Shown here: positions 1-64,000 of the stretch, piece by piece
How the letters are laid out: every line of letters begins with the position of its first letter
How positions within the stretch are numbered: position 1 is the first letter of the stretch
Assembly: GCA_049322755.1 (NCBI GenBank)
Contig: JBMOQX010000072.1
Coordinates: 14,662-78,661, forward strand
Source: Pseudomonadota bacterium
GTDB taxonomy: Bacteria; Pseudomonadota; Gammaproteobacteria; Burkholderiales; UBA6910
Direction of reading: 5' to 3'
DNA length: 64,000 bases
Program-made: the position numbers and the translations under genes
The notes under the pieces: generated by a model
Seen by the model: only the letters and a program-made list of their open reading frames with translations
What the model was told of the DNA's origin: nothing
The model's database searches: none

Positions 1-160
1 GGAAGCCTACGCCGCCGGCGAAAGCTACTTTCCCGACGGGCTCGACGCGCCGCGGTTCTACGCGCCCACCGACCGCGGGCTGGAAGGAAAGATCGGCGAG
101 AAGCTCGCGCACCTGCGCGCGCTGGACGAGGCGGCGCGCAAGAAGCGCCGCCCGTCTTAG
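1..160 (+). CDS. rarA: 3' end of replication-associated recombination protein A (RarA/MgsA-like), partial
   Basis: Frame 2 translates to [52 protein letters not shown], with the stop at 158-160. This resembles the RarA C-terminus as I recall it. rarA-serS adjacency is common. The 5' end lies outside the window. Confidence 0.5.
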
Positions 161-399
161 GCGCGCGTCAGTTCGGGTCGCGTCCTTCCGGCACTTGGTG
201 CCGGCGACGGTCACCTCCGCGATGAGGCCGTTCCTGGTGAGCCGGATGATTTCCAGGTCCTTGCCGAACACCTCGGCGCCGGATTCGCTGCCGCCCTTGC
301 TGCCCATCCGGGCGGACCCCGTCCCGCCGCCGCCGGGATACCAAGCACCGCGCCAACCCGTTAAACTGCCGGGTTTTTGGCGCCAGGCGGCGATCGTAG

Positions 400-1713
<1,314 letters not shown>

Positions 1714-1719
1714 CGCGGC

Positions 1720-3123
1720 TCAGCGTTCGGCGCGCAGGACGGTGACGCCGGGCGCTGCGGCCGTCAGGGGCGGTGCCAGACCCGGCTCGAAGCGCTTCAG
1801 GATGTCGTAATAGATGCGCACGTTCTCGGCGAGCTGCACGGCCTCATTGCCGCGGGCGAAACCGCGCGGCAGCGTGCGATAGTGCTCCGGGCGCGCGATC
1901 AGCGGCAGGCTGCGTTTCACGTCCACCCAGGCATCCGGCGACAGACCCATGCGCTGGGCCAGGATCCGCCCGTCCTCCAGGTGGCCGTAGCCGATGTTGT
2001 ACGCCGCGAGGGCGAGGAAGGTGCGATCCGGCTCGGCGATGCGTGCCGGCAGGGTGTCTTTCAGCAGCAGCAGGTACTGGGCGCCCGCCAGGATGCTCTG
2101 CCGAGGGTCGAGCCGGTCGCTCACTTTGAGCCGGTCCGCCGTGTCCTCCGTCAGCATCATCAACCCCCGCACGCCGGTGGGCGAGGTGGCGAGCGGATCC
2201 CACTGGGACTCCTGGTAGCCGAGCGCCGCCAGCAGGCGCCAGTCGATGCCGGTGAGACGCTCGGCTTCCTGAAACCATGCGCGGTAATTCGGCAGAACGG
2301 TGCGCCGCTTTTTCAGCAGCCCGGCGACGTCCAGCGGGCTCAGGCGATCGACGTGGCCGAAATAGCGATCCAGCAAACGCTTGAGCGTGCCGTCCTTTTC
2401 GATGCGCGCGAAAAACGCCTCGGCCTTGGCGAGCACCTGGGCCTCTCCCGTGCTCGGGAACGCCCAGGCGAGCGGCGCCGGCTCGCCGATCGGGAAGCCG
2501 CGCGCGATGCCGGGATAGAAATTGGTGGCCATGGAGACCAGGTTGGAGCGGGCAACCACGTAGTCGATTTCGCCGTCGGAGAGCTTGCCGAGGAGGTCCA
2601 GCCCATCGTCGGTGCGGATCTCGGCCCACGCCACCGGCGTGCCGTTCACCGCCTGAGCGCGCAGGTTCTCGACCGCACCGCTGCCGGCCACCACCGCCAC
2701 GCGGCGCCCCGCCAGGTCCGCCACGTCGCGCGGCTTGCGCTCGCCGCTGCGGAACGCCACCTCGTAGCGCTCCGCCTGGTACGGCGGGCCGGGCCTGAGG
2801 CCGCGGCGTTCCACCAGGCCGGCCGCGATGCCGGCCGCGCCGAAATGGGCCTGGCGCTGCTCGACCGCCGGGAGCACATCGGCGAGACTGGGCAGCAACA
2901 CGAAGCTGACCGTGAGGCCGTTCTCCTCGGCGAACAGGGTGACCAGGTCATGCTCGAGTCCGATGTAACGGCCGTCGGCGTCCTCGTAGAGGGTGACCGG
3001 GCTGTTGACCGTGGCCACCACCAGCTGGCGGGACGCAAGCGCGTGCGCCAGCGGCGGCGCCTCGTCGGCGCAGCCGGCGAAACCAAACGCTCCGATCAGG
3101 GAAATGAGGATGGGGGGCCGCAT
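1720..3123 (-). CDS. mltF: membrane-bound lytic murein transglycosylase F
   Basis: Solute-binding-protein-like N-domain followed by an SLT domain (GYQESQWDPLATSPTGVRGLMMLT). The ATG at 3123 gives a lipoprotein-like signal (MRPPILISLIGAFGFAGC). The ORF stays open up to 3192. Confidence 0.85.
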   Translation of the reverse strand: MRPPILISLIGAFGFAGCADEAPPLAHALASRQLVVATVNSPVTLYEDADGRYIGLEHDLVTLFAEENGLTVSFVLLPSLADVLPAVEQRQAHFGAAGIAAGLVERRGLRPGPPYQAERYEVAFRSGERKPRDVADLAGRRVAVVAGSGAVENLRAQAVNGTPVAWAEIRTDDGLDLLGKLSDGEIDYVVARSNLVSMATNFYPGIARGFPIGEPAPLAWAFPSTGEAQVLAKAEAFFARIEKDGTLKRLLDRYFGHVDRLSPLDVAGLLKKRRTVLPNYRAWFQEAERLTGIDWRLLAALGYQESQWDPLATSPTGVRGLMMLTEDTADRLKVSDRLDPRQSILAGAQYLLLLKDTLPARIAEPDRTFLALAAYNIGYGHLEDGRILAQRMGLSPDAWVDVKRSLPLIARPEHYRTLPRGFARGNEAVQLAENVRIYYDILKRFEPGLAPPLTAAAPGVTVLRAER

Positions 3124-3214
3124 CGCCGGGCACCGCAGGGCGTCCCCATTGTGCCAGCCCCGCTGCAACCGCCCCAAGGCGCAGCGCAGCATGACCGGGA
3201 CCGGGAGGCGTGGC

Positions 3215-3571
3215 TCAGGCGCGGGTTCCCGCCCTTCGTCGCCGCTCCACCATCGGGGTGACGCTGCGCTGGCGCCGGTCGGCGAGCCCGGCGCGGCGGA
3301 TCAGCTCCATCCAGAACTGGTCGCTGCGCTCCGATTTGAACTGGCGGAACAAGGCCACCTCCTCGGGATAGGCCCCCGGCGACCCCAGGCGTTCCAGATG
3401 CCGTGTCTTCTCGGCGCCGGACTCGCCGCCGTGATCCGACGCCCAGGCCCGGGTGATGGCCTGCCACAGCGCCCGCTCGAAGGGATCGCTGCCTTCGTCG
3501 AACCCGTACTGCCAGTTGAGAAACGACACTTCGGCCGGCGAGAGGTCATCGGTCCTGATGCGGATGCTCAT
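3215..3571 (-). CDS. hypothetical protein (118 aa)
   Basis: Complete ORF with non-repetitive, protein-like composition (MSIRIRTDDLSPAEVSFLNWQYGFDEG...). No family recognised. Confidence 0.55.
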   Translation of the reverse strand: MSIRIRTDDLSPAEVSFLNWQYGFDEGSDPFERALWQAITRAWASDHGGESGAEKTRHLERLGSPGAYPEEVALFRQFKSERSDQFWMELIRRAGLADRRQRSVTPMVERRRRAGTRA

Positions 3572-3710
3572 GGCTTCCAGACTCCGTTGCGGCGCCGGGC
3601 GCGGGGACCGGCAACTCCGCCATTGGTCAAGATGACGTGCCGATCATACCCGAGGCGCGCTTCGGGGCCCAGGGGAGGGCGTTTTCTCGCTTCGCGTCAG
3701 GCGGTTGCGC

Positions 3711-3719
3711 TGGTAAAAT
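3711..3719 (+). promoter_or_regulatory. extended -10 promoter element (tggtaaaat) for the upstream tRNA-Ser copy
   Basis: TGnTAAAAT lies 11 nt upstream of position 1 of the tRNA-like sequence. The same 9-mer is found before the intact tRNA. Confidence 0.5.
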
Positions 3720-3730
3720 GGCGGCCTGCC

Positions 3731-3923
3731 GGAGAGGTACCGAAGCGGTCATAACGGCGCCGACTCGAAATCGGATGGTCGGGTAAAACCGGCACGTGGT
3801 TCGACGAAAACGCACTGCGTTTTCGGACGTCGGCCCTCGGGGCCGACGGTCCCGGAGCCGCTTCGAGCGGCGCAGGGATGGCGGATCGCCTCAAGGCGAG
3901 CCGCCACAATCCCACCCTCTCTG
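3731..3923 (+). pseudogene. tRNA-Ser(CGA) paralogue interrupted in the T-loop by a ~103-nt insert
   Basis: 3731-3799 is identical to nt 1-69 of the tRNA at 3957. The copy continues gtgg-ttcga, then a ~103-nt insert (3805-3907), then aatcccaccctctct (3908-3922). That last stretch is the rest of the T-loop, the T-stem 3' strand and the acceptor 3' strand. No CCA is encoded. Confidence 0.75.
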
Positions 3924-3936
3924 ACCTTTCTTTCGT

Positions 3937-3945
3937 TGGTAAAAT
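3937..3945 (+). promoter_or_regulatory. extended -10 promoter element (tggtaaaat) for tRNA-Ser(CGA)
   Basis: TGnTAAAAT lies 11 nt upstream of tRNA position 1. Confidence 0.5.
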
Positions 3946-3956
3946 ACCGCGCAACC

Positions 3957-4049
3957 GGAGAGGTACCGAAGCGGTCATAACGGCGCCGACTCGAAATCGG
4001 ATGGTCGGGTAAAACCGGCACGTGGGTTCGAATCCCACCCTCTCCGCCA
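3957..4049 (+). tRNA. tRNA-Ser (anticodon CGA)
   Basis: 93-nt cloverleaf folded by hand. Acceptor GGAGAGG/CCTCTCC, anticodon loop CTCGAAA (CGA), long variable arm (type II), T arm GTGGG-TTCGAAT-CCCAC, discriminator G, encoded CCA. Confidence 0.95.
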
Positions 4050-4274
4050 CGACGCGCCTTAACATCTGGATATAAAGAGGTTTTCTCAGAGAATCCAAGC
4101 GCTACCCACAAATCTACCAGCGTTCGGGCGCTGGACGACTTTGGACGAGTCAGCGCGAATCTCGTGGCCCAGACTTTGACAGGAGTGCGCCATGGGCAAG
4201 AGAAAGGTGACCGGAAGTTTCGTGGGCGTGTGAAGAAAGCCTAGACCCGCCCGACCGGCGGGAAGGGGGGAAGC

Positions 4275-4559
4275 ATGCCGGTGGTATTCGCGATTCTGGG
4301 TGCTCTGTTCATCGCCGGCGGCGTGCTGGCGTTCATCACCGCGCGGGCGGTGACTCACGAACTCGCCGGCCTTGTGCTGCTGCTCATCGGCTTCATGCTG
4401 GTGGCGACGGCGGCGATCCTCGCGCGGCTTTGGTCCATCAACAAGACCTTGCGAGCGATCGGCGAGAACGCCTCGATCACGGCCGGAACGTCGAGCTCGG
4501 GCGACTTCGAGGAGCGCAGGACGCGCGAGCTCGCCGAGAAGCTGGCCCGGCGGCCCTGA
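4275..4559 (+). CDS. small membrane protein (94 aa, two predicted TM helices)
   Basis: ORF MPVVFAILGALFIAGGVLAFI...LVLLLIGFMLVATAAIL preceded by the RBS ggaagggggg. Its 5' end is paralogous to the next gene. Confidence 0.55.
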   Translation: MPVVFAILGALFIAGGVLAFITARAVTHELAGLVLLLIGFMLVATAAILARLWSINKTLRAIGENASITAGTSSSGDFEERRTRELAEKLARRP

Positions 4560-4579
4560 TCGGGTTGGAAGGGGGGAGC

Positions 4580-4954
4580 ATGCCCGTCGTGTTTGTCGTT
4601 GCCGGTGCGGTCCTCATCGGGGCGGCGTTGACAATCCTCCCTGATCGAGCGCAAGCGCGTGATCCGTGGCGTCACGTTGGGAAGATCGGGATGATGGACT
4701 TGGTGGTCGTCGACGCGGAGCAGGAGCTCAACAAGGACGTGTATCGCCTCGCCATCGGTAAGGTGTGCGCGGGGCGGGAATTCTGCAAGGTGTTGATCTG
4801 GGCTGACGAGCGCATGGTGCCCAAGACCATGCCAATGACAGACGCACAAGTTCGGGCCTTGCGAGCCAACTGGACCTATAACGGCCGCACCGGCTCCAGG
4901 ACGATGCTCTGGTCCTGCGACATCGATCCTGACCCCTCAAGCTGCTTCAGATGA
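4580..4954 (+). CDS. hypothetical protein with N-terminal TM/signal anchor (124 aa)
   Basis: Internal ATG at 4580 preceded by ggaagggggg-like RBS. N-terminus MPVVFVVAGAVLIGAAL. Cys-containing C-terminal domain. Confidence 0.5.
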   Translation: MPVVFVVAGAVLIGAALTILPDRAQARDPWRHVGKIGMMDLVVVDAEQELNKDVYRLAIGKVCAGREFCKVLIWADERMVPKTMPMTDAQVRALRANWTYNGRTGSRTMLWSCDIDPDPSSCFR

Positions 4955-4968
4955 GGTAGCGCCCCCCC

Positions 4969-5208
4969 TCACGCCGCCTTCTTTTCCTCCCGCGCCGCTG
5001 CCTCGGTCACCAGGCGGTGGAGCTCGAGGAGCGCAGCGCCTTCTTCGTACCGCGGGTGACAACCGTCATTGCACCACCGGCACACCGCCGTCCTGGTCCG
5101 CCCCACGTAGGCCGCTATCCGCTGGACGTTCCAACCGTGACGGCGCAGATCGAGGATCAGGCGGCGCCAGTCAACGGGCTTGTGGGAAGGTCGGGGAATG
5201 GGGGTCAT
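4969..5208 (-). CDS. small putative DNA-binding (HTH-like) protein (79 aa)
   Basis: ATG at 5208. The stretch WNVQRIAAYVGRTRTAVCRW looks like a helix-turn-helix. Last gene of the minus-strand phage-like array. Confidence 0.5.
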   Translation of the reverse strand: MTPIPRPSHKPVDWRRLILDLRRHGWNVQRIAAYVGRTRTAVCRWCNDGCHPRYEEGAALLELHRLVTEAAAREEKKAA

Positions 5209-5246
5209 GGGGTCGCTCTCCTCTCGTGGCCCTCGCGCGCGCGCGT

Positions 5247-5489
5247 TTACTGCCCGAGCAGGCTCTTGCCGGCCTGGGCGCTCGGCAGGCCCGTGACCGG
5301 GCTGCTGGTGTCGCCTGCGCCGCTTCCGGTGGCGAGCAGGCTCATGGTCCCCCGCCGGCGCTTGTTCCTGCTCTGCATCGCCTTGCTGGAGGCCTCGGCG
5401 TCGGCCTTGCTGGTGTCGGCCGCCGGGGTCTGGTAGATCACGGTCGGCGCGGAGCCGCCGCCCAAGAGCTTCTCGATGAATCCGCACAT
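5247..5489 (-). CDS. hypothetical protein (80 aa)
   Basis: Complete ORF in the same-strand array. Low-complexity Ser/Gly/Ala-rich sequence. Confidence 0.35.
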   Translation of the reverse strand: MCGFIEKLLGGGSAPTVIYQTPAADTSKADAEASSKAMQSRNKRRRGTMSLLATGSGAGDTSSPVTGLPSAQAGKSLLGQ

Positions 5490-5509
5490 CGTCTGTCTCC
5501 TTCTGGTGG

Positions 5510-5929
5510 TCAGTCGATCGCCATGACCCAGCCCTGCTCGGTGAGCACGGCCTTGCGCAGTTCGCGGCGCTCCTTCGCCTCCATGGCCTCATCGTAGGTC
5601 ATGGTCGGGCGGGCGTTGACCGCGGCGCTGGCGGGGTAGCCGGGCTGGTGGTACGGCGTCGTGGGCCCGTGGGGCTCCTCCTCGCCGCCGGGGGTCTGGG
5701 GCCGCTTGACCGGACGGCCGCGCAGGCTCGCATCGTAGCCCTTGCGCCGCTTGGGCTCTGAGAGCACCTCGTAGGCGCGATTGACGGCCTTGATCGTCTC
5801 CTCGCCCGCCTTGTCGTCGGGGTGGCGGTCGGGGTGCAGCTGGCTCACCAGGCGGCGGTACGCGGCGGTGATGTCCTGCGCGCTGGCGTCGCGCTCGACC
5901 CCGAGGATATCGTAGTGCGTCGGCGTCAT
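5510..5929 (-). CDS. J-domain (DnaJ-like) protein
   Basis: YDILGVERDASAQDITAAYRRLVSQLHPDRHP carries the HPD motif. Strong RBS GGAGAGGAG before the ATG at 5929. No zinc-finger or C-terminal DnaJ domains. Confidence 0.8.
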   Translation of the reverse strand: MTPTHYDILGVERDASAQDITAAYRRLVSQLHPDRHPDDKAGEETIKAVNRAYEVLSEPKRRKGYDASLRGRPVKRPQTPGGEEEPHGPTTPYHQPGYPASAAVNARPTMTYDEAMEAKERRELRKAVLTEQGWVMAID

Positions 5930-6016
5930 GTCACTCCTCTCCGATGGCACGTTGAAGGTTGGGGGCGCGGCTCGGAATCGGCTCCCCGGGGGTCCACCAG
6001 AACTCCTGGCCGAGCA

Positions 6017-6583
6017 TCAGAAGTCGTCCAGGGAACGGCTGGTGCCGTAGATGCCGAAGTTGGCGCTGCGCAGCTTGTCCGGGTTGGTGCCGCCGGTTTT
6101 CCAGCCGGGGCCGTAGAGGTCGGCACCGGTGGCGAGGAGCGAGGCGCCTGCACCGATGGTGGCGGAGCGCAGCGCGTTGCGTCCGGAGGCGGTGTGGCCC
6201 GCGGCGGCCTGGTCGAGCTTGGCGCCGATCCGGCCCCCCGCGAGGATCTCGGCGAGCGCGTCGAATTCCCCGCGCGTCTCGATGTCCTGCACGATCTTCA
6301 CCGGCGTCCCGGCGTCGCTGGAGACCCCGGAGGCGCCCAGCGCGGCGGTCGCCTGGCCCACCTGCGCGCGCACCTGGCGGCGGATCCGGTCGGCCCGCAC
6401 TTCACCGGCTTCCCGTTCCGCTTGCGCGTCCGCCGCGGCCTGCTGCGCCTGGAAGTTGTGGAAGCGCTTCTGCTGCTGCCCCTGCGAGATGGTGTTGATC
6501 GCCGAGAGGCCGGCGCCGACCGCCGCGATCGTCCCCGCGTTGGCGGCGAAGAAGCTGCCGATGATCTCCAAACCGGTGCACAT
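6017..6583 (-). CDS. hypothetical phage-like protein (188 aa, Gly/Ala/Gln-rich)
   Basis: Complete ORF. An N-terminal hydrophobic segment is followed by a QQ/AA-rich coiled region. It is reminiscent of phage internal/ejection proteins, but that similarity is weak. Confidence 0.5.
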   Translation of the reverse strand: MCTGLEIIGSFFAANAGTIAAVGAGLSAINTISQGQQQKRFHNFQAQQAAADAQAEREAGEVRADRIRRQVRAQVGQATAALGASGVSSDAGTPVKIVQDIETRGEFDALAEILAGGRIGAKLDQAAAGHTASGRNALRSATIGAGASLLATGADLYGPGWKTGGTNPDKLRSANFGIYGTSRSLDDF

Positions 6584-6595
6584 GATCCGCCCCCC

Positions 6596-7399
6596 TCAGG
6601 CCGCTTCCGGCTCGGGCGGCGCCTCGCCGGCGTTCGATGCGTCGAGCTCGGCCGCGTCCTGGTCTGCACCGCGGCGCGCCTGCAGGTCCATCGCCTCGTC
6701 GAGGTCGGCGAGCAGCTGCAGGCCGTCGGCGTGGATCAGCCGACCCAGCGGCTGGGGCATGACGGTCGCCGGCATGCGATCGTAGGGCCACAGCCGCGAG
6801 TCGTGGCGCGCGAAGTGCATCTCGACCAGGTGCCGCACGTGATCGGGCCGCAGCGCCGCGATGGTGGACGAAGGCACCCGCGAGCCGATCATCGGCTGAA
6901 CCTGCTGAGCGATGCGCCAGCACTGCGCGAGGGCTTCGAGCAGCTGGTCGGCCGCGGCCTCGGCCTTCTGGCCCCACGCGCTGCGCTCCTCGATGAGGGC
7001 CTCGATCGCCGCGCGCCGCCGCTCCAGTTCCGAGCGCCGCTCGCGCTCCCGGGCGACGAGGAATTGCTCGCGCGCGCTCTCGAGCGCCAGCGCCATCACG
7101 TCGCGGGCGCTGCGATGGTCGGCGAGCTCGCGCTTCAAGCGCTGCACGCCCTCGTCGCTGTCGGCGCCGAGCGCGCCCAGGACTTCGCGCTTTACCCGCA
7201 CCTCCAAGGCCTTGAGCGCGCCGTCCATGGCCTTGAGCCGCGCCTCCAGCAGCCCCACGCCCTGGCGGATCTCAGCGCTGCTCAACCTGCCCAGCGGCTT
7301 GCGGAAGATCTCGCGCAGCGGGTCGTCGGTCTTGCTCTGCGGCCGCTCCGGAATCTGCACCACGTTGTCCGTCGTCATCTCGCTGTCTCCTTCGCTCAT
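6596..7399 (-). CDS. hypothetical coiled-coil protein (267 aa)
   Basis: Complete ORF. Its ATGA overlap with the upstream gene at 7396-7399 indicates translational coupling. Confidence 0.6.
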   Translation of the reverse strand: MSEGDSEMTTDNVVQIPERPQSKTDDPLREIFRKPLGRLSSAEIRQGVGLLEARLKAMDGALKALEVRVKREVLGALGADSDEGVQRLKRELADHRSARDVMALALESAREQFLVARERERRSELERRRAAIEALIEERSAWGQKAEAAADQLLEALAQCWRIAQQVQPMIGSRVPSSTIAALRPDHVRHLVEMHFARHDSRLWPYDRMPATVMPQPLGRLIHADGLQLLADLDEAMDLQARRGADQDAAELDASNAGEAPPEPEAA

Positions 7400-7599
7400 T
7401 TCATGGGTCTTACGTTGATCGGGACGTTGATGCCCACCATGTCCCGCAGCCGCCGGTTCTGCTCGTCGCGCGGCTCGAAGGCGAGCGGGACCTTCGCCAT
7501 CTGCAGCAGGGTCTTTTCCCGCTTGCGCTTGTCTCCTTTGCCGAGCGGCTCGCCGAGGATCGCCGCGCTCGTCACCAGGTCAACCGGATTGCCGCACAT
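7396..7599 (-). CDS. hypothetical protein (67 aa)
   Basis: Small ORF in the coupled array. Confidence 0.4.
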   Translation of the reverse strand: MCGNPVDLVTSAAILGEPLGKGDKRKREKTLLQMAKVPLAFEPRDEQNRRLRDMVGINVPINVRPMK

Positions 7600-7603
7600 C
7601 GGG

Positions 7604-8248
7604 TCACCTCGCTTTCGAGAACTTCTGGTCCCACGCGCGCGACATGCTTTCGATCAGCCACGCGGAGTTTCCTGCGCCGGTCAGGTCGATCAGCTCGGCG
7701 ATGCGCGGGTCGCGCTGCTCGAGCCGCTCGTACAGCTTCCGGGCCGAGGCCAGGATCGCGCCCGCCTGATCGCCGTGCCGCAGCTCAAGCTCCGCCTGCG
7801 CCGCGAGGCGGGCGTGCTCCAGCGCCTCGTCGTCGGGGAGGCCCTGCCGGACGTTGCGCGCCATCACCTGCACGGCCACGTCGACCACGGCCGCCGGCAC
7901 GCCCTCGGCGTGGAGCGCCTGCGCGATTTCGGCCGAGAGCTCGCGCTCCTGCGGGCTCGGCTCCGGGCCGCTCCGCAGCGCGCTGAAGTCGTAACCGGCC
8001 GGCGTCGCGGGCCGCGCGAGCCACTCCGCGCCCTCCGGCAGCCGCTCCGGGGGTTGTGCGTCGCCGGTCCCTTGCCGCTCGGGGTAGGCAGCCGCGAAGG
8101 CCCTGGTCATCTCACTGACCGCCCGCGCGTCACCGCTCACGTACCGGTCCATGAACTCGGCGTTTTCCCGCAGCGCGACCAGTTGCGTCCTCGCGGCCTC
8201 CGCCGTGCCCGGCTCGCTGCTCTGCTGCTGCTCGTTGTCGCTCATCAT
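7604..8248 (-). CDS. hypothetical protein (214 aa)
   Basis: ATG-ATG at 8248 preceded by GGAGG. The longer 370-aa ORF upstream is Arg/Gly-rich and looks non-coding. Confidence 0.6.
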   Translation of the reverse strand: MMSDNEQQQSSEPGTAEAARTQLVALRENAEFMDRYVSGDARAVSEMTRAFAAAYPERQGTGDAQPPERLPEGAEWLARPATPAGYDFSALRSGPEPSPQERELSAEIAQALHAEGVPAAVVDVAVQVMARNVRQGLPDDEALEHARLAAQAELELRHGDQAGAILASARKLYERLEQRDPRIAELIDLTGAGNSAWLIESMSRAWDQKFSKAR

Positions 8249-8646
8249 GCCTCCCGTGTAAAAACGTCCCGTACCTGCCACGCCAGGCAGCGCGCGAGTT
8301 GCCCCAGCGCGAAGCCCGCCTGCCGCAGCGCTGCGCCCGCGTGACGCCACCAAAGCACCGCCTCCGGCACGATATCGCTCACCTCCACCAGCGGCCAGCG
8401 CGAGCCCTCCTCGCCCGGCCCAGGGGCGACGTAGCGCTGCCGGCCGACGACGCCAATCGCATCCCCGACCCGGCAACCAGCGAGCCGGTGGCGCACCACT
8501 GGATCCGCCGCGAGTAGCCGCACGGTGACGTGCTCGCCGTTCGCGCCGGTGTCCACGCGCAGGGTCGCCAGCACCACATGCCGGCCGTCGCGCCACAGGT
8601 GCGGCTCGGGGGCAGCGCTGATGCAACCGTGCGCGAGGAGGGTCAC
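8245..8646 (-). CDS. hypothetical protein (133 aa)
   Basis: ATGA overlap with the downstream gene at 8245-8248. Confidence 0.5.
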   Translation of the reverse strand: MTLLAHGCISAAPEPHLWRDGRHVVLATLRVDTGANGEHVTVRLLAADPVVRHRLAGCRVGDAIGVVGRQRYVAPGPGEEGSRWPLVEVSDIVPEAVLWWRHAGAALRQAGFALGQLARCLAWQVRDVFTREA

Positions 8647-8777
8647 GGCCGGACCCTCGCCGAGGTGGGGACGGCGCCGGGACGTGGGTGCCGGTGGGGG
8701 TAGCCCTCCAGGTCACCGGATGCGGCCTTTCCGGTCAGGCAGTTGCGGCTCGGATCGGCGGAAAAGGTCTCCGTCAC
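8643..8777 (-). CDS. small coupled ORF (44 aa)
   Basis: The GTG at 8777 overlaps the dnaC-like stop (GTGA). Its own TGA overlaps the next ATG (ATGA at 8643-8646). By my hand count, most of the 44 third codon positions are G/C. Confidence 0.4.
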   Translation of the reverse strand: MTETFSADPSRNCLTGKAASGDLEGYPHRHPRPGAVPTSARVRP

Positions 8778-9502
8778 TGGCGCCCCCTCGCCGACGTGCC
8801 GTCGAGGGCGAGCACCTGGCCGCCGTTCTCCAGCAGCCGATCCGCGAGCCGCTCGCCGAGCTCGATATTGAGCTCCCGCCAGGTCAGGTTCGACGCGAGC
8901 AGGGTTGGGCGGCACTCGCGATAGCGAGCGTCCACCAGCGCCACCAGCGCGGCGCGCTCGGAATCCCACGAGGGTCGCGCCACCTCGTCGAGCGCGAGCA
9001 AGTGCGGGCGCGTGAACTCGGGCCCCCGCTCATCACCGCGCCGCGACCAGTCGCCGCCGAAAGCCGCGAGGGCATCGGCCATCGTCGCGTAGCGCGCCGG
9101 GACCAGCTGCTCGACCGCGGCCTGCACGATCGCCGCGAGGAGGTGCGTCTTACCCACGCCGACCGGGCCGGTGAGCACCAGGCACGTCCCGGCGTGAACG
9201 TTCGTCTCCAGGTCGGCTACGTAACGCCGGCAGGCCTCGAGCGCGGCCGCCTGCTTGGGCGTGCGTGGCCGGTAGTCGGCGAACCCGCGCCCGCTGAAAC
9301 GCGCGGGGATCGCCGCGGCGACGGTGAGGCTGAAGAGGCGCTGCGCCCGCTGGATCGCCCGGTCGGACTCTGCGCGGCGCGCTCGTTCGTCGGCGATGCA
9401 GTTGTCGCAGCGCCCGATCCAGCGGCCGGCGACGAACACGCGCCGGAATTCGCCGTGGGTCTCACAGCGGCCGATCTCGCCCACCACGTCGGTGTCGCTC
9501 AT
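8774..9502 (-). CDS. DnaC/IstB-like AAA+ helicase-loader protein
   Basis: Walker A LTGPVGVGKTHL and Walker B-like LLALDEV. N-terminal Cys4 (CETHGEF...CDNC) zinc-ribbon-like motif. Confidence 0.8.
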   Translation of the reverse strand: MSDTDVVGEIGRCETHGEFRRVFVAGRWIGRCDNCIADERARRAESDRAIQRAQRLFSLTVAAAIPARFSGRGFADYRPRTPKQAAALEACRRYVADLETNVHAGTCLVLTGPVGVGKTHLLAAIVQAAVEQLVPARYATMADALAAFGGDWSRRGDERGPEFTRPHLLALDEVARPSWDSERAALVALVDARYRECRPTLLASNLTWRELNIELGERLADRLLENGGQVLALDGTSARGRQ

Positions 9503-10305
9503 CGGTCGCTCCCCGTCGGGAGGTCGGTCGAATAATTTTTTTGCTGCAGGTCGACATCAAATGCGCCCCGCCGCCCGATCCCGTTGCCGGGCCGGCTGCG
9601 CTCGCGCCGGACCCAGTTCAGCCAGGCGTGGCGCCAGTTCTTGCGCCGCTTGCCGGCGCCCTCGCCCTCCGTCCAGTACTCGCAAAATCCGGCGTACACC
9701 TCCGCCGGGTTGAGATCGCTCCGCGTCTCGACGCAGGCCTGCCGCCAGTCCTCGGGGATCGTCTCGGGACCGCTAAAAGCAGTGGGAGCACGCTTGCGTG
9801 CGCTCTCTGGTTTTACGACTCCGACAACGACTCCGACTCCGACTACGGGCGCGCGCGCCGGACATTCGTCGGGCATGTGTCCGTCACCTGTCGGGCGCGT
9901 GTCAGGCATTTGCGCGGTGCGTTCCTTGATTTGACGGATGTTTTCCAGAACGTCGGGTTCGTCATGGAGTAGGCTGTCGGGCGGTGGCGGGCGCAGAAAT
10001 GTGCGCGCCCGGAAGCGCTGTTTGAATCTTGGAATGTAGATGAACCGCTTCCCATCCACGTCGTAAGTGCGCACCAAGTCGGCGTCGACCAGGCCGTTCA
10101 GGATCTTGAGCGCGTCGTCGCGCCCCTTGACGTTGCACACGTCCCGCCAGGTGCGCACCAGCTGGCCATCAGAGGCATCGTAGGTGCCGAGGTCGTCGAC
10201 GCGCAGGAGAAGCGCGACGTAGGCCAGGCGCTCGACCGGGTGCGCGAGCGAGAGCCAGCGGTCGGATTCGAGAAGCGCTTCGCGGATGACGCGGCTCGGC
10301 ATCAC
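9499..10305 (-). CDS. phage replication-initiation/organiser-like protein
   Basis: 268-aa ORF with an ATGA overlap to the dnaC-like gene. Winged-helix-like N-domain (VERLAYVALLLRVDDLGTY...). Position before the loader is typical of replication O/DnaD-like proteins. The family assignment is tentative. Confidence 0.55.
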   Translation of the reverse strand: MMPSRVIREALLESDRWLSLAHPVERLAYVALLLRVDDLGTYDASDGQLVRTWRDVCNVKGRDDALKILNGLVDADLVRTYDVDGKRFIYIPRFKQRFRARTFLRPPPPDSLLHDEPDVLENIRQIKERTAQMPDTRPTGDGHMPDECPARAPVVGVGVVVGVVKPESARKRAPTAFSGPETIPEDWRQACVETRSDLNPAEVYAGFCEYWTEGEGAGKRRKNWRHAWLNWVRRERSRPGNGIGRRGAFDVDLQQKNYSTDLPTGSDR

Positions 10306-10353
10306 GCGCTCCCCTGAGCGGGCTCGAGGACCTTGGGGCGCATGGCGGCGACC

Positions 10354-10629
10354 TCAGGCCGCGAGCCGGTGATCGTCGAGCCCGGCGCGGGCGCGGGCGG
10401 CCTCGAGGCGCTTCACGAGCTCGCGGATCGCCGCGTCGTCATCGCCGCGCACGTGCGCCGAGATCATCGCGTCGACCTCGCTCTCCGGCCAGGCTGAGCG
10501 CTTGGGGCCGATCTTCACCGGCTTCGGGAACAGGCCCTCGCCGATACGGGTGTAAAGGGTGGCGTGGCTGTAGCCCATGCGATCCTGGACCACCGGCTTA
10601 TGCAAGAGCCGTTCGGGACGGGTGTGCAT
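10354..10629 (-). CDS. alpA: AlpA-family phage transcriptional regulator/excisionase
   Basis: LLHKPVVQDRMGYSHATLYTRIGEGLFPKPVKIGPKRSAWPESEVDAMI matches the AlpA/Xis MerR-like HTH pattern. Confidence 0.85.
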   Translation of the reverse strand: MHTRPERLLHKPVVQDRMGYSHATLYTRIGEGLFPKPVKIGPKRSAWPESEVDAMISAHVRGDDDAAIRELVKRLEAARARAGLDDHRLAA

Positions 10630-10714
10630 TCTGTTCCTCCGTTCATGACATGATCGTCTGTATTGACGATGGATGAATTGAACGCGAAGATGGCCGCGTC
10701 GCGCGACCCTAATT

Positions 10715-10740
10715 TGACGTCAAAAAATGACGTCAAAAAA
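10715..10740. repeat. perfect tandem 13-bp repeat tgacgtcaaaaaa x2, each containing the palindrome TGACGTCA
   Basis: Read directly: 10715-10727 and 10728-10740. The repeats sit in the AT-rich spacer upstream of alpA. Confidence 0.9.
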
Positions 10741-11274
10741 TTAGAAATGCTTGGGGTGAAGGTCGGCGATGAGCTGCGCGATCGTGCGCGGATCCATCGA
10801 CTTGAACTCTTTGCGCTCCGCCAGTTGCCGCGCCACTGCGGCGCTACTGAGCGTGCGGTCTCGGTCCCAGATCAACATCGCACGGAGGCGCAGTTGCTCG
10901 CGTCGGTCGCGTTGCCCGCGCCGCTTCGCATCCGCCGGTCCGAGGGCTTCAACGCTGGCCGCCGGGAGTCTCACTTTCCCCTCCCGAATCGCCTTGAGGA
11001 TGTGCCGGCGTTGCCGGTCTCGCGTTACCTGGCGCGCCCCGTTTCCTGCGAGTAGGTCGACGGCCTGCTCAAGGGTGAGTCGCCCCGTGCGGGGCTTCGG
11101 TAGAGGCGCACCACGGGCAAGCTCACGCATCCTCTCCTTCGCGCGCTCGGAGTCGGCGATCTCTCCCAACAGTGAGCGCTTCGGCCGGCGCAGCACGACG
11201 CCGAAGCCCAGCGGGATCGCCTCGGGACGTTCGACGACGCGGAGCCGGCGCCTGCCGGGTTTCTTTGTGGTCAC
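10741..11274 (-). CDS. hypothetical protein (177 aa)
   Basis: Complete ORF with an ATGA overlap to the upstream small gene at 11271-11274. Confidence 0.5.
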   Translation of the reverse strand: MTTKKPGRRRLRVVERPEAIPLGFGVVLRRPKRSLLGEIADSERAKERMRELARGAPLPKPRTGRLTLEQAVDLLAGNGARQVTRDRQRRHILKAIREGKVRLPAASVEALGPADAKRRGQRDRREQLRLRAMLIWDRDRTLSSAAVARQLAERKEFKSMDPRTIAQLIADLHPKHF

Positions 11275-11492
11275 CGCGCCGCGCGCCGGCGGGCCCGATC
11301 GGTAAGGATCCAGCGCAGATACCGGATAAATTCGTCACGCTCCTGGTCCGGCAAGCTTAGGACCCCGGTGACGAACGCGCGGTACTGCTCTCGCCGGTCC
11401 TGGCTGGTGCGCAACGTCTCGAGCGCGGCAGCATGGGTGTGCTCGCGGTGAATGACGGTTATCGTGGCGCCGGTAGAATGTTTCTTAGCCAT
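11271..11492 (-). CDS. hypothetical protein (73 aa)
   Basis: ATG at 11492 preceded by a strong AGGAGG. Confidence 0.45.
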   Translation of the reverse strand: MAKKHSTGATITVIHREHTHAAALETLRTSQDRREQYRAFVTGVLSLPDQERDEFIRYLRWILTDRARRRAAR

Positions 11493-11565
11493 AATTCGCC
11501 TCCTGTGTAGGCGGGTTGTGGTCAGGGGTCCGGCGGCCCACACCGCCGGCGCCCCGCTTCCCGGA

Positions 11566-11916
11566 TCAGGGCTCCGGGTCCTCGCCCTTGGTGCTCGATA
11601 CGTCCTTCAGTTCCGGCTTCATCCCGTGGCGCTTGCGAACCCCCTTGTTCAGGCTGTCTACGAACTCCTGGGCGATCAGGCGGGACCGCTCCTTGTGCGA
11701 CATCGCCCGCAGCCGCTCGAAGTTGGCCCGATCAACGTCCGCGCGGAACTCCTCGAAGGTGATGATGGTGCCGTTGCGGTACACCGAGGAGAGCGGGAAT
11801 CTGCGCGGCTCGGGATCCCAAGCCTTGCAGACACCTTCGGGAGTGAGCGACACCGGGACGCCTTCGACGTTGAAGAACTTGGTCCCTTCGGGAAAGGCCG
11901 GCGTGAGGGGCTTCAC
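11566..11916 (-). CDS. hypothetical protein (116 aa)
   Basis: Complete ORF immediately downstream of int, with a 1-nt gap. Confidence 0.5.
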   Translation of the reverse strand: MKPLTPAFPEGTKFFNVEGVPVSLTPEGVCKAWDPEPRRFPLSSVYRNGTIITFEEFRADVDRANFERLRAMSHKERSRLIAQEFVDSLNKGVRKRHGMKPELKDVSSTKGEDPEP

Positions 11917-11917
11917 G

Positions 11918-13150
11918 TTACCCCCTCGCCCGCAGCGCGGTGACCGTACCCTTGGCCGCCGGCCGCTGCTTGCAGAACTTCGCCCAATCGATCATCAGGC
12001 GTCGGCGCTTCTCGAACAGGTCGCCGCGGCGGTAGGCGGCCTCGGTCTTGTCGCTGATGATGTGCGCCAGCGCCATCTCGCAGACCTCGCGCGGGTAGGC
12101 CGTGCACTCGGCGGCCCAGTCCCGGAACGTCGAGCGGAAGCCGTGCACGGTCAGATCGTTGTGGCCCATGCGCTTGAGCAGGTTCAGCATCGCCATGTTG
12201 GACAGTGGCTTGCCCTTGCGCTGTCCGGGGAAAACGTGCGCCTTGCCTTCGGCCAGCTGCGCCTCGACGATCTCCACAGCGCGCGGTGAAAGCGGAACGC
12301 GGTGCTCGCGCCCGGCCTTCATGCGCGCCCCGGGGACTGTCCAGACGCCTTTGTCGAGGTCGAATTCCTCCGGCCTGGCGCCAATGACCTCGCCGGTCCT
12401 GGCGGCCGTCAGGATCGTGAATTCCAGGGCCCGCGCCGCGGTGCCCTCCTGGTCGCGCAGGTCAGCCATGAACGCCCCGATCCGGGCGTAGGGCAGCGCG
12501 CTGTGCGGCCTCACCCGGTCGGCCTTCTTGATCTTCGCCAACAACTTGTCCAGGTGCCCGCGCCACCGCGCCGGGTTGTCGCCGGTGCGGTAGCCGTGCA
12601 CGGTGGCCCAGTCCAGCACCGAGGCGATCCGGGCGCGCAGCCGCGTTGCAGTCTCCGTCTTTTCGGTCCAGATCGGCCCCAGCACGTTCAGCACCGCGGA
12701 CGTGTCCACGTCGGCGACGGGCCAGGTACCGAACACCGGCCCGCAATACGTCTCCAGGGTGGCCTCCCACTGCGCCGCGTGCTTCTCGTTCTTCCAGCCA
12801 GCCCCGTGCGCCTTGATGTAGGCGGCGGCGCACTCGTCGAACGTCTTGGAGCGGGCCGCAGCGAGCGCCTGCGCGCTCCTGGCCGCTCTGCGGGCCTCCA
12901 GCGGGTCGATCTTGTCAGCCAGCAGCCCGCGGCACTCCTCGGCCTTCTTGCGGGCCGTGGCGAGGCTCACGGCGTTCAGCGAGCCCAGGCCCATCTCGCG
13001 GGACCGGCCGTTCAGGGTGTAGCGGAAGACCCAGGACTTCGTGCGTGCCGGGGAAACCTGCAGGTAGAGCCCGCCGCCGTCGCCCCAGTAGCCCGACCGC
13101 CGGAGCGCCTCGACCGCCTTTGCCGAAAGCTTGTGAAGTCGCCGCGCCAT
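11918..13150 (-). CDS. tyrosine-type site-specific integrase (P4-like, DUF4102 N-domain)
   Basis: N-terminus KLSAKAVEALRRSGYWGDGGGLYLQVSPARTKSWVFRY. Catalytic region HGFRSTFRDWAAE ... ALAH...AYRRGDLFEKRR. Confidence 0.93.
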   Translation of the reverse strand: MARRLHKLSAKAVEALRRSGYWGDGGGLYLQVSPARTKSWVFRYTLNGRSREMGLGSLNAVSLATARKKAEECRGLLADKIDPLEARRAARSAQALAAARSKTFDECAAAYIKAHGAGWKNEKHAAQWEATLETYCGPVFGTWPVADVDTSAVLNVLGPIWTEKTETATRLRARIASVLDWATVHGYRTGDNPARWRGHLDKLLAKIKKADRVRPHSALPYARIGAFMADLRDQEGTAARALEFTILTAARTGEVIGARPEEFDLDKGVWTVPGARMKAGREHRVPLSPRAVEIVEAQLAEGKAHVFPGQRKGKPLSNMAMLNLLKRMGHNDLTVHGFRSTFRDWAAECTAYPREVCEMALAHIISDKTEAAYRRGDLFEKRRRLMIDWAKFCKQRPAAKGTVTALRARG

Positions 13151-13195
13151 CCGAAACCCCCGTTCTTACCCATGTCCAACAGTTGCATTGTGTCG

Positions 13196-13281
13196 GACGG
13201 TTTCGGACGCGTCAAGACAAGATTATCTTTAAGTTATTGGCTTGTATGAAAGAAAAAATCCGGGATCAGACGGTTTCGGAC
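13196..13281. repeat. 13-bp direct repeat gacggtttcggac (13196-13208 and 13269-13281) flanking an AT-rich 60-bp spacer
   Basis: Read directly. Lies between the int start and the serine recombinase stop. The second copy overlaps the last codons of the recombinase. Confidence 0.8.
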
Positions 13282-14912
13282 AAGCCGGATGGTGATTTGG
13301 GCGGACACCCTCTCCGCCAGTTCGGTACAAAGCTGGGCACCGCGCCCGCCGATGCTGCGACGCCCGATCCGGCGAGGGTTCGCAGCAGGTTCGTTTTCGA
13401 TCCCATGATCCGGACCTCGCCCTCGGCGACCTCGACCCGCTGGGCAAGCGCGCGCAGGTGCTCGCGGCGGTAGCCCTGCGGCCCGCGAATGCGGCGGCGG
13501 GCGCTGTCGGCGAAGCGGCGCAGCGAGTCGGCCGTGATGGTCTGGCCGGCGCCCTCCAGCGCCATGCTCGCCCGCTCGGCGTCCACGCGGGCCTGGTCGC
13601 GGGTCGCCTTCAGCTCGGTGATGCGATCCTTCAGCGCCGGGTCATCCAGGTCGGCAAGGCCGCGCTCGATGGCGTCATAGAGCCGCTTCAGCCGGGCGTC
13701 CGCCTCGGCGGCGCGCTTGGCCAGCTCAGCGGCGATGGTGCGCCTGCGCTCGGCGCGCTCCTCCCGGCGGTCGAGCAGGCTGGCCAGCACCTCTTCCAGC
13801 CGCTCGGGATCGAGCAGCCGCTCCTCCAGGTGCGAGGCCACAAGATCGTCCAGCTTCGGCATGGGGATCGAGCGACCCTTGCAGCCGGTCGCGCCCTGCC
13901 GGGCGGCGATGGAGCAGGTGTAGTAGCGGTAGCGGCCCGACTTCCCCGTGCGGATGGTCATCGCCCCGCCGCAGTCGGCGCAGAAGCAGATGCCGGTGAG
14001 CAAGGTCGGCCCGCCGACCACCTGCGGCGGCGCGACCTTGGGATTCCGCGCCTTCAAGTGCGCCTGCACGGCGTCGAACGTCTCCTGGTCGATCAGGCGC
14101 GGAACGGGCACGGCGATCACCTGATCGTCGGGCTTGTTGGCGCCGTTCTTGGTGCGCCGGTTGAACTCGTGGACGCCGATGTAGCTGGTTCGCGTCAGCA
14201 TCCGGTGCACCGCGCCAATGCCCCAGCGCCCGCCGGTGCGGGTGTAGAGCCTGCGCTCATTGAGGTGCTTGGCGATCGCCTTCACGCCCATGCGCCCGCT
14301 CGTGCCGTCGCCCTCCAGCGCCAAGCGAAAGGCGAGCCGCACCGTGTCGGCGTGAAGCGGGTCGATCTCCAGCTTCTTCTTGACCTTGGCGCCGCGCTTC
14401 TCGGCATCGACCACCCGGTAGCCGATCGGCGGCAGCGAGCCGTTCCAGAAGCCCTGCCTTGCGTTCTCTTTCAAGGCTCTGAGCGTGTGCTTGGCGTTCT
14501 CCTTGGACTGATACTCGTCAAACAGCGCCATGATCTGGCGCATCATCACGTGCATCGGGTCGTCCCCGAGCTCCTGGGTCATGGAGACGAGCCGGACGCC
14601 GTTCTTGGCGAGCTTGCGGACGTAGAACTCCAGCTCGAAGTGGTCGCGGAAGAAGCGGGAGAAGGAATGGACGATCACCACGTCGAAGGCGGGCGGTCTT
14701 TGCGTGCCCGCCTCCATCATGCGCTGGAACTCGGGGCGGCGATCATTGGTCGCGGACGCGCCCGGCTCGACATAGGTCTCGACCAGCTCGTAGCCGCGGG
14801 CGGCGCAGTAGGCTTCCCCCTGCTTGCGCTGGTCGGGGATGGACACGTCATGCTCGGCCTGTCGAGCCGTCGAGACGCGCAGGTAGAGGGCGGCGCGGAG
14901 CGGGACGGTCAT
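13266..14912 (-). CDS. large serine recombinase
   Basis: Resolvase catalytic domain (LRAALYLRVSTARQ...). Followed by a recombinase domain, a zinc-ribbon (CADCGG...YYTC) and a coiled-coil tail. Confidence 0.92.
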   Translation of the reverse strand: MTVPLRAALYLRVSTARQAEHDVSIPDQRKQGEAYCAARGYELVETYVEPGASATNDRRPEFQRMMEAGTQRPPAFDVVIVHSFSRFFRDHFELEFYVRKLAKNGVRLVSMTQELGDDPMHVMMRQIMALFDEYQSKENAKHTLRALKENARQGFWNGSLPPIGYRVVDAEKRGAKVKKKLEIDPLHADTVRLAFRLALEGDGTSGRMGVKAIAKHLNERRLYTRTGGRWGIGAVHRMLTRTSYIGVHEFNRRTKNGANKPDDQVIAVPVPRLIDQETFDAVQAHLKARNPKVAPPQVVGGPTLLTGICFCADCGGAMTIRTGKSGRYRYYTCSIAARQGATGCKGRSIPMPKLDDLVASHLEERLLDPERLEEVLASLLDRREERAERRRTIAAELAKRAAEADARLKRLYDAIERGLADLDDPALKDRITELKATRDQARVDAERASMALEGAGQTITADSLRRFADSARRRIRGPQGYRREHLRALAQRVEVAEGEVRIMGSKTNLLRTLAGSGVAASAGAVPSFVPNWRRGCPPKSPSGLSETV

Positions 14913-15307
14913 CGCCGGCCTCCCGCCGCCTTGCGCGGCTTCTCCGGCTTGGTCAGTGGCAGCTCCAGCGCCACGCGGTCGTGCACCACCCTCGGTGCAA
15001 GCCGCCGGCCGGGACCGTGCTCGAAGCGGACCAGGCCGTAACCGGCCATCGTCCTGAGCGTCCGCGACAGGTTGGGCTTGGCCTTGCCGGTGAGCTGCGA
15101 CAGCTCCTCAAGGGAGTTCGGCGCCTTCTCGGCGATGGTGCGCAGCAGGTCGCGATTGCCCGCCGACAGCACCTTGGCGAACGACTCGGTGGAGGTGAAC
15201 CACACCTTGGGCTCGTCCGCCTTCGGCTTCTCCTCGCCCCGCGCGATGCGGAGCGTGCGGGCCTTCATCTCCTCATAATCGGCGATGCCGACCTTCAACG
15301 TCGTCAC
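14909..15307 (-). CDS. winged-helix (MarR-like) DNA-binding protein, TumA-like putative antitoxin
   Basis: The GTG at 15307 overlaps the upstream stop (GTGA). HTH region NSLEELSQLTGKAKPNLSRTLRTMAGYGLV. The stop overlaps the recombinase ATG (ATGA at 14909-14912). Confidence 0.65.
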   Translation of the reverse strand: MTTLKVGIADYEEMKARTLRIARGEEKPKADEPKVWFTSTESFAKVLSAGNRDLLRTIAEKAPNSLEELSQLTGKAKPNLSRTLRTMAGYGLVRFEHGPGRRLAPRVVHDRVALELPLTKPEKPRKAAGGRR

Positions 15308-15669
15308 GGCAACACTCCTCGTTCCTTCAGCACCGCGTCCACCGTCTCCCAGAAGTCGGCGAGCAACGTGCCGGCATCCTGGTAGTCGTAGGGGCGCACG
15401 GTCCTCAGCCGGTGGCGGTGATCCTGCGGCTCGCCCCGCTTCTGCCGCCCGACCGGGTGCGCGTTGTCGAAGCCGACCAGCCGCTCCCCCGATGGACCGT
15501 GCAGCGTGAGCGAGTAGTCGAGCCCGTGCGGCTTCTCCGGGCTGGCCGGAACCGCCGTCACCACGAACTTGACCCAATGGCCGCCCTCCGGGTCCACGAC
15601 CAGCACGGTGCCGTCGAGGTCCAGGAGCGCATCCAGGCTCGGATCGCGCACCTCTTCCTTCACCGTCAC
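15304..15669 (-). CDS. DUF6516/TumE-like putative toxin
   Basis: 121-aa ORF. GFDNAHPVG...DHRHRLRTVRPYDY...LLADFWETV matches my recollection of the TumE family. It is paired with a downstream HTH gene. Confidence 0.6.
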   Translation of the reverse strand: MTVKEEVRDPSLDALLDLDGTVLVVDPEGGHWVKFVVTAVPASPEKPHGLDYSLTLHGPSGERLVGFDNAHPVGRQKRGEPQDHRHRLRTVRPYDYQDAGTLLADFWETVDAVLKERGVLP

Positions 15670-15710
15670 TGGTTATCAGAAAGGCACAACTTAGGCAAGG
15701 GCCTTCGCGC

Positions 15711-15947
15711 CTATTCCGGCCCGAACAGCTCGTCGAGGATGTCGCCGAACCACGCCTCGAATACGTCCACCTCCTCCGGCGTGACCGGCACGCGCTCTGG
15801 CCAATCGTCAGTGACGCGCCAGCCGGAGAGGTCGTGCTTGACCGGCCGGCCCGGCGTCGGCGCGGTTTCCTGCCGGTAGTCGTAGAGGCTCACAAGCTCC
15901 GGCCGGAGCCGGAGGGCGGGACGGCGGTGCGGGCGCGGACGTGACAT
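15711..15947 (-). CDS. hypothetical protein (78 aa)
   Basis: ATG at 15947. The acidic C-terminus (VTPEEVDVFEAWFGDILDELFG) looks like genuine protein. The upstream part of the 126-aa ORF looks non-coding. Confidence 0.4.
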   Translation of the reverse strand: MSRPRPHRRPALRLRPELVSLYDYRQETAPTPGRPVKHDLSGWRVTDDWPERVPVTPEEVDVFEAWFGDILDELFGPE

Positions 15948-16400
15948 CCCTTGACTGTCGGCATCGCGTCGCGCGCGCGAAAGCCCGCCAACTGCGTCGG
16001 CGCAGGATCGGCTGGCCGCGGCCAGAAAGACAGGAGACGGGCCGGCCAGGGGCGGCTCCCGGCTGGCTGAAGCGTGTGTTCGGCCGCTCACGGTCAGATT
16101 GGGAGCGCCCCGCTCCTGGTCCGGTCTCGGCGCATGGCGGCCAAACCGCCGGGCCGGGGACGGGCGGTCAAGGCCGCAAGCCCGCGAAGCGGGGGCGCCG
16201 AACGCGCCAGCCTTGACGGCTCGGCGCCGGTCCGACCGACCGATCCATTGCGGACCACCCCGGACGGGTGCACACTCATCTCATGGAGCGTGTGCTGGCG
16301 AGTCAGCAACGAGGACCTGATACTCGAATCTAAGCGGGCAGAGTTGACGCACTCTCTAAAGTGATGCCCTGAGGCCCGTTGAAGCTCTCCGGTGGTGTTT

Positions 16401-17519
16401 ATGCGCCTTTCGATTCTAATTGGCCTGCTGCTCTGCCCATTGCTCCTGATCTCCGAAGCGGCGGCCGGCAGCATGAGCGACAATCCTTCTGCCGTCTGGT
16501 TCTCCTCGTCGCCGTTGAAGGGTGAGGACATCGTTGCGGGACACGACGCGGTCGCCTTCGCTGAACGGCTCTACACAATTCTCGACGCCAAACTCTTCGA
16601 CCCCTCGTTCAAGGCCGAAGAGCGCGGCCGACAACGGGCGGAGCTCGAAGCCGCACTTGCAGCGCGGCCGACATGGACGCGGTCCGAGGTCGTTGATCTC
16701 GTCAACGAGCGTCTTCGTCGGCTCGGGATCTCACACCTGCGCATTCTGGACCCGATCCAGGGAGCCGCAATGGCGGCGCTGGCCGAGCAGCCGCCGAGCG
16801 CCGAGCATGACGCCGCACGAGCGGCCGAGCCGGCGGTCTCCGCCGAAGTACGGGACGGTGCGGTCGGCGTGCTGAGGTTACGCAGCTTCTTCGTGCCCCA
16901 GATCACGAAAGCGGCGGTGGACCGCGCGCGAGCCCGGCTCGCCGGCGCCCGCGCGATCGTGGTGGATGTGCGCGGCAACGGCGGTGGAGCTGGCTCTCCG
17001 ATCAGCTACGTCATCGAACACCTCCTTGGACCCGATCGCGTCATCTCGTTCGATCGCACGCGCGAGGGATTGCACCGTTCGCGGCCCTACGTCGTGCGGG
17101 GCTATTTCGAAGACGCCGAGAACACGGGCGCTCAGGCCGAGATCAGATTGTCCGAGCGCGAGCCCTACATCGAATGGCGCACGCGCCCCGACGCGGTCAA
17201 GGATCCGCGCCCGCATGTCGTTCTGGTCAATCAGGAATGCGGTTCGGCTTGCGAAGTGTTCGCGGCTGCCGCCAAGGAGAACGGGGTGCCAGTGCTCGGG
17301 GTGCGGACCTACGGAGCCGTGCTCGGGGCCGGTGTCTTCAAGCTCCCATGGCCGGGCTACGCGCTCATCGTCCCGGTACTGGGCACGCTGTCGCCAATGG
17401 GTCGTATCCACGAAGGGGTGGGCGTGGCACCGGACGTGGAAATCCCAGAGTGCCACGATCGGCCAGAGGAGTGCCTGACGCGCGCCGTCGAGATCGCCGC
17501 CCGCATCAACAGGAGCTGA
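16401..17519 (+). CDS. S41-family (C-terminal processing/tail-specific-like) peptidase with signal peptide
   Basis: Signal peptide MRLSILIGLLLCPLLLISEAAAG. IVVDVRGNGGG motif and VLVNQECGSACEVFAAAAKE region typical of S41. Confidence 0.75.
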   Translation: MRLSILIGLLLCPLLLISEAAAGSMSDNPSAVWFSSSPLKGEDIVAGHDAVAFAERLYTILDAKLFDPSFKAEERGRQRAELEAALAARPTWTRSEVVDLVNERLRRLGISHLRILDPIQGAAMAALAEQPPSAEHDAARAAEPAVSAEVRDGAVGVLRLRSFFVPQITKAAVDRARARLAGARAIVVDVRGNGGGAGSPISYVIEHLLGPDRVISFDRTREGLHRSRPYVVRGYFEDAENTGAQAEIRLSEREPYIEWRTRPDAVKDPRPHVVLVNQECGSACEVFAAAAKENGVPVLGVRTYGAVLGAGVFKLPWPGYALIVPVLGTLSPMGRIHEGVGVAPDVEIPECHDRPEECLTRAVEIAARINRS

Positions 17520-17563
17520 GCGGTGCTGTCGCCAATACCCGCCTGACGCCGCGCCCGAGGCCG

Positions 17564-19609
17564 TCAGATGCCGATCCCGCGCGCGCGTCCGATCGTCCAC
17601 TCGATGCCGCCGCCCGCACGTATGACGCCCGTCACCTCGCGCCCGAGCTGGTGATCGATCGCCGGCCGCCAGGGCACGAGCTGGAACTCGAAGGCGTTCT
17701 CGACCATCGCGAACCGACCCGAGGCGAGCTGCACCGTGCCGGCGAACGTGCCCCGCACGCTCTCGCCGGCCGCGGCCACGCGGAACGGCAGGCCGCGCTC
17801 CCGGGCCAGCGCCTCGCCGGCACGGCTCACCTCCTGCCGCTCCAGCGTGGCGAGCAGGTCCGGCCGCGCCCTTATCCTGCCGTCCGCGCCGTGCCAGGCG
17901 TGCCCCTGCCGGACCAGCTCGCTCTTCCGCGCCTCGAAGGCCTCGGTCACCTCCGCCCCGAAGCCGAAGCTGGCGAGCGCCACGCGGTTCCGGCTGACGA
18001 GCTGGCGGTCGAGCCAGGTGGCGCCGTCGCTCGTCACCTGCCTCTCCAGGTCGAAGGCGGAGAGAAGGCGCAGACTGGCCTGACGGCTGCGGCGCGCCTC
18101 GTAGGCGTTCGCGCGGCTCTCGAAGTCCTCCGGGATATGCCAGCGGTCGGGGCCGAGCCGCTCCACGATCCCGGCCCGCCTGATCGCCTCCAGCCGGCGC
18201 ACATGGCTGTCGACGAAGGCGTCCGGGTCGGCGCCTTTGGGCAGGCGCACGTCGCCGCTGTCGATGAGCCGCCGGTGCTGGCTCGGGCGGTACTCGCCGA
18301 TCCCGCGCGCCAGCTCGGCGATGGCGCAGTCGGCGGGGCGGCCCTGCGCCCGGGGGCCGGCCTCGACGATGCTGCCGACCCGCACCTCGTTCAGCGCCGC
18401 GGCGGCGTCCACCTCGACGTGGTGCACGCGCCCGTCCACGCCATCGATCACGAGCCCGATGCGGTCGGACAGTTCGTCGGTCAGCCCCTTGCCGATCACC
18501 CGGCCGACGATCGGCTCGGCGGGCGCGGTGCCGTGGACCCGGTAGCTCATCGGGTCGCGCTCCTGCCCGCGCCGGCTGAGCGCGCGGTTCATCGCCTTGA
18601 TGATGTCGCCGCGCTCGCCCAGCTCGCGCAGCGTGGGTTCCAGCCTATCGGATAGGGTCCAGACGCCGGGCGCCGCCTCCTTGGCCAGCCCCATGCGCCC
18701 CAGCGTCTGCATGCGGCCGATGCGGAGCGTGCGGTCGAAGTCGGCGCGGACCTGGCCGGCGTCGGGGCGCATGTCCATGACGCGCCCGTCCGCCTCCTCC
18801 AGCATGGCGCGGTCGATGCGGGTAAAGCGGTCGGCCGCCACCTCCGCCTGGAGCTTCTGCCGTAGCTCCAGGTCCGTCTCCGGCCCCAGCTCCAGGGTGA
18901 CGCGCTCCTGCGCCCGGAGACGCACGCCGTCGGTGATGTAGTCCTGGGCGATGATCAGGTCTTTGCCGGTGTCGTCCTTGCCCCGGATCACGACATGGCT
19001 GTGCGGGTGGCCGGTGTTGAAGTGATCGACCGCGACCCAATCGAGCCTGGTGCCAAGGTCCGCCTCCATCTGGCTCATCACGTCGCGGGTGAAACCGCGA
19101 AGGTCCGAAAGCCGGTCGCCGTCCTCGGGCGCCACGATGAAGCGAAAGCTGTGCCGATCCCCTTCGCCCCGCTCGACGAAGGCGGAGCGATCCGCATGGT
19201 CCGTCTCCGGCCCGTAGAGCTGGCCGCGTTCGCCGTCGCGGGTGGTGCCGTCGCGCTCCAGGTAGCGCAGGTGTGCGCCCGCTGCTCCGCTCTCCAGCTT
19301 GTGGCGGACGATCCGGGCCTTCACCACCACGCGCCGCGTCCGGACCGGGCGCCCGCCCGCCGCCCGCTTCAGCGCCTCGGCCGCCTTCTGGCCGCGTCCG
19401 ATCCGGCAGCACCGTCCCTTTCCGGTCCGGCTGCCGCCGCGCCGGGCTGCGCCGCGCATCTGCGCCGGGGTGAGCGGGCCGCCGTTGGCCTTGGCCGCCG
19501 CGCGCATCACCTGATCGACGAAGCTGCGGGCGCGCGGAGCCGACGCGCGGCCCCGATCGCGGATACGGCCGGGACGGAGGCGGAGGTCGGAAGCGTCGTC
19601 GCGGGTCAT
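17564..19609 (-). CDS. relaxase/mobilisation nuclease (VirD2-like N-domain + DUF3363-type C-region)
   Basis: AHLRYLERDG, FRFIVAPEDG and the His triad HFNTGHPHSHVVIRG. ATG at 19609. Confidence 0.85.
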   Translation of the reverse strand: MTRDDASDLRLRPGRIRDRGRASAPRARSFVDQVMRAAAKANGGPLTPAQMRGAARRGGSRTGKGRCCRIGRGQKAAEALKRAAGGRPVRTRRVVVKARIVRHKLESGAAGAHLRYLERDGTTRDGERGQLYGPETDHADRSAFVERGEGDRHSFRFIVAPEDGDRLSDLRGFTRDVMSQMEADLGTRLDWVAVDHFNTGHPHSHVVIRGKDDTGKDLIIAQDYITDGVRLRAQERVTLELGPETDLELRQKLQAEVAADRFTRIDRAMLEEADGRVMDMRPDAGQVRADFDRTLRIGRMQTLGRMGLAKEAAPGVWTLSDRLEPTLRELGERGDIIKAMNRALSRRGQERDPMSYRVHGTAPAEPIVGRVIGKGLTDELSDRIGLVIDGVDGRVHHVEVDAAAALNEVRVGSIVEAGPRAQGRPADCAIAELARGIGEYRPSQHRRLIDSGDVRLPKGADPDAFVDSHVRRLEAIRRAGIVERLGPDRWHIPEDFESRANAYEARRSRQASLRLLSAFDLERQVTSDGATWLDRQLVSRNRVALASFGFGAEVTEAFEARKSELVRQGHAWHGADGRIRARPDLLATLERQEVSRAGEALARERGLPFRVAAAGESVRGTFAGTVQLASGRFAMVENAFEFQLVPWRPAIDHQLGREVTGVIRAGGGIEWTIGRARGIGI

Positions 19610-20017
19610 GGCGAGGAGCTTGCGCCGGCGCCGCTCGCACGCAAGCACGGCCCCGAGGGAGGCGCAGAATGGCGCAGAAATACAGGGATTTGGCGGTGCG
19701 AGCGGCACCGCTCCGCCGAGGGGTCGGCGAAAAACAATGTGCAGACAAGAAGTTACCGGCAAACGCGAGTTTGCTTTAATCTTGCCGTCGTCTTCGCTTC
19801 CGCCAAAGGTGCGCTATCCTGCGCCGCTCTACTACGACAGCCGCAATTGGCAGCATGTGCGCTCTGACAGTGCACTTCGCGGTATGACCGTCGGATCACG
19901 TGCGGACAACTTGCGCATGGCACGCGGCCCGTCTGCCGTCAGAGTGCCGACGGACCAGCGCTCGACATGCGATCAGGGCGCCGATCTTCCGTCCGCTGAC
20001 CTGTTGCCGAGCGGCGG

Positions 20018-20935
20018 CTACGACGCCGGTCCGCTACGTAGCTGGCGGGCGTCTGCCCTGACGCGGTCGCGCAGGTCGGCGACGAACTTCTGGCGCATGG
20101 GGTTGCCATTGTCCGGCAGCCAGAGCGCGATCACCGGAATGGAAGCGTCGGGCTCGGCGAGCGGCCGGAACGCCACGCCGGGATAGGCAAGACCCGCCGC
20201 CGTGCGCCCGACGACGGTGATGCCGAAGCCGATCCCGACCGCCGACAGCAATGCCTCGCGCGAGATGAAGTGCTGCACGATCTCGGGCATCAATGCGTGC
20301 GGCGTGAGCTTGCCGGCGAGAAACGTGTAGAGCACCGGGCCGCGCTCCCAGGTGCGCACCACCAGCGGCGCCGCGGCCAAATCCGCCCACGATACGCTCT
20401 CCTGCCGCGCCAAGGGGCTGTCGCCCGGCAGCGCCGCGAGCAGCGGTTCGTCCCACAGCCGCAGCATCGCGAGGTCGGGCGCGATCACCTCGCCGACGGT
20501 CAGGGCCAGGTCGATCCGGTGCCCGCGCAACGCCGCCAGAAGGTCGGGCGGGCTGCCCTCGAACAGCTCGAAGGCCACCCTCGGCGCCGCCGCCCGATAG
20601 GCCGCGATCGTGTCGCGCAAGGGACCGGAACTGAGCGAGGTGTAGAAGCCGATCGACAGCATCCCCGCCTCGGCCTTGGCGACCGCTGTGGCGTGCCGGA
20701 GCGCCTGGTCCATGTCGGCGACGATGCGGCGCGCGACGCGCAGAAGATGCTCGCCGGCGCGCGTCAGGCGAATGCCGCGAGCGCGCCGTTCGAACAGGTC
20801 GGTGTGCAGCCGGTCCTCCAGCTTCCGGATGTGCTGGCTGACGGTCGGCTGCTGGATGCCGAGCGCCGCCGCCGCGCCGCTGAAGCTGCCGGCATCGGCG
20901 ACAGCGACGAAGTAGCGGAGCTGGCGGAGCTCCAT
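20018..20935 (-). CDS. LysR-family transcriptional regulator
   Basis: MELRQLRYFVAVADAGSFSGAAAALGIQQPTVSQHIRKLE followed by a LysR substrate-binding domain. Confidence 0.9.
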   Translation of the reverse strand: MELRQLRYFVAVADAGSFSGAAAALGIQQPTVSQHIRKLEDRLHTDLFERRARGIRLTRAGEHLLRVARRIVADMDQALRHATAVAKAEAGMLSIGFYTSLSSGPLRDTIAAYRAAAPRVAFELFEGSPPDLLAALRGHRIDLALTVGEVIAPDLAMLRLWDEPLLAALPGDSPLARQESVSWADLAAAPLVVRTWERGPVLYTFLAGKLTPHALMPEIVQHFISREALLSAVGIGFGITVVGRTAAGLAYPGVAFRPLAEPDASIPVIALWLPDNGNPMRQKFVADLRDRVRADARQLRSGPAS

Positions 20936-20937
20936 CG

Positions 20938-21399
20938 CTACACGCGCTCGCCCCGCGCTTCCGCGTTGATCTCCGGATTGCCGCGCCAGGCTGTAAGGGT
21001 GAAGCGCGTGCTCGCCACCTTCCAGCCAACTTCCGTCCGGCGCAGGCGGTAATCGTAATTTCCCCAGCACGTCCAGAAACCTTCGCCGCGTTCGCCGTCA
21101 GCGAAGTGCGTCGAGCGGACGTGAGCGCGGCAGCGGGCGTGCTCACCGTCGATGTCCACCACATGAGAGGTAACGTCGTGCTGAGTAGCTCGGAATCGGC
21201 CGAGCCAAGCCCACTCGCGCATCAGCTCGGAGGGCGTGAGCCGCTTCACCGCGCCGCCGAACTCGGACGTGTAGTCCACTTCCACTTCGGCGTCGAAGCA
21301 GGTGGCGAGGGCGTCCCACTCGCGGGCGTCTGCCAAGAGCGCAACGCGGTTCACGACATCGATCACCTCGGAACGCTCATGCTGGTGCAGCCCTGTCAT
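20938..21399 (-). CDS. NTF2-like (SnoaL_4-type) protein
   Basis: VIDVVNRVALLADAREWDALATCFDAEVEVDY pattern. ATGA overlap with the upstream gene. Confidence 0.7.
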   Translation of the reverse strand: MTGLHQHERSEVIDVVNRVALLADAREWDALATCFDAEVEVDYTSEFGGAVKRLTPSELMREWAWLGRFRATQHDVTSHVVDIDGEHARCRAHVRSTHFADGERGEGFWTCWGNYDYRLRRTEVGWKVASTRFTLTAWRGNPEINAEARGERV

Positions 21400-22262
21400 T
21401 GGACCGCTCCCCGTCCGAACACGGGCGTCGCGTCGATGAAGATGCGATAGTCCGCGATCAGGTCGCCCCGGAGCCGCAGTGTGCTCGTGCAGGGCACCGT
21501 CACGCGGCGGCCGTCGGCCATTTCGTAGGTGACATCTGCTTCGGTGCTCACCACTTCCGTCTCGCCGTCGCGGCCTGACCAAACGCCTCGGATTTCATGG
21601 TGCACCGAGCGAAGCGCCGCTGATGTGGCTGAGAACGAAGTTTTGACCGCCTCGCGCCCAAAGACCGGCTCGGCATTGCCGAAGCGTAGCCGTATATCGT
21701 CGGTGAAATGAGCGGCGATCCTGTCCGCCTCCCGAGTGTCCACGGCAGTGAAGAAAGCGCGAGCCCAGTGCTCCCGATCAGCCGTCGAGCGGCCCGCTCC
21801 CGATGCTGTCTTGGGTTGCGGCACGCCGCCCGCGCCAAACGTTCCGGCATCAGCGAGAACGGTCGGATTGAAATACTCACGCATCAGCTCGATGCGGCCG
21901 GTGTCGTCGAAGCGGAACAGAGTGATGTAGGTGTTGTCGTACTTGGCGGGCGAGCCTCTTAACCGGATGTCACCGCGATACTCCGCGATCGCGACGAGGG
22001 GGTCGATTGTCTGGTGTACGACAAGACCCGGAAAACGCATCGACTCGAACGCGTTTGGCAGCTGAGCATAGTGTTCGAGGATTTCGCGCTTGCCCACGAA
22101 ACGCGGCGGGAATCCTGCGGGCGCATAGGGACTTTCCTGAACCGCATGCTCGGCAAACAGGTCGCTCCAGGCCTCGAAGTCCTCGGCCTCAAGCAGGCGC
22201 AGAAAGCGATCTATCCGTTCCGCATTGTGTCTCGCAGTCGCGATACTCAAGGTGGCATCCAT
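21396..22262 (-). CDS. tandem NTF2/SnoaL-like domain protein
   Basis: 288 aa. Two repeats of the SnoaL-like pattern (IDRFLRLLEAEDFEAWSDLFAEH... and AFFTAVDTREADRIAAHFTDD...). Confidence 0.65.
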   Translation of the reverse strand: MDATLSIATARHNAERIDRFLRLLEAEDFEAWSDLFAEHAVQESPYAPAGFPPRFVGKREILEHYAQLPNAFESMRFPGLVVHQTIDPLVAIAEYRGDIRLRGSPAKYDNTYITLFRFDDTGRIELMREYFNPTVLADAGTFGAGGVPQPKTASGAGRSTADREHWARAFFTAVDTREADRIAAHFTDDIRLRFGNAEPVFGREAVKTSFSATSAALRSVHHEIRGVWSGRDGETEVVSTEADVTYEMADGRRVTVPCTSTLRLRGDLIADYRIFIDATPVFGRGAVQ

Positions 22263-22307
22263 GGACTTCCTCCACTTCTCGGCGCTGAGAGCGATCTGGC
22301 TTTCAGA

Positions 22308-23393
22308 TCAGCGTCCGAAGGTGACTCGAAGAACGACGTCATCCCCATTGTCGGTGCTGACGAGCAGGGCGCCGTCGGCGGCTTCGGCGACGTCGCGAAA
22401 GCGGCCGAAGCGACCCTGAAACAGGATTTCGTCTGAGGTGACCTGCGATGCAGTCGCGTCGAAGGTTAGCCGTCGCAAATGCCGCGCCTTCAGGGCGGCG
22501 ACGAACAGACTTCCAGCCCAATCCTCTGCGCCGCGCCCGCTGTGAAAGGTGGCTCCCGAAGGCGCGATAGTTTCGCGCCAAAGGTGGACGGGCGAAACAA
22601 AAGGGTGCGCGTGCCTGTCGCCCTCGACCTCAGGCCAGCCGAAGTCTGCGCCCGGCTCGATGCGATTAAGCTCATCGTCACTGACATGCCCATGCTCGGT
22701 TGCAAATAGAACTCCCTTCGGACTCCAGGCGAGCCCCTGCGGATTTCTGTGGCCAACGCTGTAGACGGGAGAGCCCTGGAACGGGTTGTCCGCCGGAATT
22801 GAACCGTCCCGCTCCAGCCGCAGAATCTTGCCAATCAGGACCTGAGGATCACGGGCCGGCGCGTTTGCCGGATCACCCACTCCTTGTGTCAGGCCGACGC
22901 CGAGCGTGGCATACAGCTTGCCGTCCGGCCCGAACTTGACACGCCCACCATGGTGCGTGCCGGCGGCCGGGAGGCGATCCAAGAGCACGCCCTCGTCACG
23001 CGCCCGCGCCCCATCGAAGCTTAGTCTTACGATCCGATGGAATGGTCCGTCGAATCGTGCCGCCGTGTACATCGCGTAGAGTAGCGGCTCACGCGGGAAA
23101 TCGGGATCAAGCGCGAGCCCCATGAGCCCGCCATAGGCAAGATTGGCGACAGGAAGTGTTGTTACCGGCGCAGCGGCGAGCCGACCGTTCTCCCAGAGCC
23201 GGATGCGTCCGCTGTCACGTTCGGTGAAGAACAGTCGGCCGTCGGGCGAAGGTGCAAGCGCCCAAGGATGCGCAACCCCCTGCACGAGGACTTCAGCTTC
23301 AGGTGCGCGAGAGCCGGCAAGGCATGTCGTCGAGAACGCGAGCCCGGCCGCGCTCACGAGAAAGCTGCGTCGAGACAAGGCGGCAATCGTCAT
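22308..23393 (-). CDS. PQQ-dependent sugar dehydrogenase (beta-propeller, YliI/sorbosone dehydrogenase-like)
   Basis: Tat/Sec-like signal MTIAALSRRSFLVSAAGLAF. HHGGRVKFGPDGKLY and GHRNPQGLAWSP motifs. Confidence 0.85.
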   Translation of the reverse strand: MTIAALSRRSFLVSAAGLAFSTTCLAGSRAPEAEVLVQGVAHPWALAPSPDGRLFFTERDSGRIRLWENGRLAAAPVTTLPVANLAYGGLMGLALDPDFPREPLLYAMYTAARFDGPFHRIVRLSFDGARARDEGVLLDRLPAAGTHHGGRVKFGPDGKLYATLGVGLTQGVGDPANAPARDPQVLIGKILRLERDGSIPADNPFQGSPVYSVGHRNPQGLAWSPKGVLFATEHGHVSDDELNRIEPGADFGWPEVEGDRHAHPFVSPVHLWRETIAPSGATFHSGRGAEDWAGSLFVAALKARHLRRLTFDATASQVTSDEILFQGRFGRFRDVAEAADGALLVSTDNGDDVVLRVTFGR

Positions 23394-23405
23394 CGCCTCA
23401 ATCTC

Positions 23406-24299
23406 TCAAGCTGCGGTGAAGCCGCCATCGACCAGCAGCAGGTGACCGATGACGAAAGAAGCGCCGGGCGACGACAGCCATAGAACAGCGCTCGCCACCT
23501 CTTCCGGGCGACCCATGCGTCCGATCGGGTGTGCGGCCATGATGCCGTCCATCACCTTCGGATCGCCACCATTCATGGCGATGAAGTCCCGGATCATCGG
23601 CGTGTCGATCGCGCCGGGACCGACCGCGTTCACCCGAATGCCCTGCTTGGCGTATTCGAGCGCCGCCGAGCGCGTCAGACCCCAGACCGCATGCTTGGTC
23701 GCCGAATAAGGCGCACCGCCGCTGAAGCCAGTTACGCCGGCGATCGAACTCATGTTGACGATCGAGCCACCGCCTGAGCGCAGCATCGCCGGGATCTCGG
23801 CTTGCATCGCATACCAGACCCCGCGGTAATTGGTGGCGGTGACGTCGTCGAAGGTCGCCATCGCCTGCTCGGCCGTGGGTCGTGCGGGATTGGTGACACC
23901 CGCATTGTTGAAGGCGCAGTCGAGCCGCCCGTAGCGCTCAAGACAAGCCATGACGAGGGCCTTGACCTCCGCTTCGCGCCGCACATCGGCGCGCACATAG
24001 GCGGCCTCGCCGCCGCGCGCCCGGATGCCGGCCTCGACCTCGCGTCCCAGCGCTTCGCGTCGACCGCAGAACATCACGCGGGCGCCTTCCGAAGCGAAGG
24101 CCTCGGCGGTGGCGCGGCCGATACCGGAGGTGGCGCCCGTAATGAGCACCGCCTTGCCCTCGAACTGACCCGATGGCCGCGCGAGCATGGCTGCGGGCTG
24201 AGCGGATGCTGCTCCGGCGGCGGTCGCCACAAGCGCGGCGCCTGTGCCGACGAGCACCGAGCGGCGGCCGAAGTCCGGCGTTTTCCCATCTTGCGTCAT
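23406..24299 (-). CDS. SDR-family oxidoreductase with twin-arginine signal peptide
   Basis: FGRRSVLVGTGAALVATAAGAASA followed by TGATSGIGRA, NNAG and YSATKHAV SDR motifs. RBS AAGGAAG before the ATG at 24299. Confidence 0.85.
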   Translation of the reverse strand: MTQDGKTPDFGRRSVLVGTGAALVATAAGAASAQPAAMLARPSGQFEGKAVLITGATSGIGRATAEAFASEGARVMFCGRREALGREVEAGIRARGGEAAYVRADVRREAEVKALVMACLERYGRLDCAFNNAGVTNPARPTAEQAMATFDDVTATNYRGVWYAMQAEIPAMLRSGGGSIVNMSSIAGVTGFSGGAPYSATKHAVWGLTRSAALEYAKQGIRVNAVGPGAIDTPMIRDFIAMNGGDPKVMDGIMAAHPIGRMGRPEEVASAVLWLSSPGASFVIGHLLLVDGGFTAA

Positions 24300-24334
24300 C
24301 GTAGTTTCTTCCTTGCGTGAGGATTCCCGGTCGC

Positions 24335-25111
24335 TCACTGAGCGGAAAAACCGCCGTCGATCATCAGCAGGTGTCCGGTGACGAACGAGGCCGCATCGGA
24401 GCAGAGCCACAGCACGGCCTCAGCCACCTCCCGCGGCTCACCCATGCGGCCCATCGGGTGGCCGGCCTTGATCCGGTCCATCACAACCGGATCGCCGCCC
24501 GCCATCTCGATGAAGTCGTCTATCATGGGCGTGGCGATGGCGCCTGGTCCGACAGCGTTCACGCGGATGCCTCGCTGCGCGTACTGGATCGCGAGCGAGC
24601 GCGTGAACCCTAGGACAGCATGCTTGCTCATCGCATAGCTCGACATGCCCGGCGCGCCAGTTACGCCGGCAATCGAGCTCATGTTGACGATTGCACCCCG
24701 GCCCATCTTCGTCATGTGACGCAGTTCGTGCCTGGCGGAGGACCACATGCCCCGTACATTGACGGCTATCAGCCGGTCGAAGGACGCCTCGTCACGTTCG
24801 GCGTCTTCGGCCGGCGGTTCGGTGATGCCGGCGTTGTTGAAGGCATAGTCGAGGCGCCCGAATGCCTCGACGGTGCGGTCGACGGCTCCCCGCACTGCCT
24901 CATCGCGAGCGACATCCACGCTAAGCGCGAGAGCCTCGCCGCCGGCCCGGCCGATGATGTCTACCGTCTCCTCCGCCTTGTCCTCGTCGCGGTCAGCGAC
25001 GGCTACACGCGCGCCCTGAGCGGCAAAAGCGAGCGCGGTCTCGAGCCCGATCCCGGAGCCGCCGCCAGTCACGAACGCTACCTTGTCCTGGAACTCCTCG
25101 TAGCGGGGCAT
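24335..25111 (-). CDS. SDR-family oxidoreductase (cytoplasmic)
   Basis: VTGGGSGIG, NNAG and YAMSKHAV motifs. 258 aa. Confidence 0.9.
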   Translation of the reverse strand: MPRYEEFQDKVAFVTGGGSGIGLETALAFAAQGARVAVADRDEDKAEETVDIIGRAGGEALALSVDVARDEAVRGAVDRTVEAFGRLDYAFNNAGITEPPAEDAERDEASFDRLIAVNVRGMWSSARHELRHMTKMGRGAIVNMSSIAGVTGAPGMSSYAMSKHAVLGFTRSLAIQYAQRGIRVNAVGPGAIATPMIDDFIEMAGGDPVVMDRIKAGHPMGRMGEPREVAEAVLWLCSDAASFVTGHLLMIDGGFSAQ

Positions 25112-25217
25112 GGCTTCAACCTCCTAGGCTGTTGACATGCCCTGGAGGATAGGGCCGCCGCGCGCCGCACTCTTGGACGAGGCGCTGGAGCTTGGGACGG
25201 ATCGCCGGAAAAACGCC

Positions 25218-26129
25218 TCAGGCGAGCTGGTCGCGCCAAGCCTTCGGTGTCAGGCCGGTCGCCTCGCGGAAGCGGCGCGTCAGGTGCGACTGGTCAGCGA
25301 AGCCGCAGGCGAGCGCAATCTCGGCTAAGCCCGCCTCGCGGGCGAGCAGCCCTTTCGCACGCTCGATGCGCCTCTCGGCCACATAGCGGCTCGGACTCGC
25401 CCCCGTCGCCTGGGCGAAGGCCTCCCGAAAATGCGACGCCGACAAGCCCGCCTCCGCCGCCAGCTCCGCCATCGACAGGTCGTCGGCAAGGCGGGTCTCG
25501 ATCAGATCGCGCAAACGCCTGAGCACCGCGGGCGGCAGGCCTCCGCTTCGTCGCTCGGCGGGGGCGCCGAGGTTTGACCAGCGCCGCACGAGCTGCGTCG
25601 CCGCTTCGATGCCAAAAGCCTCGAGTAGAAGCCTGGAGGGCATCTCGCGGCGCTGCATTTCGGAGACGACGAGCTGTCCCACCCGCTCGAGCGTAGGGTC
25701 GCGTTCGACAGCGGGATCGATGAGTTCCACCGCCTCGCGCCGCGCCTCGCCGGCTTCCTCCACGCAGGCCTGCACCAGCGCGTCCGGGACGTAGAGGTGG
25801 AGCACAACCGCCTTACTACACGGGGCGATGACCGCACGGGGCTGCTCGCCGGCGCGCACGAGGTTCACGGTGCCGACCGACGAGGTGCGGCCATAAGCGT
25901 GCCGTCCATCGACGAAAGCTTCGAAGTGCAGGCCGGGCGTCAGATGGACCGAGAGGATGTGGGTGGAGGGGTCGGCCTCGCATCCGAGTTCGGTCGGACG
26001 GTCAAGGTCAAGGCGCCACAAGGCCGCTGACAGCCGACCCTCTCCAGACGATGCCGCGAATCGTGGAGCAAAGCCCCAAGCGCTCTCCATTGTGCTCGGG
26101 GAGATCGCAGTCACAACGAAAGCTCCCAC
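25218..26129 (-). CDS. AraC-family transcriptional regulator
   Basis: C-terminal double HTH (LSMAELAAEAGLSASHFREAF...IALACGFADQSHLTRRFREATG). The exact start is uncertain. Confidence 0.85.
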   Translation of the reverse strand: MGAFVVTAISPSTMESAWGFAPRFAASSGEGRLSAALWRLDLDRPTELGCEADPSTHILSVHLTPGLHFEAFVDGRHAYGRTSSVGTVNLVRAGEQPRAVIAPCSKAVVLHLYVPDALVQACVEEAGEARREAVELIDPAVERDPTLERVGQLVVSEMQRREMPSRLLLEAFGIEAATQLVRRWSNLGAPAERRSGGLPPAVLRRLRDLIETRLADDLSMAELAAEAGLSASHFREAFAQATGASPSRYVAERRIERAKGLLAREAGLAEIALACGFADQSHLTRRFREATGLTPKAWRDQLA

Positions 26130-26482
26130 CGATAGGCCGCAGGCGTGACTCCCGTCGCCTCGCGGAAGCGGCGCGTCAGGTGCGACTGATCGGCCAAGCC
26201 GCAGGCCAGGGCGATCTCAGGAAGGGATCGATCACTTCCTGACAGCGCTGTCTTGGCGCGCGCGATGCGCCGGGTCAGCACGAACTCGCTCGGGCTCCAC
26301 CCTGTCGCTTTTCGGAACGCAGCCCGGAAGTGGGACTCCAACAGGCCAGCAGCTTCGGCCCTGGGCGATGGTCCACCAACCGCATCCGGGGTCAAGCCCC
26401 AGCGGCGCGTAAAGTCAGCAAGCGTTTGCGCAACCACCTCCGGCATCCCTGACCCTTTAGGCGGGAGAACCTTGCAGCCCAA
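26111..26482 (-). pseudogene. AraC-family HTH-only fragment (N-terminal sensor domain missing)
   Basis: 123-aa ORF holding only the AraC HTH region. Its 3' ~66 nt (26154-26219) are close to 90% identical by eye to 25258-25325 of the neighbouring araC. Confidence 0.5.
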
Positions 26483-26638
26483 GGTAAAGCTCCCTTACGG
26501 CGAATGCCAGGGTGAAAACGTTCGCGCGATGCTCTTGGCGTTCAGCCCTTCGAGAGCTGTAAAGTTCGTTTCCGAATGTTTCAGCGTAGCGCTACAGCGT
26601 AGACATAGTGCTCATCTTCGTCGAGCATGGCCCGCCAC

Positions 26639-26676
26639 AAACGAAATGCCCCTCATGGAGGGGCGTTTTCGTTTTC
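26639..26676. terminator. bidirectional Rho-independent-type hairpin (aaacgaaatgcccctc-atgg-aggggcgttttcgttt)
   Basis: ~15-bp GC-cored stem with T-runs on both strands. Located in the gene-free spacer at the right edge of the accessory region. Confidence 0.6.
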
Positions 26677-26796
26677 AGGACGCGTGCCGGAATCGGAGGT
26701 CCCATCTTTCGGCACCATCGTGGTTGCCGTCCGCGTGCGCCTTGCGTCAGCCCGCGGTACGATGTTGGCTTTCTCACTCGGGACGACGTTTTGGCA

Positions 26797-27873
26797 ATGA
26801 TCCGAGCCTTCCTGAAAACGAATGTGTCCGGCGCCGCGTCCCGCCGATCCCGGGCCGCCGCCGCGCCGGCGCTCCTCGCGCTGGCGCTGAGCGCGTGCGC
26901 CGGCACGGTGGACGCCAATGGCGAGCGGCAGTTCCCCAAAGCGGAGGTGGACGCGTTCGCCGGTCGCGTCGCGGCCCAGCACGGGCTGGACGCGGCCGAG
27001 GTGTCGCGGCTGGTGGCCGACGCCCGCTTCCAGCCGCGCATCGTGCAACTGATGGACCGCCCGGCGGAGGCCAAGCCCTGGGCGGACTACCGGGCGATCT
27101 TCATCACGCCGGCGCGCATCGCCGGCGGCGTCGAGTTCTGGGGGGTGCACGAGGAGACCCTGGCGCGGGCGCGCCGGCAGTTCGGCGTTTCCGAGGAAGT
27201 GATCGTCGCCATCATCGGCGTCGAGACCAAGTACGGCACCAACACCGGCTCGTTCCGGGTGCTGGACGCGCTCGCGACGCTGGCGTTCGGCTATCCGCGG
27301 CGCGCCGAATATTTCTCCCGCGAACTGGAGAATTTCGTGCTGCTCACGCGCGACAACGGCCTTGACCCGCTGGCGCTGGAGGGCTCCTACGCCGGCGCCA
27401 TCGGCATTCCCCAGTTCATGCCCAGCAGCTATCGCGCCTATGCGGTGGATTTCGACGGCGACGGCAGGGCGGATCTGGCGGGCAATCCGGTCGACGCCAT
27501 CGGCAGCGTGGCCAACTATCTGGCCAGGCACGGCTGGGCCGAAGGCGCGCCGGTGGCGGTGCAGGCCGAAGTGGGCGATACGGCGCTCGGGACCGACAGC
27601 CGGCCGCGGCGCCAGGTCGCGGAACTGAGGGCCGGCGGCGTCACGCCGCTGGCGCAGGTGGACGACGCGAGCAAGGCGGCGCTGTTGAAATTCGAGATCG
27701 GCGAGGGTGCCGAGTACTGGCTCGGCTTCCAGAACTTTTACGTCATCAAGCGCTACAACAATTCCAATTTCTACGCCATGGCGGTGGCGCAGCTGGCGTC
27801 CGAGATCAAGGGCCTGCGGGAGGCGGTACTGAAAGCGAAAGCCGAGCGCGCGGCCGCCGCGCTCCCGCGTTAG
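26797..27873 (+). CDS. mltB: lytic murein transglycosylase B
   Basis: Lipoprotein signal (ALLALALSACAG). GVETKYGTNTG and AGAIGIPQFMPSSY motifs. Confidence 0.85.
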   Translation: MIRAFLKTNVSGAASRRSRAAAAPALLALALSACAGTVDANGERQFPKAEVDAFAGRVAAQHGLDAAEVSRLVADARFQPRIVQLMDRPAEAKPWADYRAIFITPARIAGGVEFWGVHEETLARARRQFGVSEEVIVAIIGVETKYGTNTGSFRVLDALATLAFGYPRRAEYFSRELENFVLLTRDNGLDPLALEGSYAGAIGIPQFMPSSYRAYAVDFDGDGRADLAGNPVDAIGSVANYLARHGWAEGAPVAVQAEVGDTALGTDSRPRRQVAELRAGGVTPLAQVDDASKAALLKFEIGEGAEYWLGFQNFYVIKRYNNSNFYAMAVAQLASEIKGLREAVLKAKAERAAAALPR

Positions 27874-27917
27874 CGCCGCCGCGGTTGGAAGGCGGCCGCT
27901 ACCGGTCCGGCGCGGCG

Positions 27918-29000
27918 TCAGGCGGCCTGGTCGTGGCGGAACGCCACCACGTGATCGGCCTCCAGGCGAATGCCGATCCTTTCCCCGATGCGGTGATTGT
28001 GGTGGCTGGGCACCAGGGAGAGCACCTCGGCGCCGCTGTCCAGGCGCAGAGTGTAGAGAATGTCGGCGCCGCGGAACGCCTTGTGCATCACTTCCGCCTT
28101 CATCGGGCTCAGGTCGTCGTGCACCACGTCGTCCGGCCGCAGCAGCACGTCGACGAAGCAGTTCCTGCCGCAGGCGGCGCAGTTGTAGGCTTCCGCACAC
28201 TCGTGCGGGATCTCGCCCCGCAGCATCCCGAGCTCGATCTCGACTTCCTTGGGGCTCAGCACCTTGCCGGGGACGAACACGCCCTGGCCGATGAAATCGG
28301 CGACGAAGCGGTTGGCGGGCCGGTGGTAGAGGTTGTAGGGGGCGTCCCACTGCTCGATGCGGCCCTCGTTCATGATGCCCACCTCGTCGGCCATGGCGAA
28401 GGCCTCGTTCTGGTCGTGGGTCACCAGGATCGCGGTGATGTTCTGGCGCTTGAGCAGATCACGCACCTCCTGGGAGAGCCGCGCCCGCAATTCCACGTCC
28501 AGGTTGGAGAAGGGCTCGTCCAGCAGCAGCAGGTCCGGCTCCGGCGCCAGCGCGCGGGCGAGGGCGACGCGCTGCTGCTGGCCGCCGGAGAGCTGGTGCG
28601 GATAGACGCTGCCGGCATGGGCCAGGCCCACCACGTCCAGCAGTTCACCGACGCGCCGGGCCTTGTCCTTGCCCGAGCGCCCGCGCAGGCCGAAGCCGAC
28701 GTTCTCGGCGACGGTGAGATGGGGGAACAGCGCATAGTCCTGGAACACCATGCCGACGCGGCGTTGCTCGGTGGCCACCTGATGGCCGGGCCGGGAGACG
28801 GCGACCCCGTTGATGCGGATCTCGCCGGCGCTCACCGGTTCGAATCCAGCGATGCAGCGCAGCACCGTGGTCTTTCCGCAGCCGCTGGCGCCGAGCAGGC
28901 AGCCGATGCTGCCTCGCTGCAACGACAGCGACAGCCCGTGCAACACCGGGCGGCTGCCGTACGCGTGATGGAGCCGGTCGATTTCAAGCAAGGCGTTCAT
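27918..29000 (-). CDS. fbpC: Fe(3+)/polyamine-type ABC transporter ATP-binding protein
   Basis: Walker A GASGCGKTT, signature LSGGQQQRVALARAL, Walker B LLLDEPFSNLD. C-terminal TOBE-like domain. Confidence 0.88.
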   Translation of the reverse strand: MNALLEIDRLHHAYGSRPVLHGLSLSLQRGSIGCLLGASGCGKTTVLRCIAGFEPVSAGEIRINGVAVSRPGHQVATEQRRVGMVFQDYALFPHLTVAENVGFGLRGRSGKDKARRVGELLDVVGLAHAGSVYPHQLSGGQQQRVALARALAPEPDLLLLDEPFSNLDVELRARLSQEVRDLLKRQNITAILVTHDQNEAFAMADEVGIMNEGRIEQWDAPYNLYHRPANRFVADFIGQGVFVPGKVLSPKEVEIELGMLRGEIPHECAEAYNCAACGRNCFVDVLLRPDDVVHDDLSPMKAEVMHKAFRGADILYTLRLDSGAEVLSLVPSHHNHRIGERIGIRLEADHVVAFRHDQAA

Positions 29001-29043
29001 TGGCCGGCATTTTCTTCCGTTGATCCGGGACGGGACGGATTAT

Positions 29044-29065
29044 GATAATAACTCTTCTCATTATC
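29044..29065. promoter_or_regulatory. Fur-box-like inverted repeat gataataactcttctcattatc
   Basis: GATAAT...ATTATC arms in the 79-bp divergent fbpC/fbpB spacer, which is strongly AT-rich compared with the surrounding GC-rich sequence. The spacing differs from the canonical 9-1-9 box. Confidence 0.55.
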
Positions 29066-29079
29066 AACAAATGTGGGGC

Positions 29080-30774
29080 ATGGTGCCGGTGATTCCAAGG
29101 CGGTTTCACCCTCTGAGAATCGGGGTTATCCCGTGCGCGGCCTTGTCGCTGGTGCCGGTGCTGAGCGTGCTGTTCAACCTGCTCACCGCCGCGCCGACCG
29201 ATGCGTGGGACCACATCGCTCGTACCGTGCTGGCGGATTACATCTGGAACACCGTGTGGCTGGTGCTGGGGGTGGCGGCCGGCGTCACCAGCATGGGCGT
29301 GGTCTCGGCGTGGCTGGTCACCATGTACTCGTTTCCCGGGCGCCGCGCGCTGGAGTGGGCGCTGATCCTGCCCATGGCGATGCCGGCGTACGTGATGGCC
29401 TACGCGTACACGGATTTCTTCCAGCTCACCGGGCCGCTGCAGACCTGGCTGCGCGAGCTGACCGGGTGGGGGCCGCGCGACTACTGGTTTCCGGAGATCC
29501 GCTCGCTGCCGGGCGCCATCGCCATGTTCATGTTCACGCTCTATCCCTACGTCTACCTGCTCGCGCGCACTGCGTTCCTGGAGCGCTCGGAGGCGATGCT
29601 GGAAGCCGCCCGCACCCTCGGCCACGGCCCCTGGAGCGCGTTCTTTCGCGTGTCGCTGCCGATGGCGCGTCCCGCGCTGGTCGCCGGTTCCGCGCTGGCG
29701 CTGATGGAGACACTGGCGGATTTCGGCACCGTGGCGTATTTCGGCGTGCAGACCTTCACCACCGGCATCTACCGCGCGTGGTTCTCGATGGGCGACCGGG
29801 TGGTGGCGGCGCAGCTGTCCGCGTCGCTGCTGGGTTTCGTGCTGCTGGTGCTGACGCTGGAGCGGCTGAGCCGCGGCCGCGCGCGTTTCTACAACACCAG
29901 CCAGCGGGACAAGGCCCACGTCGCGCGGCGGCTCGCCGGCGGGCGTGCGGCGCTGGCGTTCGTTGCCTGCGCGCTGCCTTTGGGCTTCGGCTTCCTGCTG
30001 CCGGCGGGCATCCTGGCGCATCTGGCCTGGTCGGTGGAAAACGCGGGCTTCGGCGCGCGCTTCGTCGGCCTCGCGACCAACACCGTAACGCTGGCCGCCG
30101 TGACCGCGGTGATTGCCGTGGCGCTGTCGCTGGCGTTCGTCTACAACGCGCGGCTGTATCCGGGTCCCCTGGCGCGCGGGCTCAACCGCCTGGTGAGCCT
30201 CGGCTACGCCGTGCCGGGCATCGTGATCGCGGTCGGCGTGCTGATCCCGCTGGCGCGCTTCGACAATGCGCTGGACGCCTGGATGCGCGAGGCGTTCGGC
30301 GTCTCCACCGGGCTGCTGCTCACCGGCACCATGACCGCGCTGGTCTACGCCTACCTGGTGCGGTTCATGTCGGCGTCGCTGCAGACGGTGGATGCGGGCC
30401 TGGCGAAGATCCGTCCCAGCATGGACGACGCCGCGCGCAGCCTCGGCGCCGGGCCGGTGGAGACGCTGCGCCGGGTGCACGCGCCGATGCTGGCGAAGAG
30501 CCTGCTGGTGGCGGGGCTGATCGTGTTCGTCGACGTGATGAAGGAGCTGCCGGCGACGCTGGTGATGCGGCCGTTCAACCTCGATACGCTGGCCACCCAC
30601 GTCTACAACCTGGCCGCCGACGAGCGCCTGGCGGAGGCGGCGCTGCCGTCGCTGGCCATCGTCGCCGTCGGGCTGGTGCCGCTGATTGTGATCGCACGCT
30701 CGATGGCGGCGACGAAAAAGGCGGCGGCCGACGTGCCGGCCACCGCCCTGGTGCCCGCGGGAGGGGCGGGCTGA
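29080..30774 (+). CDS. fbpB: iron(III) ABC transporter permease (duplicated permease domains)
   Basis: ~565 aa with about 12 TM segments and two EAA-like loops (EAARTLGHGPWSAFFRVSLP; DAARSLGAGPVETLRRVHAP). An alternative ATG lies at 29071. Confidence 0.88.
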   Translation: MVPVIPRRFHPLRIGVIPCAALSLVPVLSVLFNLLTAAPTDAWDHIARTVLADYIWNTVWLVLGVAAGVTSMGVVSAWLVTMYSFPGRRALEWALILPMAMPAYVMAYAYTDFFQLTGPLQTWLRELTGWGPRDYWFPEIRSLPGAIAMFMFTLYPYVYLLARTAFLERSEAMLEAARTLGHGPWSAFFRVSLPMARPALVAGSALALMETLADFGTVAYFGVQTFTTGIYRAWFSMGDRVVAAQLSASLLGFVLLVLTLERLSRGRARFYNTSQRDKAHVARRLAGGRAALAFVACALPLGFGFLLPAGILAHLAWSVENAGFGARFVGLATNTVTLAAVTAVIAVALSLAFVYNARLYPGPLARGLNRLVSLGYAVPGIVIAVGVLIPLARFDNALDAWMREAFGVSTGLLLTGTMTALVYAYLVRFMSASLQTVDAGLAKIRPSMDDAARSLGAGPVETLRRVHAPMLAKSLLVAGLIVFVDVMKELPATLVMRPFNLDTLATHVYNLAADERLAEAALPSLAIVAVGLVPLIVIARSMAATKKAAADVPATALVPAGGAG

Positions 30775-30784
30775 AAACCGGCCG

Positions 30785-31819
30785 TTACTTCCAGCCGACG
30801 AGGTCGAACAGCTTCTGCGCCGCCGGCTGGTGCCGGCCGAGCTCGCCGACGTTGAGCGGGTCGGCCTTGAACTTGCCCAGCTGCGCGAGCGCGGGATTGC
30901 TGAACGACGCGCTCTCCACCACCGGCCATTCGTTGTTGCCGCCGGCGAAGTAGGCCTGGGCCGCGTCGCCGGCCAGATACTCGAGGAACTTCACCGCGGC
31001 GTCCTTGTGCGGCGCGGTCTTCACCAGGCCGGCGCCGGAGATGTTGACGTGGGTGCCGCGGCCGTCCTGGTCGGGGAAGACGACGCCGGTCCGGGCCACC
31101 ACCTCCTTGTCCGCCGGCTTGTCGGAGTTCATCAGCCGCACGTAGTAGTAGTGGTTGGCGATGGCGACATCGCACTCGCCGGCGGCCACCGCCTTGATCT
31201 GGTCGGTATCGCCGCCCTTCGGATCGCGCGCGAAGTTCTCGCGCACGCCCCTGGCCCAGGCCTGGGCCTGGGTCTCGCCGTCGTGGGCGATCTTCGCCGC
31301 CAGCAGCGACAGGTTGTAGATGTTGGTGGACGAGCGCACGCAGACGCGGCCTTTCCACTTCGGATCGGCGAGGTCGGCGTAGGATCTGATCTCGCCCGCC
31401 TTCACCTTGTCCCTGTTGTAGACGATGATCCGCGCCCGGTAGGAGAAACCGAACCAGCGGCCCCCGGGATCGCGGAAGGCGGCGGGAATCCGGCTTTCCA
31501 GCGTGGCCGATTTCACCGGTGCGAAGATGCCGGCCTGCTCGGCGCGCCACAACCGTCCGGCGTCGACGGTGATGAGCACATCGGCGGGGCTGTTGGCGCC
31601 CTCGCTCTTGATGCGCTCGATCAGCGCGTCGTCCTTGCCCTCGATCAGGTTCACCTTGATGCCCGTGGCCTTGGTGAAATCGCCATAGAGGCGCTCGTCG
31701 GTCTGGTAATGGCGCGACGAATAGACGTTGACGACTTTTTCCTGGGCTGGCGCCGAGGGCGCCAGCGCCATGGCGGCGACGGCCAGCAGGGCAGCGGAAG
31801 TGGCCCGGACCCGGGTCAT
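30785..31819 (-). CDS. fbpA: Fe(3+) ABC transporter periplasmic substrate-binding protein
   Basis: Signal peptide, then VVNVYSSRHYQTDE..., typical of FbpA/AfuA. AAGGAG RBS before the ATG at 31819. Confidence 0.9.
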   Translation of the reverse strand: MTRVRATSAALLAVAAMALAPSAPAQEKVVNVYSSRHYQTDERLYGDFTKATGIKVNLIEGKDDALIERIKSEGANSPADVLITVDAGRLWRAEQAGIFAPVKSATLESRIPAAFRDPGGRWFGFSYRARIIVYNRDKVKAGEIRSYADLADPKWKGRVCVRSSTNIYNLSLLAAKIAHDGETQAQAWARGVRENFARDPKGGDTDQIKAVAAGECDVAIANHYYYVRLMNSDKPADKEVVARTGVVFPDQDGRGTHVNISGAGLVKTAPHKDAAVKFLEYLAGDAAQAYFAGGNNEWPVVESASFSNPALAQLGKFKADPLNVGELGRHQPAAQKLFDLVGWK

Positions 31820-31882
31820 GACGTTTCTCCTTGGTCGAATCGTTCGGCGCGGTCGGCGCCGAGGGGTTGGGGAAAGTGCTCG

Positions 31883-31942
31883 TTGACACGCAAACAAGAA
31901 TAATTATTATTTGCTGTACCTGTCAACAACAATCATTCTCAT
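31883..31942. promoter_or_regulatory. promoter region with Fur-box-like AT-rich sites (aagaataattattatttgc; aacaatcattctcatc) and a TTGACA -35
   Basis: By hand, 12/19 positions match GATAATGATAATCATTATC at 31895-31914. A second AATCATTnTC lies at 31929-31938. The region sits between divergent fbpA and the 31955 gene. Confidence 0.5.
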
Positions 31943-31954
31943 CCAGATCTTTCC

Positions 31955-32251
31955 ATGAACGCCATGATCATCGGCCGGCCGCCGTCGCAGACGCTGCAGA
32001 ATGCGCTGAATCGATTGAATATCCGGATGGTCCGATGGCTCGCGGGGGACAACGTCGTATTGTTCCCGACGGCCATCGCCCCCGAGATCAACGTGGTGAT
32101 TATTTTGGAGGACTTCAGCAGTCCGAAACTGGCGCGATGCGCCCGGCAGCGGGCCGAGCGACGGTCGATTCCGGTGCTTCGTTGCGTTCCCAGCGTGAGC
32201 GCTCTGGCCGGCGCATGGAGCGCGGCGTTCCGGGGACCCGCCCTCGTTTGA
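31955..32251 (+). CDS. hypothetical protein (98 aa), possibly DUF2325-like
   Basis: Complete ORF downstream of the Fur-like promoter. VVIILEDFSSPKLARCARQRAERRSIPVLRC resembles the DUF2325 pattern from memory only. Confidence 0.4.
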   Translation: MNAMIIGRPPSQTLQNALNRLNIRMVRWLAGDNVVLFPTAIAPEINVVIILEDFSSPKLARCARQRAERRSIPVLRCVPSVSALAGAWSAAFRGPALV

Positions 32252-32290
32252 TCCTCCTGCGTGCTGCGCGACCGCCCGACCGGTCGCGAC

Positions 32291-32944
32291 CTACCGCCGC
32301 GGGAAGCCGTCGGGCGTGGCGAAGCGGATCACCGTGAACAGCCGCCCCTCGAACCAGGCGTCGTAATTGATGCCGTCGGCCAGTTCCCAGACGCGGAAAC
32401 CCCGCTGCGGGGCCGGCTCGATGGCGACAAACCGGATGTGGGGCGTGAGCAGCCGGACGCTCGCCGAGACCCGCATGGGGTAATAGCCGTCGAGGAACCG
32501 GCGCATGAACGGGCCGTTGCTCAACGTGTAGGTGCCGTCGCCGTGGTTGCGCAGCGCCAGCGCTTCGGCGCGCAGGCAGACTTCCGCCTCCGCGCCCACG
32601 TCGCGCAGCTGCACCGACGGCCCCTCCACCCAGGCGCGGCCGACATTGCCCGCCTTCACGACTTCCAGATTGCGGATCCGCTCCGGGTTGAAGACGATCT
32701 GCGTGGCCGGCACCCGGTCCAGGTTCTCGTGGCACTGGGTCAGCACCGTCCAGCCATCCTCCAGGCTGCGCTCCGAGATCTGGATCGCATTGTGGTGGTG
32801 GTGGACGGGCTTGAGCGGCGGTTGGTCCAGAAAAACCAGACGGCCCTCATTGACTTCCGCCGCGCCCTTTTCGGCGCCGGCCGGGGGCACGGCCGCCACC
32901 AGGGCGCAGACGAGGACGGCGGGAATCCAGAGCGGTCGGAACAT
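32291..32944 (-). CDS. secreted hypothetical protein (217 aa) with a His4 tract
   Basis: Signal peptide MFRPLWIPAVLVCALVAAVPPAGA. KPVHHHHNAIQ tract. No family recognised. Confidence 0.6.
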   Translation of the reverse strand: MFRPLWIPAVLVCALVAAVPPAGAEKGAAEVNEGRLVFLDQPPLKPVHHHHNAIQISERSLEDGWTVLTQCHENLDRVPATQIVFNPERIRNLEVVKAGNVGRAWVEGPSVQLRDVGAEAEVCLRAEALALRNHGDGTYTLSNGPFMRRFLDGYYPMRVSASVRLLTPHIRFVAIEPAPQRGFRVWELADGINYDAWFEGRLFTVIRFATPDGFPRR

Positions 32945-33025
32945 GGGGACGCCCTATCGTAGCAAAGGTTGCTGCTGTGACTGCGAAATGCGCCCGGCGT
33001 TGCAGGCGTGCCGTCCACGGCGGAG

Positions 33026-33066
33026 TTGATCTGCATCAACCTGCCGCCGGGTCAGCCGGCTATACT
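33026..33066 (+). promoter_or_regulatory. FNR/Dnr box TTGATctgcATCAA (33026-33039) + 21-nt spacer + -10 TATACT (33061-33066)
   Basis: Perfect match to the TTGAT-N4-ATCAA consensus. The geometry puts the site at about -41.5, as in class II promoters. Lies upstream of hoxF. Confidence 0.7.
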
Positions 33067-33111
33067 GAGAGCGGTCGGTGGCGCGACGGCAGCGTGACCG
33101 GCAAATTCACC

Positions 33112-34908
33112 ATGCGCAGCGCGACCGGCATCTCCGATACCGTATCGTCCATTGCAGCGCGCCACGGCAACGATCCGTCGCGGCTGCTCACGATGCTTTG
33201 CGACGTGCAGGATGCGCTCGGCGGCGTCCCCGGCGACGCCGTGGAGACGCTGGCGTCGCAGCTCGCGGTGCCGCGCACCGACGTCAACGCGCTGCTGTCC
33301 TTCTACGCCTTTTTCGAGCCGAATCCGCGCCCGCGCTACACCATTCTCTTCAGCGGCAACGTGATCGACGACATGGCCGGCAAGGCGGCGATGAAGGACC
33401 GCCTGTGCCAGCGCCTGTGGGTCGAGCCCGGCAAGGTGTCCGAGGACCGGCTGGTGTACGTGGGCGACACGTCCTGCATCGGGATGGGCGACCACGCGCC
33501 GGCGGCCCTGGTGAACGGCATCGCCGTGCCGCGGCTCACGCCGGATCGCCTCGATGCGGTCTGCGAGCAGATCCTCGCCGGTCACCCGGTGGCGCAATGG
33601 CCCGCCGATCTGCTGGCGGTGGCCGACAACATCCGCCGCACCGACCGGCTGCTGAACGAGCCGGTGGCGCCGGGCGCCGGTCTGCGCCGGGCGCTCGCGC
33701 TCGGCCCCGAGGCCATGCTGGAGGAACTCGTGGCGTCGAATCTGCGCGGCCGCGGCGGCGCCGGCTACCCGACTGCGCGCAAGTGGAGTTCCTGCCGCGC
33801 CGCGCCCGGCACGGCCCACTGGGTGGTGTGCAACGCCGATGAGGGCGAGCCCGGAACGTTCAAGGACCGGGTGCTGCTGGCGAGCCACGCCCACCAGGTG
33901 GTGGAGGGGATGACGCTGGCGGGGTATCTGGTGGGCGCCCGCCGCGGCTTCGTCTATCTCCGCGGCGAGTATCGCTACCTGCGGCCGGCGCTGGAGGCGA
34001 CGCTCGCGCGCCGCCGCGAGGCCGGGATTCTGGGCGAAGCGATCCTGGGCCGCGGCGGGTTCGACTTCGACATCGAGATCGTGGTGGGGGCCGGCGCCTA
34101 CATCTGCGGCGAGGAATCGGCCCTGATCGACTCGCTGGAGGGCAAGCCGGGGCGCCCGCGCAACCGGCCGCCGTACCCGGACACCCAGGGCTACCTGGAC
34201 CAGCCGACGGTGGTGAACAATCCCGAGACGCTGGCCAAGGCCGCCGCGGTCGCGGCCTACGGACGCGACTGGCTCACCTCGCGCGGCACGCCGGAGTCCA
34301 CCGGCACCAAGCTGATCAGCGTCTCCGGCGACTGCGAGCGTCCCGGCATCTACGAGCTGCCGTTCGGCGTCACGGTGCGCGAGGTGCTGGACGCCTGCGG
34401 CGCGCGCGACACCCAGGCGGTGCAGGTGAGCGGGCCCTCGGGGACCTGCGTGTCGTGGCGCGAGTTCGACCGGCGCATCGCCTTCGAGGACCTGGCCACG
34501 GCCGGCGCGTTCATGGTGTTCGACCGCAGCCGAGACCTGTTCGAGGTGGCGCGCAACTTCGCCCACTTCTTCGCCCACGAAAGCTGCGGCTTCTGCACGC
34601 CGTGCCGGGTCGGCACGCCGATCCTGGCGCGCACCATGGACAAGCTGGCGCGCGGGCGCGGCACCGCCCACGACATGGCGGAGATGCGGCGTGTGAGCCG
34701 CATCCTGCGGGAGATGAGCCACTGCGCGCTGGGCCACACCGCCGCCAACCCGGTGGTGCAGACCATGGAGAAGTTCCCCCAGGCCTACGAGCGGCGGCTG
34801 AAGGCTTTGACCTTCGAGCCCAGCTTCGACCTCGACGAGGCGCTGGCGCCGGCGCGCCGGATTACCGGCCGCGACGATCCGTGGGCGCACCTGGAGGAAT
34901 CGCCGTGA
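33112..34908 (+). CDS. hoxF: NAD-reducing [NiFe] hydrogenase diaphorase subunit HoxF (NuoE-like + NuoF-like)
   Basis: NuoF motifs: GRGGAGYPTARKW, NADEGEPGTFKDR, ESCGFCTPCRVG. Confidence 0.9.
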   Translation: MRSATGISDTVSSIAARHGNDPSRLLTMLCDVQDALGGVPGDAVETLASQLAVPRTDVNALLSFYAFFEPNPRPRYTILFSGNVIDDMAGKAAMKDRLCQRLWVEPGKVSEDRLVYVGDTSCIGMGDHAPAALVNGIAVPRLTPDRLDAVCEQILAGHPVAQWPADLLAVADNIRRTDRLLNEPVAPGAGLRRALALGPEAMLEELVASNLRGRGGAGYPTARKWSSCRAAPGTAHWVVCNADEGEPGTFKDRVLLASHAHQVVEGMTLAGYLVGARRGFVYLRGEYRYLRPALEATLARRREAGILGEAILGRGGFDFDIEIVVGAGAYICGEESALIDSLEGKPGRPRNRPPYPDTQGYLDQPTVVNNPETLAKAAAVAAYGRDWLTSRGTPESTGTKLISVSGDCERPGIYELPFGVTVREVLDACGARDTQAVQVSGPSGTCVSWREFDRRIAFEDLATAGAFMVFDRSRDLFEVARNFAHFFAHESCGFCTPCRVGTPILARTMDKLARGRGTAHDMAEMRRVSRILREMSHCALGHTAANPVVQTMEKFPQAYERRLKALTFEPSFDLDEALAPARRITGRDDPWAHLEESP

Positions 34909-35636
34909 GCGAGTCGGCCAGCTTCACCCTCGACGGGCGCGAGGTGCGGTTTGCGCCCGGCGAAACCGTCATGCGGGCGGCGCTCGGCGCCGGCGTCTAC
35001 ATCCCGCACCTGTGCTATCACCCGGACTACGTTCCCCACGGCAGCTGCAAGCTGTGCACCGTGAGCGTGAACGGCAAGCACGCCGCCGCCTGCACCACCC
35101 GCGCGGCGGCGGGGATGCGGGTCGAGAACGAGACCCCCGCGCTCAACGACATGCGCCGGGCGCTGATCCAGATGCTGTTCGTGGAGGGCAACCACACCTG
35201 TCCGGCGTGCGAGAAGACCGGCGCCTGCGAGCTGCAGGCGGTGGCCTACCACGTGGGCATGACGACGCCGCATTTCGAGCATTTCTTCCCCAGCCGCGAT
35301 CTCGACGCGTCGCACCCCGACGTGTTCCTGGACCGCAACCGCTGCATCCTGTGCGAGCTGTGCGTGCGCGCGAGCCGCGACGCCGACGGCAAGCGCGTGT
35401 TCGCCATCAACGGCCGCGGCATCCGCTCCCGCCTGGTGGTGAACTCGTTGAGCGGGCGCCTGGGCGACAGCGATCTGGCGGCCGGCGACGCGGCGGTGGC
35501 GGTGTGCCCGGTCGGGGCGATCCTGCGCAAGGGCGCCGCTTGGAAGACGCCCATCGGCGAGCGGCGCTACGACAAGGCCCCCATCGCGGAAGTGTCCGTG
35601 CGGGACTACGCGCAGCGCAGGCGCCGCCATGGCTGA
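34905..35636 (+). CDS. hoxU: hydrogenase diaphorase subunit HoxU (2Fe-2S/4Fe-4S, NuoG N-terminal-like)
   Basis: The GTG at 34905 overlaps the hoxF stop (GTGA). Motifs CYHPDYVPHGSCKLC, HTCPACEKTGACELQ, CILCELCVRA. Confidence 0.9.
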   Translation: MSESASFTLDGREVRFAPGETVMRAALGAGVYIPHLCYHPDYVPHGSCKLCTVSVNGKHAAACTTRAAAGMRVENETPALNDMRRALIQMLFVEGNHTCPACEKTGACELQAVAYHVGMTTPHFEHFFPSRDLDASHPDVFLDRNRCILCELCVRASRDADGKRVFAINGRGIRSRLVVNSLSGRLGDSDLAAGDAAVAVCPVGAILRKGAAWKTPIGERRYDKAPIAEVSVRDYAQRRRRHG

Positions 35637-36168
35637 CAAGCTGCGCGTCGCCACCACGTCGCTGGCGGGCTGTTTCGGTTGCCACATGTCGCTGCTGGAC
35701 ATCGACGAGCGCGTGCTGGAGCTGGCGCGGCAGGTCGAGTTCGACCGCTCGCCGCTCACCGACATCAAGCGTTGCGGAGCCTGCGACGTCGGGCTGGTGG
35801 AGGGCGGCATCTGCAACGCCGAGAACGTCCACGTGCTGAAGGAGTTCCGCCGCAACTGCCGTATCCTGGTTTCCGTGGGCGCGTGCGCGATCAACGGTGG
35901 CGTGCCGGCGATGCGCAACAACATTCCGCTGCGCTCCTGCCTGCAGGAGGTCTACGAGACCGAAGGCGGGCTGGAGCGCGGCGGCATCCCCAACGACGTC
36001 GAGCTGCCGCTGCCGTTCGACAAGGTGCGGCCGATCCACGAGGTGGTGCACGTGGACTACTTCCTGCCCGGCTGTCCGCCGCCCGCCGAGGCGTTCTGGC
36101 GGCTGCTCACGGACCTGCTGGCGGGGCGCCAGCCGGCGCCGGACCCGGCGTGGCTGCGCTACGACTAG
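35629..36168 (+). CDS. hoxY: [NiFe] hydrogenase small subunit HoxY
   Basis: LAGCFGCHMSLLD ... VGACAINGG ... LPGCPP, the NuoB-like small-subunit pattern. Overlaps the hoxU stop. Confidence 0.92.
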   Translation: MADKLRVATTSLAGCFGCHMSLLDIDERVLELARQVEFDRSPLTDIKRCGACDVGLVEGGICNAENVHVLKEFRRNCRILVSVGACAINGGVPAMRNNIPLRSCLQEVYETEGGLERGGIPNDVELPLPFDKVRPIHEVVHVDYFLPGCPPPAEAFWRLLTDLLAGRQPAPDPAWLRYD

Positions 36169-36196
36169 CGGCGACGCGTTGACGCAGGAGAGGCGC

Positions 36197-37684
36197 ATGG
36201 AGCGACGGCTGGAGACGGCGGCCACCACGGACGGGCTCGCGCGGGTGGCGATCGAGCCGGTGTCGCGGGTCGAGGGACACGGCAAGGTGACGCTGCTGGT
36301 GGACGAGCAGCACCACGTGAAGCAGGCGCGCCTGCATATCGTCGAGTTCCGCGGCTTCGAGAAGTTCGTCCAGGGCCGGCCCTACTGGGAGGTGCCGGTG
36401 CTGGTGCAGCGGCTGTGCGGCATCTGCCCGGTGAGCCATCACCTGGCGGCGGCGAAGGCCATCGACCAGCTGGTGGGGGTGAAGGCGCTCACGCCGACGG
36501 CGGAGAAGGTCCGGCGGCTGCTGCACCTGGGACAGATCCTGCAGTCCCACGCGCTGCACTTCTTCTATCTCGCGTCGCCCGACCTGCTGTTCGGCTTCGG
36601 CGCCGACGTCGCCCAGCGCAACGTTATCGCGGTGGCGCAGGCCCATCCCGACGTGGCGCGCAAGGGCATCCTGCTGCGCAAGTACGGCCAGGAAGTGATC
36701 CGGGTGGTGGCGGGCAAACGCGTCCATGGCGCCTGCGCGGTGCCGGGCGGCGTCAACAAGAGCCTCACCGCGGCGGAGCGCGAGGCGCTGCTCGCGGACA
36801 TCGACGACATCGTTTTCTGGAGCCGCGAGGCGGTGGCCCTGGCGCGCGAACTGTTCGACGCCGACGCCGAGACCAATGCCCGCTTCGGCAGCTATCGCGC
36901 GGCGGCGCTCTCGCTGGTGCGCGCGGACGGCGGGCTGGACCTCTACCACGGCGGCCTGCGGGCCAGCGACGCCGACGGCAAGACGATTTTCGACCACGCC
37001 GACTACGGCCACTACTGGGACCACATCCGCGAGGTGGTGAAGCCGTGGTCGTACATGAAGTTCCCGTTCCTGCGCGCGCTGGGTCCGGACGCGGGCTGGT
37101 ACCGGGTGGGGCCGCTGGCGCGTTTGACCAACTGCGATTTCATCCCGACGCCGCTGGCCCACGGCGAGCGCCAGCGCTTCCTCGCGTACCACGGTGGTGC
37201 CGCGGCGCAGGCGACACTGGGCTATCACTGGGCGCGCATGATCGAGATGCTGCACGCCGCGGAGGGCATCCGCGATCTGCTGGCGGACCCGGACCTGCTG
37301 GGGACCGAGCTGGTGGCGAAGGGCGAGCGCGCGTTCCGCGGCGTGGGCGTGATCGAAGCGCCGCGCGGCACGCTCATCCACCATTACCGCATCGACGAGA
37401 ACGACCAGATCGTGCGCGCCAATCTGATCGTCTCCACCACCCACAACAACGACGCCATGAACGAGGCGGTGCGGCGCGTGGCCGAGGATTACCTGGACGG
37501 CCACGAGCTCACCGAGGCGCTGCTGAACCACATCGAGGTGGCGATCCGGGCGTTCGATCCCTGCCTGTCGTGCGCCACCCACGCGCTGGGCCAGATGCCG
37601 CTGCAGGTGGAGCTGGTGGGGCCCGGCGGTGCGCTCCTGCAGCGTGTGGTGCGGGACCGGGGCGGCGTGCGCGCGGTTCCGTGA
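36197..37684 (+). CDS. hoxH: [NiFe] hydrogenase large subunit HoxH
   Basis: N-terminal RLCGICPVSH and C-terminal DPCLSCATH Ni-binding motifs. AGGAGAGG RBS. Confidence 0.93.
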   Translation: MERRLETAATTDGLARVAIEPVSRVEGHGKVTLLVDEQHHVKQARLHIVEFRGFEKFVQGRPYWEVPVLVQRLCGICPVSHHLAAAKAIDQLVGVKALTPTAEKVRRLLHLGQILQSHALHFFYLASPDLLFGFGADVAQRNVIAVAQAHPDVARKGILLRKYGQEVIRVVAGKRVHGACAVPGGVNKSLTAAEREALLADIDDIVFWSREAVALARELFDADAETNARFGSYRAAALSLVRADGGLDLYHGGLRASDADGKTIFDHADYGHYWDHIREVVKPWSYMKFPFLRALGPDAGWYRVGPLARLTNCDFIPTPLAHGERQRFLAYHGGAAAQATLGYHWARMIEMLHAAEGIRDLLADPDLLGTELVAKGERAFRGVGVIEAPRGTLIHHYRIDENDQIVRANLIVSTTHNNDAMNEAVRRVAEDYLDGHELTEALLNHIEVAIRAFDPCLSCATHALGQMPLQVELVGPGGALLQRVVRDRGGVRAVP

Positions 37685-37686
37685 GC

Positions 37687-38175
37687 ATGCCGCGCGTCCT
37701 GCTGCTGGCTTGCGGCAATCCCAGCCGCGGCGACGACGCCATCGGCCCGCTGCTGGCGGAGCGGGCGGAAGCGCTGGCGGCGGCGCCGGGACTCGGCTGC
37801 GCGCTGGAGTGCCTTGTGGTGTTCCAGTTCCAGGTGGAGCACGCGCTCGACTTCCGCGGACGCCACCTCGTGCTGCTGGCGGATGCCAGCGCCGCCGCGC
37901 CGCCGCCGTTTCGCTTCCGGCGCGCGCGGCCCTATGCGCGGCCTGCCCACACCTCCCACGCCGCGGCGCCGGGGCTGCTGCTGGCGGCGTTCCGGCAGGT
38001 GGAAGGCCGGGACCCGCCGCCCGCGTTCGTGCTGGCCGTGCGCGGCGAGCGCTTCGATCTCGGCGCGGCGCTGTCGCCGGCCGGGGAACGCCATCTCGCG
38101 GCCGCGGCGGACTTCGTGGCCGGCTTGCTGCGCTCGCCGTTCCCGGCGGCCTGGGACGAGCGCGCCACGGACTGA
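37687..38175 (+). CDS. hoxW: hydrogenase maturation endopeptidase (HoxW/HycI family)
   Basis: LLLACGNPSRGDDAIGPLL N-terminal motif. Lies immediately after hoxH. Confidence 0.8.
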   Translation: MPRVLLLACGNPSRGDDAIGPLLAERAEALAAAPGLGCALECLVVFQFQVEHALDFRGRHLVLLADASAAAPPPFRFRRARPYARPAHTSHAAAPGLLLAAFRQVEGRDPPPAFVLAVRGERFDLGAALSPAGERHLAAAADFVAGLLRSPFPAAWDERATD

Positions 38176-38274
38176 CCGCCGCGTGGCCCGGCGCCGCCGC
38201 CGGTCCTGTTCCGCTTTACAACGCCGGATGACCCCGCTAGAAAGGAATCGCGGAAATCCTCGAGGAGCGGCGCA

Positions 38275-39150
38275 TTGAAGGCCCGGATACGGATCGCGGC
38301 GATTTGCCTGGCGTTGTCGGCAGCGGCGCCGTCGGTGCCCGCGGATGAAACGGTCACCGAGATCATTCCGCTGCGCTCGCGCACCGTGGACGAGGTACTG
38401 CCACTGGTGCGCCCGCTGGTGGCGCCCGAAGGCACGGTGAACGGCATCAGCGGCCAGCTCATCGTGCGGGCGACGCCGGCCAAGCTGGCGCAGCTGCGGC
38501 AGGTGCTGGACGCCATCGACAAGCCGGCGCGCCAGCTGGTCATCAGCGTCACCCAGGACGTGGACCTGGTGCGTCGCGAGCGCGAGGCGAGCTTCTCCGG
38601 CAGCGTCGGCGGGAGCGACGCGCGCGTCACCGTGCCGCCCGCGGGGCCGCGTCCGCGCGAAGGCGTGATCGTCCAGAGCGGCAGCGGCGACGATTTCGCG
38701 CGTGGCCAGGCGGTGGAGCGAAGCCGCGCGGAAACCGCCAGCGGCACCCAGCGGCTGCGGGTGCTGGAGGGCAACGAGGCTTTCGTCCAGGCGGGGCAAT
38801 CGCGGCCGGTGCGGGAGCGGCAGGTGATCGACACGCCCACTGGGAGGCGCGTCATCGAATCCACCCGCTACGTCGACGCCGGTACCGGCTTCTACGCGCG
38901 GCCCCGGATGAGTGGCGACCGGGTCACCGTCACCATCCGCACCGCCCGCGACCGCTTGACCGGCGACCGGCGCGGCAGCATCGAGACGCAGTCGGTGGAG
39001 ACCCGGGTGAGCGCGCGGCTGGGCGAGTGGATGGAAATCGGCGGCATCGCCGAACAGACGAGCCGGAGCTCGAGCAGCATCCTGCAGCGCGGGTCGGTCA
39101 CCGGCAGCGAGCAGCGGCGGGTGTTCCTCAAGGTGGAGGAGGCGCGCTGA
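38275..39150 (+). CDS. small secretin-like outer-membrane protein (secretin N-domain + short secretin-type C-region)
   Basis: Signal peptide MKARIRIAAICLALSAAAPSVPA. The N1-like domain is IPLRSRTVDEVLPLVRPLV...LIVRATPAKLAQLRQVLDAIDKP. The C-region is RLRVLEGNEAFVQAG... Confidence 0.6.
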   Translation: MKARIRIAAICLALSAAAPSVPADETVTEIIPLRSRTVDEVLPLVRPLVAPEGTVNGISGQLIVRATPAKLAQLRQVLDAIDKPARQLVISVTQDVDLVRREREASFSGSVGGSDARVTVPPAGPRPREGVIVQSGSGDDFARGQAVERSRAETASGTQRLRVLEGNEAFVQAGQSRPVRERQVIDTPTGRRVIESTRYVDAGTGFYARPRMSGDRVTVTIRTARDRLTGDRRGSIETQSVETRVSARLGEWMEIGGIAEQTSRSSSSILQRGSVTGSEQRRVFLKVEEAR

Positions 39151-39779
39151 CCGCGGCGCCGGGCCGGCCCGCCGCCCTGCACTGGGCGCTGCTGGCGGCG
39201 TTTCTGCTGATCCTGGCCTGGTCGGCGATCGGGCCGCGCGACCGCGTCATCTGGTGGCTGGAGGTGTTCCCCGCGATCGCGGGCGCGGTGATCCTGATCG
39301 CGACGTTCCGGCGCTTTCCCCTCACGCCGCTGCTCTACGTCCTGATCTTCCTGCACGCGGCGGTGCTGATGGTGGGCGGGCACTACACCTATGCCGAGAT
39401 GCCGCTGTTCAACTGGCTGCGCGACGAGTACGGGCTGGCGCGCAACTACTACGACCGCGTCGGGCACGTGTTCCAGGGCTTCGTGCCGGCCATGATCGCG
39501 CGCGAGATCCTGCTGCGGCGCTCGCCGCTTGATCCGGGCAAGTGGCTTTTCTTCATCGTCACCTGCATCGCGCTGGCGATCAGCGCCTTCTACGAGTTCA
39601 TCGAGTGGTGGGTGGCGATCACCTCGGAGGAAACGGCGGATGCCTTCCTCGCCACGCAGGGCGATGTCTGGGACACCCAGTGGGACATGTTCCTCGCGTT
39701 CCTCGGCGCGATCGCGGCGCAGCTAACGCTGGGGTGGCTGCAGGACCGGCAGCTGCGGGCGCTGGCGCACGGCAAATGA
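39027..39779 (+). CDS. yjdF: DUF2238 (YjdF-like) inner-membrane protein; start uncertain
   Basis: LILAWSAIGPRDRVIWWLEVFPAI...YDRVGHVFQGFVPAMI...FYEFIEWW pattern. The only ATG/GTG/TTG upstream of the conserved region is the GTG at 39027, which overlaps the previous gene by 124 nt. A CTG at 39147 overlaps the previous stop. Confidence 0.65.
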   Translation: MDGNRRHRRTDEPELEQHPAARVGHRQRAAAGVPQGGGGALTAAPGRPAALHWALLAAFLLILAWSAIGPRDRVIWWLEVFPAIAGAVILIATFRRFPLTPLLYVLIFLHAAVLMVGGHYTYAEMPLFNWLRDEYGLARNYYDRVGHVFQGFVPAMIAREILLRRSPLDPGKWLFFIVTCIALAISAFYEFIEWWVAITSEETADAFLATQGDVWDTQWDMFLAFLGAIAAQLTLGWLQDRQLRALAHGK

Positions 39780-39849
39780 GCCATGGGGTATGCGGAACGA
39801 TGGAGGCAAGCGCGGGCGCCGACCAGACTCCGCACATCGCCCATCGCCC

Positions 39850-40434
39850 TCATCGCCGCCGCCAGATCTGCCAGCGCTCCTTGCCCTGGAACACCGGAAT
39901 CGAGTCCGTCACCGCGCGGTCATCGATCAGTTCCAGGTCCGGGGCCAGCAGCGCGTCGAGTTCTGCCGGGGATGCACCGAAAGGCGGGCCGCGCTCGTTG
40001 TCGTCGAAGTAAAAATAACCCGCCAGCACGCCGCCCGGAGCGAGCAGCTCAGCCACCCGTGCTGCGTAGTCCGGCCACAGGCGCCGCGGCAGCGCGCACA
40101 GGAAGGCGCGCTCGTAGATCACCGGCCAGGGGGCGCCGGCGGCGTAATGAAAGAAGTCGGCCTCCACGGCGCAGGCCGCGAACGCCCCCAGGGTCTGCCG
40201 GGCCGCTGCCACCGCGGGCGCGCTGAAATCGATGGCGGTGACCGACCAGCCCAGCTGGACCAGGTGGCGCGCCTCGTAGGACGATCCGCAGCCGGGAATC
40301 AGCACCCGCCGCTCTCCGGCGTGGGTGGCGGCGAATCGCGCCAGGTTGTCGGGGACGCGCCCCGCATCCCAGGGCGTGACCCGGTTGCGATAGCGCGTGT
40401 CCCAGAAGTCCGGTCGTGAGCTGTCCTGTGCCAT
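39850..40434 (-). CDS. thiopurine S-methyltransferase (TPMT)-family SAM-dependent methyltransferase
   Basis: FWDTRYRNRVTPWD and VLIPGCGSSYEARHL (motif I). 194 aa. Confidence 0.8.
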   Translation of the reverse strand: MAQDSSRPDFWDTRYRNRVTPWDAGRVPDNLARFAATHAGERRVLIPGCGSSYEARHLVQLGWSVTAIDFSAPAVAAARQTLGAFAACAVEADFFHYAAGAPWPVIYERAFLCALPRRLWPDYAARVAELLAPGGVLAGYFYFDDNERGPPFGASPAELDALLAPDLELIDDRAVTDSIPVFQGKERWQIWRRR

Positions 40435-40531
40435 TACCGATCTTGATCAAGACCTTGCCGAGGGGGCGCCGGGTACGCGGTCTGTTATAGTAGCCGCTGG
40501 GGCAGGCCTTCGCGGCGCGCTCCCGCGCACG

Positions 40532-42472
40532 ATGATACGCAACCTCCACCGCCTGAGCTTCAAGGTCTCGGGGATCCTGATCGGATTCTCGGTGATCGCC
40601 ATCGCCGCCATCGGCATGACGCTGTACGTGTCGTGGAAGCTGCAGGGCGGCGCCGCCGCCATCAACGACATGGGCAGCGAGCGCATGCGCAGCTACCGCA
40701 TCGCCAACATCCTCTCGGAACTGGCGATCCCCGACGGCGACCGGCCGGCGGTGGCGGGGCGCGCACAGGCCGAGATCGACCGCTTCGAGCGCGTGCTGCA
40801 GGACCTCAAGCAGGGCGACCCCGGGCGCCCGCTGTTCGTGCCGACGACACCGGAGATCCGGGATCAGCTGGCCGAAATCGAGCGGCGTTGGCGCGAGCAG
40901 ATCCGACCGGCGGCCGAGGCGGTGCTGGCGGCGCCCGCCGGCCCCGTCCAGGAGGACCGCTTCCGGGACTTTCGCCACCAGGTGGACGAGTTCGTGGCCC
41001 TCATCGACGCGCTGGTGGGGGCGGTCGAGGCGCACAACTCGAAATACACGTCCCTCCTCGGGTCGCTGCAACTGGGGCTGATGGCGCTGGCGGTGGCCGG
41101 CGCCGTGAGTCTGATCTTTCTGGTGTTCCTGCTGGTGGTGCGACCGGTGCAGACGCTGCGCGAGGGCATGCAGCGCATGGAGCAGGAGGAATTCGGTGCC
41201 CGGGTTCCGGTGGAGACGCGGGACGAGTTCGGCGACCTGGCGCGGGGCTTCAACCGCATGGCCGACCACCTGGAGGGCCTCTACCGCACCCTGGAGGACC
41301 GGGTGAAGGCCAAGACCCGGCGGCTCGAGCAGAAGAACCGGGAGCTCTCCACGCTCTACGACGTCAGCACCTTTCTCAACACGCCCGCCACTACCGAGGA
41401 GCTTTGCCGCGGCTTCGTGCGGCGCCTGATCCGGGTGTTCGACGCCGGGGCCGGGTCGGTGCGGCTGGTGCATCCGGACAGCGGCGACATCCACATGTTC
41501 GTCAGCGAAGGGCTGGCCAAGGAGTTCGTCGAGGAGGAGCGCTGCCTCAAGGTGGGCGACTGCCTTTGCGGCGAGGCGGTGCGCGACGCCACGCCGATGG
41601 TTCGGGTCTTCCCGGCCCAGGCCCCGGACGCCGTGCTCTACCGCTGCCAGCGCATCGGCTTCGAGACCGTGTCGGTGTTCACCATCCGCGTGAAGAAGCA
41701 GCTGCTGGGGGTGTTCAACCTCTACTTCACCCGCAAGCATGAGTTCACCCACGAGGAGCGCCTGATGCTGGAGACGCTGGGCCAGCACCTGGGCATCGCC
41801 ATCGAGAACCAGCGGCTGCTGTCGCGGGAGCGCGAGATGGCGGTGTCGGAGGAGCGCAACCTGCTGGCGCAGGAACTGCACGACTCGATTGCGCAGTCGC
41901 TCGCGTTCCTCAACCTGCAGACCCAGATGCTGCAGGACGCGCTCAGGCGCCACGACGTGGCGGAATCGCTGGAGGGGCTGGCGCTGATCCGCGAGGGCAT
42001 CCAGGAAAGCTACGACGACGTGCGCGAGCTGCTGGTGCATTTCCGCACCCGCATCGGCCAGGCCGACATCGAGGCCGCGCTGCGCGCGGCGCTGGAGAAG
42101 TTCGAGGGGCAGACGGGCATCGCCACCCGGCTGGAGGTCCAGGGCACCGGCATTCCGCTGCCGCCGGAGGTCCAGATCCAGGTGCTGCACATCGTGCAGG
42201 AGGCCCTGTCCAACGTGCGCAAGCATGCCGGCGCCAGCAAGGTGGACGTGAGCCTGGCCTACGATCATGCCTATCGCTTCACGGTGCGCGATGACGGCCG
42301 CGGTTTCGATGCCGAGTTCCTGCGCGACCGCACCGACGCCCACGTCGGCCTCAAGATCATGCGCGAGCGCGCCCACCGCATCGGCGGCCGCCTCGATCTG
42401 CGCTCCCGCCCCGGCGCAGGCACCGAAGTCACCCTGACCCTTCCCATTGCGAGGGAGGAGGCGGCAGCGTGA
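40532..42472 (+). CDS. narX: nitrate/nitrite sensor histidine kinase NarX-type (PilJ-like sensor, HAMP, GAF, HisKA_3, HATPase)
   Basis: INDMGSERMRSYRI sensor region. HAMP (FGDLARGFNRMADHL). H-box LAQELHDSIAQSL. ATPase domain. Confidence 0.88.
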   Translation: MIRNLHRLSFKVSGILIGFSVIAIAAIGMTLYVSWKLQGGAAAINDMGSERMRSYRIANILSELAIPDGDRPAVAGRAQAEIDRFERVLQDLKQGDPGRPLFVPTTPEIRDQLAEIERRWREQIRPAAEAVLAAPAGPVQEDRFRDFRHQVDEFVALIDALVGAVEAHNSKYTSLLGSLQLGLMALAVAGAVSLIFLVFLLVVRPVQTLREGMQRMEQEEFGARVPVETRDEFGDLARGFNRMADHLEGLYRTLEDRVKAKTRRLEQKNRELSTLYDVSTFLNTPATTEELCRGFVRRLIRVFDAGAGSVRLVHPDSGDIHMFVSEGLAKEFVEEERCLKVGDCLCGEAVRDATPMVRVFPAQAPDAVLYRCQRIGFETVSVFTIRVKKQLLGVFNLYFTRKHEFTHEERLMLETLGQHLGIAIENQRLLSREREMAVSEERNLLAQELHDSIAQSLAFLNLQTQMLQDALRRHDVAESLEGLALIREGIQESYDDVRELLVHFRTRIGQADIEAALRAALEKFEGQTGIATRLEVQGTGIPLPPEVQIQVLHIVQEALSNVRKHAGASKVDVSLAYDHAYRFTVRDDGRGFDAEFLRDRTDAHVGLKIMRERAHRIGGRLDLRSRPGAGTEVTLTLPIAREEAAA

Positions 42473-42478
42473 GTCACC

Positions 42479-42991
42479 CAGCGAGGGGCCCCGGCCGCAG
42501 GCCGGGGATCGATGGCCAGACGAGCGCTGCCGGCCGCCGACGCGGGCCGGCTTGCCCCTCGATGATGGTGGAAGAGGCGGCAGCATGAGTCACCGAGCGA
42601 GGCGTCCGGCCCCTCTCTCCCGGCCTCTCCCCCCGAGGGGGAGAGGAGGCTGGCGGCACCCCTCTCCCTCGGGGAGAGGGGACGGGGCTTCGATGTACTC
42701 CACCACGCCCAGGCCACTCGTGGCTCCCCTCTCCGCCGGGGAGAGGGGTGGGGGTGAGGGCATGGGGATCGATGGTGAGAGCGCGCCGCAGCGTGGAGCA
42801 GGGACCCGCTTGCGGGATGCGACCGCGCAGGCGCGCGTGGAGCCCGCGGGGACTCCGGCGCGCGGCCGCCCGCTCCCGGGTCGCACCTCCCCGCTGCGCG
42901 GGCAGGCACTGCTCCGCCGTCCGCGGGCGAGCGCTGCCGGCCGCCGATGCGCGGCGGCTTGCGTCCCGACAATGACGGAGGGGGCGGCGGC
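42479..42991. repeat. 513-bp narX-narL spacer: duplicated copies of the narX/narL junction plus three REP-like hairpins
   Basis: gaggcggcagc(G/A)TGAGTCACC occurs at 42458-42478 and 42574-42594. gagcgctgccggccgccga occurs at 42522-42540 and 42929-42947. Hairpins of the form cccctctcc-N-ggagagggg lie at 42624-42646, 42659-42681 and 42726-42748. Confidence 0.8.
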
Positions 42992-43672
42992 ATGACCGGC
43001 AACGGGCCCATCCGTGTGCTCATCGTCGATGACCACGCGCTGTTCCGCAGCGGGGTGAAGGCGCTGCTGGCGCGCCAGGCCGGCATCGACGTGGTGGGGG
43101 AGGCGGGCGACGGCCTCGAGGGCGTGAAGCGCGCCAAGGCGTTGAAGCCGGACGTGGTGCTGCTGGACCTGCACATGCCCGGGATGTCGGGCCGGGAGGC
43201 GGTGCGGGTCATCCAGGACGAGGCGCCCGCCGCGCGGGTGCTGATGCTCACCGTCTCGGAAGACGCGGACGACCTGCTGGACACCCTCAAGGCCGGCGCC
43301 GCGGGTTACCTGCTGAAGAACATCGAGGCCGACTATCTGGTGGACAGCATCCGGCGTGCCGCCCGGGGCGAATCGGTGATGTCGCCGCAGATGACCGGCA
43401 AGCTGGTGAGCGGACTGAAGTCGCTCGCCCGCGGTGAAGCCGCCGCGGCGGCCGACGAGCGCGAGCGCCTGACGCCGCGCGAACGCGAAATCCTGGCGCA
43501 GCTCGCGCGCGGCGCCAGCAACAAGGAGATCGCCCGGGAGCTGGACCTGGCCGAGAGCACCGTGAAGATCCACGTCCAGCACATCCTGCGGAAACTCAAC
43601 CTCACCAGCCGGGTGCAGGCGGCGGTCTACGCCGTCGAGCAGGGGATGGCGCCCCGGTCCAGCGAAAGCTAG
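42992..43672 (+). CDS. narL: nitrate/nitrite response regulator NarL (REC + LuxR HTH)
   Basis: IRVLIVDDHALFRSG..., DLHMPGMSG, LTPREREILAQLARGASNKEIA. Confidence 0.92.
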   Translation: MTGNGPIRVLIVDDHALFRSGVKALLARQAGIDVVGEAGDGLEGVKRAKALKPDVVLLDLHMPGMSGREAVRVIQDEAPAARVLMLTVSEDADDLLDTLKAGAAGYLLKNIEADYLVDSIRRAARGESVMSPQMTGKLVSGLKSLARGEAAAAADERERLTPREREILAQLARGASNKEIARELDLAESTVKIHVQHILRKLNLTSRVQAAVYAVEQGMAPRSSES

Positions 43673-43727
43673 CCCCCGCGGCCGGGGCCTGCGCGCCGCG
43701 TCCGGCCGGCCCCGCCTTCCGGTCCTG

Positions 43728-44060
43728 CTATTTCTTTTTCTTCGCCGCGCCCATGACGTCGTGGGCCCAGCTCAGGGCCGCCACGACCTGCGGCATGCCG
43801 GCGGTCGAGAGCAGCAGCAGCAACGCATGCTCGATTTCCTTCGGCTTCACGCCGGCGGCGAGCGCCCGCCGCACGTGGCTGTGGACCGCGCCTTCCGAGC
43901 GCAGCGCTGCGGCCGCCGCCAGCTGCACCAGATGGCTGGTGCGCTCGTCCAGCGGACCCGCGGCGCGGACCGCGCTGCCCAGGCCCTCGAGGGCATCGAA
44001 TACGTCGGCGTGCTCCTTGCGCAGCTCGAGATAGAACTTGGGCGCCTTGTTCTTGGCCAT
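43728..44060 (-). CDS. carboxymuconolactone decarboxylase (AhpD-like fold) family protein
   Basis: 110-aa ORF. TSHLVQLAAAAALRSEGAVHSHVRRALAAGVKPKEIEHAL is the CMD-domain pattern. Confidence 0.75.
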   Translation of the reverse strand: MAKNKAPKFYLELRKEHADVFDALEGLGSAVRAAGPLDERTSHLVQLAAAAALRSEGAVHSHVRRALAAGVKPKEIEHALLLLLSTAGMPQVVAALSWAHDVMGAAKKKK

Positions 44061-44328
44061 CGTGATCTCCTCGGTCAGTTCCTGGTCATTGGCGGGAAAC
44101 CGATTGTAGTTCCATGACTTGGTAATCGCCTAGCTCCAAAGTAGTAGTTCCTTCGGGGGGCCGCCCGCGGCCCGCCCTCCGCCATTCGGCGATGGTCCAT
44201 CCGTCTTCTGCTTGCGCGTGGCGCTACCACTGCGGAATGGGTCGGTGCGCGCAGGCCGCGTAACGTTCGCTCAAGCCTTCGAGGACCCTCCACCCCCTGA
44301 AGGACAACGGCAAAAAAGGGAGAAGAGC

Positions 44329-45591
44329 ATGGCGACACAGACCCACAAGCAGATCTCGGTGCTCACCCTGAGCACCTTCGCCTTCACCACCTGCTTTGCG
44401 GTATGGGTGATGTTCTCGATCATCGGCATCCCCATCAAGCAGACGCTCAACCTCAACGAGACCCAGTTCGGCCTGCTGGCGGCCACCCCCATCCTCACCG
44501 GCTCGCTGATCCGCCTGCCGCTGGGCATGCTCACCGACAGGTTCGGCGGGCGCATCGTCTTCTTCCTGCTGATGCTCTCCACCGTGGCGCCCATCTGGCT
44601 CATCACCTACGCCACCGAGTTCTGGCACTTCCTGGTGCTGGGCCTGGCGGTGGGCGTGGCGGGCGGCTCGTTTTCGGTGGGCATCGCCTACGTCGCGCGC
44701 TGGTTCAGCAAGGCGCGGCAGGGGTTCGCGATGGGCATCTTCGGCGCCGGCAACGCCGGGGCTGCGGTGACCAAGTTCGTCGCGCCGACGCTGGTGGTGG
44801 CCTACGGCTGGCAGATGGTGCCGAGGGTCTACGCGGTGGCGATGCTGGTCACCGCCATCCTGTTCTGGATCTTCACCTACACCGACAAGAGCCATCACGT
44901 GCACGCGTCGGTGACCGTGAAGGACCAGCTCCAGGCGCTCAAGGATCCCAAGGTCTGGAAGCTGTGCCAGTACTACTCCATCGTCTTCGGCGGCTACGTC
45001 GCGCTCAGCCTGTGGATGACCAAGTACTACATCAACGAGTACGGCTTCGGCATCCAGACCGCGGCGTTGATGGCGGCGATCTTCGTGCTGCCCTCCGGCG
45101 TCATCCGCGCCGTCGGCGGTTGGCTGTCCGACCGCTACGGCGCGCACCCGGTGACGTGGTGGGTGCTGCTGGTGTCCTGGGTGTGCCTGTTCTTCATGTC
45201 CTATCCCCAGACCGAGATGGTGATCCAGACCATTCACGGCCCGCTGTCGCTGCACGTCGGGCTGAACCCCTGGGTGTTCACGGCGCTGCTGTTCGTCGTC
45301 GGCATCGGCTGGGGCTTCGGCAAGGCGTCGGTATTCAAGTACATCTCCGACGAGTACCCCCACAACATCGGCGTGATCTCCGGCATCGTCGGCCTGGCCG
45401 GCGGCATGGGCGGCTTCCTGCTGCCGATCATGTTCGGTGCGCTGGTGGACATCACCGGCGTGCGCTCGTCGGCCTTCATGCTGCTGTTCGGCGTCACGTT
45501 CATCTCGCTGATCTGGATGTACTGGACCGAGATCGTGCCCGAGCGCAGCCGGCGCCGGGTCAAGGAAGACGCCGCGCTGGCGCTCCAATAG
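44329..45591 (+). CDS. narK: MFS nitrate/nitrite transporter NarK (copy 1, ~420 aa)
   Basis: 12-TM MFS protein with GxxxDRFGGR and GAGNAGAAV nitrate-signature-like motifs. GGGAGAAG RBS. Confidence 0.9.
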   Translation: MATQTHKQISVLTLSTFAFTTCFAVWVMFSIIGIPIKQTLNLNETQFGLLAATPILTGSLIRLPLGMLTDRFGGRIVFFLLMLSTVAPIWLITYATEFWHFLVLGLAVGVAGGSFSVGIAYVARWFSKARQGFAMGIFGAGNAGAAVTKFVAPTLVVAYGWQMVPRVYAVAMLVTAILFWIFTYTDKSHHVHASVTVKDQLQALKDPKVWKLCQYYSIVFGGYVALSLWMTKYYINEYGFGIQTAALMAAIFVLPSGVIRAVGGWLSDRYGAHPVTWWVLLVSWVCLFFMSYPQTEMVIQTIHGPLSLHVGLNPWVFTALLFVVGIGWGFGKASVFKYISDEYPHNIGVISGIVGLAGGMGGFLLPIMFGALVDITGVRSSAFMLLFGVTFISLIWMYWTEIVPERSRRRVKEDAALALQ

Positions 45592-45632
45592 GGCCGCGCG
45601 CGACCCCCCGCAGCCACCCAAAGGAGAACGAA

Positions 45633-47279
45633 ATGACCACCATGCAGCAGCCGGCCACCCAGACGTCCCGGGCCCGCGGGTCCGCCGACATCGTCGACTG
45701 GCGCCCGGAGGATGCCGCGTTCTGGGACGCGAACGGCCGGCGCGTCGCCAACCGCAACCTGTGGATCTCGATTCCCAACCTGCTGTGCGGCTTCGCCGTG
45801 TGGCTGATGTGGGGAATCATCACGGTGCAGATGAAGAACGTCGGCTTCCCGTTCACCGACGCCGAGCTGTTCACGCTGGCCGCCATCTCCGGGCTGACCG
45901 GCGCGACGCTGCGCATCCCGGCGTCGTTCATGATCCGCATCGCTGGCGGTCGCAACACCATCTTCCTCACCACGGCGCTGCTCATCATCCCGGCGTTCCT
46001 CACCGGCGTGCTGCTGCAGGACAAGGCGACGCCGCTGTGGCTGTTCCAGCTGGCGGCGTTCCTGTCCGGCGTCGGCGGCGGCAACTTCGCCGCTTCCATG
46101 AGCAACATCAGCGGCTTCTTCCCCAAGAGCCAGCAGGGCCTGGCGCTGGGGCTGAACGCCGGGCTGGGCAACTTCGGCGTCACCACCATGCAGATCCTGA
46201 TCCCGACGGTGATGACGGTGGGCATTTTCGGCGCGCTGGCGGGCGAGCCCACCGCGCTGCTCAAGGACAGCGGCACGCTGATCGGGAAGATTCCCGCCGG
46301 CACCCAGACCTGGATCCAGAACGCGGGCTTCGTCTGGGTGGCGATCCTGGTGCCGCTGGTGATCGCCGCGTGGTTCGGCATGAACAACCTGCTCACCATC
46401 ACGCCGGACCCCGGTCACCCGCTGGCAGCGTTCGGCAAGATCGCCGGCCTTTACCTGATCGGCTTCCTCACCGCCGGCGCCGGGCTCTATCTGTATCTGC
46501 CGAAGCCCACAGGGCTGGGCCTGCTCAACATGTGGGTGGCGATGGTGTTGATCATGATCGCCACGCTGCTGCTGCTACGCGCGTTGCCGGGCAAAATCGG
46601 CGCCAACATGGCGCGCCAGTTCAAGATCTTCCGCGACAAGCACACGTGGTCGATGACGGTGCTCTACATCCTCACCTTCGGCTCGTTCATCGGCTATTCG
46701 ATGGCGCTGCCGCTGTCCATCACCGTCATCTTCGGCTTCAGCCCGGCGGAAGTGGCGGGGGTCGTGCAGCGGGTGCCCAACCCCAACGCGCCGAGCGCGC
46801 TCACCTACGCGTGGATCGGCCCCTTCATCGGTGCGCTGATTCGGCCCGTGGGGGGCTGGATTTCCGACAAGGTGGGCGGTTCCATCGTCACCCAGATCAT
46901 CGCTGCGGTCATGGTGGTGGCCTCGGCCGCGGTCGGCTATCTCATGATGCTGGCGTATAACTCGCCGACGCCGGAGCAGCACTTCACGCTGTTCATCGTG
47001 CTGTTCATCGTCATCTTCGCCGCCACCGGGATCGGCAACGGCTCCACCTTCCGCACCATCGGCGTGATCTACGACCGCGAGCAGGCCGGGCCGGTGCTGG
47101 GCTGGACCTCGGCGGTGGCGGCGTACGGCGCCTTCGTGGCGCCGCTGGTGATCGGCGCCCAGATCAAGGCCGGCACGCCCCAGGTGGCGATGTATGGCTT
47201 CGCCGTCTTCTACGCCCTGTGCATGGTGCTGAACTGGTGGTTCTACCTGCGCCGGGGCGCGTACGTGAAGAATCCGTGA
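45633..47279 (+). CDS. narK: MFS nitrate/nitrite transporter NarK (copy 2, NarK2-type, 548 aa)
   Basis: AAGGAG RBS and ATG at 45633. GGGNFAASMSNISGFFP and LGLNAGLGNFG signature motifs. Confidence 0.9.
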   Translation: MTTMQQPATQTSRARGSADIVDWRPEDAAFWDANGRRVANRNLWISIPNLLCGFAVWLMWGIITVQMKNVGFPFTDAELFTLAAISGLTGATLRIPASFMIRIAGGRNTIFLTTALLIIPAFLTGVLLQDKATPLWLFQLAAFLSGVGGGNFAASMSNISGFFPKSQQGLALGLNAGLGNFGVTTMQILIPTVMTVGIFGALAGEPTALLKDSGTLIGKIPAGTQTWIQNAGFVWVAILVPLVIAAWFGMNNLLTITPDPGHPLAAFGKIAGLYLIGFLTAGAGLYLYLPKPTGLGLLNMWVAMVLIMIATLLLLRALPGKIGANMARQFKIFRDKHTWSMTVLYILTFGSFIGYSMALPLSITVIFGFSPAEVAGVVQRVPNPNAPSALTYAWIGPFIGALIRPVGGWISDKVGGSIVTQIIAAVMVVASAAVGYLMMLAYNSPTPEQHFTLFIVLFIVIFAATGIGNGSTFRTIGVIYDREQAGPVLGWTSAVAAYGAFVAPLVIGAQIKAGTPQVAMYGFAVFYALCMVLNWWFYLRRGAYVKNP

Positions 47280-47312
47280 TGACCGGGACCGGACGCCGGA
47301 GGACGCCACCGC

Positions 47313-48734
47313 ATGGGCACGATGCTGGTGCACTGGGAGCCCGAGGACCTCGGGTTCTGGGAGCGGGAGGGCGAGCGCATCGCCCGCCGCAACCTGGCGC
47401 TGTCGGTGCCGGCGCTGGTGCTGTCGTTCGCGGTGTGGATGCTGTGGAGCGCGGTGGTGGTGCATCTGCCCCACGTCGGCTTCCGCTTCACCCCCAACCA
47501 GCTGTTCTGGCTGGCCGCGCTGCCGGGGCTGGCCGGGGGCACGCTGCGGCTGCTGTTCTCGTTCATGGTGCCGATCTTCGGCGGCCGCAACTGGACCGCG
47601 GTGTCCACCGCCCTGCTGCTGCTGCCGGCGGTGGGCCTCGCGCTGGCGGTGCAGGATCCGCACACCGGCTACCCGACCTTCGTGGTGCTGGCGGTGCTGT
47701 GCGGCATCGGCGGCGGCAACTTCGCCTCCAGCATGGCCAACGTCAGCCTGTTCTATCCGACCCGGCGCAAGGGCGCCGCGCTGGGCCTCAATGCGGGCGT
47801 CGGCAACCTGGGCATCGGCCTGGCGCAGCTGGCGGTGCCGCTGGTGATCGCGGTACCGCTGTTCGGCGCGCTGGCGGGCGGGTCGCAGCGGTGGAGCGAC
47901 GGCGGCACGGTGCGGGAGGTGTGGCTGCAGAACGCCGGGCTGGTGTGGGTGCCGCTGATTGCGCTCGCCGCCCTGTCCGCCTGGCGCTGGATGGACAATA
48001 TCGCCGCGCTGCAGGCGGGCTTCGCCGAGCAGGCGGTGATCTTCGCGCGCAAGCACAACTGGCTGCTGTCGTGGCTTTACCTGGGAACCTTCGGCTCGTT
48101 CATCGGCTATGCGGCGGGCTTTCCGCTGCTGGCGGAAGTGGCGTTCGGCGCCGACGGGGCAGCGTCCTACGCCTTCGTCGGCCCGCTGGTGGGGGCGGTG
48201 GCGCGGCCCCTGGGCGGCTGGCTCGCCGACCGCTCGGGCGGGGCGCGGCTGGCGCTCGCCTGCTTTGCCGCGATGGCGGCGGCGACACTGGGGCTGCTGC
48301 TGGTGCTGCCCGAGGGCGGGCAGGGCGGCAGCTACGGGGCGTTCCTGGCGCTGTTCGCGCTGCTGTTCGCGGCCAGCGGCCTGGGCAACGGCGCCGTGTT
48401 CCACATGATTCCGGCCGTGCTGCTGCGCGAGCGCCAGGCGGCGGCGGGTGTGGATCCGCAGGCGCAGAGGCGGGCATTGCGCGAGGGCGTGCTGGAGGGC
48501 GCGGCGTCGCTGGGATTCGCCTCCAGCATTGCGGCGTTCGGCGGTTTCGTCATCCCCAAGAGCTACGGCACCGCCCTGGCGATGACCGGGGACCCGGCCG
48601 CCGCGCTCTACCTGTTCCTCATCTTCTACGCGAGCTGCATGGCGGTGACGTGGCGCTACTACGTCAGGCCGCGGGTGGGGGCACCGTGCCGAGCGGGGGC
48701 GGGCGCGAAACGGGCAGGGGCCGGCGACCGATGA
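47313..48734 (+). CDS. narK: MFS nitrate/nitrite transporter NarK-family (copy 3, 473 aa)
   Basis: GGGNFASSMANVSLFYP and LGLNAGVGNLG motifs. Paralogous to copy 2. Confidence 0.85.
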   Translation: MGTMLVHWEPEDLGFWEREGERIARRNLALSVPALVLSFAVWMLWSAVVVHLPHVGFRFTPNQLFWLAALPGLAGGTLRLLFSFMVPIFGGRNWTAVSTALLLLPAVGLALAVQDPHTGYPTFVVLAVLCGIGGGNFASSMANVSLFYPTRRKGAALGLNAGVGNLGIGLAQLAVPLVIAVPLFGALAGGSQRWSDGGTVREVWLQNAGLVWVPLIALAALSAWRWMDNIAALQAGFAEQAVIFARKHNWLLSWLYLGTFGSFIGYAAGFPLLAEVAFGADGAASYAFVGPLVGAVARPLGGWLADRSGGARLALACFAAMAAATLGLLLVLPEGGQGGSYGAFLALFALLFAASGLGNGAVFHMIPAVLLRERQAAAGVDPQAQRRALREGVLEGAASLGFASSIAAFGGFVIPKSYGTALAMTGDPAAALYLFLIFYASCMAVTWRYYVRPRVGAPCRAGAGAKRAGAGDR

Positions 48735-48791
48735 CCGGGGCGCCGGCCCGGGCAGATTACGATTCACGATTCACCATTGACGGGGTGTGAG

Positions 48792-51700
48792 ATGAGCCAC
48801 TTTCTCGATCGACTGAAGTACTTCACCCAGGACCGGGAGACGTTCTCCGAAGGGCACGGCGTCGTGACCCGGGAGGACCGTACCTGGGAGGACGGCTATC
48901 GCAAGCGCTGGCAGCACGACAAGATCGTGCGCTCCACCCACGGCACGAACTGCACCGGCTCCTGCAGCTGGAAGGTCTACGTGAAGGGCGGCATCGTCAC
49001 CTGGGAGACGCAGCAGACCGACTACCCCCGCACCCGCCCCGACATGCCGAACCACGAGCCGCGCGGCTGCTCGCGGGGCGCCTCCTACAGCTGGTACCTC
49101 TACAGCGCCAACCGCATCAAGTACCCGATGGTGCGCGGCCGGCTGCTGAAGCTGTGGCGCGAGGCGCGCCGCACGCTCAAGCCGGTGGAGGCCTGGGCGT
49201 CCATCGTCGAGGACGCGGCCAAGACCAGGTCCTACAAGTCGCGCCGCGGTTTGGGCGGCTTCGTGCGCTCCACCTGGGATGAAGTCAACGAGCTGGTGGC
49301 CGCGGCCAACGCCTACACGGTGAAGACCCACGGCCCCGACCGGGTCATCGGCTTCTCGCCGATTCCGGCGATGTCGATGGTCTCCTACGCCGCCGGCAGC
49401 CGCTACCTGTCGCTGATCGGCGGCGTGTGCATGAGCTTCTACGACTGGTACTGCGACCTGCCGCCGTCCAGCCCGCAGACCTGGGGCGAGCAGACCGACG
49501 TGCCGGAGTCGGCGGACTGGTACAACTCCACGTTCCTCATCGCCTGGGGCTCCAACGTGCCGCAGACGCGCACGCCGGACGCCCATTTCTTCACCGAGGT
49601 GCGCTACAAGGGCGCCAAGGTGGTGGCGGTGACGCCGGACTACGCCGAGGTCTCCAAGCTCGCCGACCTGTGGATGCATCCCAAGCAGGGCACGGACGCC
49701 GCGATGGCGATGGCGATGGGCCACGTGATCCTCAAGGAGTTCCACGTCGAGCGCCAGGCGCCGTACTTCCAGGACTACGCCCGCCGCTACACCGACCTGC
49801 CGATGCTGGTCCGCCTGGTGAAGCGGGGCCAGCACCTGGTCCCGGACCGGTTCCTGCGTGCCTCGGATTTCGGCGGCAAGCTGGGCCACGCCAACAACCC
49901 GGAATGGAAGACGGTGGCCTTTGACGAGGCATCGAACCAGGTGGTGACGCCCAACGGCTCCATCGGCTTCCGCTGGACCCAGAAGCCCGGCGAGGACCAG
50001 GGCAAGTGGAACCTGGAGGAGAAGGACGGCACGTCGGGGGCCGAGACGAAGCTCGGCCTCACGCTGATCGGCCGCCGCGACGACGTGGCGGGCGTGGCCT
50101 TCCCGTACTTCGGCGGCATCGCCCACGAGCACTTCCGCCACAATGACCAGGGCACCGACATCCTGGTGCGAAATGTGCCGGTCAAGCGGCTGCAGCTGGC
50201 CGACGGCGAGGCACTGGTGGCGACCGTTTACGACCTGCTGGTGGCCAACTACGGCATCGACCGCGGTTTCGGCGGCGGCAGCGTTGCCGGTTCCTACGAC
50301 GAGGACGTGCCCTACACGCCGAAGTGGCAGGAAAAGGTGACGGGCGTTCCCGCCGAGCAGGTGATCACGGTGGCGCGGCAGTTCGCCGACAACGCCGAGA
50401 AGACCCAGGGCAAGTCGATGGTGATCATCGGCGCCGCCATGAATCACTGGTACCACTCCGACATGAACTACCGCGGCATCATCAACATGCTGATGCTGTG
50501 CGGCTGCGTCGGGCAGTCCGGCGGCGGCTGGGCCCATTACGTCGGCCAGGAGAAGCTGCGGCCCCAGACCGGCTGGACCGCGCTGGCGTTCGCGCTCGAC
50601 TGGCACCGGCCGCCGCGGCAGCAGAATTCCACCTCGTTCTTCTACGCCCACACCGACCAGTGGCGCTACGAGAAGCTGAAAGTGAGCGAGGTGCTGAGCC
50701 CGCTGGCGAATCCGGCCGAGATGAGCGGCAGCCTGATCGATTTCAACGTGCGCGCCGAGCGCATGGGCTGGCTGCCGAGCGCGCCGCAGCTGGCGGCGAA
50801 CCCGATCCAGGTGGTCAAGGACGCCCAGGCCGCGGGGATGGATCCCAAGGAATACACGGTCAAGGCGCTCAAGGACGGCAGCCTGCGCCTGTCCTGCGAG
50901 GATCCGGACAATCCGGTGAACTTCCCGCGCAACCTGTTCGTCTGGCGCTCCAATCTGCTGGGCTCCAGCGGCAAGGGCCACGAATACTTCCTCAAGCACC
51001 TGCTGGGCACCCAGCACGGCGTCCAGGGCAAGGACCTGGGCGAGGAGGGCGGCGAGCTGCCGGAGGAAGTGGAGTGGCACGAGGAAGCGCCCAAGGGCAA
51101 GCTGGACCTGCTGGTGACGCTGGACTTCCGCATGTCCACCACCTGCATGTACTCGGACGTGGTGCTGCCCACCGCCACCTGGTACGAGAAGAACGATCTC
51201 AACACCTCCGACATGCACCCGTTCATCCATCCGCTGTCCCAGGCAGTGGACCCGGTGTGGGAGTCGAGGAGCGACTGGGAGATCTACAAGGGCATCGCGA
51301 AGAAGTTTTCCGAGGTCTGCGTCGGACACCTGGGCGTGGAGAAGGAGCTGGTGCTCACGCCGCTGATGCACGACACCCCGGGCGAGCTGGCCCAGGCGCT
51401 GGACGTGCGGGACTGGAAGAAGGGCGAGTGCGACCTGATCCCCGGCAAGACCGCGCCCCAGATGACGGTGATCGAGCGCGACTATCCCAACACCTACAAG
51501 AAGTTCACCGCGCTGGGCCCGCTGATGGCCAAGGCGGGCAACGGCGGCAAGGGCATCGCCTGGAACACCGAGCACGAGGTGAAGAACCTGCTCAACCTCA
51601 ACTACCCGGTGACCGAGGAGGGCATCACCCAGGGGCTGCCGCGCATCGAATCCGACATCGACGCGGCGGAGGTGATCCTGATGCTGGCGCCGGAGACCAA

Positions 51701-52541
51701 CGGCGAGGTGGCGGTGAAGGCCTGGGAGGCGCTCTCGAAGATCACCGGCCGCAGCCACGCGCACCTGGCGTTGCCGAAGGAGGAGGAAAAGATCCGCTTC
51801 CGCGATCTGCAGGCGCAACCGCGCAAGATCATCTCCTCGCCCACCTGGTCGGGGCTGGAGTCGGAGCACGTTTCCTACAACGCCGGCTACACCAACGTCC
51901 ACGAGCTGATCCCCTGGCGCACCCTCACCGGGCGCCAGCAGTTCTACCAGGACCACAAGTGGATGCTGGCGTTCGGCGAGGGCCTGTGCGTGTACCGGCC
52001 CCCGGTGGACGTCAAGGCGGTGGCGCCGATGGCCGGGGTCAAGGGCAACGGCAACCCCGAGGTGGTGCTCAACTTCATCACGCCACACCAGAAATGGGGC
52101 ATCCACTCCACCTACACCGACAACCTGCTGATGCTGACTCTCTCGCGCGGCGGGCCGATCATCTGGCTGTCGGAGGTGGACGCGAGCAAGATCGGCGTCG
52201 AGGACAACGACTGGGTCGAGCTCTACAACGTGAACGGCGCCATCGCGGCGCGGGCGGTGGTGTCGCAGCGGGTCAACGAGGGCATGGTGCTCATGTACCA
52301 CGCCCAGGAGAAGATCGTGAACGTGCCGGGCTCCGAGATCACCGGCTCCCGCGGTGGCATCCACAACTCGGTGACCCGCATCGTCACCAAGCCGACCCAC
52401 ATGATCGGCGGCTACGCCCAGTTGAGCTACGGCTTCAACTACTACGGCACCATCGGCACCAACCGCGACGAGTTCGTCATCGTGCGCAAGATGAAGACGG
52501 TGGACTGGATGGACGAGCCGGTGCAGGCCGAGAACCTTTAA
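48792..52541 (+). CDS. narG: respiratory nitrate reductase alpha subunit
   Basis: MSHFLDRLKYF..., STHGTNCTGSCSWKVYVKGG (FS0 His/Cys motif). ~1249 aa. Confidence 0.97.
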   Translation: MSHFLDRLKYFTQDRETFSEGHGVVTREDRTWEDGYRKRWQHDKIVRSTHGTNCTGSCSWKVYVKGGIVTWETQQTDYPRTRPDMPNHEPRGCSRGASYSWYLYSANRIKYPMVRGRLLKLWREARRTLKPVEAWASIVEDAAKTRSYKSRRGLGGFVRSTWDEVNELVAAANAYTVKTHGPDRVIGFSPIPAMSMVSYAAGSRYLSLIGGVCMSFYDWYCDLPPSSPQTWGEQTDVPESADWYNSTFLIAWGSNVPQTRTPDAHFFTEVRYKGAKVVAVTPDYAEVSKLADLWMHPKQGTDAAMAMAMGHVILKEFHVERQAPYFQDYARRYTDLPMLVRLVKRGQHLVPDRFLRASDFGGKLGHANNPEWKTVAFDEASNQVVTPNGSIGFRWTQKPGEDQGKWNLEEKDGTSGAETKLGLTLIGRRDDVAGVAFPYFGGIAHEHFRHNDQGTDILVRNVPVKRLQLADGEALVATVYDLLVANYGIDRGFGGGSVAGSYDEDVPYTPKWQEKVTGVPAEQVITVARQFADNAEKTQGKSMVIIGAAMNHWYHSDMNYRGIINMLMLCGCVGQSGGGWAHYVGQEKLRPQTGWTALAFALDWHRPPRQQNSTSFFYAHTDQWRYEKLKVSEVLSPLANPAEMSGSLIDFNVRAERMGWLPSAPQLAANPIQVVKDAQAAGMDPKEYTVKALKDGSLRLSCEDPDNPVNFPRNLFVWRSNLLGSSGKGHEYFLKHLLGTQHGVQGKDLGEEGGELPEEVEWHEEAPKGKLDLLVTLDFRMSTTCMYSDVVLPTATWYEKNDLNTSDMHPFIHPLSQAVDPVWESRSDWEIYKGIAKKFSEVCVGHLGVEKELVLTPLMHDTPGELAQALDVRDWKKGECDLIPGKTAPQMTVIERDYPNTYKKFTALGPLMAKAGNGGKGIAWNTEHEVKNLLNLNYPVTEEGITQGLPRIESDIDAAEVILMLAPETNGEVAVKAWEALSKITGRSHAHLALPKEEEKIRFRDLQAQPRKIISSPTWSGLESEHVSYNAGYTNVHELIPWRTLTGRQQFYQDHKWMLAFGEGLCVYRPPVDVKAVAPMAGVKGNGNPEVVLNFITPHQKWGIHSTYTDNLLMLTLSRGGPIIWLSEVDASKIGVEDNDWVELYNVNGAIAARAVVSQRVNEGMVLMYHAQEKIVNVPGSEITGSRGGIHNSVTRIVTKPTHMIGGYAQLSYGFNYYGTIGTNRDEFVIVRKMKTVDWMDEPVQAENL

Positions 52542-52623
52542 CCACGAAGGACGCAATGGACGCAAAGGAAGGACACCCGGAGCTGATGAGCATCCTTGGC
52601 GTCCTTAGCGTCCTTGGCGGTGA
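52541..52623. repeat. imperfect ~80-nt inverted repeat with three tandem 9-mers (tccttggcg tccttagcg tccttggcg) in the narG-narH spacer
   Basis: The 5' arm accacgaaggacgcaatggacgcaaaggaaggac pairs by hand with the 3' arm atccttggcgtccttagcgtccttggcggt. Confidence 0.6.
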
Positions 52624-52643
52624 AAACTCAAGGGGTGCATGAA

Positions 52644-54164
52644 ATGAAAGTACGCGCACAGATCGGCATGGTCCTCAATCTCGACAAGTGCATCGGCTGC
52701 CATACCTGCTCGGTGACCTGCAAGAACGTCTGGACCAACCGCGAGGGCATGGAGTACGCCTGGTTCAACAACGTCGAGACCAAGCCCGGCATCGGCTATC
52801 CCAAGGAGTGGGAGAACCAGGACAAGTGGGACGGCGGCTGGGTGCGCAAGGGCAGCGGCCGCATCGAGCCCAAGCAGGGCAGCAAGTGGCAGATCCTGAT
52901 GAAGATCTTCGCCAACCCGAAGCTGCCCGAGATCGACGACTACTACGAGCCGTTCACGTTCGATTACCAGCACCTGCACAACGCGCCGGATATGAAGACC
53001 GCGCCGGTGGCGCGGCCGCGCAGCCTGATCACCGGCAAACGCATGGAGAAGATCGAGTGGGGCCCCAACTGGGAGGAGATCCTGGGCGGGGAGTTCTCGA
53101 AGCGTTCCAGGGACGCCAACTTCGAGCAGGTGCAGAAGGACATCTACGGCCAGTTCGAGAACACCTTCATGATGTACCTGCCGCGGCTGTGCGAGCACTG
53201 CCTCAACCCCACCTGCGTCGCCTCCTGCCCGTCGGGTTCGATCTACAAGCGCGAGGAGGACGGCATCGTCCTCATCGACCAGGACAAGTGCCGCGGCTGG
53301 CGCATGTGCGTCTCCGGCTGCCCGTACAAGAAGATCTACTACAACTGGTCCACCGGCAAGGCCGAGAAGTGCATCTTCTGCTATCCGCGCATCGAGGCCG
53401 GCCAGCCCACCGTGTGCTCGGAGACCTGCGTCGGGCGCATCCGCTACCTGGGGGTGCTGCTGTACGACGCCGACCGCATCGAGGAGGCCGCCAGCGTCGA
53501 GGACCCGAAATCGTTGTACAAGGCGCAGCTGTCGCTGTTCCTCGACCCGCACGCGCCGGAGGTGCAGGAACAGGCGCGCCGCGACGGCGTGCCGGAGGCC
53601 TGGATCGAGGCCGCACAGGAATCCCCGGTCTACAAGATGGCGATGGACTGGAAAGTGGCGCTGCCGCTGCACCCCGAGTACCGCACGCTGCCGATGGTGT
53701 GGTACGTGCCCCCGCTGTCACCGATCCAGGCCGCCGCCAACGCCGGACAGATCGGCGTCAACGGGGCAATACCCGACGTCGGCGAGCTGCGCATCCCGCT
53801 CAAGTACCTGGCCAACCTGCTCACCGCCGGCGACGAGGCGCCGGTGAAGCGGGCGCTGGAGCGGATGCTGGCGATGCGCGCCTACATGCGCGACAAGCAT
53901 GTCGAGCAGCGCCAGAACCTGGAAGTGCTGCGGCAGGCGGATCTCACGCAGGCCCAGGTGGAGGCGATGTACCGCTACATGGCGATCGCCAACTATGAGG
54001 ACCGCTTCGTGATTCCCACCACGCACCGGGAGTACGCGGAGAACGCCTACGACCTGCGCGGCGGCTGCGGCTTCTCGTTCGGCAACGGCTGCTCCGACGG
54101 ACAGAGCGAGCCCAGCCTGTTCGGGGGCAAGAAGAAGACCATTCCCATCAAATCCATGGCCTAG
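52644..54164 (+). CDS. narH: respiratory nitrate reductase beta subunit
   Basis: MKVRAQIGMVLNLDKCIGCHTCSVTCKNVWT plus further Fe-S Cys clusters. Confidence 0.97.
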   Translation: MKVRAQIGMVLNLDKCIGCHTCSVTCKNVWTNREGMEYAWFNNVETKPGIGYPKEWENQDKWDGGWVRKGSGRIEPKQGSKWQILMKIFANPKLPEIDDYYEPFTFDYQHLHNAPDMKTAPVARPRSLITGKRMEKIEWGPNWEEILGGEFSKRSRDANFEQVQKDIYGQFENTFMMYLPRLCEHCLNPTCVASCPSGSIYKREEDGIVLIDQDKCRGWRMCVSGCPYKKIYYNWSTGKAEKCIFCYPRIEAGQPTVCSETCVGRIRYLGVLLYDADRIEEAASVEDPKSLYKAQLSLFLDPHAPEVQEQARRDGVPEAWIEAAQESPVYKMAMDWKVALPLHPEYRTLPMVWYVPPLSPIQAAANAGQIGVNGAIPDVGELRIPLKYLANLLTAGDEAPVKRALERMLAMRAYMRDKHVEQRQNLEVLRQADLTQAQVEAMYRYMAIANYEDRFVIPTTHREYAENAYDLRGGCGFSFGNGCSDGQSEPSLFGGKKKTIPIKSMA

Positions 54165-54174
54165 GAGAGCGATC

Positions 54175-54858
54175 ATGAACCTGCTGCTCAAGGCGCTGGG
54201 CGCCCTCATCAGCTACCCCGATGCCGATCTGCGCGCGGCGCTTCCCGAAATCGCCGAGGCGGTCGGCGGGGCACGCGCGCTGCCACGCCCGCTCAAGGAG
54301 GACCTCGCCGCGCTGATCGGCGAGATGGCCGCCGCCGATGCGTACGACCTGGAGGAGAACTACGTCGGCCTGTTCGACCGCGGCCGCGCCACGTCGCTGC
54401 ACCTGTTCGAGCACGTGCACGGCGAGTCGCGCGACCGGGGCCAGGCGATGGTGGACCTGCGCTCGGTCTACGCCCGGCACGGCCTGACGCTCGCCGCCAA
54501 CGAGCTGCCCGACTACCTGCCGGCGATGCTGGAGTACCTGGCGCTGGTGCCGGAACCGGAGGCGCGCGACATGCTGGGCGAGTGCGCCCACATCCTGCGC
54601 CGCATCGGCGAGGCCCTGGCGGCCCGCGGCAGCCGCCACAGCGCGGTGTTCGCCGCCCTGCTGGCGGTGGCGGGCGAGAAGGGGCTCGATCCGGCGGCGG
54701 GAACGCAGGCGCTGGCGGCGGAGAAGCCGCTGGACGAGGAATGGGCCGAGGAGCCGGTGATTTTCGGTCCCCAGGCCGCCTGGGGCAGCGGCGCCGCCGG
54801 CTGCGGCGCCCAACCGCAGGTGGCGCCGGTCAATTTCGTTCCCCGGGTTTCCCAGTGA
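54175..54858 (+). CDS. narJ: nitrate reductase molybdenum cofactor assembly chaperone
   Basis: YVGLFDRGRATSLHLFEHVHGESRDRGQAMVDL pattern. Confidence 0.9.
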   Translation: MNLLLKALGALISYPDADLRAALPEIAEAVGGARALPRPLKEDLAALIGEMAAADAYDLEENYVGLFDRGRATSLHLFEHVHGESRDRGQAMVDLRSVYARHGLTLAANELPDYLPAMLEYLALVPEPEARDMLGECAHILRRIGEALAARGSRHSAVFAALLAVAGEKGLDPAAGTQALAAEKPLDEEWAEEPVIFGPQAAWGSGAAGCGAQPQVAPVNFVPRVSQ

Positions 54859-54871
54859 TCAGGAGCACGCC

Positions 54872-55567
54872 ATGAGTTCCGGCCAATACCTCAACCAGTT
54901 TCTCTTCGGGATCTATCCCTACGTTGCGCTCGCCGTGTTCTTTCTCGGCAGCCTGATCCGCTTCGACCGCGAGCAGTACACCTGGCGCAGCGAGTCGTCG
55001 CAGATGCTCAAGACCGGCCAGCTGCGCTGGGGGTCCAACCTGTTCCACATCGGCATCCTGGGCATCTTCTTCGGCCACCTGGTGGGGCTGCTCACGCCGC
55101 TGCCGGTCTGGCACGCGCTGGGCATCGGCGCGCCGGCCAAACAGATGCTGGCCATCGTCGCCGGCGGCGTGTTCGGTCTGCTCTGCCTCGCCGGGCTCGC
55201 GCTGCTGATCAACCGCCGGATCACCGAGCCGCGCATCCGCAGTACCACCAAGACCATGGACTGGGTGATCCTGTTCCTGCTGCTGGGGCAGCTGGTGCTG
55301 GGGCTGGTCTCGATCAACGAGTCGTGGCAGCACCGCGACGGCGGCGAGATGCTCCGCTTCATGGAGTGGGCGCAGCGCATCGTCACTTTCCGCGGCGGCG
55401 CGGCCGACCTGGTGGCGGAGGCGGCGCTGGTCTTCAAGCTGCACCTGGTGCTGGGCATGACCATCTTCCTGGTGTTCCCGTTCTCGCGGCTGGTGCACAT
55501 CTGGAGCGGGTTCGCCGCGGTCACCTATCTGTTCCGGCCGCACCAGGTGGTGCGCACCCGGGGCTGA
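54872..55567 (+). CDS. narI: respiratory nitrate reductase gamma subunit (cytochrome b)
   Basis: 5-TM protein with a LFHIGILGIFFGHLVG haem-ligand region. 231 aa. Confidence 0.93.
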   Translation: MSSGQYLNQFLFGIYPYVALAVFFLGSLIRFDREQYTWRSESSQMLKTGQLRWGSNLFHIGILGIFFGHLVGLLTPLPVWHALGIGAPAKQMLAIVAGGVFGLLCLAGLALLINRRITEPRIRSTTKTMDWVILFLLLGQLVLGLVSINESWQHRDGGEMLRFMEWAQRIVTFRGGAADLVAEAALVFKLHLVLGMTIFLVFPFSRLVHIWSGFAAVTYLFRPHQVVRTRG

Positions 55568-55574
55568 CGGGGCC

Positions 55575-55976
55575 GTGCACAAGCGCAACCGCCAGTTCGT
55601 CGCCGTCGGCCTGGTCTACGGCCTGATCGGAGGGGCGCTGGCGCTCGCGCACCTGCTGGCGCCGGGCGCGATTCCCGGCAACGTGCCCCGGGCCCACGGT
55701 CACCTGATGCTGCTGGGCCTGGTGATGATGACCATCTACGGCGTCGGCCTGCACGTGATCCCGCGCTTCGGCGGCTATCCGCTGCGCTCGGAGCGCATCG
55801 CCAACGCCCAGTTCTGGCTGGCCAACGCCGGCCTGCCGCTGCTGGCAGCGGGTTTCCTGGCGCTGGCGGACTGGCTGGTGGCGCTGGGCGGTGCGCTGAA
55901 CGTCGCCGCGATGGTGCTGTTCGCGTGGAACATGGTGTTCTCGGTGCGGCTGCGCGGGCCGCTGGACGCGCGATGA
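55575..55976 (+). CDS. 4-TM membrane protein, mini-NnrS-like module
   Basis: The GTG at 55575 is 8 nt after the narI stop. The motif AHGHLMLLGLVMMTIYGVGLHVIPRF parallels NnrS WAHGYLMIFGTLPFFIFGFLMTAMPNW at 58338-59627. Confidence 0.6.
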   Translation: MHKRNRQFVAVGLVYGLIGGALALAHLLAPGAIPGNVPRAHGHLMLLGLVMMTIYGVGLHVIPRFGGYPLRSERIANAQFWLANAGLPLLAAGFLALADWLVALGGALNVAAMVLFAWNMVFSVRLRGPLDAR

Positions 55977-56419
55977 GCGAGTACCGCGGCTGCGAGCTGC
56001 CCCCCGATCTCTGGTACGACCTGGACTACTGCTGGGTGCGGCCGGCGGGCGACGGCGTCTACCGCATCGGCATCACCGACCCGTCCCAGACCATGGCCGG
56101 GCGGGTGCAGTATGCCACCATCAAGGACGTCGGCACCCACCGCCGCTGGAAAAAGCCGCTGGCGCGGCTGGAGTCCGGGAAATGGGCGGGCGGGATTCCG
56201 GCGCCGTTCGACGGCACCATCACGGCGCGCAACCCGGCGGTGATGGACAACCCCGGTCTCATCAACGTTGCGCCCTACACCGACGCCTGGCTGGTGGAGA
56301 TGAAGCCCGACGACCCGGCCAGCGCGCTGGAGCATCTCAGCACGGGCGACGAGGCGATCGCAGCGCTGAAGCGCTGGATCGACCGCTACGACGTGCAGTG
56401 CATGCGCTGCATGGACTGA
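55973..56419 (+). CDS. glycine-cleavage H-protein-fold (lipoyl-carrier-like) protein
   Basis: ATGA overlap with the upstream gene. RIGITDPSQTMAGRVQY...LARLESGKWAGGIPAPFDGTI...NPGLINVAPYTDAWLVEM aligns with the GcvH pattern, including the carrier Lys position. C-terminal CMRC. Confidence 0.7.
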   Translation: MSEYRGCELPPDLWYDLDYCWVRPAGDGVYRIGITDPSQTMAGRVQYATIKDVGTHRRWKKPLARLESGKWAGGIPAPFDGTITARNPAVMDNPGLINVAPYTDAWLVEMKPDDPASALEHLSTGDEAIAALKRWIDRYDVQCMRCMD

Positions 56420-56422
56420 TCG

Positions 56423-57214
56423 GTGAAGGATGAACGGGTCATGGTGAAGGGTGAAAAGAGCAGGGCGAGCGGTCCAGGGCAGGGCGCTCGCGCCGCTCCC
56501 GCCCCCAGGCACCACGTTCAACTCCTGGTGTCCGAGTGGTGCCACACCTGCCCCGCCGCCGAGCAGATCTGGCGCCAGGTGGCGCAGGAGCGGGATATCC
56601 GCTTCGCCGTGGTGGACATGGCGCAGTCCGAGGGACGCGAACTGGTGGCGCGGTTGCGGTTGAAGAGCGTGCCGTCGGTGATCGTCGACGGCGCCCTGGC
56701 GGCGGTGGGCGTGCAGTCGCTGACGGAGGCGCGTGCCCTGGTGGCGGATGCGCCGCCGCGCACGAAGGGAGCGGCCTACCACGCGGGCCTCATGCTCTCG
56801 CGCGACAATCGGGCCTTCATCGTCTCGGCCATGGGCTGGCTGGTGGTGGCGGGCGCGCTGATGCTGGCCCACGGGGGCCTGCCGGCGGCGGGCGCGACGC
56901 GGGCGGCGGCGATCCACGCGTTTCTTGCCGGCTTCGTGCTGATGATGATCTTCGGGCTCGCGGCCCACATGGTGCCGCGCTTCACCGGGCTGCCGATCCG
57001 CAGCGGCGGCTGGGCCTGGGGGCAGCTCGCGCTGGCCCATGCCGGCGTGCTCGGCTTCGCCGGCGGGCAGCTGCTCGATGCGCGCGCGCTGGCGCTGGGC
57101 GGCGCTCTGGCGCTGTGGCTCGCGCTGGCGCTGTTCGCCGCGCGGCTGTGGCCGCTGCTGCTGCCGCGCAACGGTGCCGCGGCGGAAGCGCCCAATGGCG
57201 CGGACCCGGAATGA
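56423..57214 (+). CDS. thioredoxin-fold (CxxC) domain fused to a mini-NnrS-like 4-TM module
   Basis: The Trx-like part is LLVSEWCHTCPAAEQIW...LKSVPSVIVDG. The TM region is IHAFLAGFVLMMIFGLAAHMVPRF, homologous to the 55575 gene. Start is the GTG at 56423 or the ATG at 56441. Confidence 0.65.
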   Translation: MKDERVMVKGEKSRASGPGQGARAAPAPRHHVQLLVSEWCHTCPAAEQIWRQVAQERDIRFAVVDMAQSEGRELVARLRLKSVPSVIVDGALAAVGVQSLTEARALVADAPPRTKGAAYHAGLMLSRDNRAFIVSAMGWLVVAGALMLAHGGLPAAGATRAAAIHAFLAGFVLMMIFGLAAHMVPRFTGLPIRSGGWAWGQLALAHAGVLGFAGGQLLDARALALGGALALWLALALFAARLWPLLLPRNGAAAEAPNGADPE

Positions 57215-57681
57215 ACGTCTCCGTCAACGGCGTCACGATCGACGCCGCCGCCATCGAACGCGAAAGCCGTCGGTATGAGGGGGCGCCGGACCCGCTCGCG
57301 GTGGCGGCGGTCTGGCTCGCGGTGCAGGAGCTGCTGTTGCAGCGGGCGCGGGCGCTGGGCATCGCGGGCGAGGGCGACGAGGACACCGTGGAGCGGCTGC
57401 TGGAGCGGGAAGTGCCGGTGCCGGTGGCCACCGACGCCGAATGTCGCCGCTACTACGACGGCCACCCGGAGCGCTTCCGCCACGGCTTCCACGTGATCGA
57501 GGTGCTGCGCCGGGTGGAGGGCGAACTGGCGCCGTTCGAGGAGGTGCGCGATGAAATCGCCGCCCGCCTGCACGACGGCGCGCTGCGCCGCGCGCTGGCG
57601 CAGTACGTGCAGCTGCTGGCGGGCAGCGCCCGGGTGGAGGGGATCGACCTGCTGCGGGCGGATTCGCCGCTGGTGCAGTAA
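57211..57681 (+). CDS. SurA/PpiC-family chaperone-like protein lacking an evident rotamase core (156 aa)
   Basis: ATGA overlap at 57211-57214. The ends resemble nar-linked PpiC/NifM-like proteins (VNGVTIDAAAIERE...; ...FEEVRDEIAARL...). The parvulin domain appears to be missing. Confidence 0.55.
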   Translation: MNVSVNGVTIDAAAIERESRRYEGAPDPLAVAAVWLAVQELLLQRARALGIAGEGDEDTVERLLEREVPVPVATDAECRRYYDGHPERFRHGFHVIEVLRRVEGELAPFEEVRDEIAARLHDGALRRALAQYVQLLAGSARVEGIDLLRADSPLVQ

Positions 57682-57688
57682 CCATGCC

Positions 57689-58357
57689 ATGACGGAGCTC
57701 GACGACGAGATCCTGGCGCGGCTCAAGCGCTTCCACTTCGGCAGCTTCCGCCGCTTCCGGCGCCAGTTCCGCGAGCTGGTGGATCAGGGCCAGCACCCGA
57801 CGACGCTGTTCATCAGCTGCTCGGACTCGCGCATCGTGCCCAACCTGCTGCTGGACTGCGGCCCCGGCGAGCTGTTCGTGGTGCGCAACGCCGGCAACTT
57901 CGTTCCGCCGTGGGACGCCTCCGCGGGCTACCATGGCACCACGGCGTCCATCGAGTTCGCGGTGCTGCAGCTCCAGGTGCGGCACATCGTGCTCTGCGGC
58001 CACAGCCACTGCGGCGCGGTCAAGGCGCTCTATCACGAGCTGCCGGCGCAGGCGCACCATTTGCGGTACTGGCTTACGCTGGGGCGCGACGCCGTGCTGC
58101 CGGTGACTGGCTCCGATGAAGCGTATTTCCGCACCGAGCAGCGCTCGGTGGCGCTGCAGCTCACGCGGCTGCTGGACTACCCGATGGTGCGGGAGCGGGT
58201 CGAGCGCGGCGAGCTGTCCGTGCACGGCTGGCATTACCTGATCGAGGAGGGCAAGGTTCTGATGCTGGATCTGGAGTCGGGGACGTTCGAGCCGTTCGAG
58301 ACGGTAGTGGCGCGTGCCGATCAGGAGCACCTGCGCGATGTCAACCCGCTCATGTGA
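57689..58357 (+). CDS. beta-class carbonic anhydrase
   Basis: SCSDSRIVP, FVVRNAGN and GHSHCGAV zinc-ligand motifs. Confidence 0.88.
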   Translation: MTELDDEILARLKRFHFGSFRRFRRQFRELVDQGQHPTTLFISCSDSRIVPNLLLDCGPGELFVVRNAGNFVPPWDASAGYHGTTASIEFAVLQLQVRHIVLCGHSHCGAVKALYHELPAQAHHLRYWLTLGRDAVLPVTGSDEAYFRTEQRSVALQLTRLLDYPMVRERVERGELSVHGWHYLIEEGKVLMLDLESGTFEPFETVVARADQEHLRDVNPLM

Positions 58358-59627
58358 ACCGGCCGCCCGCGGCGGCGCGCCGCGCCGGCCGCAGCGACGC
58401 AGCGCGGCGGCGGTATGGCGGCAGCTGACCGCGGCGCCCCACCGCATCCTGTTTTTCTGCGGCATGCTGCAGCTGCTGGCGGCGATGGCCTGGTGGCTCG
58501 CCAACCTGCTCGGACGCTACGGCGGGCTCTACACGCCGCCGGTGCTGGCGGCGCCGCCCGGATGGGCCCACGGCTACCTGATGATCTTCGGCACCCTGCC
58601 GTTCTTCATCTTCGGCTTTCTCATGACCGCCATGCCCAACTGGCTGGGTGAAGGCCGCGTGCCGCGCCCGGCCTATCTCGCGTGCGCCGGGCTGATGGCG
58701 GCGGGCGTCGCGGCGTTCTACGCGGCGGTGGCAATTTCGCCCTGGCTGGCGGCGGCCGCCGTGCTGGTGCAGCTCGCCGGCTGGATCGTCGGGTGGGTCG
58801 CGCTGGCGCGGCTGAGCGCGCGCGCGGCGCGGCCCGAGCGGCGCTACCCGGCGATCATGCTGAGCGTGACCGCGGTGGGCGCGGCGCTGCTGGCGGCGTT
58901 CGCCGTCGGCGTTGCCCGCCTGGACCCGGCGTGGGTCGCCGCGGCGCTGCGCGGCGGGCTCTGGTGGTTCCTGCTGCCGGTGTTCTTCAACGTCAGCCAT
59001 CGCATGATTCCGTTTTTCAGCAGCCGCGCGCTTCCCGGCTATCCCGTGATCCGGCCTCCGTGGACAGTGCCGATGTTCACCGCCGGATCGCTGCTGCGGG
59101 GCGTGCTGGAGCTCGCCGGCTCGGCGCCGGCGCTGCTCCTCGTCGCTGACGGCCTGATGCTGCTGCCGGTGGCGTACCTGACGGCGCGCTGGCGCGGCTG
59201 GCGCGCCGGCGGTGTGCGCCTGCTGGCGGTGCTGCACCTGGGCTTTGCGATGCTCGCCGTCGCGCTGGTGCTGTTCCTGGTGCAGGACGTGGCAGCGCTG
59301 CGCGGTCATGCCGTGCTGGGCCATGCGCCGGCCCACGCGCTCACCATCGGTTACTTTTCCGCCATGCTGGTGGCCATGGTGTCGCGGGTGACGCTGGGGC
59401 ACTCGGGGCGGCCGCTCGAGGCGGACGCGGTGATCTGGGGCTGCTTCCTCGCGGTGCTGGCGACCGCCGCGCTGCGCATCGCCGCCGAGCTGCCGGGGGT
59501 GCCGGCGGAAGCGCGCGCGATGCTGATGTGGCTGGCGGCCCTCGCGTGGCTGCTGGCGCTGCTGCCGTGGGTGGTGGCGTACCTGCCGGTTTACCTCGCG
59601 CCGCGGGTCGACGGCCGGCCGGGTTGA
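58338..59627 (+). CDS. nnrS: NnrS-family haem/copper membrane protein
   Basis: PHRILFFCGMLQLLAAMAWW. Multiple TM segments with conserved His (WAHGYLMIFG; HAPAHALTIGYFSAMLVAMVSRVTLGH). An alternative start lies at 58314. Confidence 0.85.
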   Translation: MSTRSCEPAARGGAPRRPQRRSAAAVWRQLTAAPHRILFFCGMLQLLAAMAWWLANLLGRYGGLYTPPVLAAPPGWAHGYLMIFGTLPFFIFGFLMTAMPNWLGEGRVPRPAYLACAGLMAAGVAAFYAAVAISPWLAAAAVLVQLAGWIVGWVALARLSARAARPERRYPAIMLSVTAVGAALLAAFAVGVARLDPAWVAAALRGGLWWFLLPVFFNVSHRMIPFFSSRALPGYPVIRPPWTVPMFTAGSLLRGVLELAGSAPALLLVADGLMLLPVAYLTARWRGWRAGGVRLLAVLHLGFAMLAVALVLFLVQDVAALRGHAVLGHAPAHALTIGYFSAMLVAMVSRVTLGHSGRPLEADAVIWGCFLAVLATAALRIAAELPGVPAEARAMLMWLAALAWLLALLPWVVAYLPVYLAPRVDGRPG

Positions 59628-59673
59628 GCGCTCGGCGCGCGGCGCCGGATCGGGACCAGGGAGACGCAATGCG

Positions 59674-60246
59674 ATGGGATCGGTGAGCCTGGGAAGTCTC
59701 GGAACCAAGACGGCGGCGGCCGGGTTCGACGAGCCGCTGGCGCTGCTGCAGGGCTGCCACGAGCGCATCGCGCAGCGCTGCGACCTGCTGCTGCGGCTGG
59801 CGGATCACGTCGCCACCCACGGGCCCGACGCCGAGGCGGCGCTCGCCGCCACGGGGCTGCTGCGCTATTTCCGCGACGCCGGCGTCAAGCACCACGAGGA
59901 TGAGGAGCAGGACCTGTTCCCGATGCTGCTGGCGGCGGTGCCGGCCGGGGAGCGGGGTGCGGCGGCGGAACTGGTGGACGCGCTGGTGGCCGAGCACCGC
60001 GTGATGGCGGCGGCGTGGGCCGAGCTCGAAGCGCAGCTGGCGCTGCTGGCGCAGAACCGGGCGGCGGCGCTGCCGGCGGAGCAGGCGGCGCGGTTCGCCG
60101 CGCTGTACGCGGAGCATATTGTCCGGGAGGAGGATGCGCTGCTGCCGCTGGCGCGCCGCGTGCTGGACGCGAAAACCCTCGACCGTCTGGGCGCGGCCAT
60201 GGCCGCGCGCCGCGGGGTCAGGCGGGAGCCGGCTCGCGCCCGTTGA
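59674..60246 (+). CDS. hemerythrin (HHE cation-binding) domain protein
   Basis: LLQGCHERI..., HHEDEEQDLFPML, EHRVM and EHIVREEDALLP His/Glu ligand patterns. Confidence 0.8.
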   Translation: MGSVSLGSLGTKTAAAGFDEPLALLQGCHERIAQRCDLLLRLADHVATHGPDAEAALAATGLLRYFRDAGVKHHEDEEQDLFPMLLAAVPAGERGAAAELVDALVAEHRVMAAAWAELEAQLALLAQNRAAALPAEQAARFAALYAEHIVREEDALLPLARRVLDAKTLDRLGAAMAARRGVRREPARAR

Positions 60247-61381
60247 GCAGGTAGTCCAGCAGGTCCTGCACCGGACGGATGGCGGTGCCGAACGGCAGTC
60301 GCTCGGCACCGCGGAAGAACAGTCCCTTCTTCACGTCGCCCTTCATGGCGAACGCGAGCCGCGTGGCGATGCAGAACTGGCCGAACTGCGCCAGGCCGTC
60401 GCGCAGACCGCACAGCGTCAGGCAGTTGGCGCCGGGAACGCAGCGGCGGGAATCGGCCTTGGCGTGGGACTGCAGCGCCTTTTCCCGCTTCAGGTAGTTC
60501 TTCAGCCAGGGTGTCAGCACGCCGCGGGCCGGCAGCCCGGCCACGCTGGTGAAGGTGACGATGTCCTCGGGCCGGGCTTCCAGCAGCACGCGCTTGAAGT
60601 TCTCGTGGGCGTCGCCCTCGGCGGTGACCGCAAAAGGGGTGCCCAGCTGTACGGCGCTGGCGCCCAGGTCGAGCAGGCGGCGCAGGTCGGCGTGGGTGTG
60701 GATGCCGCCCGCGGGAATCAGCGGCACGCGCTCGCGTTCGATGCCCAGGTCGCGCAGCAGCGCCAGCGTGGCTTCCAGCACCGGCGCGAAATCGAAGCGG
60801 GCGGCGCCGATGTCCTCGAACTTGGGGGCGCCCAGATGGCCGCCCGCGTAGCGCGGGTGCTCGACGACGATGGCGTCGGGCAGGACGTTCCTGCGCAGCC
60901 ACTTCTTGAGGACGATGGCGATGCCGCGGGCGTCCGACAGGATCGGGATCAGCGCCACCTGCGGGAAGTCGCGGGTCATCTCCGGCAGGTCCAGCGGCAG
61001 GCCGGCGCCCATGACGATGGCGTGGGCGCCGCTCTCGCATGCCTGGCGCACATAGAGCGGGTGGGCCGCGACCGCCTTCATCACGTTCACCGCCACCGCG
61101 CCGCGTTCGCCGGCGAGCGCCAGCGCGCCGCGCACCTCGCGGTCCAGCGCCACCAGGTTCACGCGGTCGATCAGCGCCTGGTCGCGCGCGCCCGCGCACT
61201 CGGCCATGAGGTCTTCGTGGTGGTGGCGCAGCTCGACGCTGGCCACGGTGCCGAGGGCGCCGAGCGCCGCCACCGACCCCGCCAGCCGGCGGGCAGACAC
61301 CCCGACGCCCATGCCGCCCTGGACGACGGGCAGCAGCGAGCGGCCCCGCAGGGTCCAATGGGGCAGGGAGGTGGTCAACAT
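60218..61381 (-). CDS. nitronate monooxygenase / NAD(P)H-dependent flavin oxidoreductase family (387 aa)
   Basis: LLPVVQGGMGVGVS and IPAGGIHTHADL motifs. The ATG at 61381 is preceded directly by TATAAT. Confidence 0.85.
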   Translation of the reverse strand: MLTTSLPHWTLRGRSLLPVVQGGMGVGVSARRLAGSVAALGALGTVASVELRHHHEDLMAECAGARDQALIDRVNLVALDREVRGALALAGERGAVAVNVMKAVAAHPLYVRQACESGAHAIVMGAGLPLDLPEMTRDFPQVALIPILSDARGIAIVLKKWLRRNVLPDAIVVEHPRYAGGHLGAPKFEDIGAARFDFAPVLEATLALLRDLGIERERVPLIPAGGIHTHADLRRLLDLGASAVQLGTPFAVTAEGDAHENFKRVLLEARPEDIVTFTSVAGLPARGVLTPWLKNYLKREKALQSHAKADSRRCVPGANCLTLCGLRDGLAQFGQFCIATRLAFAMKGDVKKGLFFRGAERLPFGTAIRPVQDLLDYLLNGREPAPA

Positions 61382-61387
61382 TATCAA

Positions 61388-61428
61388 ATTATAACCTCGA
61401 TACCCGCCACAGCCTTGATCTGCATCAA
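61388..61428 (-). promoter_or_regulatory. FNR/Dnr box TTGATgcagATCAA (61415-61428) + 21-nt spacer + -10 TATAAT (61388-61393)
   Basis: The box is the same palindromic 14-mer as at 33026 when read on the plus strand. The -10 ends 6 nt before the ATG. Confidence 0.7.
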
Positions 61429-61446
61429 CCCCCGGGTCCGGCGCAG

Positions 61447-62157
61447 TCACTGGCCGTAGCGGCGCAGCCCTTCGGGGTCGCGGATCGTCACGTCTCGGCC
61501 CCGCACCTCGATCAGTCCGGCGTCGGCTAGCTCGTGCAGAATGCGCGAGAAATGCTCCTGGGTGATGCTCAGGCGCGAGGCGATGTCCCCCTTGCGCGCG
61601 CGCAGCGTGACGACGAAGGGCTCGCGGCGGCCGCGGGCAGGGTGGTCCCGCAGCAGGTAGCCGATCACGCGCTGGGTTCCCGAGCGCAGCGAATAGCTCT
61701 CGACGTCGCGGATCAGCTGGTGCAGCCGGCGACTCAGGCCGGCGATGACGCCCCGGGCGAAGCGCGGCTGGTGCTCGATCATCTCGATCACCACGGCCTT
61801 GGGCACCTGGATCAGCAGACTGTCGGCGACGCACTCGGCGGTGACGACGTAGGGCTTGTCCAGGAACATGACCGCCTCGCCGAAGCTCTGGCCGGCGCCC
61901 ATGATCTCCACCACCTTCTCGCCGCCCGCGGGGTTCACCAGGGCGAGCTTCACCTGGCCGTAGACGACGACGTGGAATCCCTCGCACGGCTCGCCGCGCC
62001 GGAACAGGATCTGGCCCTTGGCTGCCTGCACCGCGTGGCTTGCCGCCGCGAGGCGCGCCAGCTCGTCCGGCGCCAGCGCCTGGAACAGGCCCATCTGCCG
62101 AAGGATGGCGAGGACGTCGGTTGGGGGTGCCATGGGGGCTCCGAATGACGCGGTCAT
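61447..62157 (-). CDS. dnr: CRP/FNR-family regulator, Dnr/NnrR-type (no N-terminal Cys cluster)
   Basis: cNMP-binding-like domain. HTH DIASRLSITQEHFSRILHEL with the FNR-type E--SR recognition motif. An alternative ATG lies at 62133. Confidence 0.88.
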   Translation of the reverse strand: MTASFGAPMAPPTDVLAILRQMGLFQALAPDELARLAAASHAVQAAKGQILFRRGEPCEGFHVVVYGQVKLALVNPAGGEKVVEIMGAGQSFGEAVMFLDKPYVVTAECVADSLLIQVPKAVVIEMIEHQPRFARGVIAGLSRRLHQLIRDVESYSLRSGTQRVIGYLLRDHPARGRREPFVVTLRARKGDIASRLSITQEHFSRILHELADAGLIEVRGRDVTIRDPEGLRRYGQ

Positions 62158-62189
62158 TATCCTCTGCGACGGCGCGGCCGCGCCATCGC

Positions 62190-62906
62190 TCAGGCGCGGC
62201 GGATCTCGAACGACCCGAACAGCCCCGCGAGGCGATCTCCCGGAACGGCGTCGACGGCCCGCGCCGGCGGCAGCCGGCCGTCGGGACCGCGGCCGCGGGC
62301 CTCCTGAACGACGAAACGGGCGACACCCATCGCCACCAGCGTGCGTGCCAGCTCCAGCAGGCCCGCCGGCGGCAGCAGGGCAGGATGCACGGTGGTGCGC
62401 ACTTCGTGGCCGACGCCGCTTGCCAGCACCAGGCGCAGGCTGGCGAGCGCCGCTGCGCCGCTGCCCTCGACGCCGGTGATGGCGGCGTAGGCGTGGAACG
62501 GCGCCTTGACGTCGAAGCCCACCCAATCCACCTGCGGCAGCACGGCCTCGAGCCGCCGCGGATGGACGCCCGCCGTGTGCAGCCCGACGTGAAAGCCCAG
62601 TGCCCGCGCCTGCGCCGCCGCGGCGGCGAGACCCGGCTGCCGGGTCGGCTCGCCGCCGCTGAACACCACCGCGTCCAGGAGCCCGACCCGCCGCCGCAGG
62701 AAACGCACGACGTCGCGCCACTCGACGCCGCCGCCGGCGCGCGGCGGCAGCAGGTGCGGGTTGTGGCAGTAGCCGCAGCGCCACGCGCAGCCCTGGCAGA
62801 ACACCACCGCCGCCAGCTGTCCCGGGTAGTCGGTGAGCGACAGCGGCGTCAGACCGCCGATGCGCAGCGCAGCGCGCTGTCCGGACCGGGAGCGGACCGC
62901 CTCCAC
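62190..62906 (-). CDS. radical-SAM activating enzyme (anaerobic RNR activase NrdG-like family)
   Basis: LSLTDYPGQLAAVVFCQGCAWRCGYCHNPHL (CxxxCxxC), and FSGGEP. The GTG at 62906 is proposed as the start; the ORF stays open to 62984. Confidence 0.72.
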   Translation of the reverse strand: MEAVRSRSGQRAALRIGGLTPLSLTDYPGQLAAVVFCQGCAWRCGYCHNPHLLPPRAGGGVEWRDVVRFLRRRVGLLDAVVFSGGEPTRQPGLAAAAAQARALGFHVGLHTAGVHPRRLEAVLPQVDWVGFDVKAPFHAYAAITGVEGSGAAALASLRLVLASGVGHEVRTTVHPALLPPAGLLELARTLVAMGVARFVVQEARGRGPDGRLPPARAVDAVPGDRLAGLFGSFEIRRA

Positions 62907-62907
62907 G

Positions 62908-63363
62908 TCAGTGCGGCTCCTGCGCGCCGCGCAGCGCCAGCGCCAGCAGCCGCGCCACCGCGGGCGGCGGCCAGTCCACGGCATCCAGCGTGTTCTTGAT
63001 CGTCAGCCCCAGCTCGGTGTCCCCCTCCAGCGTCAGGCGCCGGCTGAAGAACAGCGTGTCCGGGTCCTCGGCGCGTGCCAGCAGCCGCAGGAAATCCCGG
63101 CTGCCGGCGGCGATGGTGAGTTCCGGCGCCGCGGCAGCGGTGCAGGGCCGCGCGCCGCTGCCGGTGAGGGTGAAGTTGACGGTGAGGCCGATGTCGGTGA
63201 CGACGATGCGCAGCCGCCGTCCGCGCAGCGCCGCCAGCGGCTCGGTGGGAATCACGCGCCCCAGCGCCGCGCTCAGGCCCAGCGCGAACACGGCCGACGG
63301 CGGAAACGCCGGCAGACTCGCCACCAGCGCCCGCAGCGGCGCCGGGAACTGCGGTGCAATCAC
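62908..63363 (-). CDS. SCP2 sterol-carrier-like domain protein (UbiT-like)
   Basis: The GTG at 63363 overlaps the upstream stop (GTGA). ...RLRIVVTDIGLTVNFTL...SRDFLRLLARAEDPDTLFFSRRLTLEGDTELGLTIKNTLD is the SCP2 pattern. Confidence 0.7.
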   Translation of the reverse strand: MIAPQFPAPLRALVASLPAFPPSAVFALGLSAALGRVIPTEPLAALRGRRLRIVVTDIGLTVNFTLTGSGARPCTAAAAPELTIAAGSRDFLRLLARAEDPDTLFFSRRLTLEGDTELGLTIKNTLDAVDWPPPAVARLLALALRGAQEPH

Positions 63364-64000
63364 GGCTCGTCCTCCCGCTCCGCGGCGGCGGCGTCCCGCC
63401 CCGGCGGCACGAACCGCATGAGCTTCTCCAGCACCGGCAGCTGCAGCCGCGCCTGGGCCTGGAAGCGGCCGGCGTAGGCGTCGGCCTCCTGGTGCAGCTC
63501 GTAACAGTTGGATCCGCTCACGTCCATCAGCACCGCGGGCAGCTCCGCCCGGGCGAACGCAGCGTGGCGCTTGAGAAAAAAGTGGCTGCAGCACATGCCG
63601 ACGTAGGCGCGGCCCTCGCGCCGAAGCCGCTCCAGCGTCTCCACCAGGTGCTCGTAGCGGGTCACGGTGATCACCTGCATGCCGCGCTCCCGCGCCAGCC
63701 GGTACGCCTCGCTCACCTCGCAGCGGCCGCACTCGGGGCAGCCGTCGCGGTGGCGCCACTTGCACCACGCCGGCTTGGCGCAGTAGGGCACCAGCATGGC
63801 GGTGGCCTGGGCCAGCGTGGCCTGGGCGCCGGCGCCGCCGGGGCCGTGCAGCATCACCGCGTCGGCCTCGGCCTGGGTCAGTCCCGCGCTTTCCTGGAGC
63901 CGCCGCTTGTCGGCCACCTGGGCCAGTGCCTCGGCCAAATCCTCGGGTCCGATCGCCACCGCATCGCCGCCGGCGGCGGCGAAGGCCGCCTCGAGGCGCG
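63360..64000 (-). CDS. Cys-rich DUF116-like protein, 5' end probably outside window
   Basis: YCAKPAWCKWRHRDGCPECGRCEV...YVGMCCSHFF pattern, recalled as DUF116. The reading frame is still open at the window end. Confidence 0.55.
   Translation of the reverse strand, partial: RLEAAFAAAGGDAVAIGPEDLAEALAQVADKRRLQESAGLTQAEADAVMLHGPGGAGAQATLAQATAMLVPYCAKPAWCKWRHRDGCPECGRCEVSEAYRLARERGMQVITVTRYEHLVETLERLRREGRAYVGMCCSHFFLKRHAAFARAELPAVLMDVSGSNCYELHQEADAYAGRFQAQARLQLPVLEKLMRFVPPGRDAAAAEREDEP

Follow-up and report, generated by a model that had tools for sequence, protein, structure and literature searches.

A four-hairpin insert in the T-loop of a duplicated tRNA-Ser(CGA) gene is probably an RtT-type module

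Layout of the tandem tRNA-Ser(CGA) locus

Two copies of a tRNA-Ser(CGA) gene lie in tandem in the window (the whole 64,000-nucleotide stretch of DNA that was analysed), and the upstream copy is interrupted within its T-loop by an insert of four consecutive hairpins (Table 1). When the two copies were compared directly, the identical run extended from tRNA nucleotide 1 over exactly 69 nt at 100% identity, in agreement with the preliminary description of this locus, and only 2 identical nucleotides were found upstream of it. A repeat search returned the same pair as a 95-nt direct repeat (3705–3799 versus 3931–4025, 92% identical), with all mismatches upstream of the tRNA, together with a 14-nt repeat, AATCCCACCCTCTC, at 3908–3921 and 4031–4044. 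Before TTCGA, the T-stem 5′ strand of the upstream copy reads GTGG, one G fewer than the GTGGG of the intact gene. On the 3′ side of the insert the sequence resumes as AATCCCACCCTCTCT followed by GACC, which results in a G1:U72 pair and in the absence of CCA; interruption, resumption, and end all read as they had been described. The position assigned earlier to the insert also holds, while its length, given then as ∼103 nt, is either 103 or 104 nt (3805–3907/8), according to which A is counted as part of the T-loop. With the module taken out, a clean tandem duplication of ∼122 bp, comprising the tRNA-Ser(CGA) gene, remains. The intact gene begins 49 nt after the end of the module and is the single tRNA called by ARAGORN and by Rfam, the disrupted copy being passed over by both. 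Its mature sequence is identical to that of the tRNA-Ser(CGA) of the closest genome, Pelomicrobium sp. G1 (L002).

Each copy is preceded by the same extended −10-like element, TGGTAAAAT, at identical spacing from the tRNA, as the preliminary description had noted. The region of the upstream element (P1), TTGCGCTGGTAAAAT, is similar to the promoter region of the L002 tRNA-Ser gene, TTCGCTGTTAAAAT, and that of the downstream element (P2), TTCGTTGGTAAAAT, matches the L002 region at 12 of 14 positions. TTCG(C/T)TG(G/T)TAAAAT is common to all three. A two-hexamer sigma-70 scan of the promoter region gave no match. P1 and P2 are both regarded as putative promoters. Downstream of the intact gene, synteny with L002 ends at the CCA (4049) and returns at ∼26.6 kb, so that the ∼22-kb accessory region previously placed at the edge of the locus is real relative to this genome.

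Table 1. Features of the tandem tRNA-Ser(CGA) locus and of the adjoining accessory region (positions in the window)
Feature	Positions	Strand	Basis
TGGTAAAAT, extended −10-like element P1, 11 nt before the disrupted tRNA copy	3711–3719	+	Sequence
tRNA-Ser(CGA) nt 1–69 (acceptor 5′ strand, D arm, anticodon arm, long variable arm, 4 nt of T stem)	3731–3799	+	Repeat search, direct comparison
TTCGA, T-loop positions 54–58, left junction of the module	3800–3804	+	Sequence
Four-hairpin RtT-type module	3805–3907	+	MFE fold, covariance models R1 and R2
H1	3805–3825	+	Repeat search, MFE fold
H2	3828–3848	+	Repeat search, MFE fold
H3 (inner hairpin GCCGC-TTCGA-GCGGC at 3857–3871)	3849–3879	+	Repeat search, MFE fold
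H4	3880–3905	+	Repeat search, MFE fold
Tail AC	3906–3907	+	Sequence
AATCCCACCCTCTCT: T-loop remainder, T-stem 3′ strand, acceptor 3′ strand (C72→T); then GACC, not GCCA	3908–3922	+	Sequence, repeat search
TGGTAAAAT, extended −10-like element P2, 11 nt before nt 1 of the intact gene	3937–3945	+	Sequence
Intact tRNA-Ser(CGA), CCA encoded	3957–4049	+	ARAGORN; Rfam tRNA, 48.6 bits
Accessory region absent from the closest genome, starting exactly at the tRNA 3′ end	4050–26500		Synteny break versus L002
P4-type integrase	11918–13150	−	Pfam scan
Large serine recombinase	13266–14912	−	Pfam scan
Relaxase/DUF3363	17564–19762	−	Pfam scan

Fold of the insert and its tRNA-linked relatives

Minimum free energy (MFE) folding of the insert (−69.3 kcal/mol) recovered all four hairpins that had been drawn earlier, the third of which corresponds to the inner hairpin of H3. 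For the 195-nt unit as a whole, the folding energy is −107.9 kcal/mol (z = −6.6 versus shuffles), and the acceptor stem can still close in this fold. At gathering scores, Rfam reported only the intact tRNA in the window; the insert reaches no gathering score, and no match to RtT was obtained in the window even at E-values up to 10. The best Rfam match to the insert was AaHKsRNA22 (Aggregatibacter sRNA 22, RF02902), aligned over its full model at 3794–3910 with 24.3 bits and an E-value of 0.018 (gathering score 39.8), and sharing with the insert both the succession of hairpins and the linkers.

The same architecture, TTCGA-C-H1-GGAC-H2-H3(CCC..GGG)-H4-AATCC, was found in the window, in ∼40 units beside tRNA-Ser genes of beta- and gammaproteobacteria, and at tyrT/rtT of Escherichia coli. 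Its elements occur in the order (G)GGTTCGA, C-H1-GGAC-H2-H3-GAG-H4-GAGC, and AATCC onward to CCA, and in tRNA loop sequence the module invariably has TCGA on its left and A(A)T on its right. A usual unit is situated 3′ of an intact tRNA and its terminator and starts with a leader in which T arm and acceptor strand are copied in inverted orientation and which is able to pair with the terminal tRNA fragment. Three loci of this type (L002, L042, and L061) carry leader-GTGGGTTCGA-C-hairpins-AATCCCACCCTCTCCGCCA directly after the syntenic tRNA-Ser(CGA), and the TTCGA-C junction of the window recurs in each. The E. coli tyrT units are built from tRNA-Tyr sequences, GGGGAAGGAT-GAGAA-CTTC-gacc-AAGGTTCGA, then hairpins, then AATCCTTCCCCCACCACCA; their junction is mostly TTCGA-C/T, with one unit having TTCGG-C. 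Four E. coli units score 133–137 bits with the Rfam RtT model, and one of them is located between tyrT and tyrV. A scan of metagenomes returned ∼35 further units, all 37–100 nt downstream of a tRNA-Ser gene (cga, gga, gct, or tga), with a pattern that demanded TTCGAC and AATCCCNCCCTCTC, such that conservation of the flanks is independent evidence only in E. coli and at loci identified through synteny. Most units fold into four consecutive hairpins like those of the window insert, whose nearest relative is that of L143 (71% identity). The insert belongs to this family and sits at its canonical junctions. The kinship with RtT and tyrT had gone unrecognised in the preliminary description. A repeat of ∼100 nt in L074 was considered as a family module and rejected as a different repeat (17–22 bits with model R1, below).

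Another arrangement was observed at L100:13168–13281 and at L157:∼1081–1207(−), where a partial 5′ copy of tRNA-Ser has the module in its D-loop, at GGTCGA^AT; these 5′-fused modules are 34–59 nt upstream of an intact tRNA-Ser gene. The two modules of L100, 9 kb apart and in differing contexts, are mutual nearest relatives (88% identity). In the window, a search within 3000–4600 found no inverted T-arm leader, and in the predicted fold the role of the closing helix is taken by the 5′ acceptor strand of the tRNA body. The 3′ fragment of the window matches over 14 nt exactly, as against the full last 19 nt including CCA in the family, and continues with T-GACC rather than C-GCCA. Three configurations of the module can accordingly be read from the sequences: downstream of a tRNA with an inverted leader, within a D-loop, and within a T-loop where it follows an entire 5′ tRNA body. 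The window stands out by its configuration, with the complete 5′ body of a duplicated tRNA leading into the module.

Two covariance models were built, R1 from a seed containing neither the window nor E. coli, and R2 restricted to the hairpin core of the units. R1 matched the window with 66.2 bits (E-value 1e-13) over 3795–3926, of which flank sequence alone can give up to 33 bits, and matched E. coli RtT with 33–41 bits, while the T arms of E. coli tRNA-Tyr were not reported. R2 gave 27.5 bits (E-value 0.02–0.03) as its sole match in the 64 kb, with H3 and H4 aligned poorly; elsewhere it gave 18–26 bits in E. coli and 48, 35, and 30 bits for L002, L042, and L061, respectively. Two tRNA-Ser-linked units of L221 exceed the Rfam RtT gathering score (54 versus 45 bits) and score 43 and 39 bits with R2; they are the only tRNA-Ser-linked units above that score, most falling below it, and the curated RtT model is narrower than the family seen here.

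Across 23 modules, 86.9% of cells were paired, versus 33–43% when the partners were slid, a comparison made on a consensus structure derived from MFE folds of those very sequences, which introduces circularity. That consensus was projected from single-sequence folds, and RNAalifold applied to the raw MAFFT alignment returned fragments of H1 and H4 only. Compensatory changes were detected in 21 of the 28 pairs, and any of the five observed values was reached by only 0–1 of 500 shuffles. Strand asymmetry within helices showed a weak trend (G.T versus A.C, 19 versus 9; p 0.09). The structure is conserved, and the pattern of substitution indicates that the helices of the four-hairpin core are under selection.

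The E. coli tyrT repeats and rtT RNA have been known for decades. Like the window, these 178-bp repeats (RtT, rttR, RF00391) are linked to the gene of a class II tRNA with a long variable arm; both have a left flank of T-stem 5′ strand plus TTCGA, a hairpin-rich core in the order H1, H2, short CCC..GGG hairpin, H4, and a right flank running from the AAT of the T-loop into the tRNA 3′ end, and both are matched by R1 and R2. RtT units may also sit between tandem tRNA genes, as in tyrT-RtT-tyrV. In contrast, the window lacks the inverted T-arm leader, has lost CCA, and joins the module to a whole 5′ tRNA body with a promoter-like element; its core is longer (103 nt versus ∼67 nt) because H3 bears an extra hairpin, and it is associated with tRNA-Ser in a betaproteobacterium rather than with tRNA-Tyr in an enterobacterium. 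Judged on sequence and predicted structure, the RtT-type module is also common beside tRNA-Ser genes of beta- and gammaproteobacteria.

Alternative explanations of the insert

Next to the locus is an accessory region whose start coincides with the tRNA 3′ end and whose genes include those of a P4-type integrase, a serine recombinase, and a relaxase. These neighbors would suit an integration/excision scar, one of the readings offered in the preliminary description, in which the 104 nt were left from an island or prophage arm after a tyrosine integrase had acted on the T-loop of tRNA-Ser in integration and excision, and are linked to the 22-kb island. Fragments extending from the T-loop to the 3′ end of a tRNA are classic att repeats. 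The window resembles them in having a T-loop-to-CCA segment by a tRNA gene, as is sometimes seen in tandem, with an island adjoining. At a provirus border in L221, moreover, half a tRNA-Ser precedes four units, and in L074 a 1-kb cassette is flanked by the different ∼100-nt repeat and a tRNA 3′ fragment. However, the module is also present at island-free loci (L002, L042, L061, and E. coli tyrT), and its helices covary as a selected structure, unlike att repeats. The junction between A58 and A59 is off the overlap borders, with at most one A duplicated and no 7-bp overlap. Of the two copies, it is the upstream one, farther from the island, that holds the module; the repeat pair precedes the island and does not bracket it, and 8 kb separate the integrase gene from the tRNA. 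A search for a distal att repeat or second tRNA 3′ end throughout the 64 kb, including the far side of the region, found none, and only one of 20 pattern matches on viral contigs was a true module, located in host flank, the rest being chance matches. A scar of this kind is largely refuted and is very improbable as the source of the insert.

A dispersed REP/MITE-like repeat, for example a palindrome-associated one of the IS200/IS605 type, that landed by chance in the tRNA copy would be consistent with the terminal hairpins, the lack of inverted terminal repeats, a target duplication of no more than one A, the precise insertion after a short fixed TCGA in both T-loop and D-loop contexts, and the finding that copies within a genome are nearest relatives. 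Yet the insert, which the preliminary description had envisaged might turn out to be one of many identical REP/MITE copies, is single within the 64 kb, and all members found lie inside tRNA-derived sequence by a tRNA gene, none being scattered. IS200/IS605 ends use guide sequences, for which there would be no space here, as H1 begins 1 nt from the junction; no HUH/TnpA or RAYT transposase was detected among the 18 window ORFs scanned against Pfam. We regard such a chance landing as unlikely. A new small T-loop intron, with the upstream copy functional and the 104-nt module removed to yield tRNA-Ser(CGA), corresponds to the processed insertion proposed in the preliminary description and would account for the perfectly conserved 5′ 69 nt, the copy's own promoter-like element, and closure of the acceptor stem in the MFE fold. 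With the insert removed in silico, ARAGORN still calls a tRNA-Ser(cga), but one whose T stem, missing G53, has only 4 bp, whose 1:72 pair is G.U, and which lacks CCA. Selection on the upstream copy is not needed, since an intact copy lies 35 nt downstream of it, and in ∼40 other members the module resides in tRNA fragments unable to yield a tRNA. Bacterial tRNA group I introns measure ∼200 nt or more, occupy the anticodon loop, and have a P1–P9 architecture. The insert shares with them its location within a tRNA gene, and differs in its 104 nt, its T-loop position, and its four simple, independent hairpins; Rfam found no intron match in the insert at gathering or permissive E-values. The intron reading is therefore highly improbable on these grounds.

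A collapsed or mis-joined tandem repeat in the assembly deserves next to no weight. Repeats of this kind do break short-read assemblies, and in an independent one (Logan SRR32167793) contig L001 stops at window position 3758, within the repeat. The contig stops 28 nt into the repeat, and a genuine repeat of this kind predicts a break at k-1. In addition, the two copies have different and internally consistent flanks, and a bona fide family member occupies the canonical junction. A 118-aa neighbor protein had an exact match on one 1.5-kb Logan contig only, which breaks in the repeat. An exact-protein look-up of SerS returned no record, BLASTN of 3600–4100 against plasmids matched the tRNA part alone, and the best relative obtained for the source genome has 63% amino-acid identity.

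Proposed origin, expression, and significance of the module

The insert is best explained, with good though not full confidence, as an RtT-type four-hairpin module in a disabled tRNA duplicate. The possibilities in the preliminary description that come closest are a miniature element in a duplicated gene and a tRNA-derived structured sRNA, insofar as the insert belongs to a covarying, tRNA-linked family and occupies the spare copy of a tandem pair. Under the preferred reading, the module would have become joined to the 5′ body and promoter of the upstream member of the pair, with the acceptor stem serving as closing helix. As a tRNA, the upstream copy has most likely ceased to function, given its 4-bp T stem, its U72, and its missing CCA, and decoding would fall to the downstream copy. 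As the two copies have no terminator between them, a single precursor probably covers the locus, with transcription starting at P1 (and P2); RNase P, cutting where the intact tRNA begins, would then free a chimeric RNA of ∼195–225 nt resembling RtT RNA in its behavior. In work from 1991 attributed to Bosl and Kersten, the E. coli RtT is reportedly a stable RNA released from a tRNA precursor. The Xanthomonas sX4 model (RF02223) comprises a tRNA-Ser together with downstream sequence that is the complement of the tRNA's T and acceptor strand. This model matched the tRNA-Ser and leader of L042 with 41.5 bits (gathering score 70) and the window weakly, with 19 bits. The Northern band of sX4, 280–300 nt, is larger than the sequenced 156 nt (PMC3300014). 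A band of that size would fit a tRNA-plus-unit precursor, which we take only as a lead.

Two routes to the present arrangement were judged from this one genome. In the first, to which we give a chance a little short of even, the module would have been inserted precisely, or copied from a template, into the spare copy at its T-loop. A deletion from the T-loop of the first tRNA to the (G)GTTCGA flank of an RtT unit between two tRNA copies is possible but more doubtful; by analogy, its starting layout would be that of E. coli tyrT-RtT-tyrV. A broader proposal, which we advance tentatively and think rather unlikely, is that the RtT core is a site-specific or templated insertion at GGT(T)CGA^AT of T-loops and of class II D-loops. 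The window would then hold a near-primary insertion in a tRNA copy of full length, and rearrangement at a later stage would have produced the downstream units, the E. coli tyrT 178-bp repeats among them.

With an acceptor plus T-stem helix, a CCA end, a five-base T-loop motif, and the module after position 58, RtT units may be mimics of tRNA minihelices, in which case they could be handled by tRNA enzymes. For annotation, the family explains a class of ‘broken’ tRNA copies, passed over by tRNA finders and mostly missed at current Rfam thresholds. The four-hairpin core is widespread by tRNA-Ser genes well beyond the enterobacteria, and its three configurations offer a comparative handle on whether such modules are mobile insertions or tRNA-like RNAs.

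The disrupted tRNA copy and its insert

Direct inspection bore out the reading of the locus in the preliminary description. ARAGORN and Rfam, which it had proposed as checks, recognized a single tRNA, the intact tRNA-Ser(CGA) at 3957–4049. A repeat search detected a 95-nt direct repeat (3705–3799 and 3931–4025), and the claimed 69-nt identity of the two tRNA copies from nt 1 was exactly 69 nt by direct comparison; 5' of nt 1, the copies match over 2 nt only, apart from a common TGGTAAAAT equidistant from the tRNA start. An independent assembly from Logan stops 28 nt inside the repeat, as expected from a real repeat. After the 69 nt, the upstream copy reads GTGG-TTCGA, with a T stem one G short, followed by the 103/104-nt insert and then AATCCCACCCTCTCT-GACC; the intact copy begins 35 nt downstream. 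Folding of the insert yielded four consecutive hairpins, as originally described, and the 195-nt unit is much more stably folded than shuffled sequences (z = −6.6). When the insert (hereafter, the core) was removed in silico, ARAGORN still drew a tRNA-Ser(cga), with a 4-bp T stem, G.U at 1:72, and lacking CCA. Given these defects and the nearby intact gene, the upstream copy most likely does not function as a tRNA. With no terminator-like site detected between the copies by sequence scan, the simplest expectation would be co-transcription of both, whereupon an RNase P cut at the 5' end of the intact tRNA would release a chimeric RNA.

Relationship to RtT-type units

Membership of the insert in the family of E. 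coli tyrT-linked repeat RNA (RtT) was examined with two covariance models, R1 including tRNA flanks and R2 restricted to the core. R1, seeded with 30 units excluding the window and E. coli, matched window 3795–3926 at 66.2 bits (E 1e-13) and E. coli units at 33–41 bits, scores to which the flanks contribute, as a bare tRNA-Ser T arm obtained 33 bits; tRNA-Tyr T arms were not reported by R1 in E. coli tyrT. R2 matched the window core at 27.5 bits (E about 0.02–0.03), its sole match in 64 kb, and elsewhere scored 48 bits in Pelomicrobium sp. G1 (L002), 35 and 30 bits in loci L042 and L061, and 18–26 bits in E. coli. Two tRNA-Ser-linked units on contig L221 reached 54 bits, versus the Rfam RtT gathering score of 45, and both were matched by R2, a result that connects the window with the tRNA-Ser units and with E. 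coli RtT. Closest to the window core is locus L143, with 71% identity and the same H1 loop. Rfam AaHKsRNA22 aligned full-length to the insert with a score under its threshold.

Downstream of the syntenic tRNA-Ser(CGA) of L002, L042, and L061 come a terminator and then a unit, which starts with the T arm and acceptor strand in inverted orientation (e.g., GAGGGTGGGAT-TAAGAA-CCCAC), continues through a short spacer, GTGGGTTCGA, and C plus the hairpin-rich core, and ends in AATCCCACCCTCTCCGCCA, corresponding to the final 19 nt of the tRNA. The same anatomy, made of tRNA-Tyr sequences, occurs at E. coli tyrT; Rfam RtT detects four units there at 133–137 bits, one of which, in the tyrT-tyrV spacer, scores 132.9 bits. 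These are the 178-bp repeats classically known from tyrT, with the last 19 nt of tRNA-Tyr at the end of each; the literature on them includes Bosl and Kersten 1991. The complete unit in the tyrT-tyrV spacer (within E. coli K-12 1286300–1287900) is unannotated in the RefSeq record, which holds one rttR feature versus the four units present; rttR is also mentioned in 10.1101/2024.07.17.603846. A metagenome scan for TTCGAC-N(73-103)-AATCCCNCCCTCTC returned 121 matches, 77 of them by chance (anchor within an intact tRNA) and ∼35 true units, each 37–100 nt downstream of a tRNA-Ser (cga, gga, gct, or tga). The spacer behind the tRNA CCA recurs behind every unit's CCA, so the arrays are E. coli-like tandem repeats of spacer, leader, core, and 19 nt; several finish in an apparent partial unit, comparable to the 3.14 repeats of E. 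coli.

Further arrangements were observed beside tRNA-Ser genes. On L100 (4393–4489, +), an SRP RNA gene begins 17 nt past an RtT-type unit located behind tRNA-Ser(GGA); the T stem of the unit is CCCGC versus CCCTT in the adjacent tRNA, which indicates that the unit does not derive from this neighbor. At the end of L221 (9925–10730, +), an IMG/VR provirus contig, lies a tRNA-Ser(CGA) 3' half that begins in the anticodon loop and looks like an attR; it is directly followed by four tandem RtT-type units (period ∼184 bp), two of them above the Rfam RtT threshold. On L074 (4550–5750, −), tRNA-Ser(CGA) is followed by two copies of a different ∼100-nt repeat, which ends in ATCCCACCCTCTCCGCCA. Between them lies a ∼1-kb cassette whose two small ORFs, judged by eye from translation, look like an antitoxin/toxin pair; at 17–22 bits with R1, this repeat was ruled out as an RtT core.

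The four-hairpin fold is common to most units, with linkers recurring in the alignment as TTCGA-C-H1-GGAC-H2-H3(CCC..GGG)-GAG-H4-GAGC-AATCC. In 23 modules, 86.9% of cells were paired, versus 33–43% with partners slid by one to three columns, a fraction that is partly circular since the consensus was projected from single-sequence folds. Compensatory changes, which are not circular, were found in 21 of 28 pairs when the suggested covariation check was run over related loci, and any of five observed values was matched by only 0–1 of 500 shuffles. RtT covariation is also reported in 10.1101/2020.02.04.933952 and PMC8250186. On the tRNA-sense strand, G.T pairs outnumber A.C pairs (19 versus 9; p 0.09), and folding favors this strand for 18 of the 24 modules; these figures hint weakly at a structure that functions on that strand.

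Configuration, setting, and origin of the window locus

Relative to RtT-type units, the window core differs in being fused to a whole 5' tRNA body with its own promoter-like element, upstream of the intact gene, a configuration matched by none of ∼40 T-loop units; the inverted leader was not found at the window copy. The models detected two more 5'-fused cores, both in the D-loop (GGTCGA^AT) of partial 5' tRNA-Ser copies, 34–59 nt upstream of intact tRNA-Ser (L100 and L157), and the motif GGT(T)CGA^AT is common to T-loop and D-loop sites. Behind each D-loop core lies a short tRNA-derived flank, then its inverted complement (in L157, GCGCTGGAC-GGTCCAGCGC). The two cores of L100, 9 kb apart in different contexts, are reciprocal nearest neighbors at 88% identity, indicating that the core has been copied from one site to another inside one genome.

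Coordinates of features in the window and of D-loop cores on comparison contigs
Feature	Location	Strand	Remark
serS	427–1713		upstream of locus
MltF-like gene	1720–3192	−	upstream of locus
118-aa ORF			upstream of locus
P1	3711–3719		extended −10-like element, disrupted copy
P2	3937–3945		extended −10-like element, intact copy
H1	3805–3825		fold of insert
H2	3828–3848		fold of insert
H3	3849–3879		fold of insert; with inner hairpin
H4	3880–3905		fold of insert
ORF without Pfam match	5822–8344	+	accessory region start
ORF without Pfam match	7604–8716	−	accessory region start
ORF without Pfam match	8525–9535	+	accessory region start
ORF without Pfam match	9499–10305	−	accessory region start
P4-type tyrosine integrase	11918–13150	−	accessory region
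Large serine recombinase	13266–14912	−	accessory region
Relaxase with DUF3363	17564–19762	−	accessory region
D-loop core	L100:13168–13281	+	R2 74.8 bits
D-loop core	L157:∼1081–1207	−	R2 29.7 bits

Pairing of mltF with divergent tRNA-Ser(CGA) is kept in ∼60 beta-/gammaproteobacterial loci. The order serS, MltF-like gene, divergent tRNA-Ser(CGA) (window 427–4049; L002–L081) is conserved in many beta-/gammaproteobacteria, placing the seryl-tRNA synthetase gene ∼2–3.5 kb from its cognate tRNA gene. Relative to the closest genome, Pelomicrobium sp. G1 (MltF identity 63%), 4050 to ∼26,500 is accessory, starting exactly at the tRNA CCA end; several long ORFs at its start, one of 840 aa, had no Pfam match. 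In L002, the equivalent interval contains RtT-type units together with a small Cys-rich ORF and a gene resembling threonine aldolase.

The preliminary description had listed an integration or excision scar among its options. Although the island begins at the tRNA end, the insert is rejected as a remnant of integration because the module also occurs without adjoining islands, the junction is internal to the T-loop and does not coincide with overlap borders, the copy with the module is on the side away from the island, and viral contigs show no module enrichment. A distal repeat is likewise absent: the tRNA 3' end has no further copy in the 64-kb window, including the far side of the accessory region. 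A group I intron, or the suggested new kind of processed insertion, fares no better, given the unfitting size and position, the degenerate exons, and the location of other family members in tRNA fragments. A dispersed REP or MITE, whose presence in many identical copies had been set as part of a refuting outcome, is considered unlikely given the single copy in the 64-kb window and the tRNA linkage of the family.

Without the core, the locus is a clean tandem duplication of ∼122 bp that comprises 26 nt from the promoter region, the tRNA, and a further 4 nt. TTCG(C/T)TG(G/T)TAAAAT is common to P1, P2, and the L002 promoter, indicating that the second tRNA gene is a native duplicate and not island-borne. 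A plausible, if tentative, route is that the T-loop of the spare copy acquired the core through insertion or through conversion, as supported by the D-loop cases and the L100 core pair. It is also possible, though somewhat less likely, that a deletion joined the T-loop of the first tRNA to the (G)GTTCGA flank of a unit between the tRNA copies, a starting arrangement as in E. coli tyrT-RtT-tyrV; this would explain the decayed 3' end of the upstream copy and its missing G, since only GG precedes TTCGA in several units (L143, L114, L125, and L128). The window feature is real and non-trivial, and represents a known element type in a new configuration, rather than a new class.

Follow-up and report, generated by a model that had tools for sequence, protein, structure and literature searches.

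Behind the nitrate reductase operon narGHJI of a Pseudomonadota bacterium lies an undescribed three-gene unit, P1-P2-P3, which recurs across bacterial genomes and is only occasionally joined to a nar operon. We tentatively propose, with a probability of roughly 45%, that this triad is an anaerobiosis- or NO-induced, membrane-anchored heme-dithiol redox relay that has become fused to nar in the source lineage. The unit is part of a run of seven tightly packed genes, P1 to P7, read directly from the sequence on one strand downstream of narI in the window (the whole stretch of 64,000 nt that was analysed). The initial annotation had regarded six of these genes as one module wired directly to the nitrate reductase. 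The packing and the domain assignments of all six were confirmed (Pfam/NCBIfam, paralogy and profile comparison), and no published account of the set was found in the literature, as that annotation had supposed. The single module and the direct wiring do not hold.

40397-42472, upstream of narGHJI: narX-like gene
42947-43672, upstream of narGHJI: narL-like gene
44212-45591 and 47313-48734, upstream of narGHJI: two NarK-type MFS genes
48777-52541, forward: narG, first gene of narGHJI (48777-55567)
52596-54164, forward: narH (NarG and NarH 77-84% identical to those of other loci, tblastn)
54175-54858, forward: narJ (TIGR00684, 3e-36, Pfam/NCBIfam)
54872-55567, forward: narI (TIGR00351, 4.5e-80, Pfam/NCBIfam), stop 55565-55567
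55575-55976, forward: P1, 133 aa, 4 TM, single repeat of the heme-copper-oxidase/NnrS superfamily; triad gene 1
55973-56419, forward: P2, 148 aa, GcvH-fold carrier; triad gene 2
56423-57214 (start possibly ATG 56441), forward: P3, Trx-fold domain (predicted cytoplasmic) fused to a 4-TM unit; triad gene 3
57211-57681, forward: P4, 156 aa, PpiC/NifM-like remnant whose rotamase core, about 90 residues, was lost by in-frame deletion
57689-58357, forward: P5, β-class carbonic anhydrase (Pro_CA 5.3e-45; zinc-site motifs CSDSR and HSHC)
58338-59627, forward: P6, full-length NnrS, 12 TM in three 4-TM repeats (PF05940, 5.3e-67, 227 bits)
59674-60246, forward: P7, hemerythrin-domain protein (Hemerythrin 1.4e-18), last gene of the run
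60221-61381, reverse, convergent: NMO/FabK-like flavoprotein gene (homologue matches NMO, PF03060)

P1 starts at GTG 55575, 7 nt after the narI stop, and its N-terminus MHKRN agrees with the family consensus. ATGA overlaps join P1 to P2 (55973-55976) and P3 to P4 (57211-57214), a 7-nt gap separates the P4 stop (TAA, 57679-57681) from the P5 ATG at 57689, and the in-frame nnrS ATG at 58338 overlaps the end of P5 (stop 58355-58357) by 20 nt. These junctions stand as first described, except that the 3-nt gap between the P2 stop (56417-56419) and a candidate P3 GTG at 56423 is rivalled by the NCBI start of the identical protein, ATG 56441, which leaves 21 nt. P7, 46 nt past P6, was missing from the initial list. 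All tail ORFs have a coding-type GC3 of 0.90-0.95, and no promoter-like or terminator-like site within the tail rises above chance level.

The tail is composite, and its conserved unit is P1-P2-P3 only. The triad is complete and in the same order in 68 of 74 loci (counts that are phylogenetically non-independent, about 20 loci being from Thioalkalivibrio) and occurs in about 80 bacterial species, with hosts among Burkholderiales MAGs, Pelomicrobium, Thioalkalivibrio, Sulfurirhabdus and Ectothiorhodospiraceae. Both the gene order and the overlapping or few-nucleotide junctions are conserved across orders of Proteobacteria, which argues against the view that operon compaction has gathered unrelated, anaerobically expressed genes and that the triad parts work independently. 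This view draws on the variation of the genes 3´ of P3 between genomes, on the decay of P4 and on the frequency of stop/start codon overlaps in high-GC genomes. We regard it as highly improbable, and the paralogy of P1 with the C-terminal half of P3 (P3C) and the natural two-repeat fusions described below argue for a physical partnership instead.

P4 to P7 are lineage-variable companions of the triad. Residues 1-92 and 90-156 of P4 correspond to the N- and C-termini of full-length homologues of 252-263 aa found after narI in 14 loci (Rotamase 4.6e-17, NifM-like 5e-24), and the Rotamase_2 profile matches the C-terminal tail of P4 alone. The deletion occurs in the source genome only; the closest relative, L006, still encodes a full-length PpiC homologue of 254 aa. 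A PpiC-type gene also follows narI in Pseudomonas. P4 is thus PPIase-less, as first annotated; judged by these alignments, it derives by decay from an ordinary nar-linked PpiC and is no purpose-built chaperone. P5 has homologues (67-88% identity) 3´ of the triad in L006, L017, L023, L024, L025, L028 and L032, mainly nar-linked loci, and P7 shows weak FeS_repair_RIC and DnrN matches.

The triad could serve the respiratory nitrate reductase specifically, as an accessory or maturation module that feeds or repairs its cofactor or handles its by-products and depends on NarGHI. In accordance with this, narI lies within 5 kb upstream of the triad in 10 of 63 loci, well over chance for a single-copy operon, and at least three arrangements occur (narI-triad; narI-ppiC-x-x-triad; narI-ppiC...crp-triad). 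The narI-triad junction measures 7-9 nt in the source window and L006, and a PpiC/NifM-like, maturation-type gene and a β-carbonic anhydrase accompany the nar-linked versions. However, in about 84% of loci no nar gene is found within 5 kb, and narI is immediately 5´ of the triad in only four loci besides the source window. The triad also persists where nar is absent or broken: L088 keeps the triad and its promoter box with no nar within 8 kb, P. methylotrophicum has the triad at the same syntenic site without nar, and nar is disrupted by an IS element in L003. The constant partners in Thioalkalivibrio are hemerythrins, not nar. A role tied to nitrate reductase is accordingly rated as quite unlikely, and neighbourhood conservation holds for P1-P2-P3 but extends neither to nar nor to P4-P7.

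Regulation of the triad is normally independent of nar. A strict FNR/DNR-type box (TTGA-N6-TCAA, at most 250 nt upstream of P1) is present in 33 of 76 loci, compared with 0.115 on average and at most 1 in dinucleotide shuffles, and about 20 additional loci carry a one-mismatch box near -47. The loci that lack a box are mostly nar-embedded. Even with narI adjacent, a box of its own is located between narI and P1 in L003, L010 and L084, and Pelomicrobium sp. G1 carries a box in this position. FNR and DNR boxes are indistinguishable, and the triad may thus respond to low oxygen instead of NO.

The neighbours of the triad likewise point to NO or low oxygen, which supports the NO/anaerobic theme of the initial annotation. 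The most common is a hemerythrin (17 of 51 loci, within 6.5 kb), whose gene diverges from P1 in Thioalkalivibrio and is the next one downstream in Pelomicrobium; a DUF2249::hemerythrin fusion is also among the neighbours. The same distance includes an NnrS homologue in 8 of 51 loci. Crp/Fnr regulators occur in 17 loci; the adjacent regulator is generic and scores under all NCBIfam cutoffs. The NMO/FabK-like gene belongs to a neighbour cluster seen in 9 loci, and in the window a perfect FNR/DNR-type box (TTGATCTGCATCAA, 61415-61428) is located about 34 nt 5´ of its start.

P1 carries three histidines, His41, His43 and His60, which are invariant among 78 locus sequences and lie within the motif YGVGLHVxPRFGGY. 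Its only Pfam match is a weak one to COX1 (PF00115, 7e-6), at 25.5 bits where the cutoff is 34.8. Used as a profile, the P1 family hits each of the three repeats of the cbb3 oxidase subunit CcoN (9g6b_A, E=5e-5), with H41-x-H43...H60 placed on H346-x-H348...H365. The helix-X H-x-H of CcoN, which we take to ligate the two hemes in the P. stutzeri cbb3 structure, aligns with H41-x-H43, and the CcoN histidine aligned with His60 of P1 and His182 of P3 is not known as a heme ligand. By this alignment P1 and P3C retain the helix-X heme-ligand histidines; given the weak match (E=5e-5) and the cbb3 ligand positions, both may bind heme. P3 has an invariant Cys40-x-x-Cys43, His165 and His182 (72 sequences) and matches Thioredoxin_3 (7e-9, Pfam). 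Its AF2 model (pLDDT 88.5) comprises a Trx fold and four long helices, and Foldseek matched it to thioredoxins only. P3C is a paralogue of P1 (36% identity, E=3e-12) and aligns over its full 4-TM unit with the last third of NnrS (hhalign, 92% probability, E=5e-7), which justifies the earlier label "mini-NnrS" at the profile level. The P1-like family comprises 801 representative clusters with one, two or three repeats; the three-repeat members exceed the COX1 or NnrS cutoffs, and in the Rosetta fusions P0321 and P0332 an xxH repeat and an HxH repeat are united in one protein. L072 keeps the P1 and P3C pair, with other parts in place of P2 and the Trx domain.

The homology of P1 and P3C to single COX1 and NnrS repeats would also suit scaffolds or chaperones that supply NnrS or heme-copper oxidases with heme or copper, with the Trx domain keeping metal-binding cysteines reduced. 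NnrS is close by in several loci, cox, COX15, SCO1 and UbiA genes adjoin the triad in L004 and L005, and a cupredoxin adjoins a P1-like gene in Gemmatimonadota. However, most loci have neither NnrS nor cox next to the triad, copper is inserted on the periplasmic side whereas a cytoplasmic location is predicted for P2 and the Trx domain, and strictly conserved ligand-type histidines better suit an end-user that binds the cofactor. We know of no role for a lipoyl-type carrier in heme or copper delivery, and such an assembly factor appears very unlikely.

P2 matches GCV_H (2.3e-31, Pfam), yet scores under the NCBIfam GcvH cutoffs. Lys70, in the lipoyl-attachment hairpin (LESGKW), and Cys7 and Cys143-x-x-Cys146 are the same in all 70 sequences compared and in a second alignment. 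The AF2 model (pLDDT 92.3) places Lys70 at the hairpin tip and resembles the E. coli H-protein with a TM-score of up to 0.92; Lys70 aligns with the lipoyl-lysine of E. coli GcvH and is probably lipoylated. A dedicated lipoate ligase is encoded near the triad in only about five loci, which counts against this part of the relay. A conserved lysine on a GcvH fold with extra cysteines near both termini is also the pattern of LbpA, and P2 could thus carry sulfane sulfur or electrons on lipoate and cysteine in sulfur oxidisers, with the Trx domain and the membrane unit passing electrons to the quinone pool at low oxygen and NO not being the target. Sulfur oxidisers such as Thioalkalivibrio, Sulfurirhabdus and Ectothiorhodospiraceae account for many of the hosts, and a rhodanese lies directly 3´ of P3 in at least six Thioalkalivibrio loci; these two features fit a sulfur-carrier role equally well. 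DUF2249 domains on the neighbouring hemerythrin and an LplA::DUF116 gene near the Pelomicrobium triad point in the same direction. In contrast, the neighbour clusters that recur include no sHdr, Dsr or Sox genes, Burkholderiales MAGs with a nar context make up many of the hosts, and the fusion of membrane-unit relatives to RIC/ScdA and Hcp-associated domains suggests NO or Fe-S repair. The sulfur role is possible but unlikely.

For the heme-dithiol relay that we favour, the observed basis is the order and domains of the genes, their conservation, the regulatory boxes, the enriched neighbours, the remote homology with its retained histidines and the natural fusions; we infer that heme is bound, that P1 and P3 form a heterodimer, that P2 is lipoylated, which way electrons flow and that NO is the target. 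P1 and P3C would pair in the membrane to give a split two-repeat heme-copper-oxidase/NnrS fold, in which second-helix histidines may hold the heme or hemes: His43 of P1 and His165 of P3 would form a bis-His heme site, and His41 of P1 could serve as a ligand for a further site. At the cytoplasmic face, the P3-tethered CxxC Trx domain may exchange electrons with P2, through its probably lipoylated Lys70 and its Cys7/CxxC set. The relay would thus link the cytoplasmic dithiol pool with a membrane heme that binds or reduces NO or NO-derived adducts, or exchanges electrons with quinone, and it may limit nitrosative damage while nitrate respiration yields nitrite and NO. In the source lineage, the module would have lost its own FNR/DNR-type promoter and been fused 7 nt behind narI, so that Nar and the module would be co-produced.

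Several known systems resemble the triad in part. One is heme-copper oxidase subunit I: the P1 profile covers all three pseudo-symmetric 4-helix repeats of CcoN; the triad totals only two repeats, lacks the CuB-binding repeat (helices V-VIII) and has no CcoO/P partners. NnrS, an NO-stress membrane protein of denitrifiers and Vibrio, shares the 4-TM repeat unit with P1 and P3C, and both systems occur in denitrification contexts under FNR/DNR/NnrR-type control. NnrS is reported, as cited in PMC5710167, to contain heme and copper and either to give protection from iron-NO complexes or to act as a signal for Fe-S repair proteins. In the triad, however, single repeats under the Pfam NnrS threshold are distributed over two genes, and NnrS lacks the tethered thioredoxin domain and the GcvH-type carrier.

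VKOR-Trx fusions, DsbB/DsbD and HdrDE are membrane thiol-redox relays, and by functional analogy they too have a small helical membrane module joined to a CxxC Trx domain, which could link a membrane redox cofactor to a dithiol/disulfide couple. No sequence or fold match to them was found for the P3 model, and the transmembrane part of P1 and P3 has only histidines and no cysteines. The Trx domain of P3 is predicted to be cytoplasmic, not periplasmic.

LbpA of the sHdr sulfur-oxidation system has a conserved lipoyl-lysine and extra terminal cysteines that GcvH lacks (PMC6067878). P2 resembles it in its strict lysine at the lipoyl position, its extra cysteines, its place outside glycine cleavage and the LplA-like ligase sometimes nearby. 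The triad differs in having no adjacent shdr genes, a C-terminal CxxC in P2 instead of a single cysteine, and a membrane-anchored thioredoxin and a 4-TM protein as partners.

Among the relatives of P1 and P3C are also fusions with TIGR03980 ("hybrid cluster protein-associated redox disulfide domain"), ScdA_N or FeS_assembly_P. The uncharacterised TIGR03980/ScdA_N (RIC) fusions P0315, P0334, P0356, P0363 and P0449 differ from the triad, which has a thioredoxin-fold domain and a separate lipoyl-type carrier, but they share with it a membrane repeat that carries, on the cytoplasmic side, a small domain for thiol/disulfide chemistry or Fe-S repair. As judged from these domain architectures, coupling to thiol chemistry is a recurrent feature of the P1/P3C superfamily.

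The tail behind narI is a tightly packed run of seven same-strand genes, P1 to P7. The initial annotation had described the first six as chained to narGHJI, and all the starts, gaps and overlaps that it listed after the narI stop (55567) were confirmed on the sequence. Apart from the NCBI start of P3 and the P7 interval, the following positions were read directly from the sequence:

55575, forward strand: GTG start of P1, a 4-TM protein
55973-55976, forward strand: ATGA overlap between P1 and P2, a GcvH-fold carrier
56423, forward strand: GTG start of P3, a thioredoxin::4-TM protein, after a gap of 3 nt; the NCBI call for the identical protein is ATG at 56441
57211-57214, forward strand: ATGA overlap between P3 and P4, a PpiC remnant
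57689, forward strand: ATG start of P5, a β-carbonic anhydrase (β-CA), after a gap of 7 nt
58338, forward strand: in-frame ATG of P6, an NnrS protein, with a 20-nt overlap up to the β-CA stop
59674-60246, forward strand: P7, a hemerythrin and the seventh gene of the run, 46 nt further on, followed by a convergent gene

GC3 is 0.90-0.95 in all ORFs of the run, and the GC content of the window is ~70%. A promoter and terminator scan of the tail returned 0 promoters and 2 terminator-like hits, compared with 2.2 expected by chance. Domain scans also recovered the domains previously called (GCV_H, 2e-31; Thioredoxin_3, 7e-9; Pro_CA, 5e-45; NnrS, 5e-67). An exact-sequence look-up of P2 gave no match.

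Scanning species-representative genomes with the P1 alignment yielded 79 loci, which are hosted by Burkholderiales MAGs, Pelomicrobium sp. G1, gammaproteobacterial MAGs, two Gemmatimonadota and ~20 Thioalkalivibrio. Locus counts are not phylogenetically independent. All window proteins were compared with these loci by tblastn. P1-P2-P3, hereafter the triad, is whole and collinear in 68 of the 74 loci with enough downstream sequence. The absence of any joint function of the triad genes is a rival explanation, and this collinearity speaks against it. The idea that all six genes are one conserved module does not survive the neighbourhood comparison: only P1-P2-P3 is constant, and the gene after P3 varies. 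No gene lies 3´ of P3 in half of the loci; elsewhere a rhodanese, β-CA, SirB-like, hemerythrin or PpiC gene follows. Within 6.5 kb of the triad, a P7-like hemerythrin is found in 17/51 loci, NnrS in 8/51, β-CA in 4/51 and P4 in 3/51, and the window order narJI-P1-P2-P3-PpiC-CA is common to L006 only (P1 89% identical). Unbiased clustering of flanking ORFs added DUF2249::hemerythrin proteins, Crp/Fnr-family regulators (17 loci) and an NMO-like flavoprotein as recurrent neighbours.

A Nar-specific accessory role of the triad is a rival explanation that draws on the loci in which narI lies within 5 kb upstream (10/63). narI is immediately upstream in four only (L003, L006, L010 and L084), and the nar of L003 is a remnant disrupted by an IS. 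At the same syntenic site in Pelomicrobium methylotrophicum (L088), the order is secretin-triad-hemerythrin, with the regulatory box present and no nar within 8 kb. Dependence of the triad on nar was rejected because the triad is kept in L088 without nar and has its own FNR/DNR-type box even beside narI. The triad is a conserved, autonomous three-gene module with an FNR/DNR-type box, and it is repeatedly associated with hemerythrin, NnrS, Crp/Fnr and nar genes.

The box itself was identified as a strict TTGA-N6-TCAA palindrome, which occurs within 250 nt upstream of P1 in 33/76 loci, mostly between -49 and -85; shuffling the same upstream regions by dinucleotide left 0.115 on average and 1 at most. 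In about 20 further loci, a box with one mismatch occupies a conserved position at -47. The loci without a box are mostly those with the triad inside a nar cluster, and in L003, L010 and L084 the box is located between narI and P1. The triad in general thus has a putative TTGAT-N4-ATCAA-type site at promoter distance, as predicted for a member of the FNR/DNR regulon. Retention without nar and the usual presence of this site are the grounds on which the triad is called autonomous. In this window, no FNR/DNR-type box was found upstream of P1 or narK and the nar operon is located behind narX/narL-like genes; therefore, the 7-nt narI-P1 junction appears to be a derived operon fusion. The idea that the adjacent Crp/Fnr regulator is typable as DNR rather than FNR was rejected, as its score is below all cutoffs.

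Elsewhere in the window, the 64 kb contain just two zero-mismatch sites, which are FNR/DNR-type palindromes of identical sequence (TTGATCTGCATCAA). One (33026-33039) is in the start region of a HoxF-like NAD-linked hydrogenase diaphorase gene (32977-34908), downstream of which lies a NiFe hydrogenase large subunit (35897-37684); the other (61415-61428) is ~34 nt upstream of the NMO-like gene. At up to two mismatches, the window contains 16 such sites compared with 4.6 expected.

Several loci exhibit variant arrangements. In the window MAG and the Pelomicrobium-type genomes, a short orphan gene with a secretin domain keeps a syntenic position upstream of the triad or nar region (window, 38275-39150; L003, 2886-3536; L088, 5962-6861), and a nar cluster may or may not intervene between this gene and the triad. 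In a nar-free Burkholderiales arrangement (L001, 11566-13692), the triad is located between a VTT/DedA-type membrane gene and a gene for a 708-aa protein that has no Pfam or NCBIfam match. Where the order is narI-ppiC-...-triad (L004, 9193-10014; L017, 8040-8444 and 9586-10014), two small conserved proteins without a Pfam hit are encoded between ppiC and P1, one of ~134 aa and a Cys-rich one of ~107 aa that carries CIGCG...CIGIC motifs; such loci often have a divergent NnrS paralogue as well (27-32% identity). By the look of its sequence alone, a putative phosphoribosyltransferase gene replaces P2 and the Trx domain in L072 (1229-2217), which keeps P1 and a stand-alone 141-aa protein of the type of the P3 C-terminal half; the convergent NMO-like gene comes next here too. 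P2 and P3 are absent from the Gemmatimonadota locus L080 (9552-10438), where a distant P1-like 4-TM gene (38% identity) comes directly after genes for a lipoprotein-type cupredoxin and a multi-pass membrane protein; here the membrane unit has another context, one linked to copper.

P1 and the C-terminal 4-TM half of P3 (P3C) are paralogues (36% identity, E=3e-12). Residues His41, His43 and His60 of P1 are invariant in the family, as are the CxxC motif, His165 and His182 of P3. Both membrane parts had been labelled 'mini-NnrS', and this label holds for single-repeat profile similarity and fails for membership. With hhalign, P3C aligns at full length with the last third of NnrS (92%, E=5e-7), and P1 aligns more weakly with the first and last thirds (68% and 39%); the Pfam scan gave no NnrS hit at E<=0.01 in P1 or P3C, each of which has 4 TM compared with 12. 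By sequence, P1 and P3C are best described as relatives of the NnrS repeat unit rather than members. P1 also falls below the COX1 model (25.5 bits; cutoff 34.8), with 4 TM instead of 12 and without an equivalent of repeat 2.

Among 1.84 billion representatives, a profile search detected 801 relatives with one, two or three copies of the unit. The three-copy relatives are of two sorts: those above the COX1 cutoff of Pfam, and NnrS proteins with DUF1858 and ScdA_N domains fused to them. Compared with solved structures, the P1-unit profile matches each of the three 4-helix repeats of the cbb3 subunit CcoN (9g6b_A, E=5e-5). This weak alignment (E=5e-5) places H41-G-H43...H60-VIPR of P1 on H346-V-H348...H365-LIPK of CcoN, in which H346-x-H348 of helix X are presumably the ligands of heme b3 and heme b. 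In the natural two-repeat fusions P0321 and P0332, one repeat is of the P3C-like "xxH" type and the other of the P1-like "HxH" type, and either may come first. Single-repeat relatives are fused to TIGR03980 ("hybrid cluster protein-associated redox disulfide domain"); therefore, a link between the membrane unit and a thiol/disulfide domain in the cytoplasm is a recurrent feature of the superfamily. As judged from these profiles, each membrane part of the triad is one repeat of the oxidase/NnrS fold and has kept the ligand-type His. In canonical heme-copper oxidases the H-x-H pair is on helix X only, whereas the stand-alone two- and three-repeat relatives P0308, P0310 and P0313 have it in every repeat and may represent an uncharacterised symmetric multi-heme membrane protein family.

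The AF2 model of P3 (pLDDT 88.5) exhibits a Trx fold followed by four long helices. The Trx assignment agrees with the Thioredoxin_3 score (36 bits; cutoff 24.8) and with a Foldseek probability of 1.0 to thioredoxins; in the PDB, Foldseek matched only the Trx domain and no solved membrane protein of like architecture. No signal peptide was found in P3, and together with charge distribution and homology this suggests that the Trx domain is cytoplasmic.

P2 has the H-protein fold (GCV_H, 108.7 bits; cutoff 22.2). Its AF2 model (pLDDT 92) is a canonical H-protein that superimposes on 3ab9/3a7l with a TM-score of 0.79-0.92 and an rmsd of 1.4-1.6 Å. Lys70 (LESGKW) is positioned on the hairpin tip and aligns with the lipoyl-Lys (ESVK) of E. 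coli GcvH; Lys70, Cys7 and Cys143-x-x-Cys146 are invariant in 70/70 sequences. P2 is lipoyl-competent as far as these residues indicate, and it is probably lipoylated. It is not a GcvH equivalog (NCBIfam scores 98.4 against a cutoff of 117 and 80 against 115.85), differs from GcvH in three extra invariant Cys, and gcvT/gcvP are absent from the recurrent neighbour clusters of the ~80 loci. A Lys with conserved Cys near the N- and C-termini sets LbpA, the sulfur-oxidation carriers, apart from GcvH (PMC6067878). A sulfur-carrier or quinone-entry role of the triad is the rival explanation to consider here. P2 matches the LbpA pattern of PMC6067878 (Lys70, Cys7 and Cys143/Cys146), but it lacks the linkage of LbpA to shdr with a dedicated LplA-like ligase, and no shdr or Hdr-like genes were found among the recurrent neighbours.

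A dedicated lipoate ligase as a regular companion of P2 was rejected, as an LplA::DUF116 gene is near the triad in only ~5 loci. Near the Pelomicrobium triad, a 534-aa LplA-B_cat::DUF116 fusion (L088, 9947-11551, reverse strand) lies beside UbiT/UbiU/UbiV-like genes and a B12-radical-SAM gene. A window ORF (63360-63959, reverse strand) is 76% identical to its C-terminal DUF116 half; the window keeps this part only, adjoining a radical-SAM gene (62190-62984, reverse strand). These LplA/DUF116 genes may serve P2 as its dedicated lipoate ligase system.

Among the add-ons, P4 comprises two blocks that align with the ends of 252-263-aa PpiC/NifM-like proteins from 14 loci and matches only the tail of Rotamase_2 (19.3 bits; cutoff 27). 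It is PPIase-less as originally stated, since the ~90-residue rotamase core kept by all 14 homologues is gone. A purpose-built PPIase-less chaperone was rejected because this in-frame deletion is seen in this genome only; the deletion (57211-57681) could be an artefact of MAG assembly or a sign that the gene is decaying. P5 is an ordinary β-CA (Pro_CA, 153.9 bits) with the Cys/His/Cys zinc ligands in CSDSR and HSHC motifs. P6 is an ordinary NnrS (227 bits; PF05940 cutoff 28) with 12 TM, and is the sole protein of the window tail that qualifies as such.

The boldest reading, given a little under one chance in five, takes the triad as a minimal heme-copper-oxidase-like enzyme of a class not recognised before: a split membrane hemoprotein of two repeats, without the CuB/FeB repeat, that would be fed directly by a lipoyl-protein/thioredoxin dithiol relay rather than by quinol or cytochrome c. 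This enzyme would act as a dithiol-driven NO reductase or denitrosylase, or as an NO-gated redox switch, and would shield Fe-S enzymes during nitrate respiration. In the preferred interpretation, P1 and P3C would pair as a heterodimer that may bind heme, a step suggested by the weak CcoN alignment, and electrons would pass between P2, the Trx CxxC and the membrane heme. The purpose would be the handling of NO or nitrosative stress during nitrate respiration. Nar-only bacteria make NO and N2O (PMC5710167), and the same source links NnrS to protection from iron-NO complexes. A cofactor-assembly role is a further rival reading; the conserved ligand-type His of both membrane parts fit a protein that itself binds the cofactor better.

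The searchable literature yielded no account of the triad, in agreement with the initial annotation. All three genes are at present mislabelled: P1 homologues are unnamed or "cbb3 oxidase subunit I", P2 is "glycine cleavage protein H" and P3 is "thioredoxin/glutaredoxin". The interest of the triad is mainly that it is widespread, tightly conserved (~80 species representatives, with FNR/DNR-type control), mis-annotated and accessible in cultured strains; given this conservation and control, cultivable hosts (Pelomicrobium, Thioalkalivibrio and Sulfurirhabdus) make the module directly testable. The relatives of heme-copper oxidase subunit I with one or two repeats also bear on the origin of the 12-helix oxidase fold; if the triad is indeed a minimal oxidase-like enzyme, the ancestral 4-helix block from which respiratory oxidases and NnrS were built would have a living example in it. 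Little is understood of NnrS-type proteins, or of GcvH-like lipoate carriers that act outside glycine cleavage, and the triad links the two physically and genetically. Compared with known systems, it is rated as joining two known kinds, the NnrS-type systems and the LbpA-type carriers.

Follow-up and report, generated by a model that had tools for sequence, protein, structure and literature searches.

The window analysed here, a 64,000-nucleotide stretch of one contig from a Pseudomonadota bacterium (GTDB order Burkholderiales), carries three small genes directly behind a respiratory nitrate reductase operon. The outer two encode small membrane proteins, one free-standing (ORF133) and one fused to a thioredoxin domain (the Trx-4TM fusion), and the gene between them encodes a lipoate-binding protein of the LbpA type. 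The features of the locus are as follows.

48777–55567, + strand: narGHJI, respiratory nitrate reductase; directly upstream, context outside the cassette
55575–55976, + strand: ORF133, 133 aa, GTG start; free-standing 4-TM module of the "HxH" type
55695–55703 and 55752–55754, + strand: His sites of ORF133 (H41 and H43 in the former, H60 in the latter)
55973–56419, + strand: LbpA-type lipoate-binding protein, 148 aa, GcvH fold; middle gene of the trio
56441–57214, + strand: Trx-4TM fusion, 257 aa, ATG start; the gene call used in public data
56423–57214, + strand: Trx-4TM fusion from an alternative GTG start at 56423, the 263-aa version of an earlier, sequence-only reading
56510–56740, + strand: Thioredoxin_3 domain of the Trx-4TM fusion, with W-C-H-T-C (C34 and C37 at 56540–56551)
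56792–57169, + strand: 4-TM module of the Trx-4TM fusion, "xxH" type, with H159 and H176 (257-aa numbering)
58338–59627, + strand: canonical 12-TM NnrS, 429 aa; same co-oriented gene chain, context
59674–60246, + strand: hemerythrin-domain protein; recurrent cassette neighbour in other genomes

A three-gene cassette conserved across proteobacterial classes

Only 7 nt separate the narI stop from the ORF133 start, and the ORF133 stop overlaps the ATG of the LbpA-type gene (ATGA). ORF133 and its homologues alike start with MH(K/R)RN. Both small membrane-protein ORFs lie on the plus strand where the sequence-only reading had placed them. A chaperone-like PPIase relative lies downstream of the cassette genes, the canonical NnrS gene is found 1.1 kb downstream of the cassette, and the hemerythrin-domain protein gives weak RIC/DnrN-type matches.

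Relatives of ORF133 form 179 protein clusters and those of the Trx-4TM fusion form 63, with 45–91% identity to the query. About 64 of 66 loci show synteny for the trio of ORF133, LbpA-type gene and Trx-4TM gene, and across three proteobacterial classes the membrane proteins keep a constant length and the genes a fixed order. Given this breadth of clusters and the fixed gene order, ORF133 and the Trx-4TM fusion are real genes rather than fragments, and together with the LbpA-type carrier they constitute a conserved three-gene cassette. Literature searches on NnrS in connection with oxidase homology, GcvH or thioredoxin turned up no account of it.

Here the cassette is chained to narGHJI; elsewhere an FNR/Dnr box, which occurs in 1.9% of control windows, lies upstream in half of the cases (32 of 64 upstream regions). 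A role as a nitrate-reductase accessory was considered and dropped, since nar genes adjoin the cassette in only about 5 of the 66 loci. When neighbouring genes were clustered, the only recurrent partners beyond the trio were Crp/Fnr-type regulators and hemerythrins, the latter recurring even where the thioredoxin stands alone. A further cluster of antisense neighbours proved spurious, a product of ORF picking in high-GC DNA.

Structure and ancestry of the two membrane modules

The sequence-only reading had taken the two small membrane proteins for paralogous 4-TM modules, and both parts of that claim are borne out. ORF133 matches the C-terminal half of the Trx-4TM fusion with 36% identity over 97 residues (BLASTP, E = 3e-12), and profiles of the two families (39 and 41 sequences) align in hhalign with 99.1% probability (E = 7.7e-19) over 120 columns that span all four helices. 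In AF2 models of the monomers, ORF133 (pLDDT 91.4) forms helices at residues 3–28, 37–66, 73–96 and 99–123, and the fusion (pLDDT 87.8) likewise has four TM helices.

A joint alignment of 56 sequences leaves H43, G48, H60, R64, F65, G93 and G105 (ORF133 numbering) invariant. H159 and H176 of the fusion are the equivalents of H43 and H60, so that two histidines are invariant in both families; a third, H41, is invariant in the ORF133 family only. Conservation also extends to the CxxC motif, as C34 and C37 of W-C-x-x-C are invariant across the 41 sequences of the fusion family. The membrane parts of both proteins contain no Cys at all.

The fold of ORF133 is that of one pseudo-repeat of haem-copper oxidase subunit I. 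When the AF2 model was searched with Foldseek, the top 50 PDB matches were all oxidase subunit I (TM-score, normalised to the query, 0.54–0.76), and all three repeats of CcoN are matched by profile. The family profile finds cbb3 CcoN in the PDB with E = 1.3e-4, placing the HGH of ORF133 on the H-x-H of helix X; the remaining two CcoN pseudo-repeats are matched weakly. The motif H-x-I-P-(K/R)-x-F-G is common to the ORF133 family and CcoN, and some ORF133 homologues are named "cbb3-type cytochrome c oxidase subunit I" by NCBI. With Pfam COX1 (PF00115), ORF133 scores 25.5 bits (E = 7.4e-6), under the gathering threshold of 34.8 bits. Within this genome, ORF133 compares with CcoN at 6e-17 and with NnrS at 2.4e-3, and a broadened module profile recovers the CcoN at 95.5%. 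By these sequence comparisons, ORF133 is closer to the cbb3-type oxidase subunit I than to NnrS. It nevertheless presents only the H-x-H equivalent, with no CuB/FeB His triad for a binuclear centre and with four helices in place of a twelve-helix core. ORF133 alone cannot work as an oxidase.

The relation to NnrS is more distant, and the description of the two proteins as "mini-NnrS" holds only in part. Pfam NnrS (PF05940) finds the Trx-4TM fusion with 15.3 bits (E = 0.013, profile positions 253–370 only) and does not match ORF133, whereas the downstream NnrS of the window scores 227 bits (E = 5e-67); with both small proteins under the gathering threshold of 28 bits, Pfam membership is ruled out. 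The sequence-only reading had also pointed to a pattern shared with the downstream NnrS. The match exists, but pairwise it is weak: E = 0.003 for ORF133 (AHGHLM against AHGYLM), and for the fusion three matching places about 125 residues apart, each with E of at least 0.055. The HMM-HMM comparison that it had proposed came out according to the breadth of the profile. Against the NnrS alignment, the narrow profiles of the ORF133 and fusion families gave 1.9% and 20% in hhalign, and a narrow module HMM matched 0 of 120 NnrS proteins. After broadening, however, the module profile aligned with two of the NnrS repeats, repeat 1 (93%) and repeat 3 (87%), and matched 97 of the 120 proteins (best E = 7e-11).

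The gap to NnrS is thus bridged only by a second-iteration profile and by Trx-NnrS intermediates. One of the latter, protein P0440, is collinear with the Trx-4TM fusion over the Trx domain, the linker and NnrS repeat 1 (BLASTP, E = 3e-31, 221 columns), and in four metagenome loci, representing two Trx-NnrS protein clusters, the Trx-NnrS gene is preceded by the same LbpA-type gene. What stands of the earlier description is a 4-helix unit homologous to one repeat of NnrS, with a His where helix 2 begins, and a link to NnrS for the fusion; the roughly 400 residues with twelve TM helices that define NnrS are not found, each AF2 model having four helices. ORF133 and the membrane part of the Trx-4TM fusion are paralogues, each of them a single 4-helix unit within the haem-copper-oxidase subunit I/NnrS superfamily.

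A profile search of 1.84 billion proteins returned 1949 relatives with one, two or three modules. The profile comprised 229 positions including Trx columns and also returned stand-alone thioredoxins; relatives were sorted by the matched profile range and then re-scored with a module-only HMM. Their Pfam labels are COX1 and, for some, NnrS. In natural two-module proteins the order is [HxH]-[xxH], matching ORF133 followed by the fusion. Some relatives are fused to ScdA_N or DUF1858, both known from NO-linked iron-centre repair proteins. A frameshifted three-module gene lies elsewhere on the same contig as the cassette.

The thioredoxin domain, the lipoyl carrier and the sHdr system

The N-terminal domain of the fusion is a Thioredoxin_3 domain with a redox CxxC. 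It scores 36 bits with PF13192 (cut-off 24.8), matches the PDB thioredoxin 1fo5 (1.8e-7) and has thioredoxins as its fold matches. The cytoplasmic location that the sequence-only reading had assigned to it agrees with the positive-inside rule and with a search for a signal peptide on the fusion, which found none. A thiol relay to a membrane site, as proposed there, remains the best reading of the predicted protein.

The gene between the two modules played no part in the earlier reading, and it is this gene that connects the cassette with sulfur oxidation by the sHdr system. Its product matches Pfam GCV_H (PF01597) at 3e-31 and carries an ESGKW lipoyl-lysine motif (K70), a Cys near the N-terminus (C7) and a C-terminal C-M-R-C (C143, C146). 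Of 67 cassette LbpA sequences, at least 90% have ESGKW, and the same holds for a GC near the N-terminus and for the C-terminal CMRC. These are the hallmarks of LbpA proteins, which combine the GcvH fold and a lipoyl-lysine with Cys near both termini, the latter being absent in GcvH (PMC6067878; bioRxiv 10.64898/2026.10.01.755906). In a quick maximum-likelihood tree, the cassette LbpA sequences form one clade (66 rows, SH-aLRT 93) that is sister to proteobacterial LbpA1 (88), and the two GcvH of this genome sit on long separate branches. The middle gene is not an ordinary GcvH, because its product scores under the NCBIfam GcvH cut-offs and bears the LbpA signature, and two other GcvH-like genes are present in the genome. 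Judged on these features, it is an LbpA-type lipoyl carrier with predicted lipoylation by sLpl(AB)/LipS1/LipS2; LipS-type genes are found on another contig of this genome (C7). Of the 25 cassette genomes examined, 12 have no LbpA1-type protein other than that of the cassette.

The cassette is restricted, with near-absolute co-occurrence in the same genome, to bacteria with the sHdr-LbpA system. sHdrB is present in 32 of 33 cassette genomes. About 300 genomes of the class were sampled, and among these the full Trx-4TM fusion occurs in 13 of 21 sHdrB-positive but 0 of 279 sHdrB-negative genomes (Fisher p = 1e-17). This link is one of phylogenetic profile, neither physical nor genetic; in this genome the shdr cluster lies on contig C7 and the cassette on C72. 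In Aquificae, sHdr clusters have the order lbpA1-trx-dsrE-lbpA2, and their stand-alone thioredoxin is 47% identical to the Trx domain of the fusion. The one trace of the cassette that came up in the literature is an uncharacterised third LbpA in Thioalkalivibrio K90mix (TK90_1746), a candidate for the same gene, together with a "trx" in a gene map.

A possible dithiol-to-haem relay and its alternatives

The reading preferred here, with a probability of about 0.55, is that the cassette is an anaerobically expressed relay that would carry electrons from the dithiol of a lipoylated LbpA to a haem in the membrane, haem binding being predicted from the alignment of the histidines only. In a predicted hetero-oligomer of 8 or 12 helices, ORF133 and the Trx-4TM fusion would lie next to each other like oxidase helices II and X, or like NnrS repeats 1 and 3, so that the histidines at the periplasmic end of their second helices (H41 and H43 of ORF133, H159 of the fusion) could hold one or more b-type haems between them. 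On the cytoplasmic side, the lipoylated LbpA-type protein would engage, through its dithiol, in exchange with the CxxC of the tethered Trx domain, itself placed where the haem-binding helices meet the cytoplasm. In this way the complex would couple the sHdr lipoyl/dithiol pool to a haem site in the membrane while the cells, growing without oxygen, respire nitrate and are exposed to NO. The direction, acceptor and substrate that we infer would run from dihydrolipoyl-LbpA through Trx and haem to quinone or a nitrogen oxide. The Trx-NnrS proteins behind the same LbpA type would then represent this machine in unsplit form. To our knowledge, there is no close precedent for a two-electron dithiol feeding a one-electron haem with no flavin, Fe-S cluster or membrane cysteines in between; this, with the Cys-free membrane parts of the cassette, counts against the relay.

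The NO-type context of NnrS, hemerythrin and the ScdA_N/DUF1858 fusions fits a protective role as well as one in electron exit. The cassette may thus be a pure nitrosative-stress device resembling NnrS, in which LbpA and Trx dithiols feed an NO-binding or NO-reducing membrane haem site, or denitrosylate thiols, and so protect the lipoyl and Fe-S cofactors of sHdr, with no sulfur electrons passing to respiration; its presence in sHdr organisms would reflect their reliance, for energy metabolism, on a dithiol cofactor that is exposed. Though less likely than the relay, this account is supported by the canonical NnrS and hemerythrin in the same gene chain, the recurrence of hemerythrin elsewhere, also beside a stand-alone Trx, the FNR/Dnr boxes and Crp/Fnr-type regulators, and the NnrS of Vibrio cholerae, which reportedly protects iron-dependent metabolism against NO. 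By itself, however, it does not account for the absence of the cassette from each of the 279 sHdr-negative genomes in the sample, many of which presumably meet NO too, nor for the many carriers in which its LbpA is the sole LbpA1-type protein.

A handling of cofactors or metals would involve no electron carriage: the CxxC motifs in Trx and in the LbpA-type protein, together with the membrane histidines, would pass Cu, Fe, haem or sulfur to NarGHI, NnrS or the sulfuration of the molybdenum cofactor. Such a role is improbable. The translational chaining to narGHJI in the window, followed by the chaperone-like PPIase relative, would suit it, yet few cassette loci adjoin nar, the Trx domain is an ordinary redox-type Thioredoxin_3, and the conserved histidines align on oxidase haem ligands rather than on known transport sites. 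NnrS is described as containing haem and copper, which also accords with such handling, as does an LbpA1-like gene in Roseovarius that lies downstream of formate dehydrogenase and cofactor-sulfuration genes (bioRxiv 10.64898/2026.10.01.755906). That the small ORFs are functionless pieces of a broken oxidase or NnrS gene might be suggested by their short length, their scores under Pfam thresholds and the frameshifted three-module gene on the contig, but this is effectively refuted by the 179 and 63 conserved clusters of constant length, fixed order and invariant His and Cys in three proteobacterial classes, along with confident AF2 models and overlapping gene junctions.

A wider version of the relay is rather doubtful, namely that the cassette provides the membrane link so far missing from the sHdr-LbpA pathway. 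It would then act as a dihydrolipoyl-LbpA:haem, quinone or nitrogen-oxide oxidoreductase built of two pseudo-repeats and a tethered thioredoxin, and NnrS, by extension, would be a thiol/lipoyl-dependent haem oxidoreductase. If this were true, a long-unexplained protein of NO regulons would gain a defined electron donor.

Comparison with known systems

NnrS is a 12-TM haem/copper membrane protein of NO-responsive regulons, common in denitrifiers and pathogens and induced by NO. We know of no established reaction or redox partners for it. The NorR regulon of V. cholerae is treated in PMC3345576. The cassette modules share with NnrS the helical repeat unit, a His at the beginning of helix 2 in repeats 1 and 3, and an anaerobic, NO-type genomic context. 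They differ in having four helices instead of twelve, divided between two genes, and in the oxidase-type H-x-H of ORF133, which NnrS lacks. The conserved pairing of a lipoyl-carrier gene with a gene for thioredoxin joined to NnrS, or to a mini-NnrS unit, points to two partners that can be tested, the first concrete candidate redox partners for NnrS-type proteins.

The likeness to subunit I of oxidases and NO reductases (PF00115) lies in the fold, especially that of cbb3 CcoN helices IX–XII, and in the HGH of ORF133, which falls on the H-x-H that ligates the two haems of the oxidase. In contrast, the module is a quarter- to third-size unit, one third of the protein, and the cassette has no partner subunits II/III or CcoO/P. 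One- and two-module proteins beside three-module ones show the 12-helix oxidase/NnrS fold to be an assembly of 4-helix units that are still used separately, and the free-standing modules bear on the origin of haem-copper oxidases.

For the proposed thiol chemistry, there is a parallel in the Lpd-DlaT-AhpD-AhpC relay of Mycobacterium tuberculosis, a defence against reactive nitrogen and oxygen species in which a thioredoxin-like protein has its CxxC reduced by protein-bound dihydrolipoyl. The cassette may do the same at its first step, but that relay is all soluble, ends in a peroxiredoxin and has no membrane haem partner, and its proteins are unrelated to those of the cassette except for the lipoyl domain. 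Bacterial VKOR-Trx fusions and DsbB also combine a four-helix membrane bundle with a thioredoxin-fold domain, joined or as a partner, and connect dithiols to a membrane redox pool. Unlike the cassette, whose membrane part has conserved His and no Cys and whose Trx domain is cytoplasmic, they have membrane-embedded cysteines, use quinone directly and act on the periplasmic side.

Published models of the sHdr-LbpA system are wholly cytoplasmic and end at NAD+ via dihydrolipoamide dehydrogenase. The system comprises LbpA1 and LbpA2 (Cao et al., 2018, PMC6067878; Tanabe et al., 2024, PMC11094781). The cassette resembles it in its middle gene, whose product shows the LbpA hallmarks and groups as sister to LbpA1, and in the Aquificae arrangement of lbpA1 followed by a homologous stand-alone Trx. 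It differs in that the proteobacterial cassette is encoded apart from the shdr cluster, has an FNR/Dnr box in half of its upstream regions, and pairs its LbpA with membrane modules absent from the published models. An LbpA-linked, anaerobically controlled membrane haem module, as predicted here in sHdr organisms only, suggests an unrecognised branch of the sHdr pathway.

Gene order and conserved context

Directly behind the nar genes lies a three-gene cassette. It consists of a 133-residue, four-helix membrane protein (ORF133), an LbpA-type lipoyl carrier, and a 257-residue fusion of a thioredoxin-fold (Trx) domain to a four-helix module (Trx-4TM).

Genes at the cassette (positions in the window, strand)
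48777-52541, +, narG, upstream of the cassette
52596-54164, +, narH, upstream of the cassette
54175-54858, +, narJ, upstream of the cassette
54872-55567, +, narI, last nar gene before ORF133
55575-55976, +, ORF133, start 7 nt past the narI stop
55973-56419, +, GcvH-fold (LbpA-type) gene, its own ATG overlapping the ORF133 stop
56441-57214, +, Trx-4TM gene, alternative GTG start at 56423
57211-57681, +, PPIase-like gene, ATGA overlap with the Trx-4TM gene; PPIase-family matches confined to its ends (Rotamase_2, E = 0.002, final 23 profile positions)
between the PPIase-like gene and NnrS, +, beta-carbonic anhydrase gene
58338-59627, +, NnrS (12-TM protein)
59674-60246, +, hemerythrin-domain gene, after NnrS

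The order ORF133, LbpA-type, Trx-4TM is kept in about 64 of 66 loci, and narGHJI adjoins the cassette in only about five of the 66. A regulatory box of the FNR/Dnr kind, TTGAT-N4-ATCAA (at most one mismatch, within 260 nt upstream), precedes 32 of 64 loci versus 1.9% of control windows, mostly 47-85 nt ahead of the start codon, and Crp/Fnr-type regulators and hemerythrin-domain genes recur as neighbours. Five sampled genomes carry a stand-alone Trx homologue without the fusion; four of these encode sHdrB, the marker used here for the sHdr sulfur-oxidation pathway, and the Trx gene has a hemerythrin gene nearby in four and an LbpA-type gene in two.

The hemerythrin-domain protein of the window has weak RIC/DnrN-type matches. 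Of the additional neighbours of LbpA-type/Trx genes, hemerythrin recurs most regularly (loci L001, L008, L009, L023-L045, L081, L082, L123-L126), also in the absence of the membrane modules; in Thioalkalivibrio its gene is divergently transcribed, and one locus has hemerythrin fused to a TehB-like domain. A 176-residue ORF with no Pfam match (L082:9474-10004) separates the LbpA-type and Trx-4TM genes of one complete genome.

At four metagenome loci, genes for Trx-NnrS proteins (two protein clusters) directly follow a cassette-type LbpA gene, whose product ends in ...WIDRYGVVCMRC. At all four, the LbpA-type gene is closely preceded by a called gene of 48 residues, on either strand (L119:6289-6435, L120:171-317, L121:6302-6448, L122:2720-2866).

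Membrane modules between oxidases and NnrS

Confident AF2 models of ORF133 (pLDDT 91.4) and the fusion (87.8) have four long helices each, with a thioredoxin fold at the N-terminus of the fusion. The C-terminal half of the fusion matches ORF133 with E = 3e-12 (36% identity over 97 residues), and the two family profiles match across all four helices with 99.1% probability (E = 7.7e-19), which bears out the paralogy claimed by the sequence-only reading. Homologues fall into 179 (ORF133) and 63 (fusion) protein clusters, mostly from Burkholderiales and other Gammaproteobacteria, with one alphaproteobacterium; public annotations call them 'cbb3-type cytochrome c oxidase subunit I', 'hypothetical' or 'thioredoxin family protein'. 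H43, G48, H60, R64, F65, G93 and G105 (ORF133 numbering) are invariant in both families, H41 in the ORF133 family only, and CxxC in the fusion family, so that the candidate histidines and cysteines picked out earlier are indeed conserved.

The same reading had named both modules 'mini-NnrS'. Each of the 50 best fold matches of ORF133 in the PDB is subunit I of an aa3, ba3, bo3 or cbb3 oxidase. Its match to Pfam COX1 (oxidase subunit I) is below threshold, and its profile reaches cbb3 subunit I (CcoN) with E = 1.3e-4, best at helices IX-XII, where its HGH aligns on the CcoN H-x-H; the remaining two CcoN pseudo-repeats match weakly. Searching 1.84 billion representative proteins with a profile yielded 1949 matches, and re-scoring with a module-only HMM found one, two or three tandem modules in those longer than 250 residues. 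Pfam recognized COX1 in nine of ten such proteins and NnrS as well in four of the nine (weakly in P0212); the tenth, P0213, combines Trx_3 with a full NnrS, and three of the ten carry ScdA_N or DUF1858 domains.

Canonical NnrS was not reached by the narrow family profiles in either profile comparison or HMM search, whereas a second-iteration profile built from 209 module instances matched 97 of 120 NnrS proteins (best E = 7e-11, with the database size set notionally to one million sequences). With hhalign, this profile matched NnrS repeat 1 at 93%, repeat 3 at 87% and the source genome's CcoN at 95.5%; within that genome it scored CcoN at 6e-17 versus 2.4e-3 for NnrS. At the sequence level, these scores place the module between the oxidase and NnrS families, a little closer to the C-type oxidases. 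The fusion and Trx-NnrS proteins align collinearly across the Trx domain and NnrS repeat 1 (E = 3e-31), and 'mini-NnrS' is therefore a fair name for the fusion; for ORF133, 'mini oxidase subunit I' is fairer.

Two further relatives lie on the same contig (C72) outside the window. A three-module (12-TM) relative of ORF133 at 98510-100540 (minus strand, about 20 kb past the window end) appears split over two frames, with one module in frame 98510-100540 and two in frame 98809-99603, which suggests a frameshift or assembly error. The gene at 110619-112319 encodes a divergent relative of oxidase subunit I that scores only 37 bits against Pfam COX1; its last four helices match the module profile at 95%, and it may belong to a less-studied NO-reductase-like oxidase family.

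Proposed haem binding and electron path

The H-x-H of oxidases provides a ligand to each of the two haems, and the low-spin haem sits between a His of helix II and the second His of helix X, each helix being number two in a separate pseudo-repeat. Counted backwards from the invariant Gly, the -5 His (H43) is nearly universal across the superfamily and the -7 His (H41) is found chiefly in first modules. In natural two-module proteins the order is [HxH]-[xxH], as in ORF133 followed by the fusion. Because the oxidase haem bridges two pseudo-repeats, we infer by analogy that ORF133 and the fusion may bind a haem between them. Trx-4TM and the LbpA-type protein lack a signal peptide, and the fusion has five K/R inside versus one outside (sequence and AF2 model; ORF133 follows the same trend), so the Trx domain, as proposed earlier, and the LbpA-type protein are probably cytoplasmic.

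In the mechanism we favour, ORF133 and the fusion would pair in the membrane, with haem held by the helix-2 His on the periplasmic side. The lipoyl dithiol would exchange with the CxxC of the Trx domain, and reducing equivalents would move between these two dithiols and the haem; the direction we prefer is from dihydrolipoyl-LbpA outward to the membrane while cells grow anoxically on sulfur compounds. Its chemically weakest link is the dithiol-to-haem step, which would proceed with neither flavin nor Fe-S cluster. Protection against NO, instead of outward electron flow, is nearly as good an account of the cassette's role. Our literature search turned up no account of the membrane modules, the cassette or its link to NnrS.

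The lipoyl carrier and sulfur oxidation

An sHdrB orthologue is present in 32 of 33 cassette genomes, with 66-92% identity in 31; in the other (G024) the match is partial and contains an internal stop. Among about 300 high-quality genomes drawn evenly from the class, 21 encode sHdrB, and the full-length fusion occurs in 13 of these versus none of the 279 that lack sHdrB (Fisher p = 1e-17). The source genome itself holds, on a separate contig, a full type-I-like shdr cluster (C7:46304-54606; hdrC, hdrB, lbpA1, dsrE, lbpA2 and two LipS-type radical-SAM genes), and the organism is therefore likely a sulfur oxidiser that also respires nitrate.

LbpA proteins are marked by a conserved lysine and by Cys near both termini (PMC6067878; bioRxiv 10.64898/2026.10.01.755906). 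The middle cassette gene encodes a GcvH fold (3e-31), yet scores under the NCBIfam GcvH cut-offs, and E-S-G-K-W at the lipoyl-lysine, the Cys of an N-terminal E-Y-x-G-C and a C-terminal C-M-R-C are each kept in at least 90% of 67 orthologues. A quick maximum-likelihood tree unites the cassette proteins in a single clade (support 93) whose sister group is proteobacterial LbpA1 (88), and places LbpA2 and GcvH elsewhere; the source genome also has two ordinary GcvH-like genes. Twelve of 25 carriers searched for LbpA-type genes (G013, G016, G017, G019, G021, G023, G025-G028, G030, G033) have an shdr cluster with LbpA2 only, and their sHdrB is just 66-70% identical to that of the source genome. By sequence, these represent a distinct sHdr subtype, with the cassette protein as its only LbpA1-type carrier.

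Published work on LbpA1 and LbpA2 locates both genes in the shdr cluster (PMC6067878, PMC6382920). A 2026 preprint reports a third, uncharacterised LbpA in Thioalkalivibrio K90mix, a candidate counterpart only, and shows 'trx' in a gene map (bioRxiv 10.64898/2026.10.01.755906). Aquificae shdr clusters have the gene order hdrC-hdrB-lbpA1-trx-dsrE-lbpA2; the Trx encoded there, of 95 residues, has the fusion as its sole strong match in the source genome (3e-20) and is 47% identical to the fusion's Trx domain.
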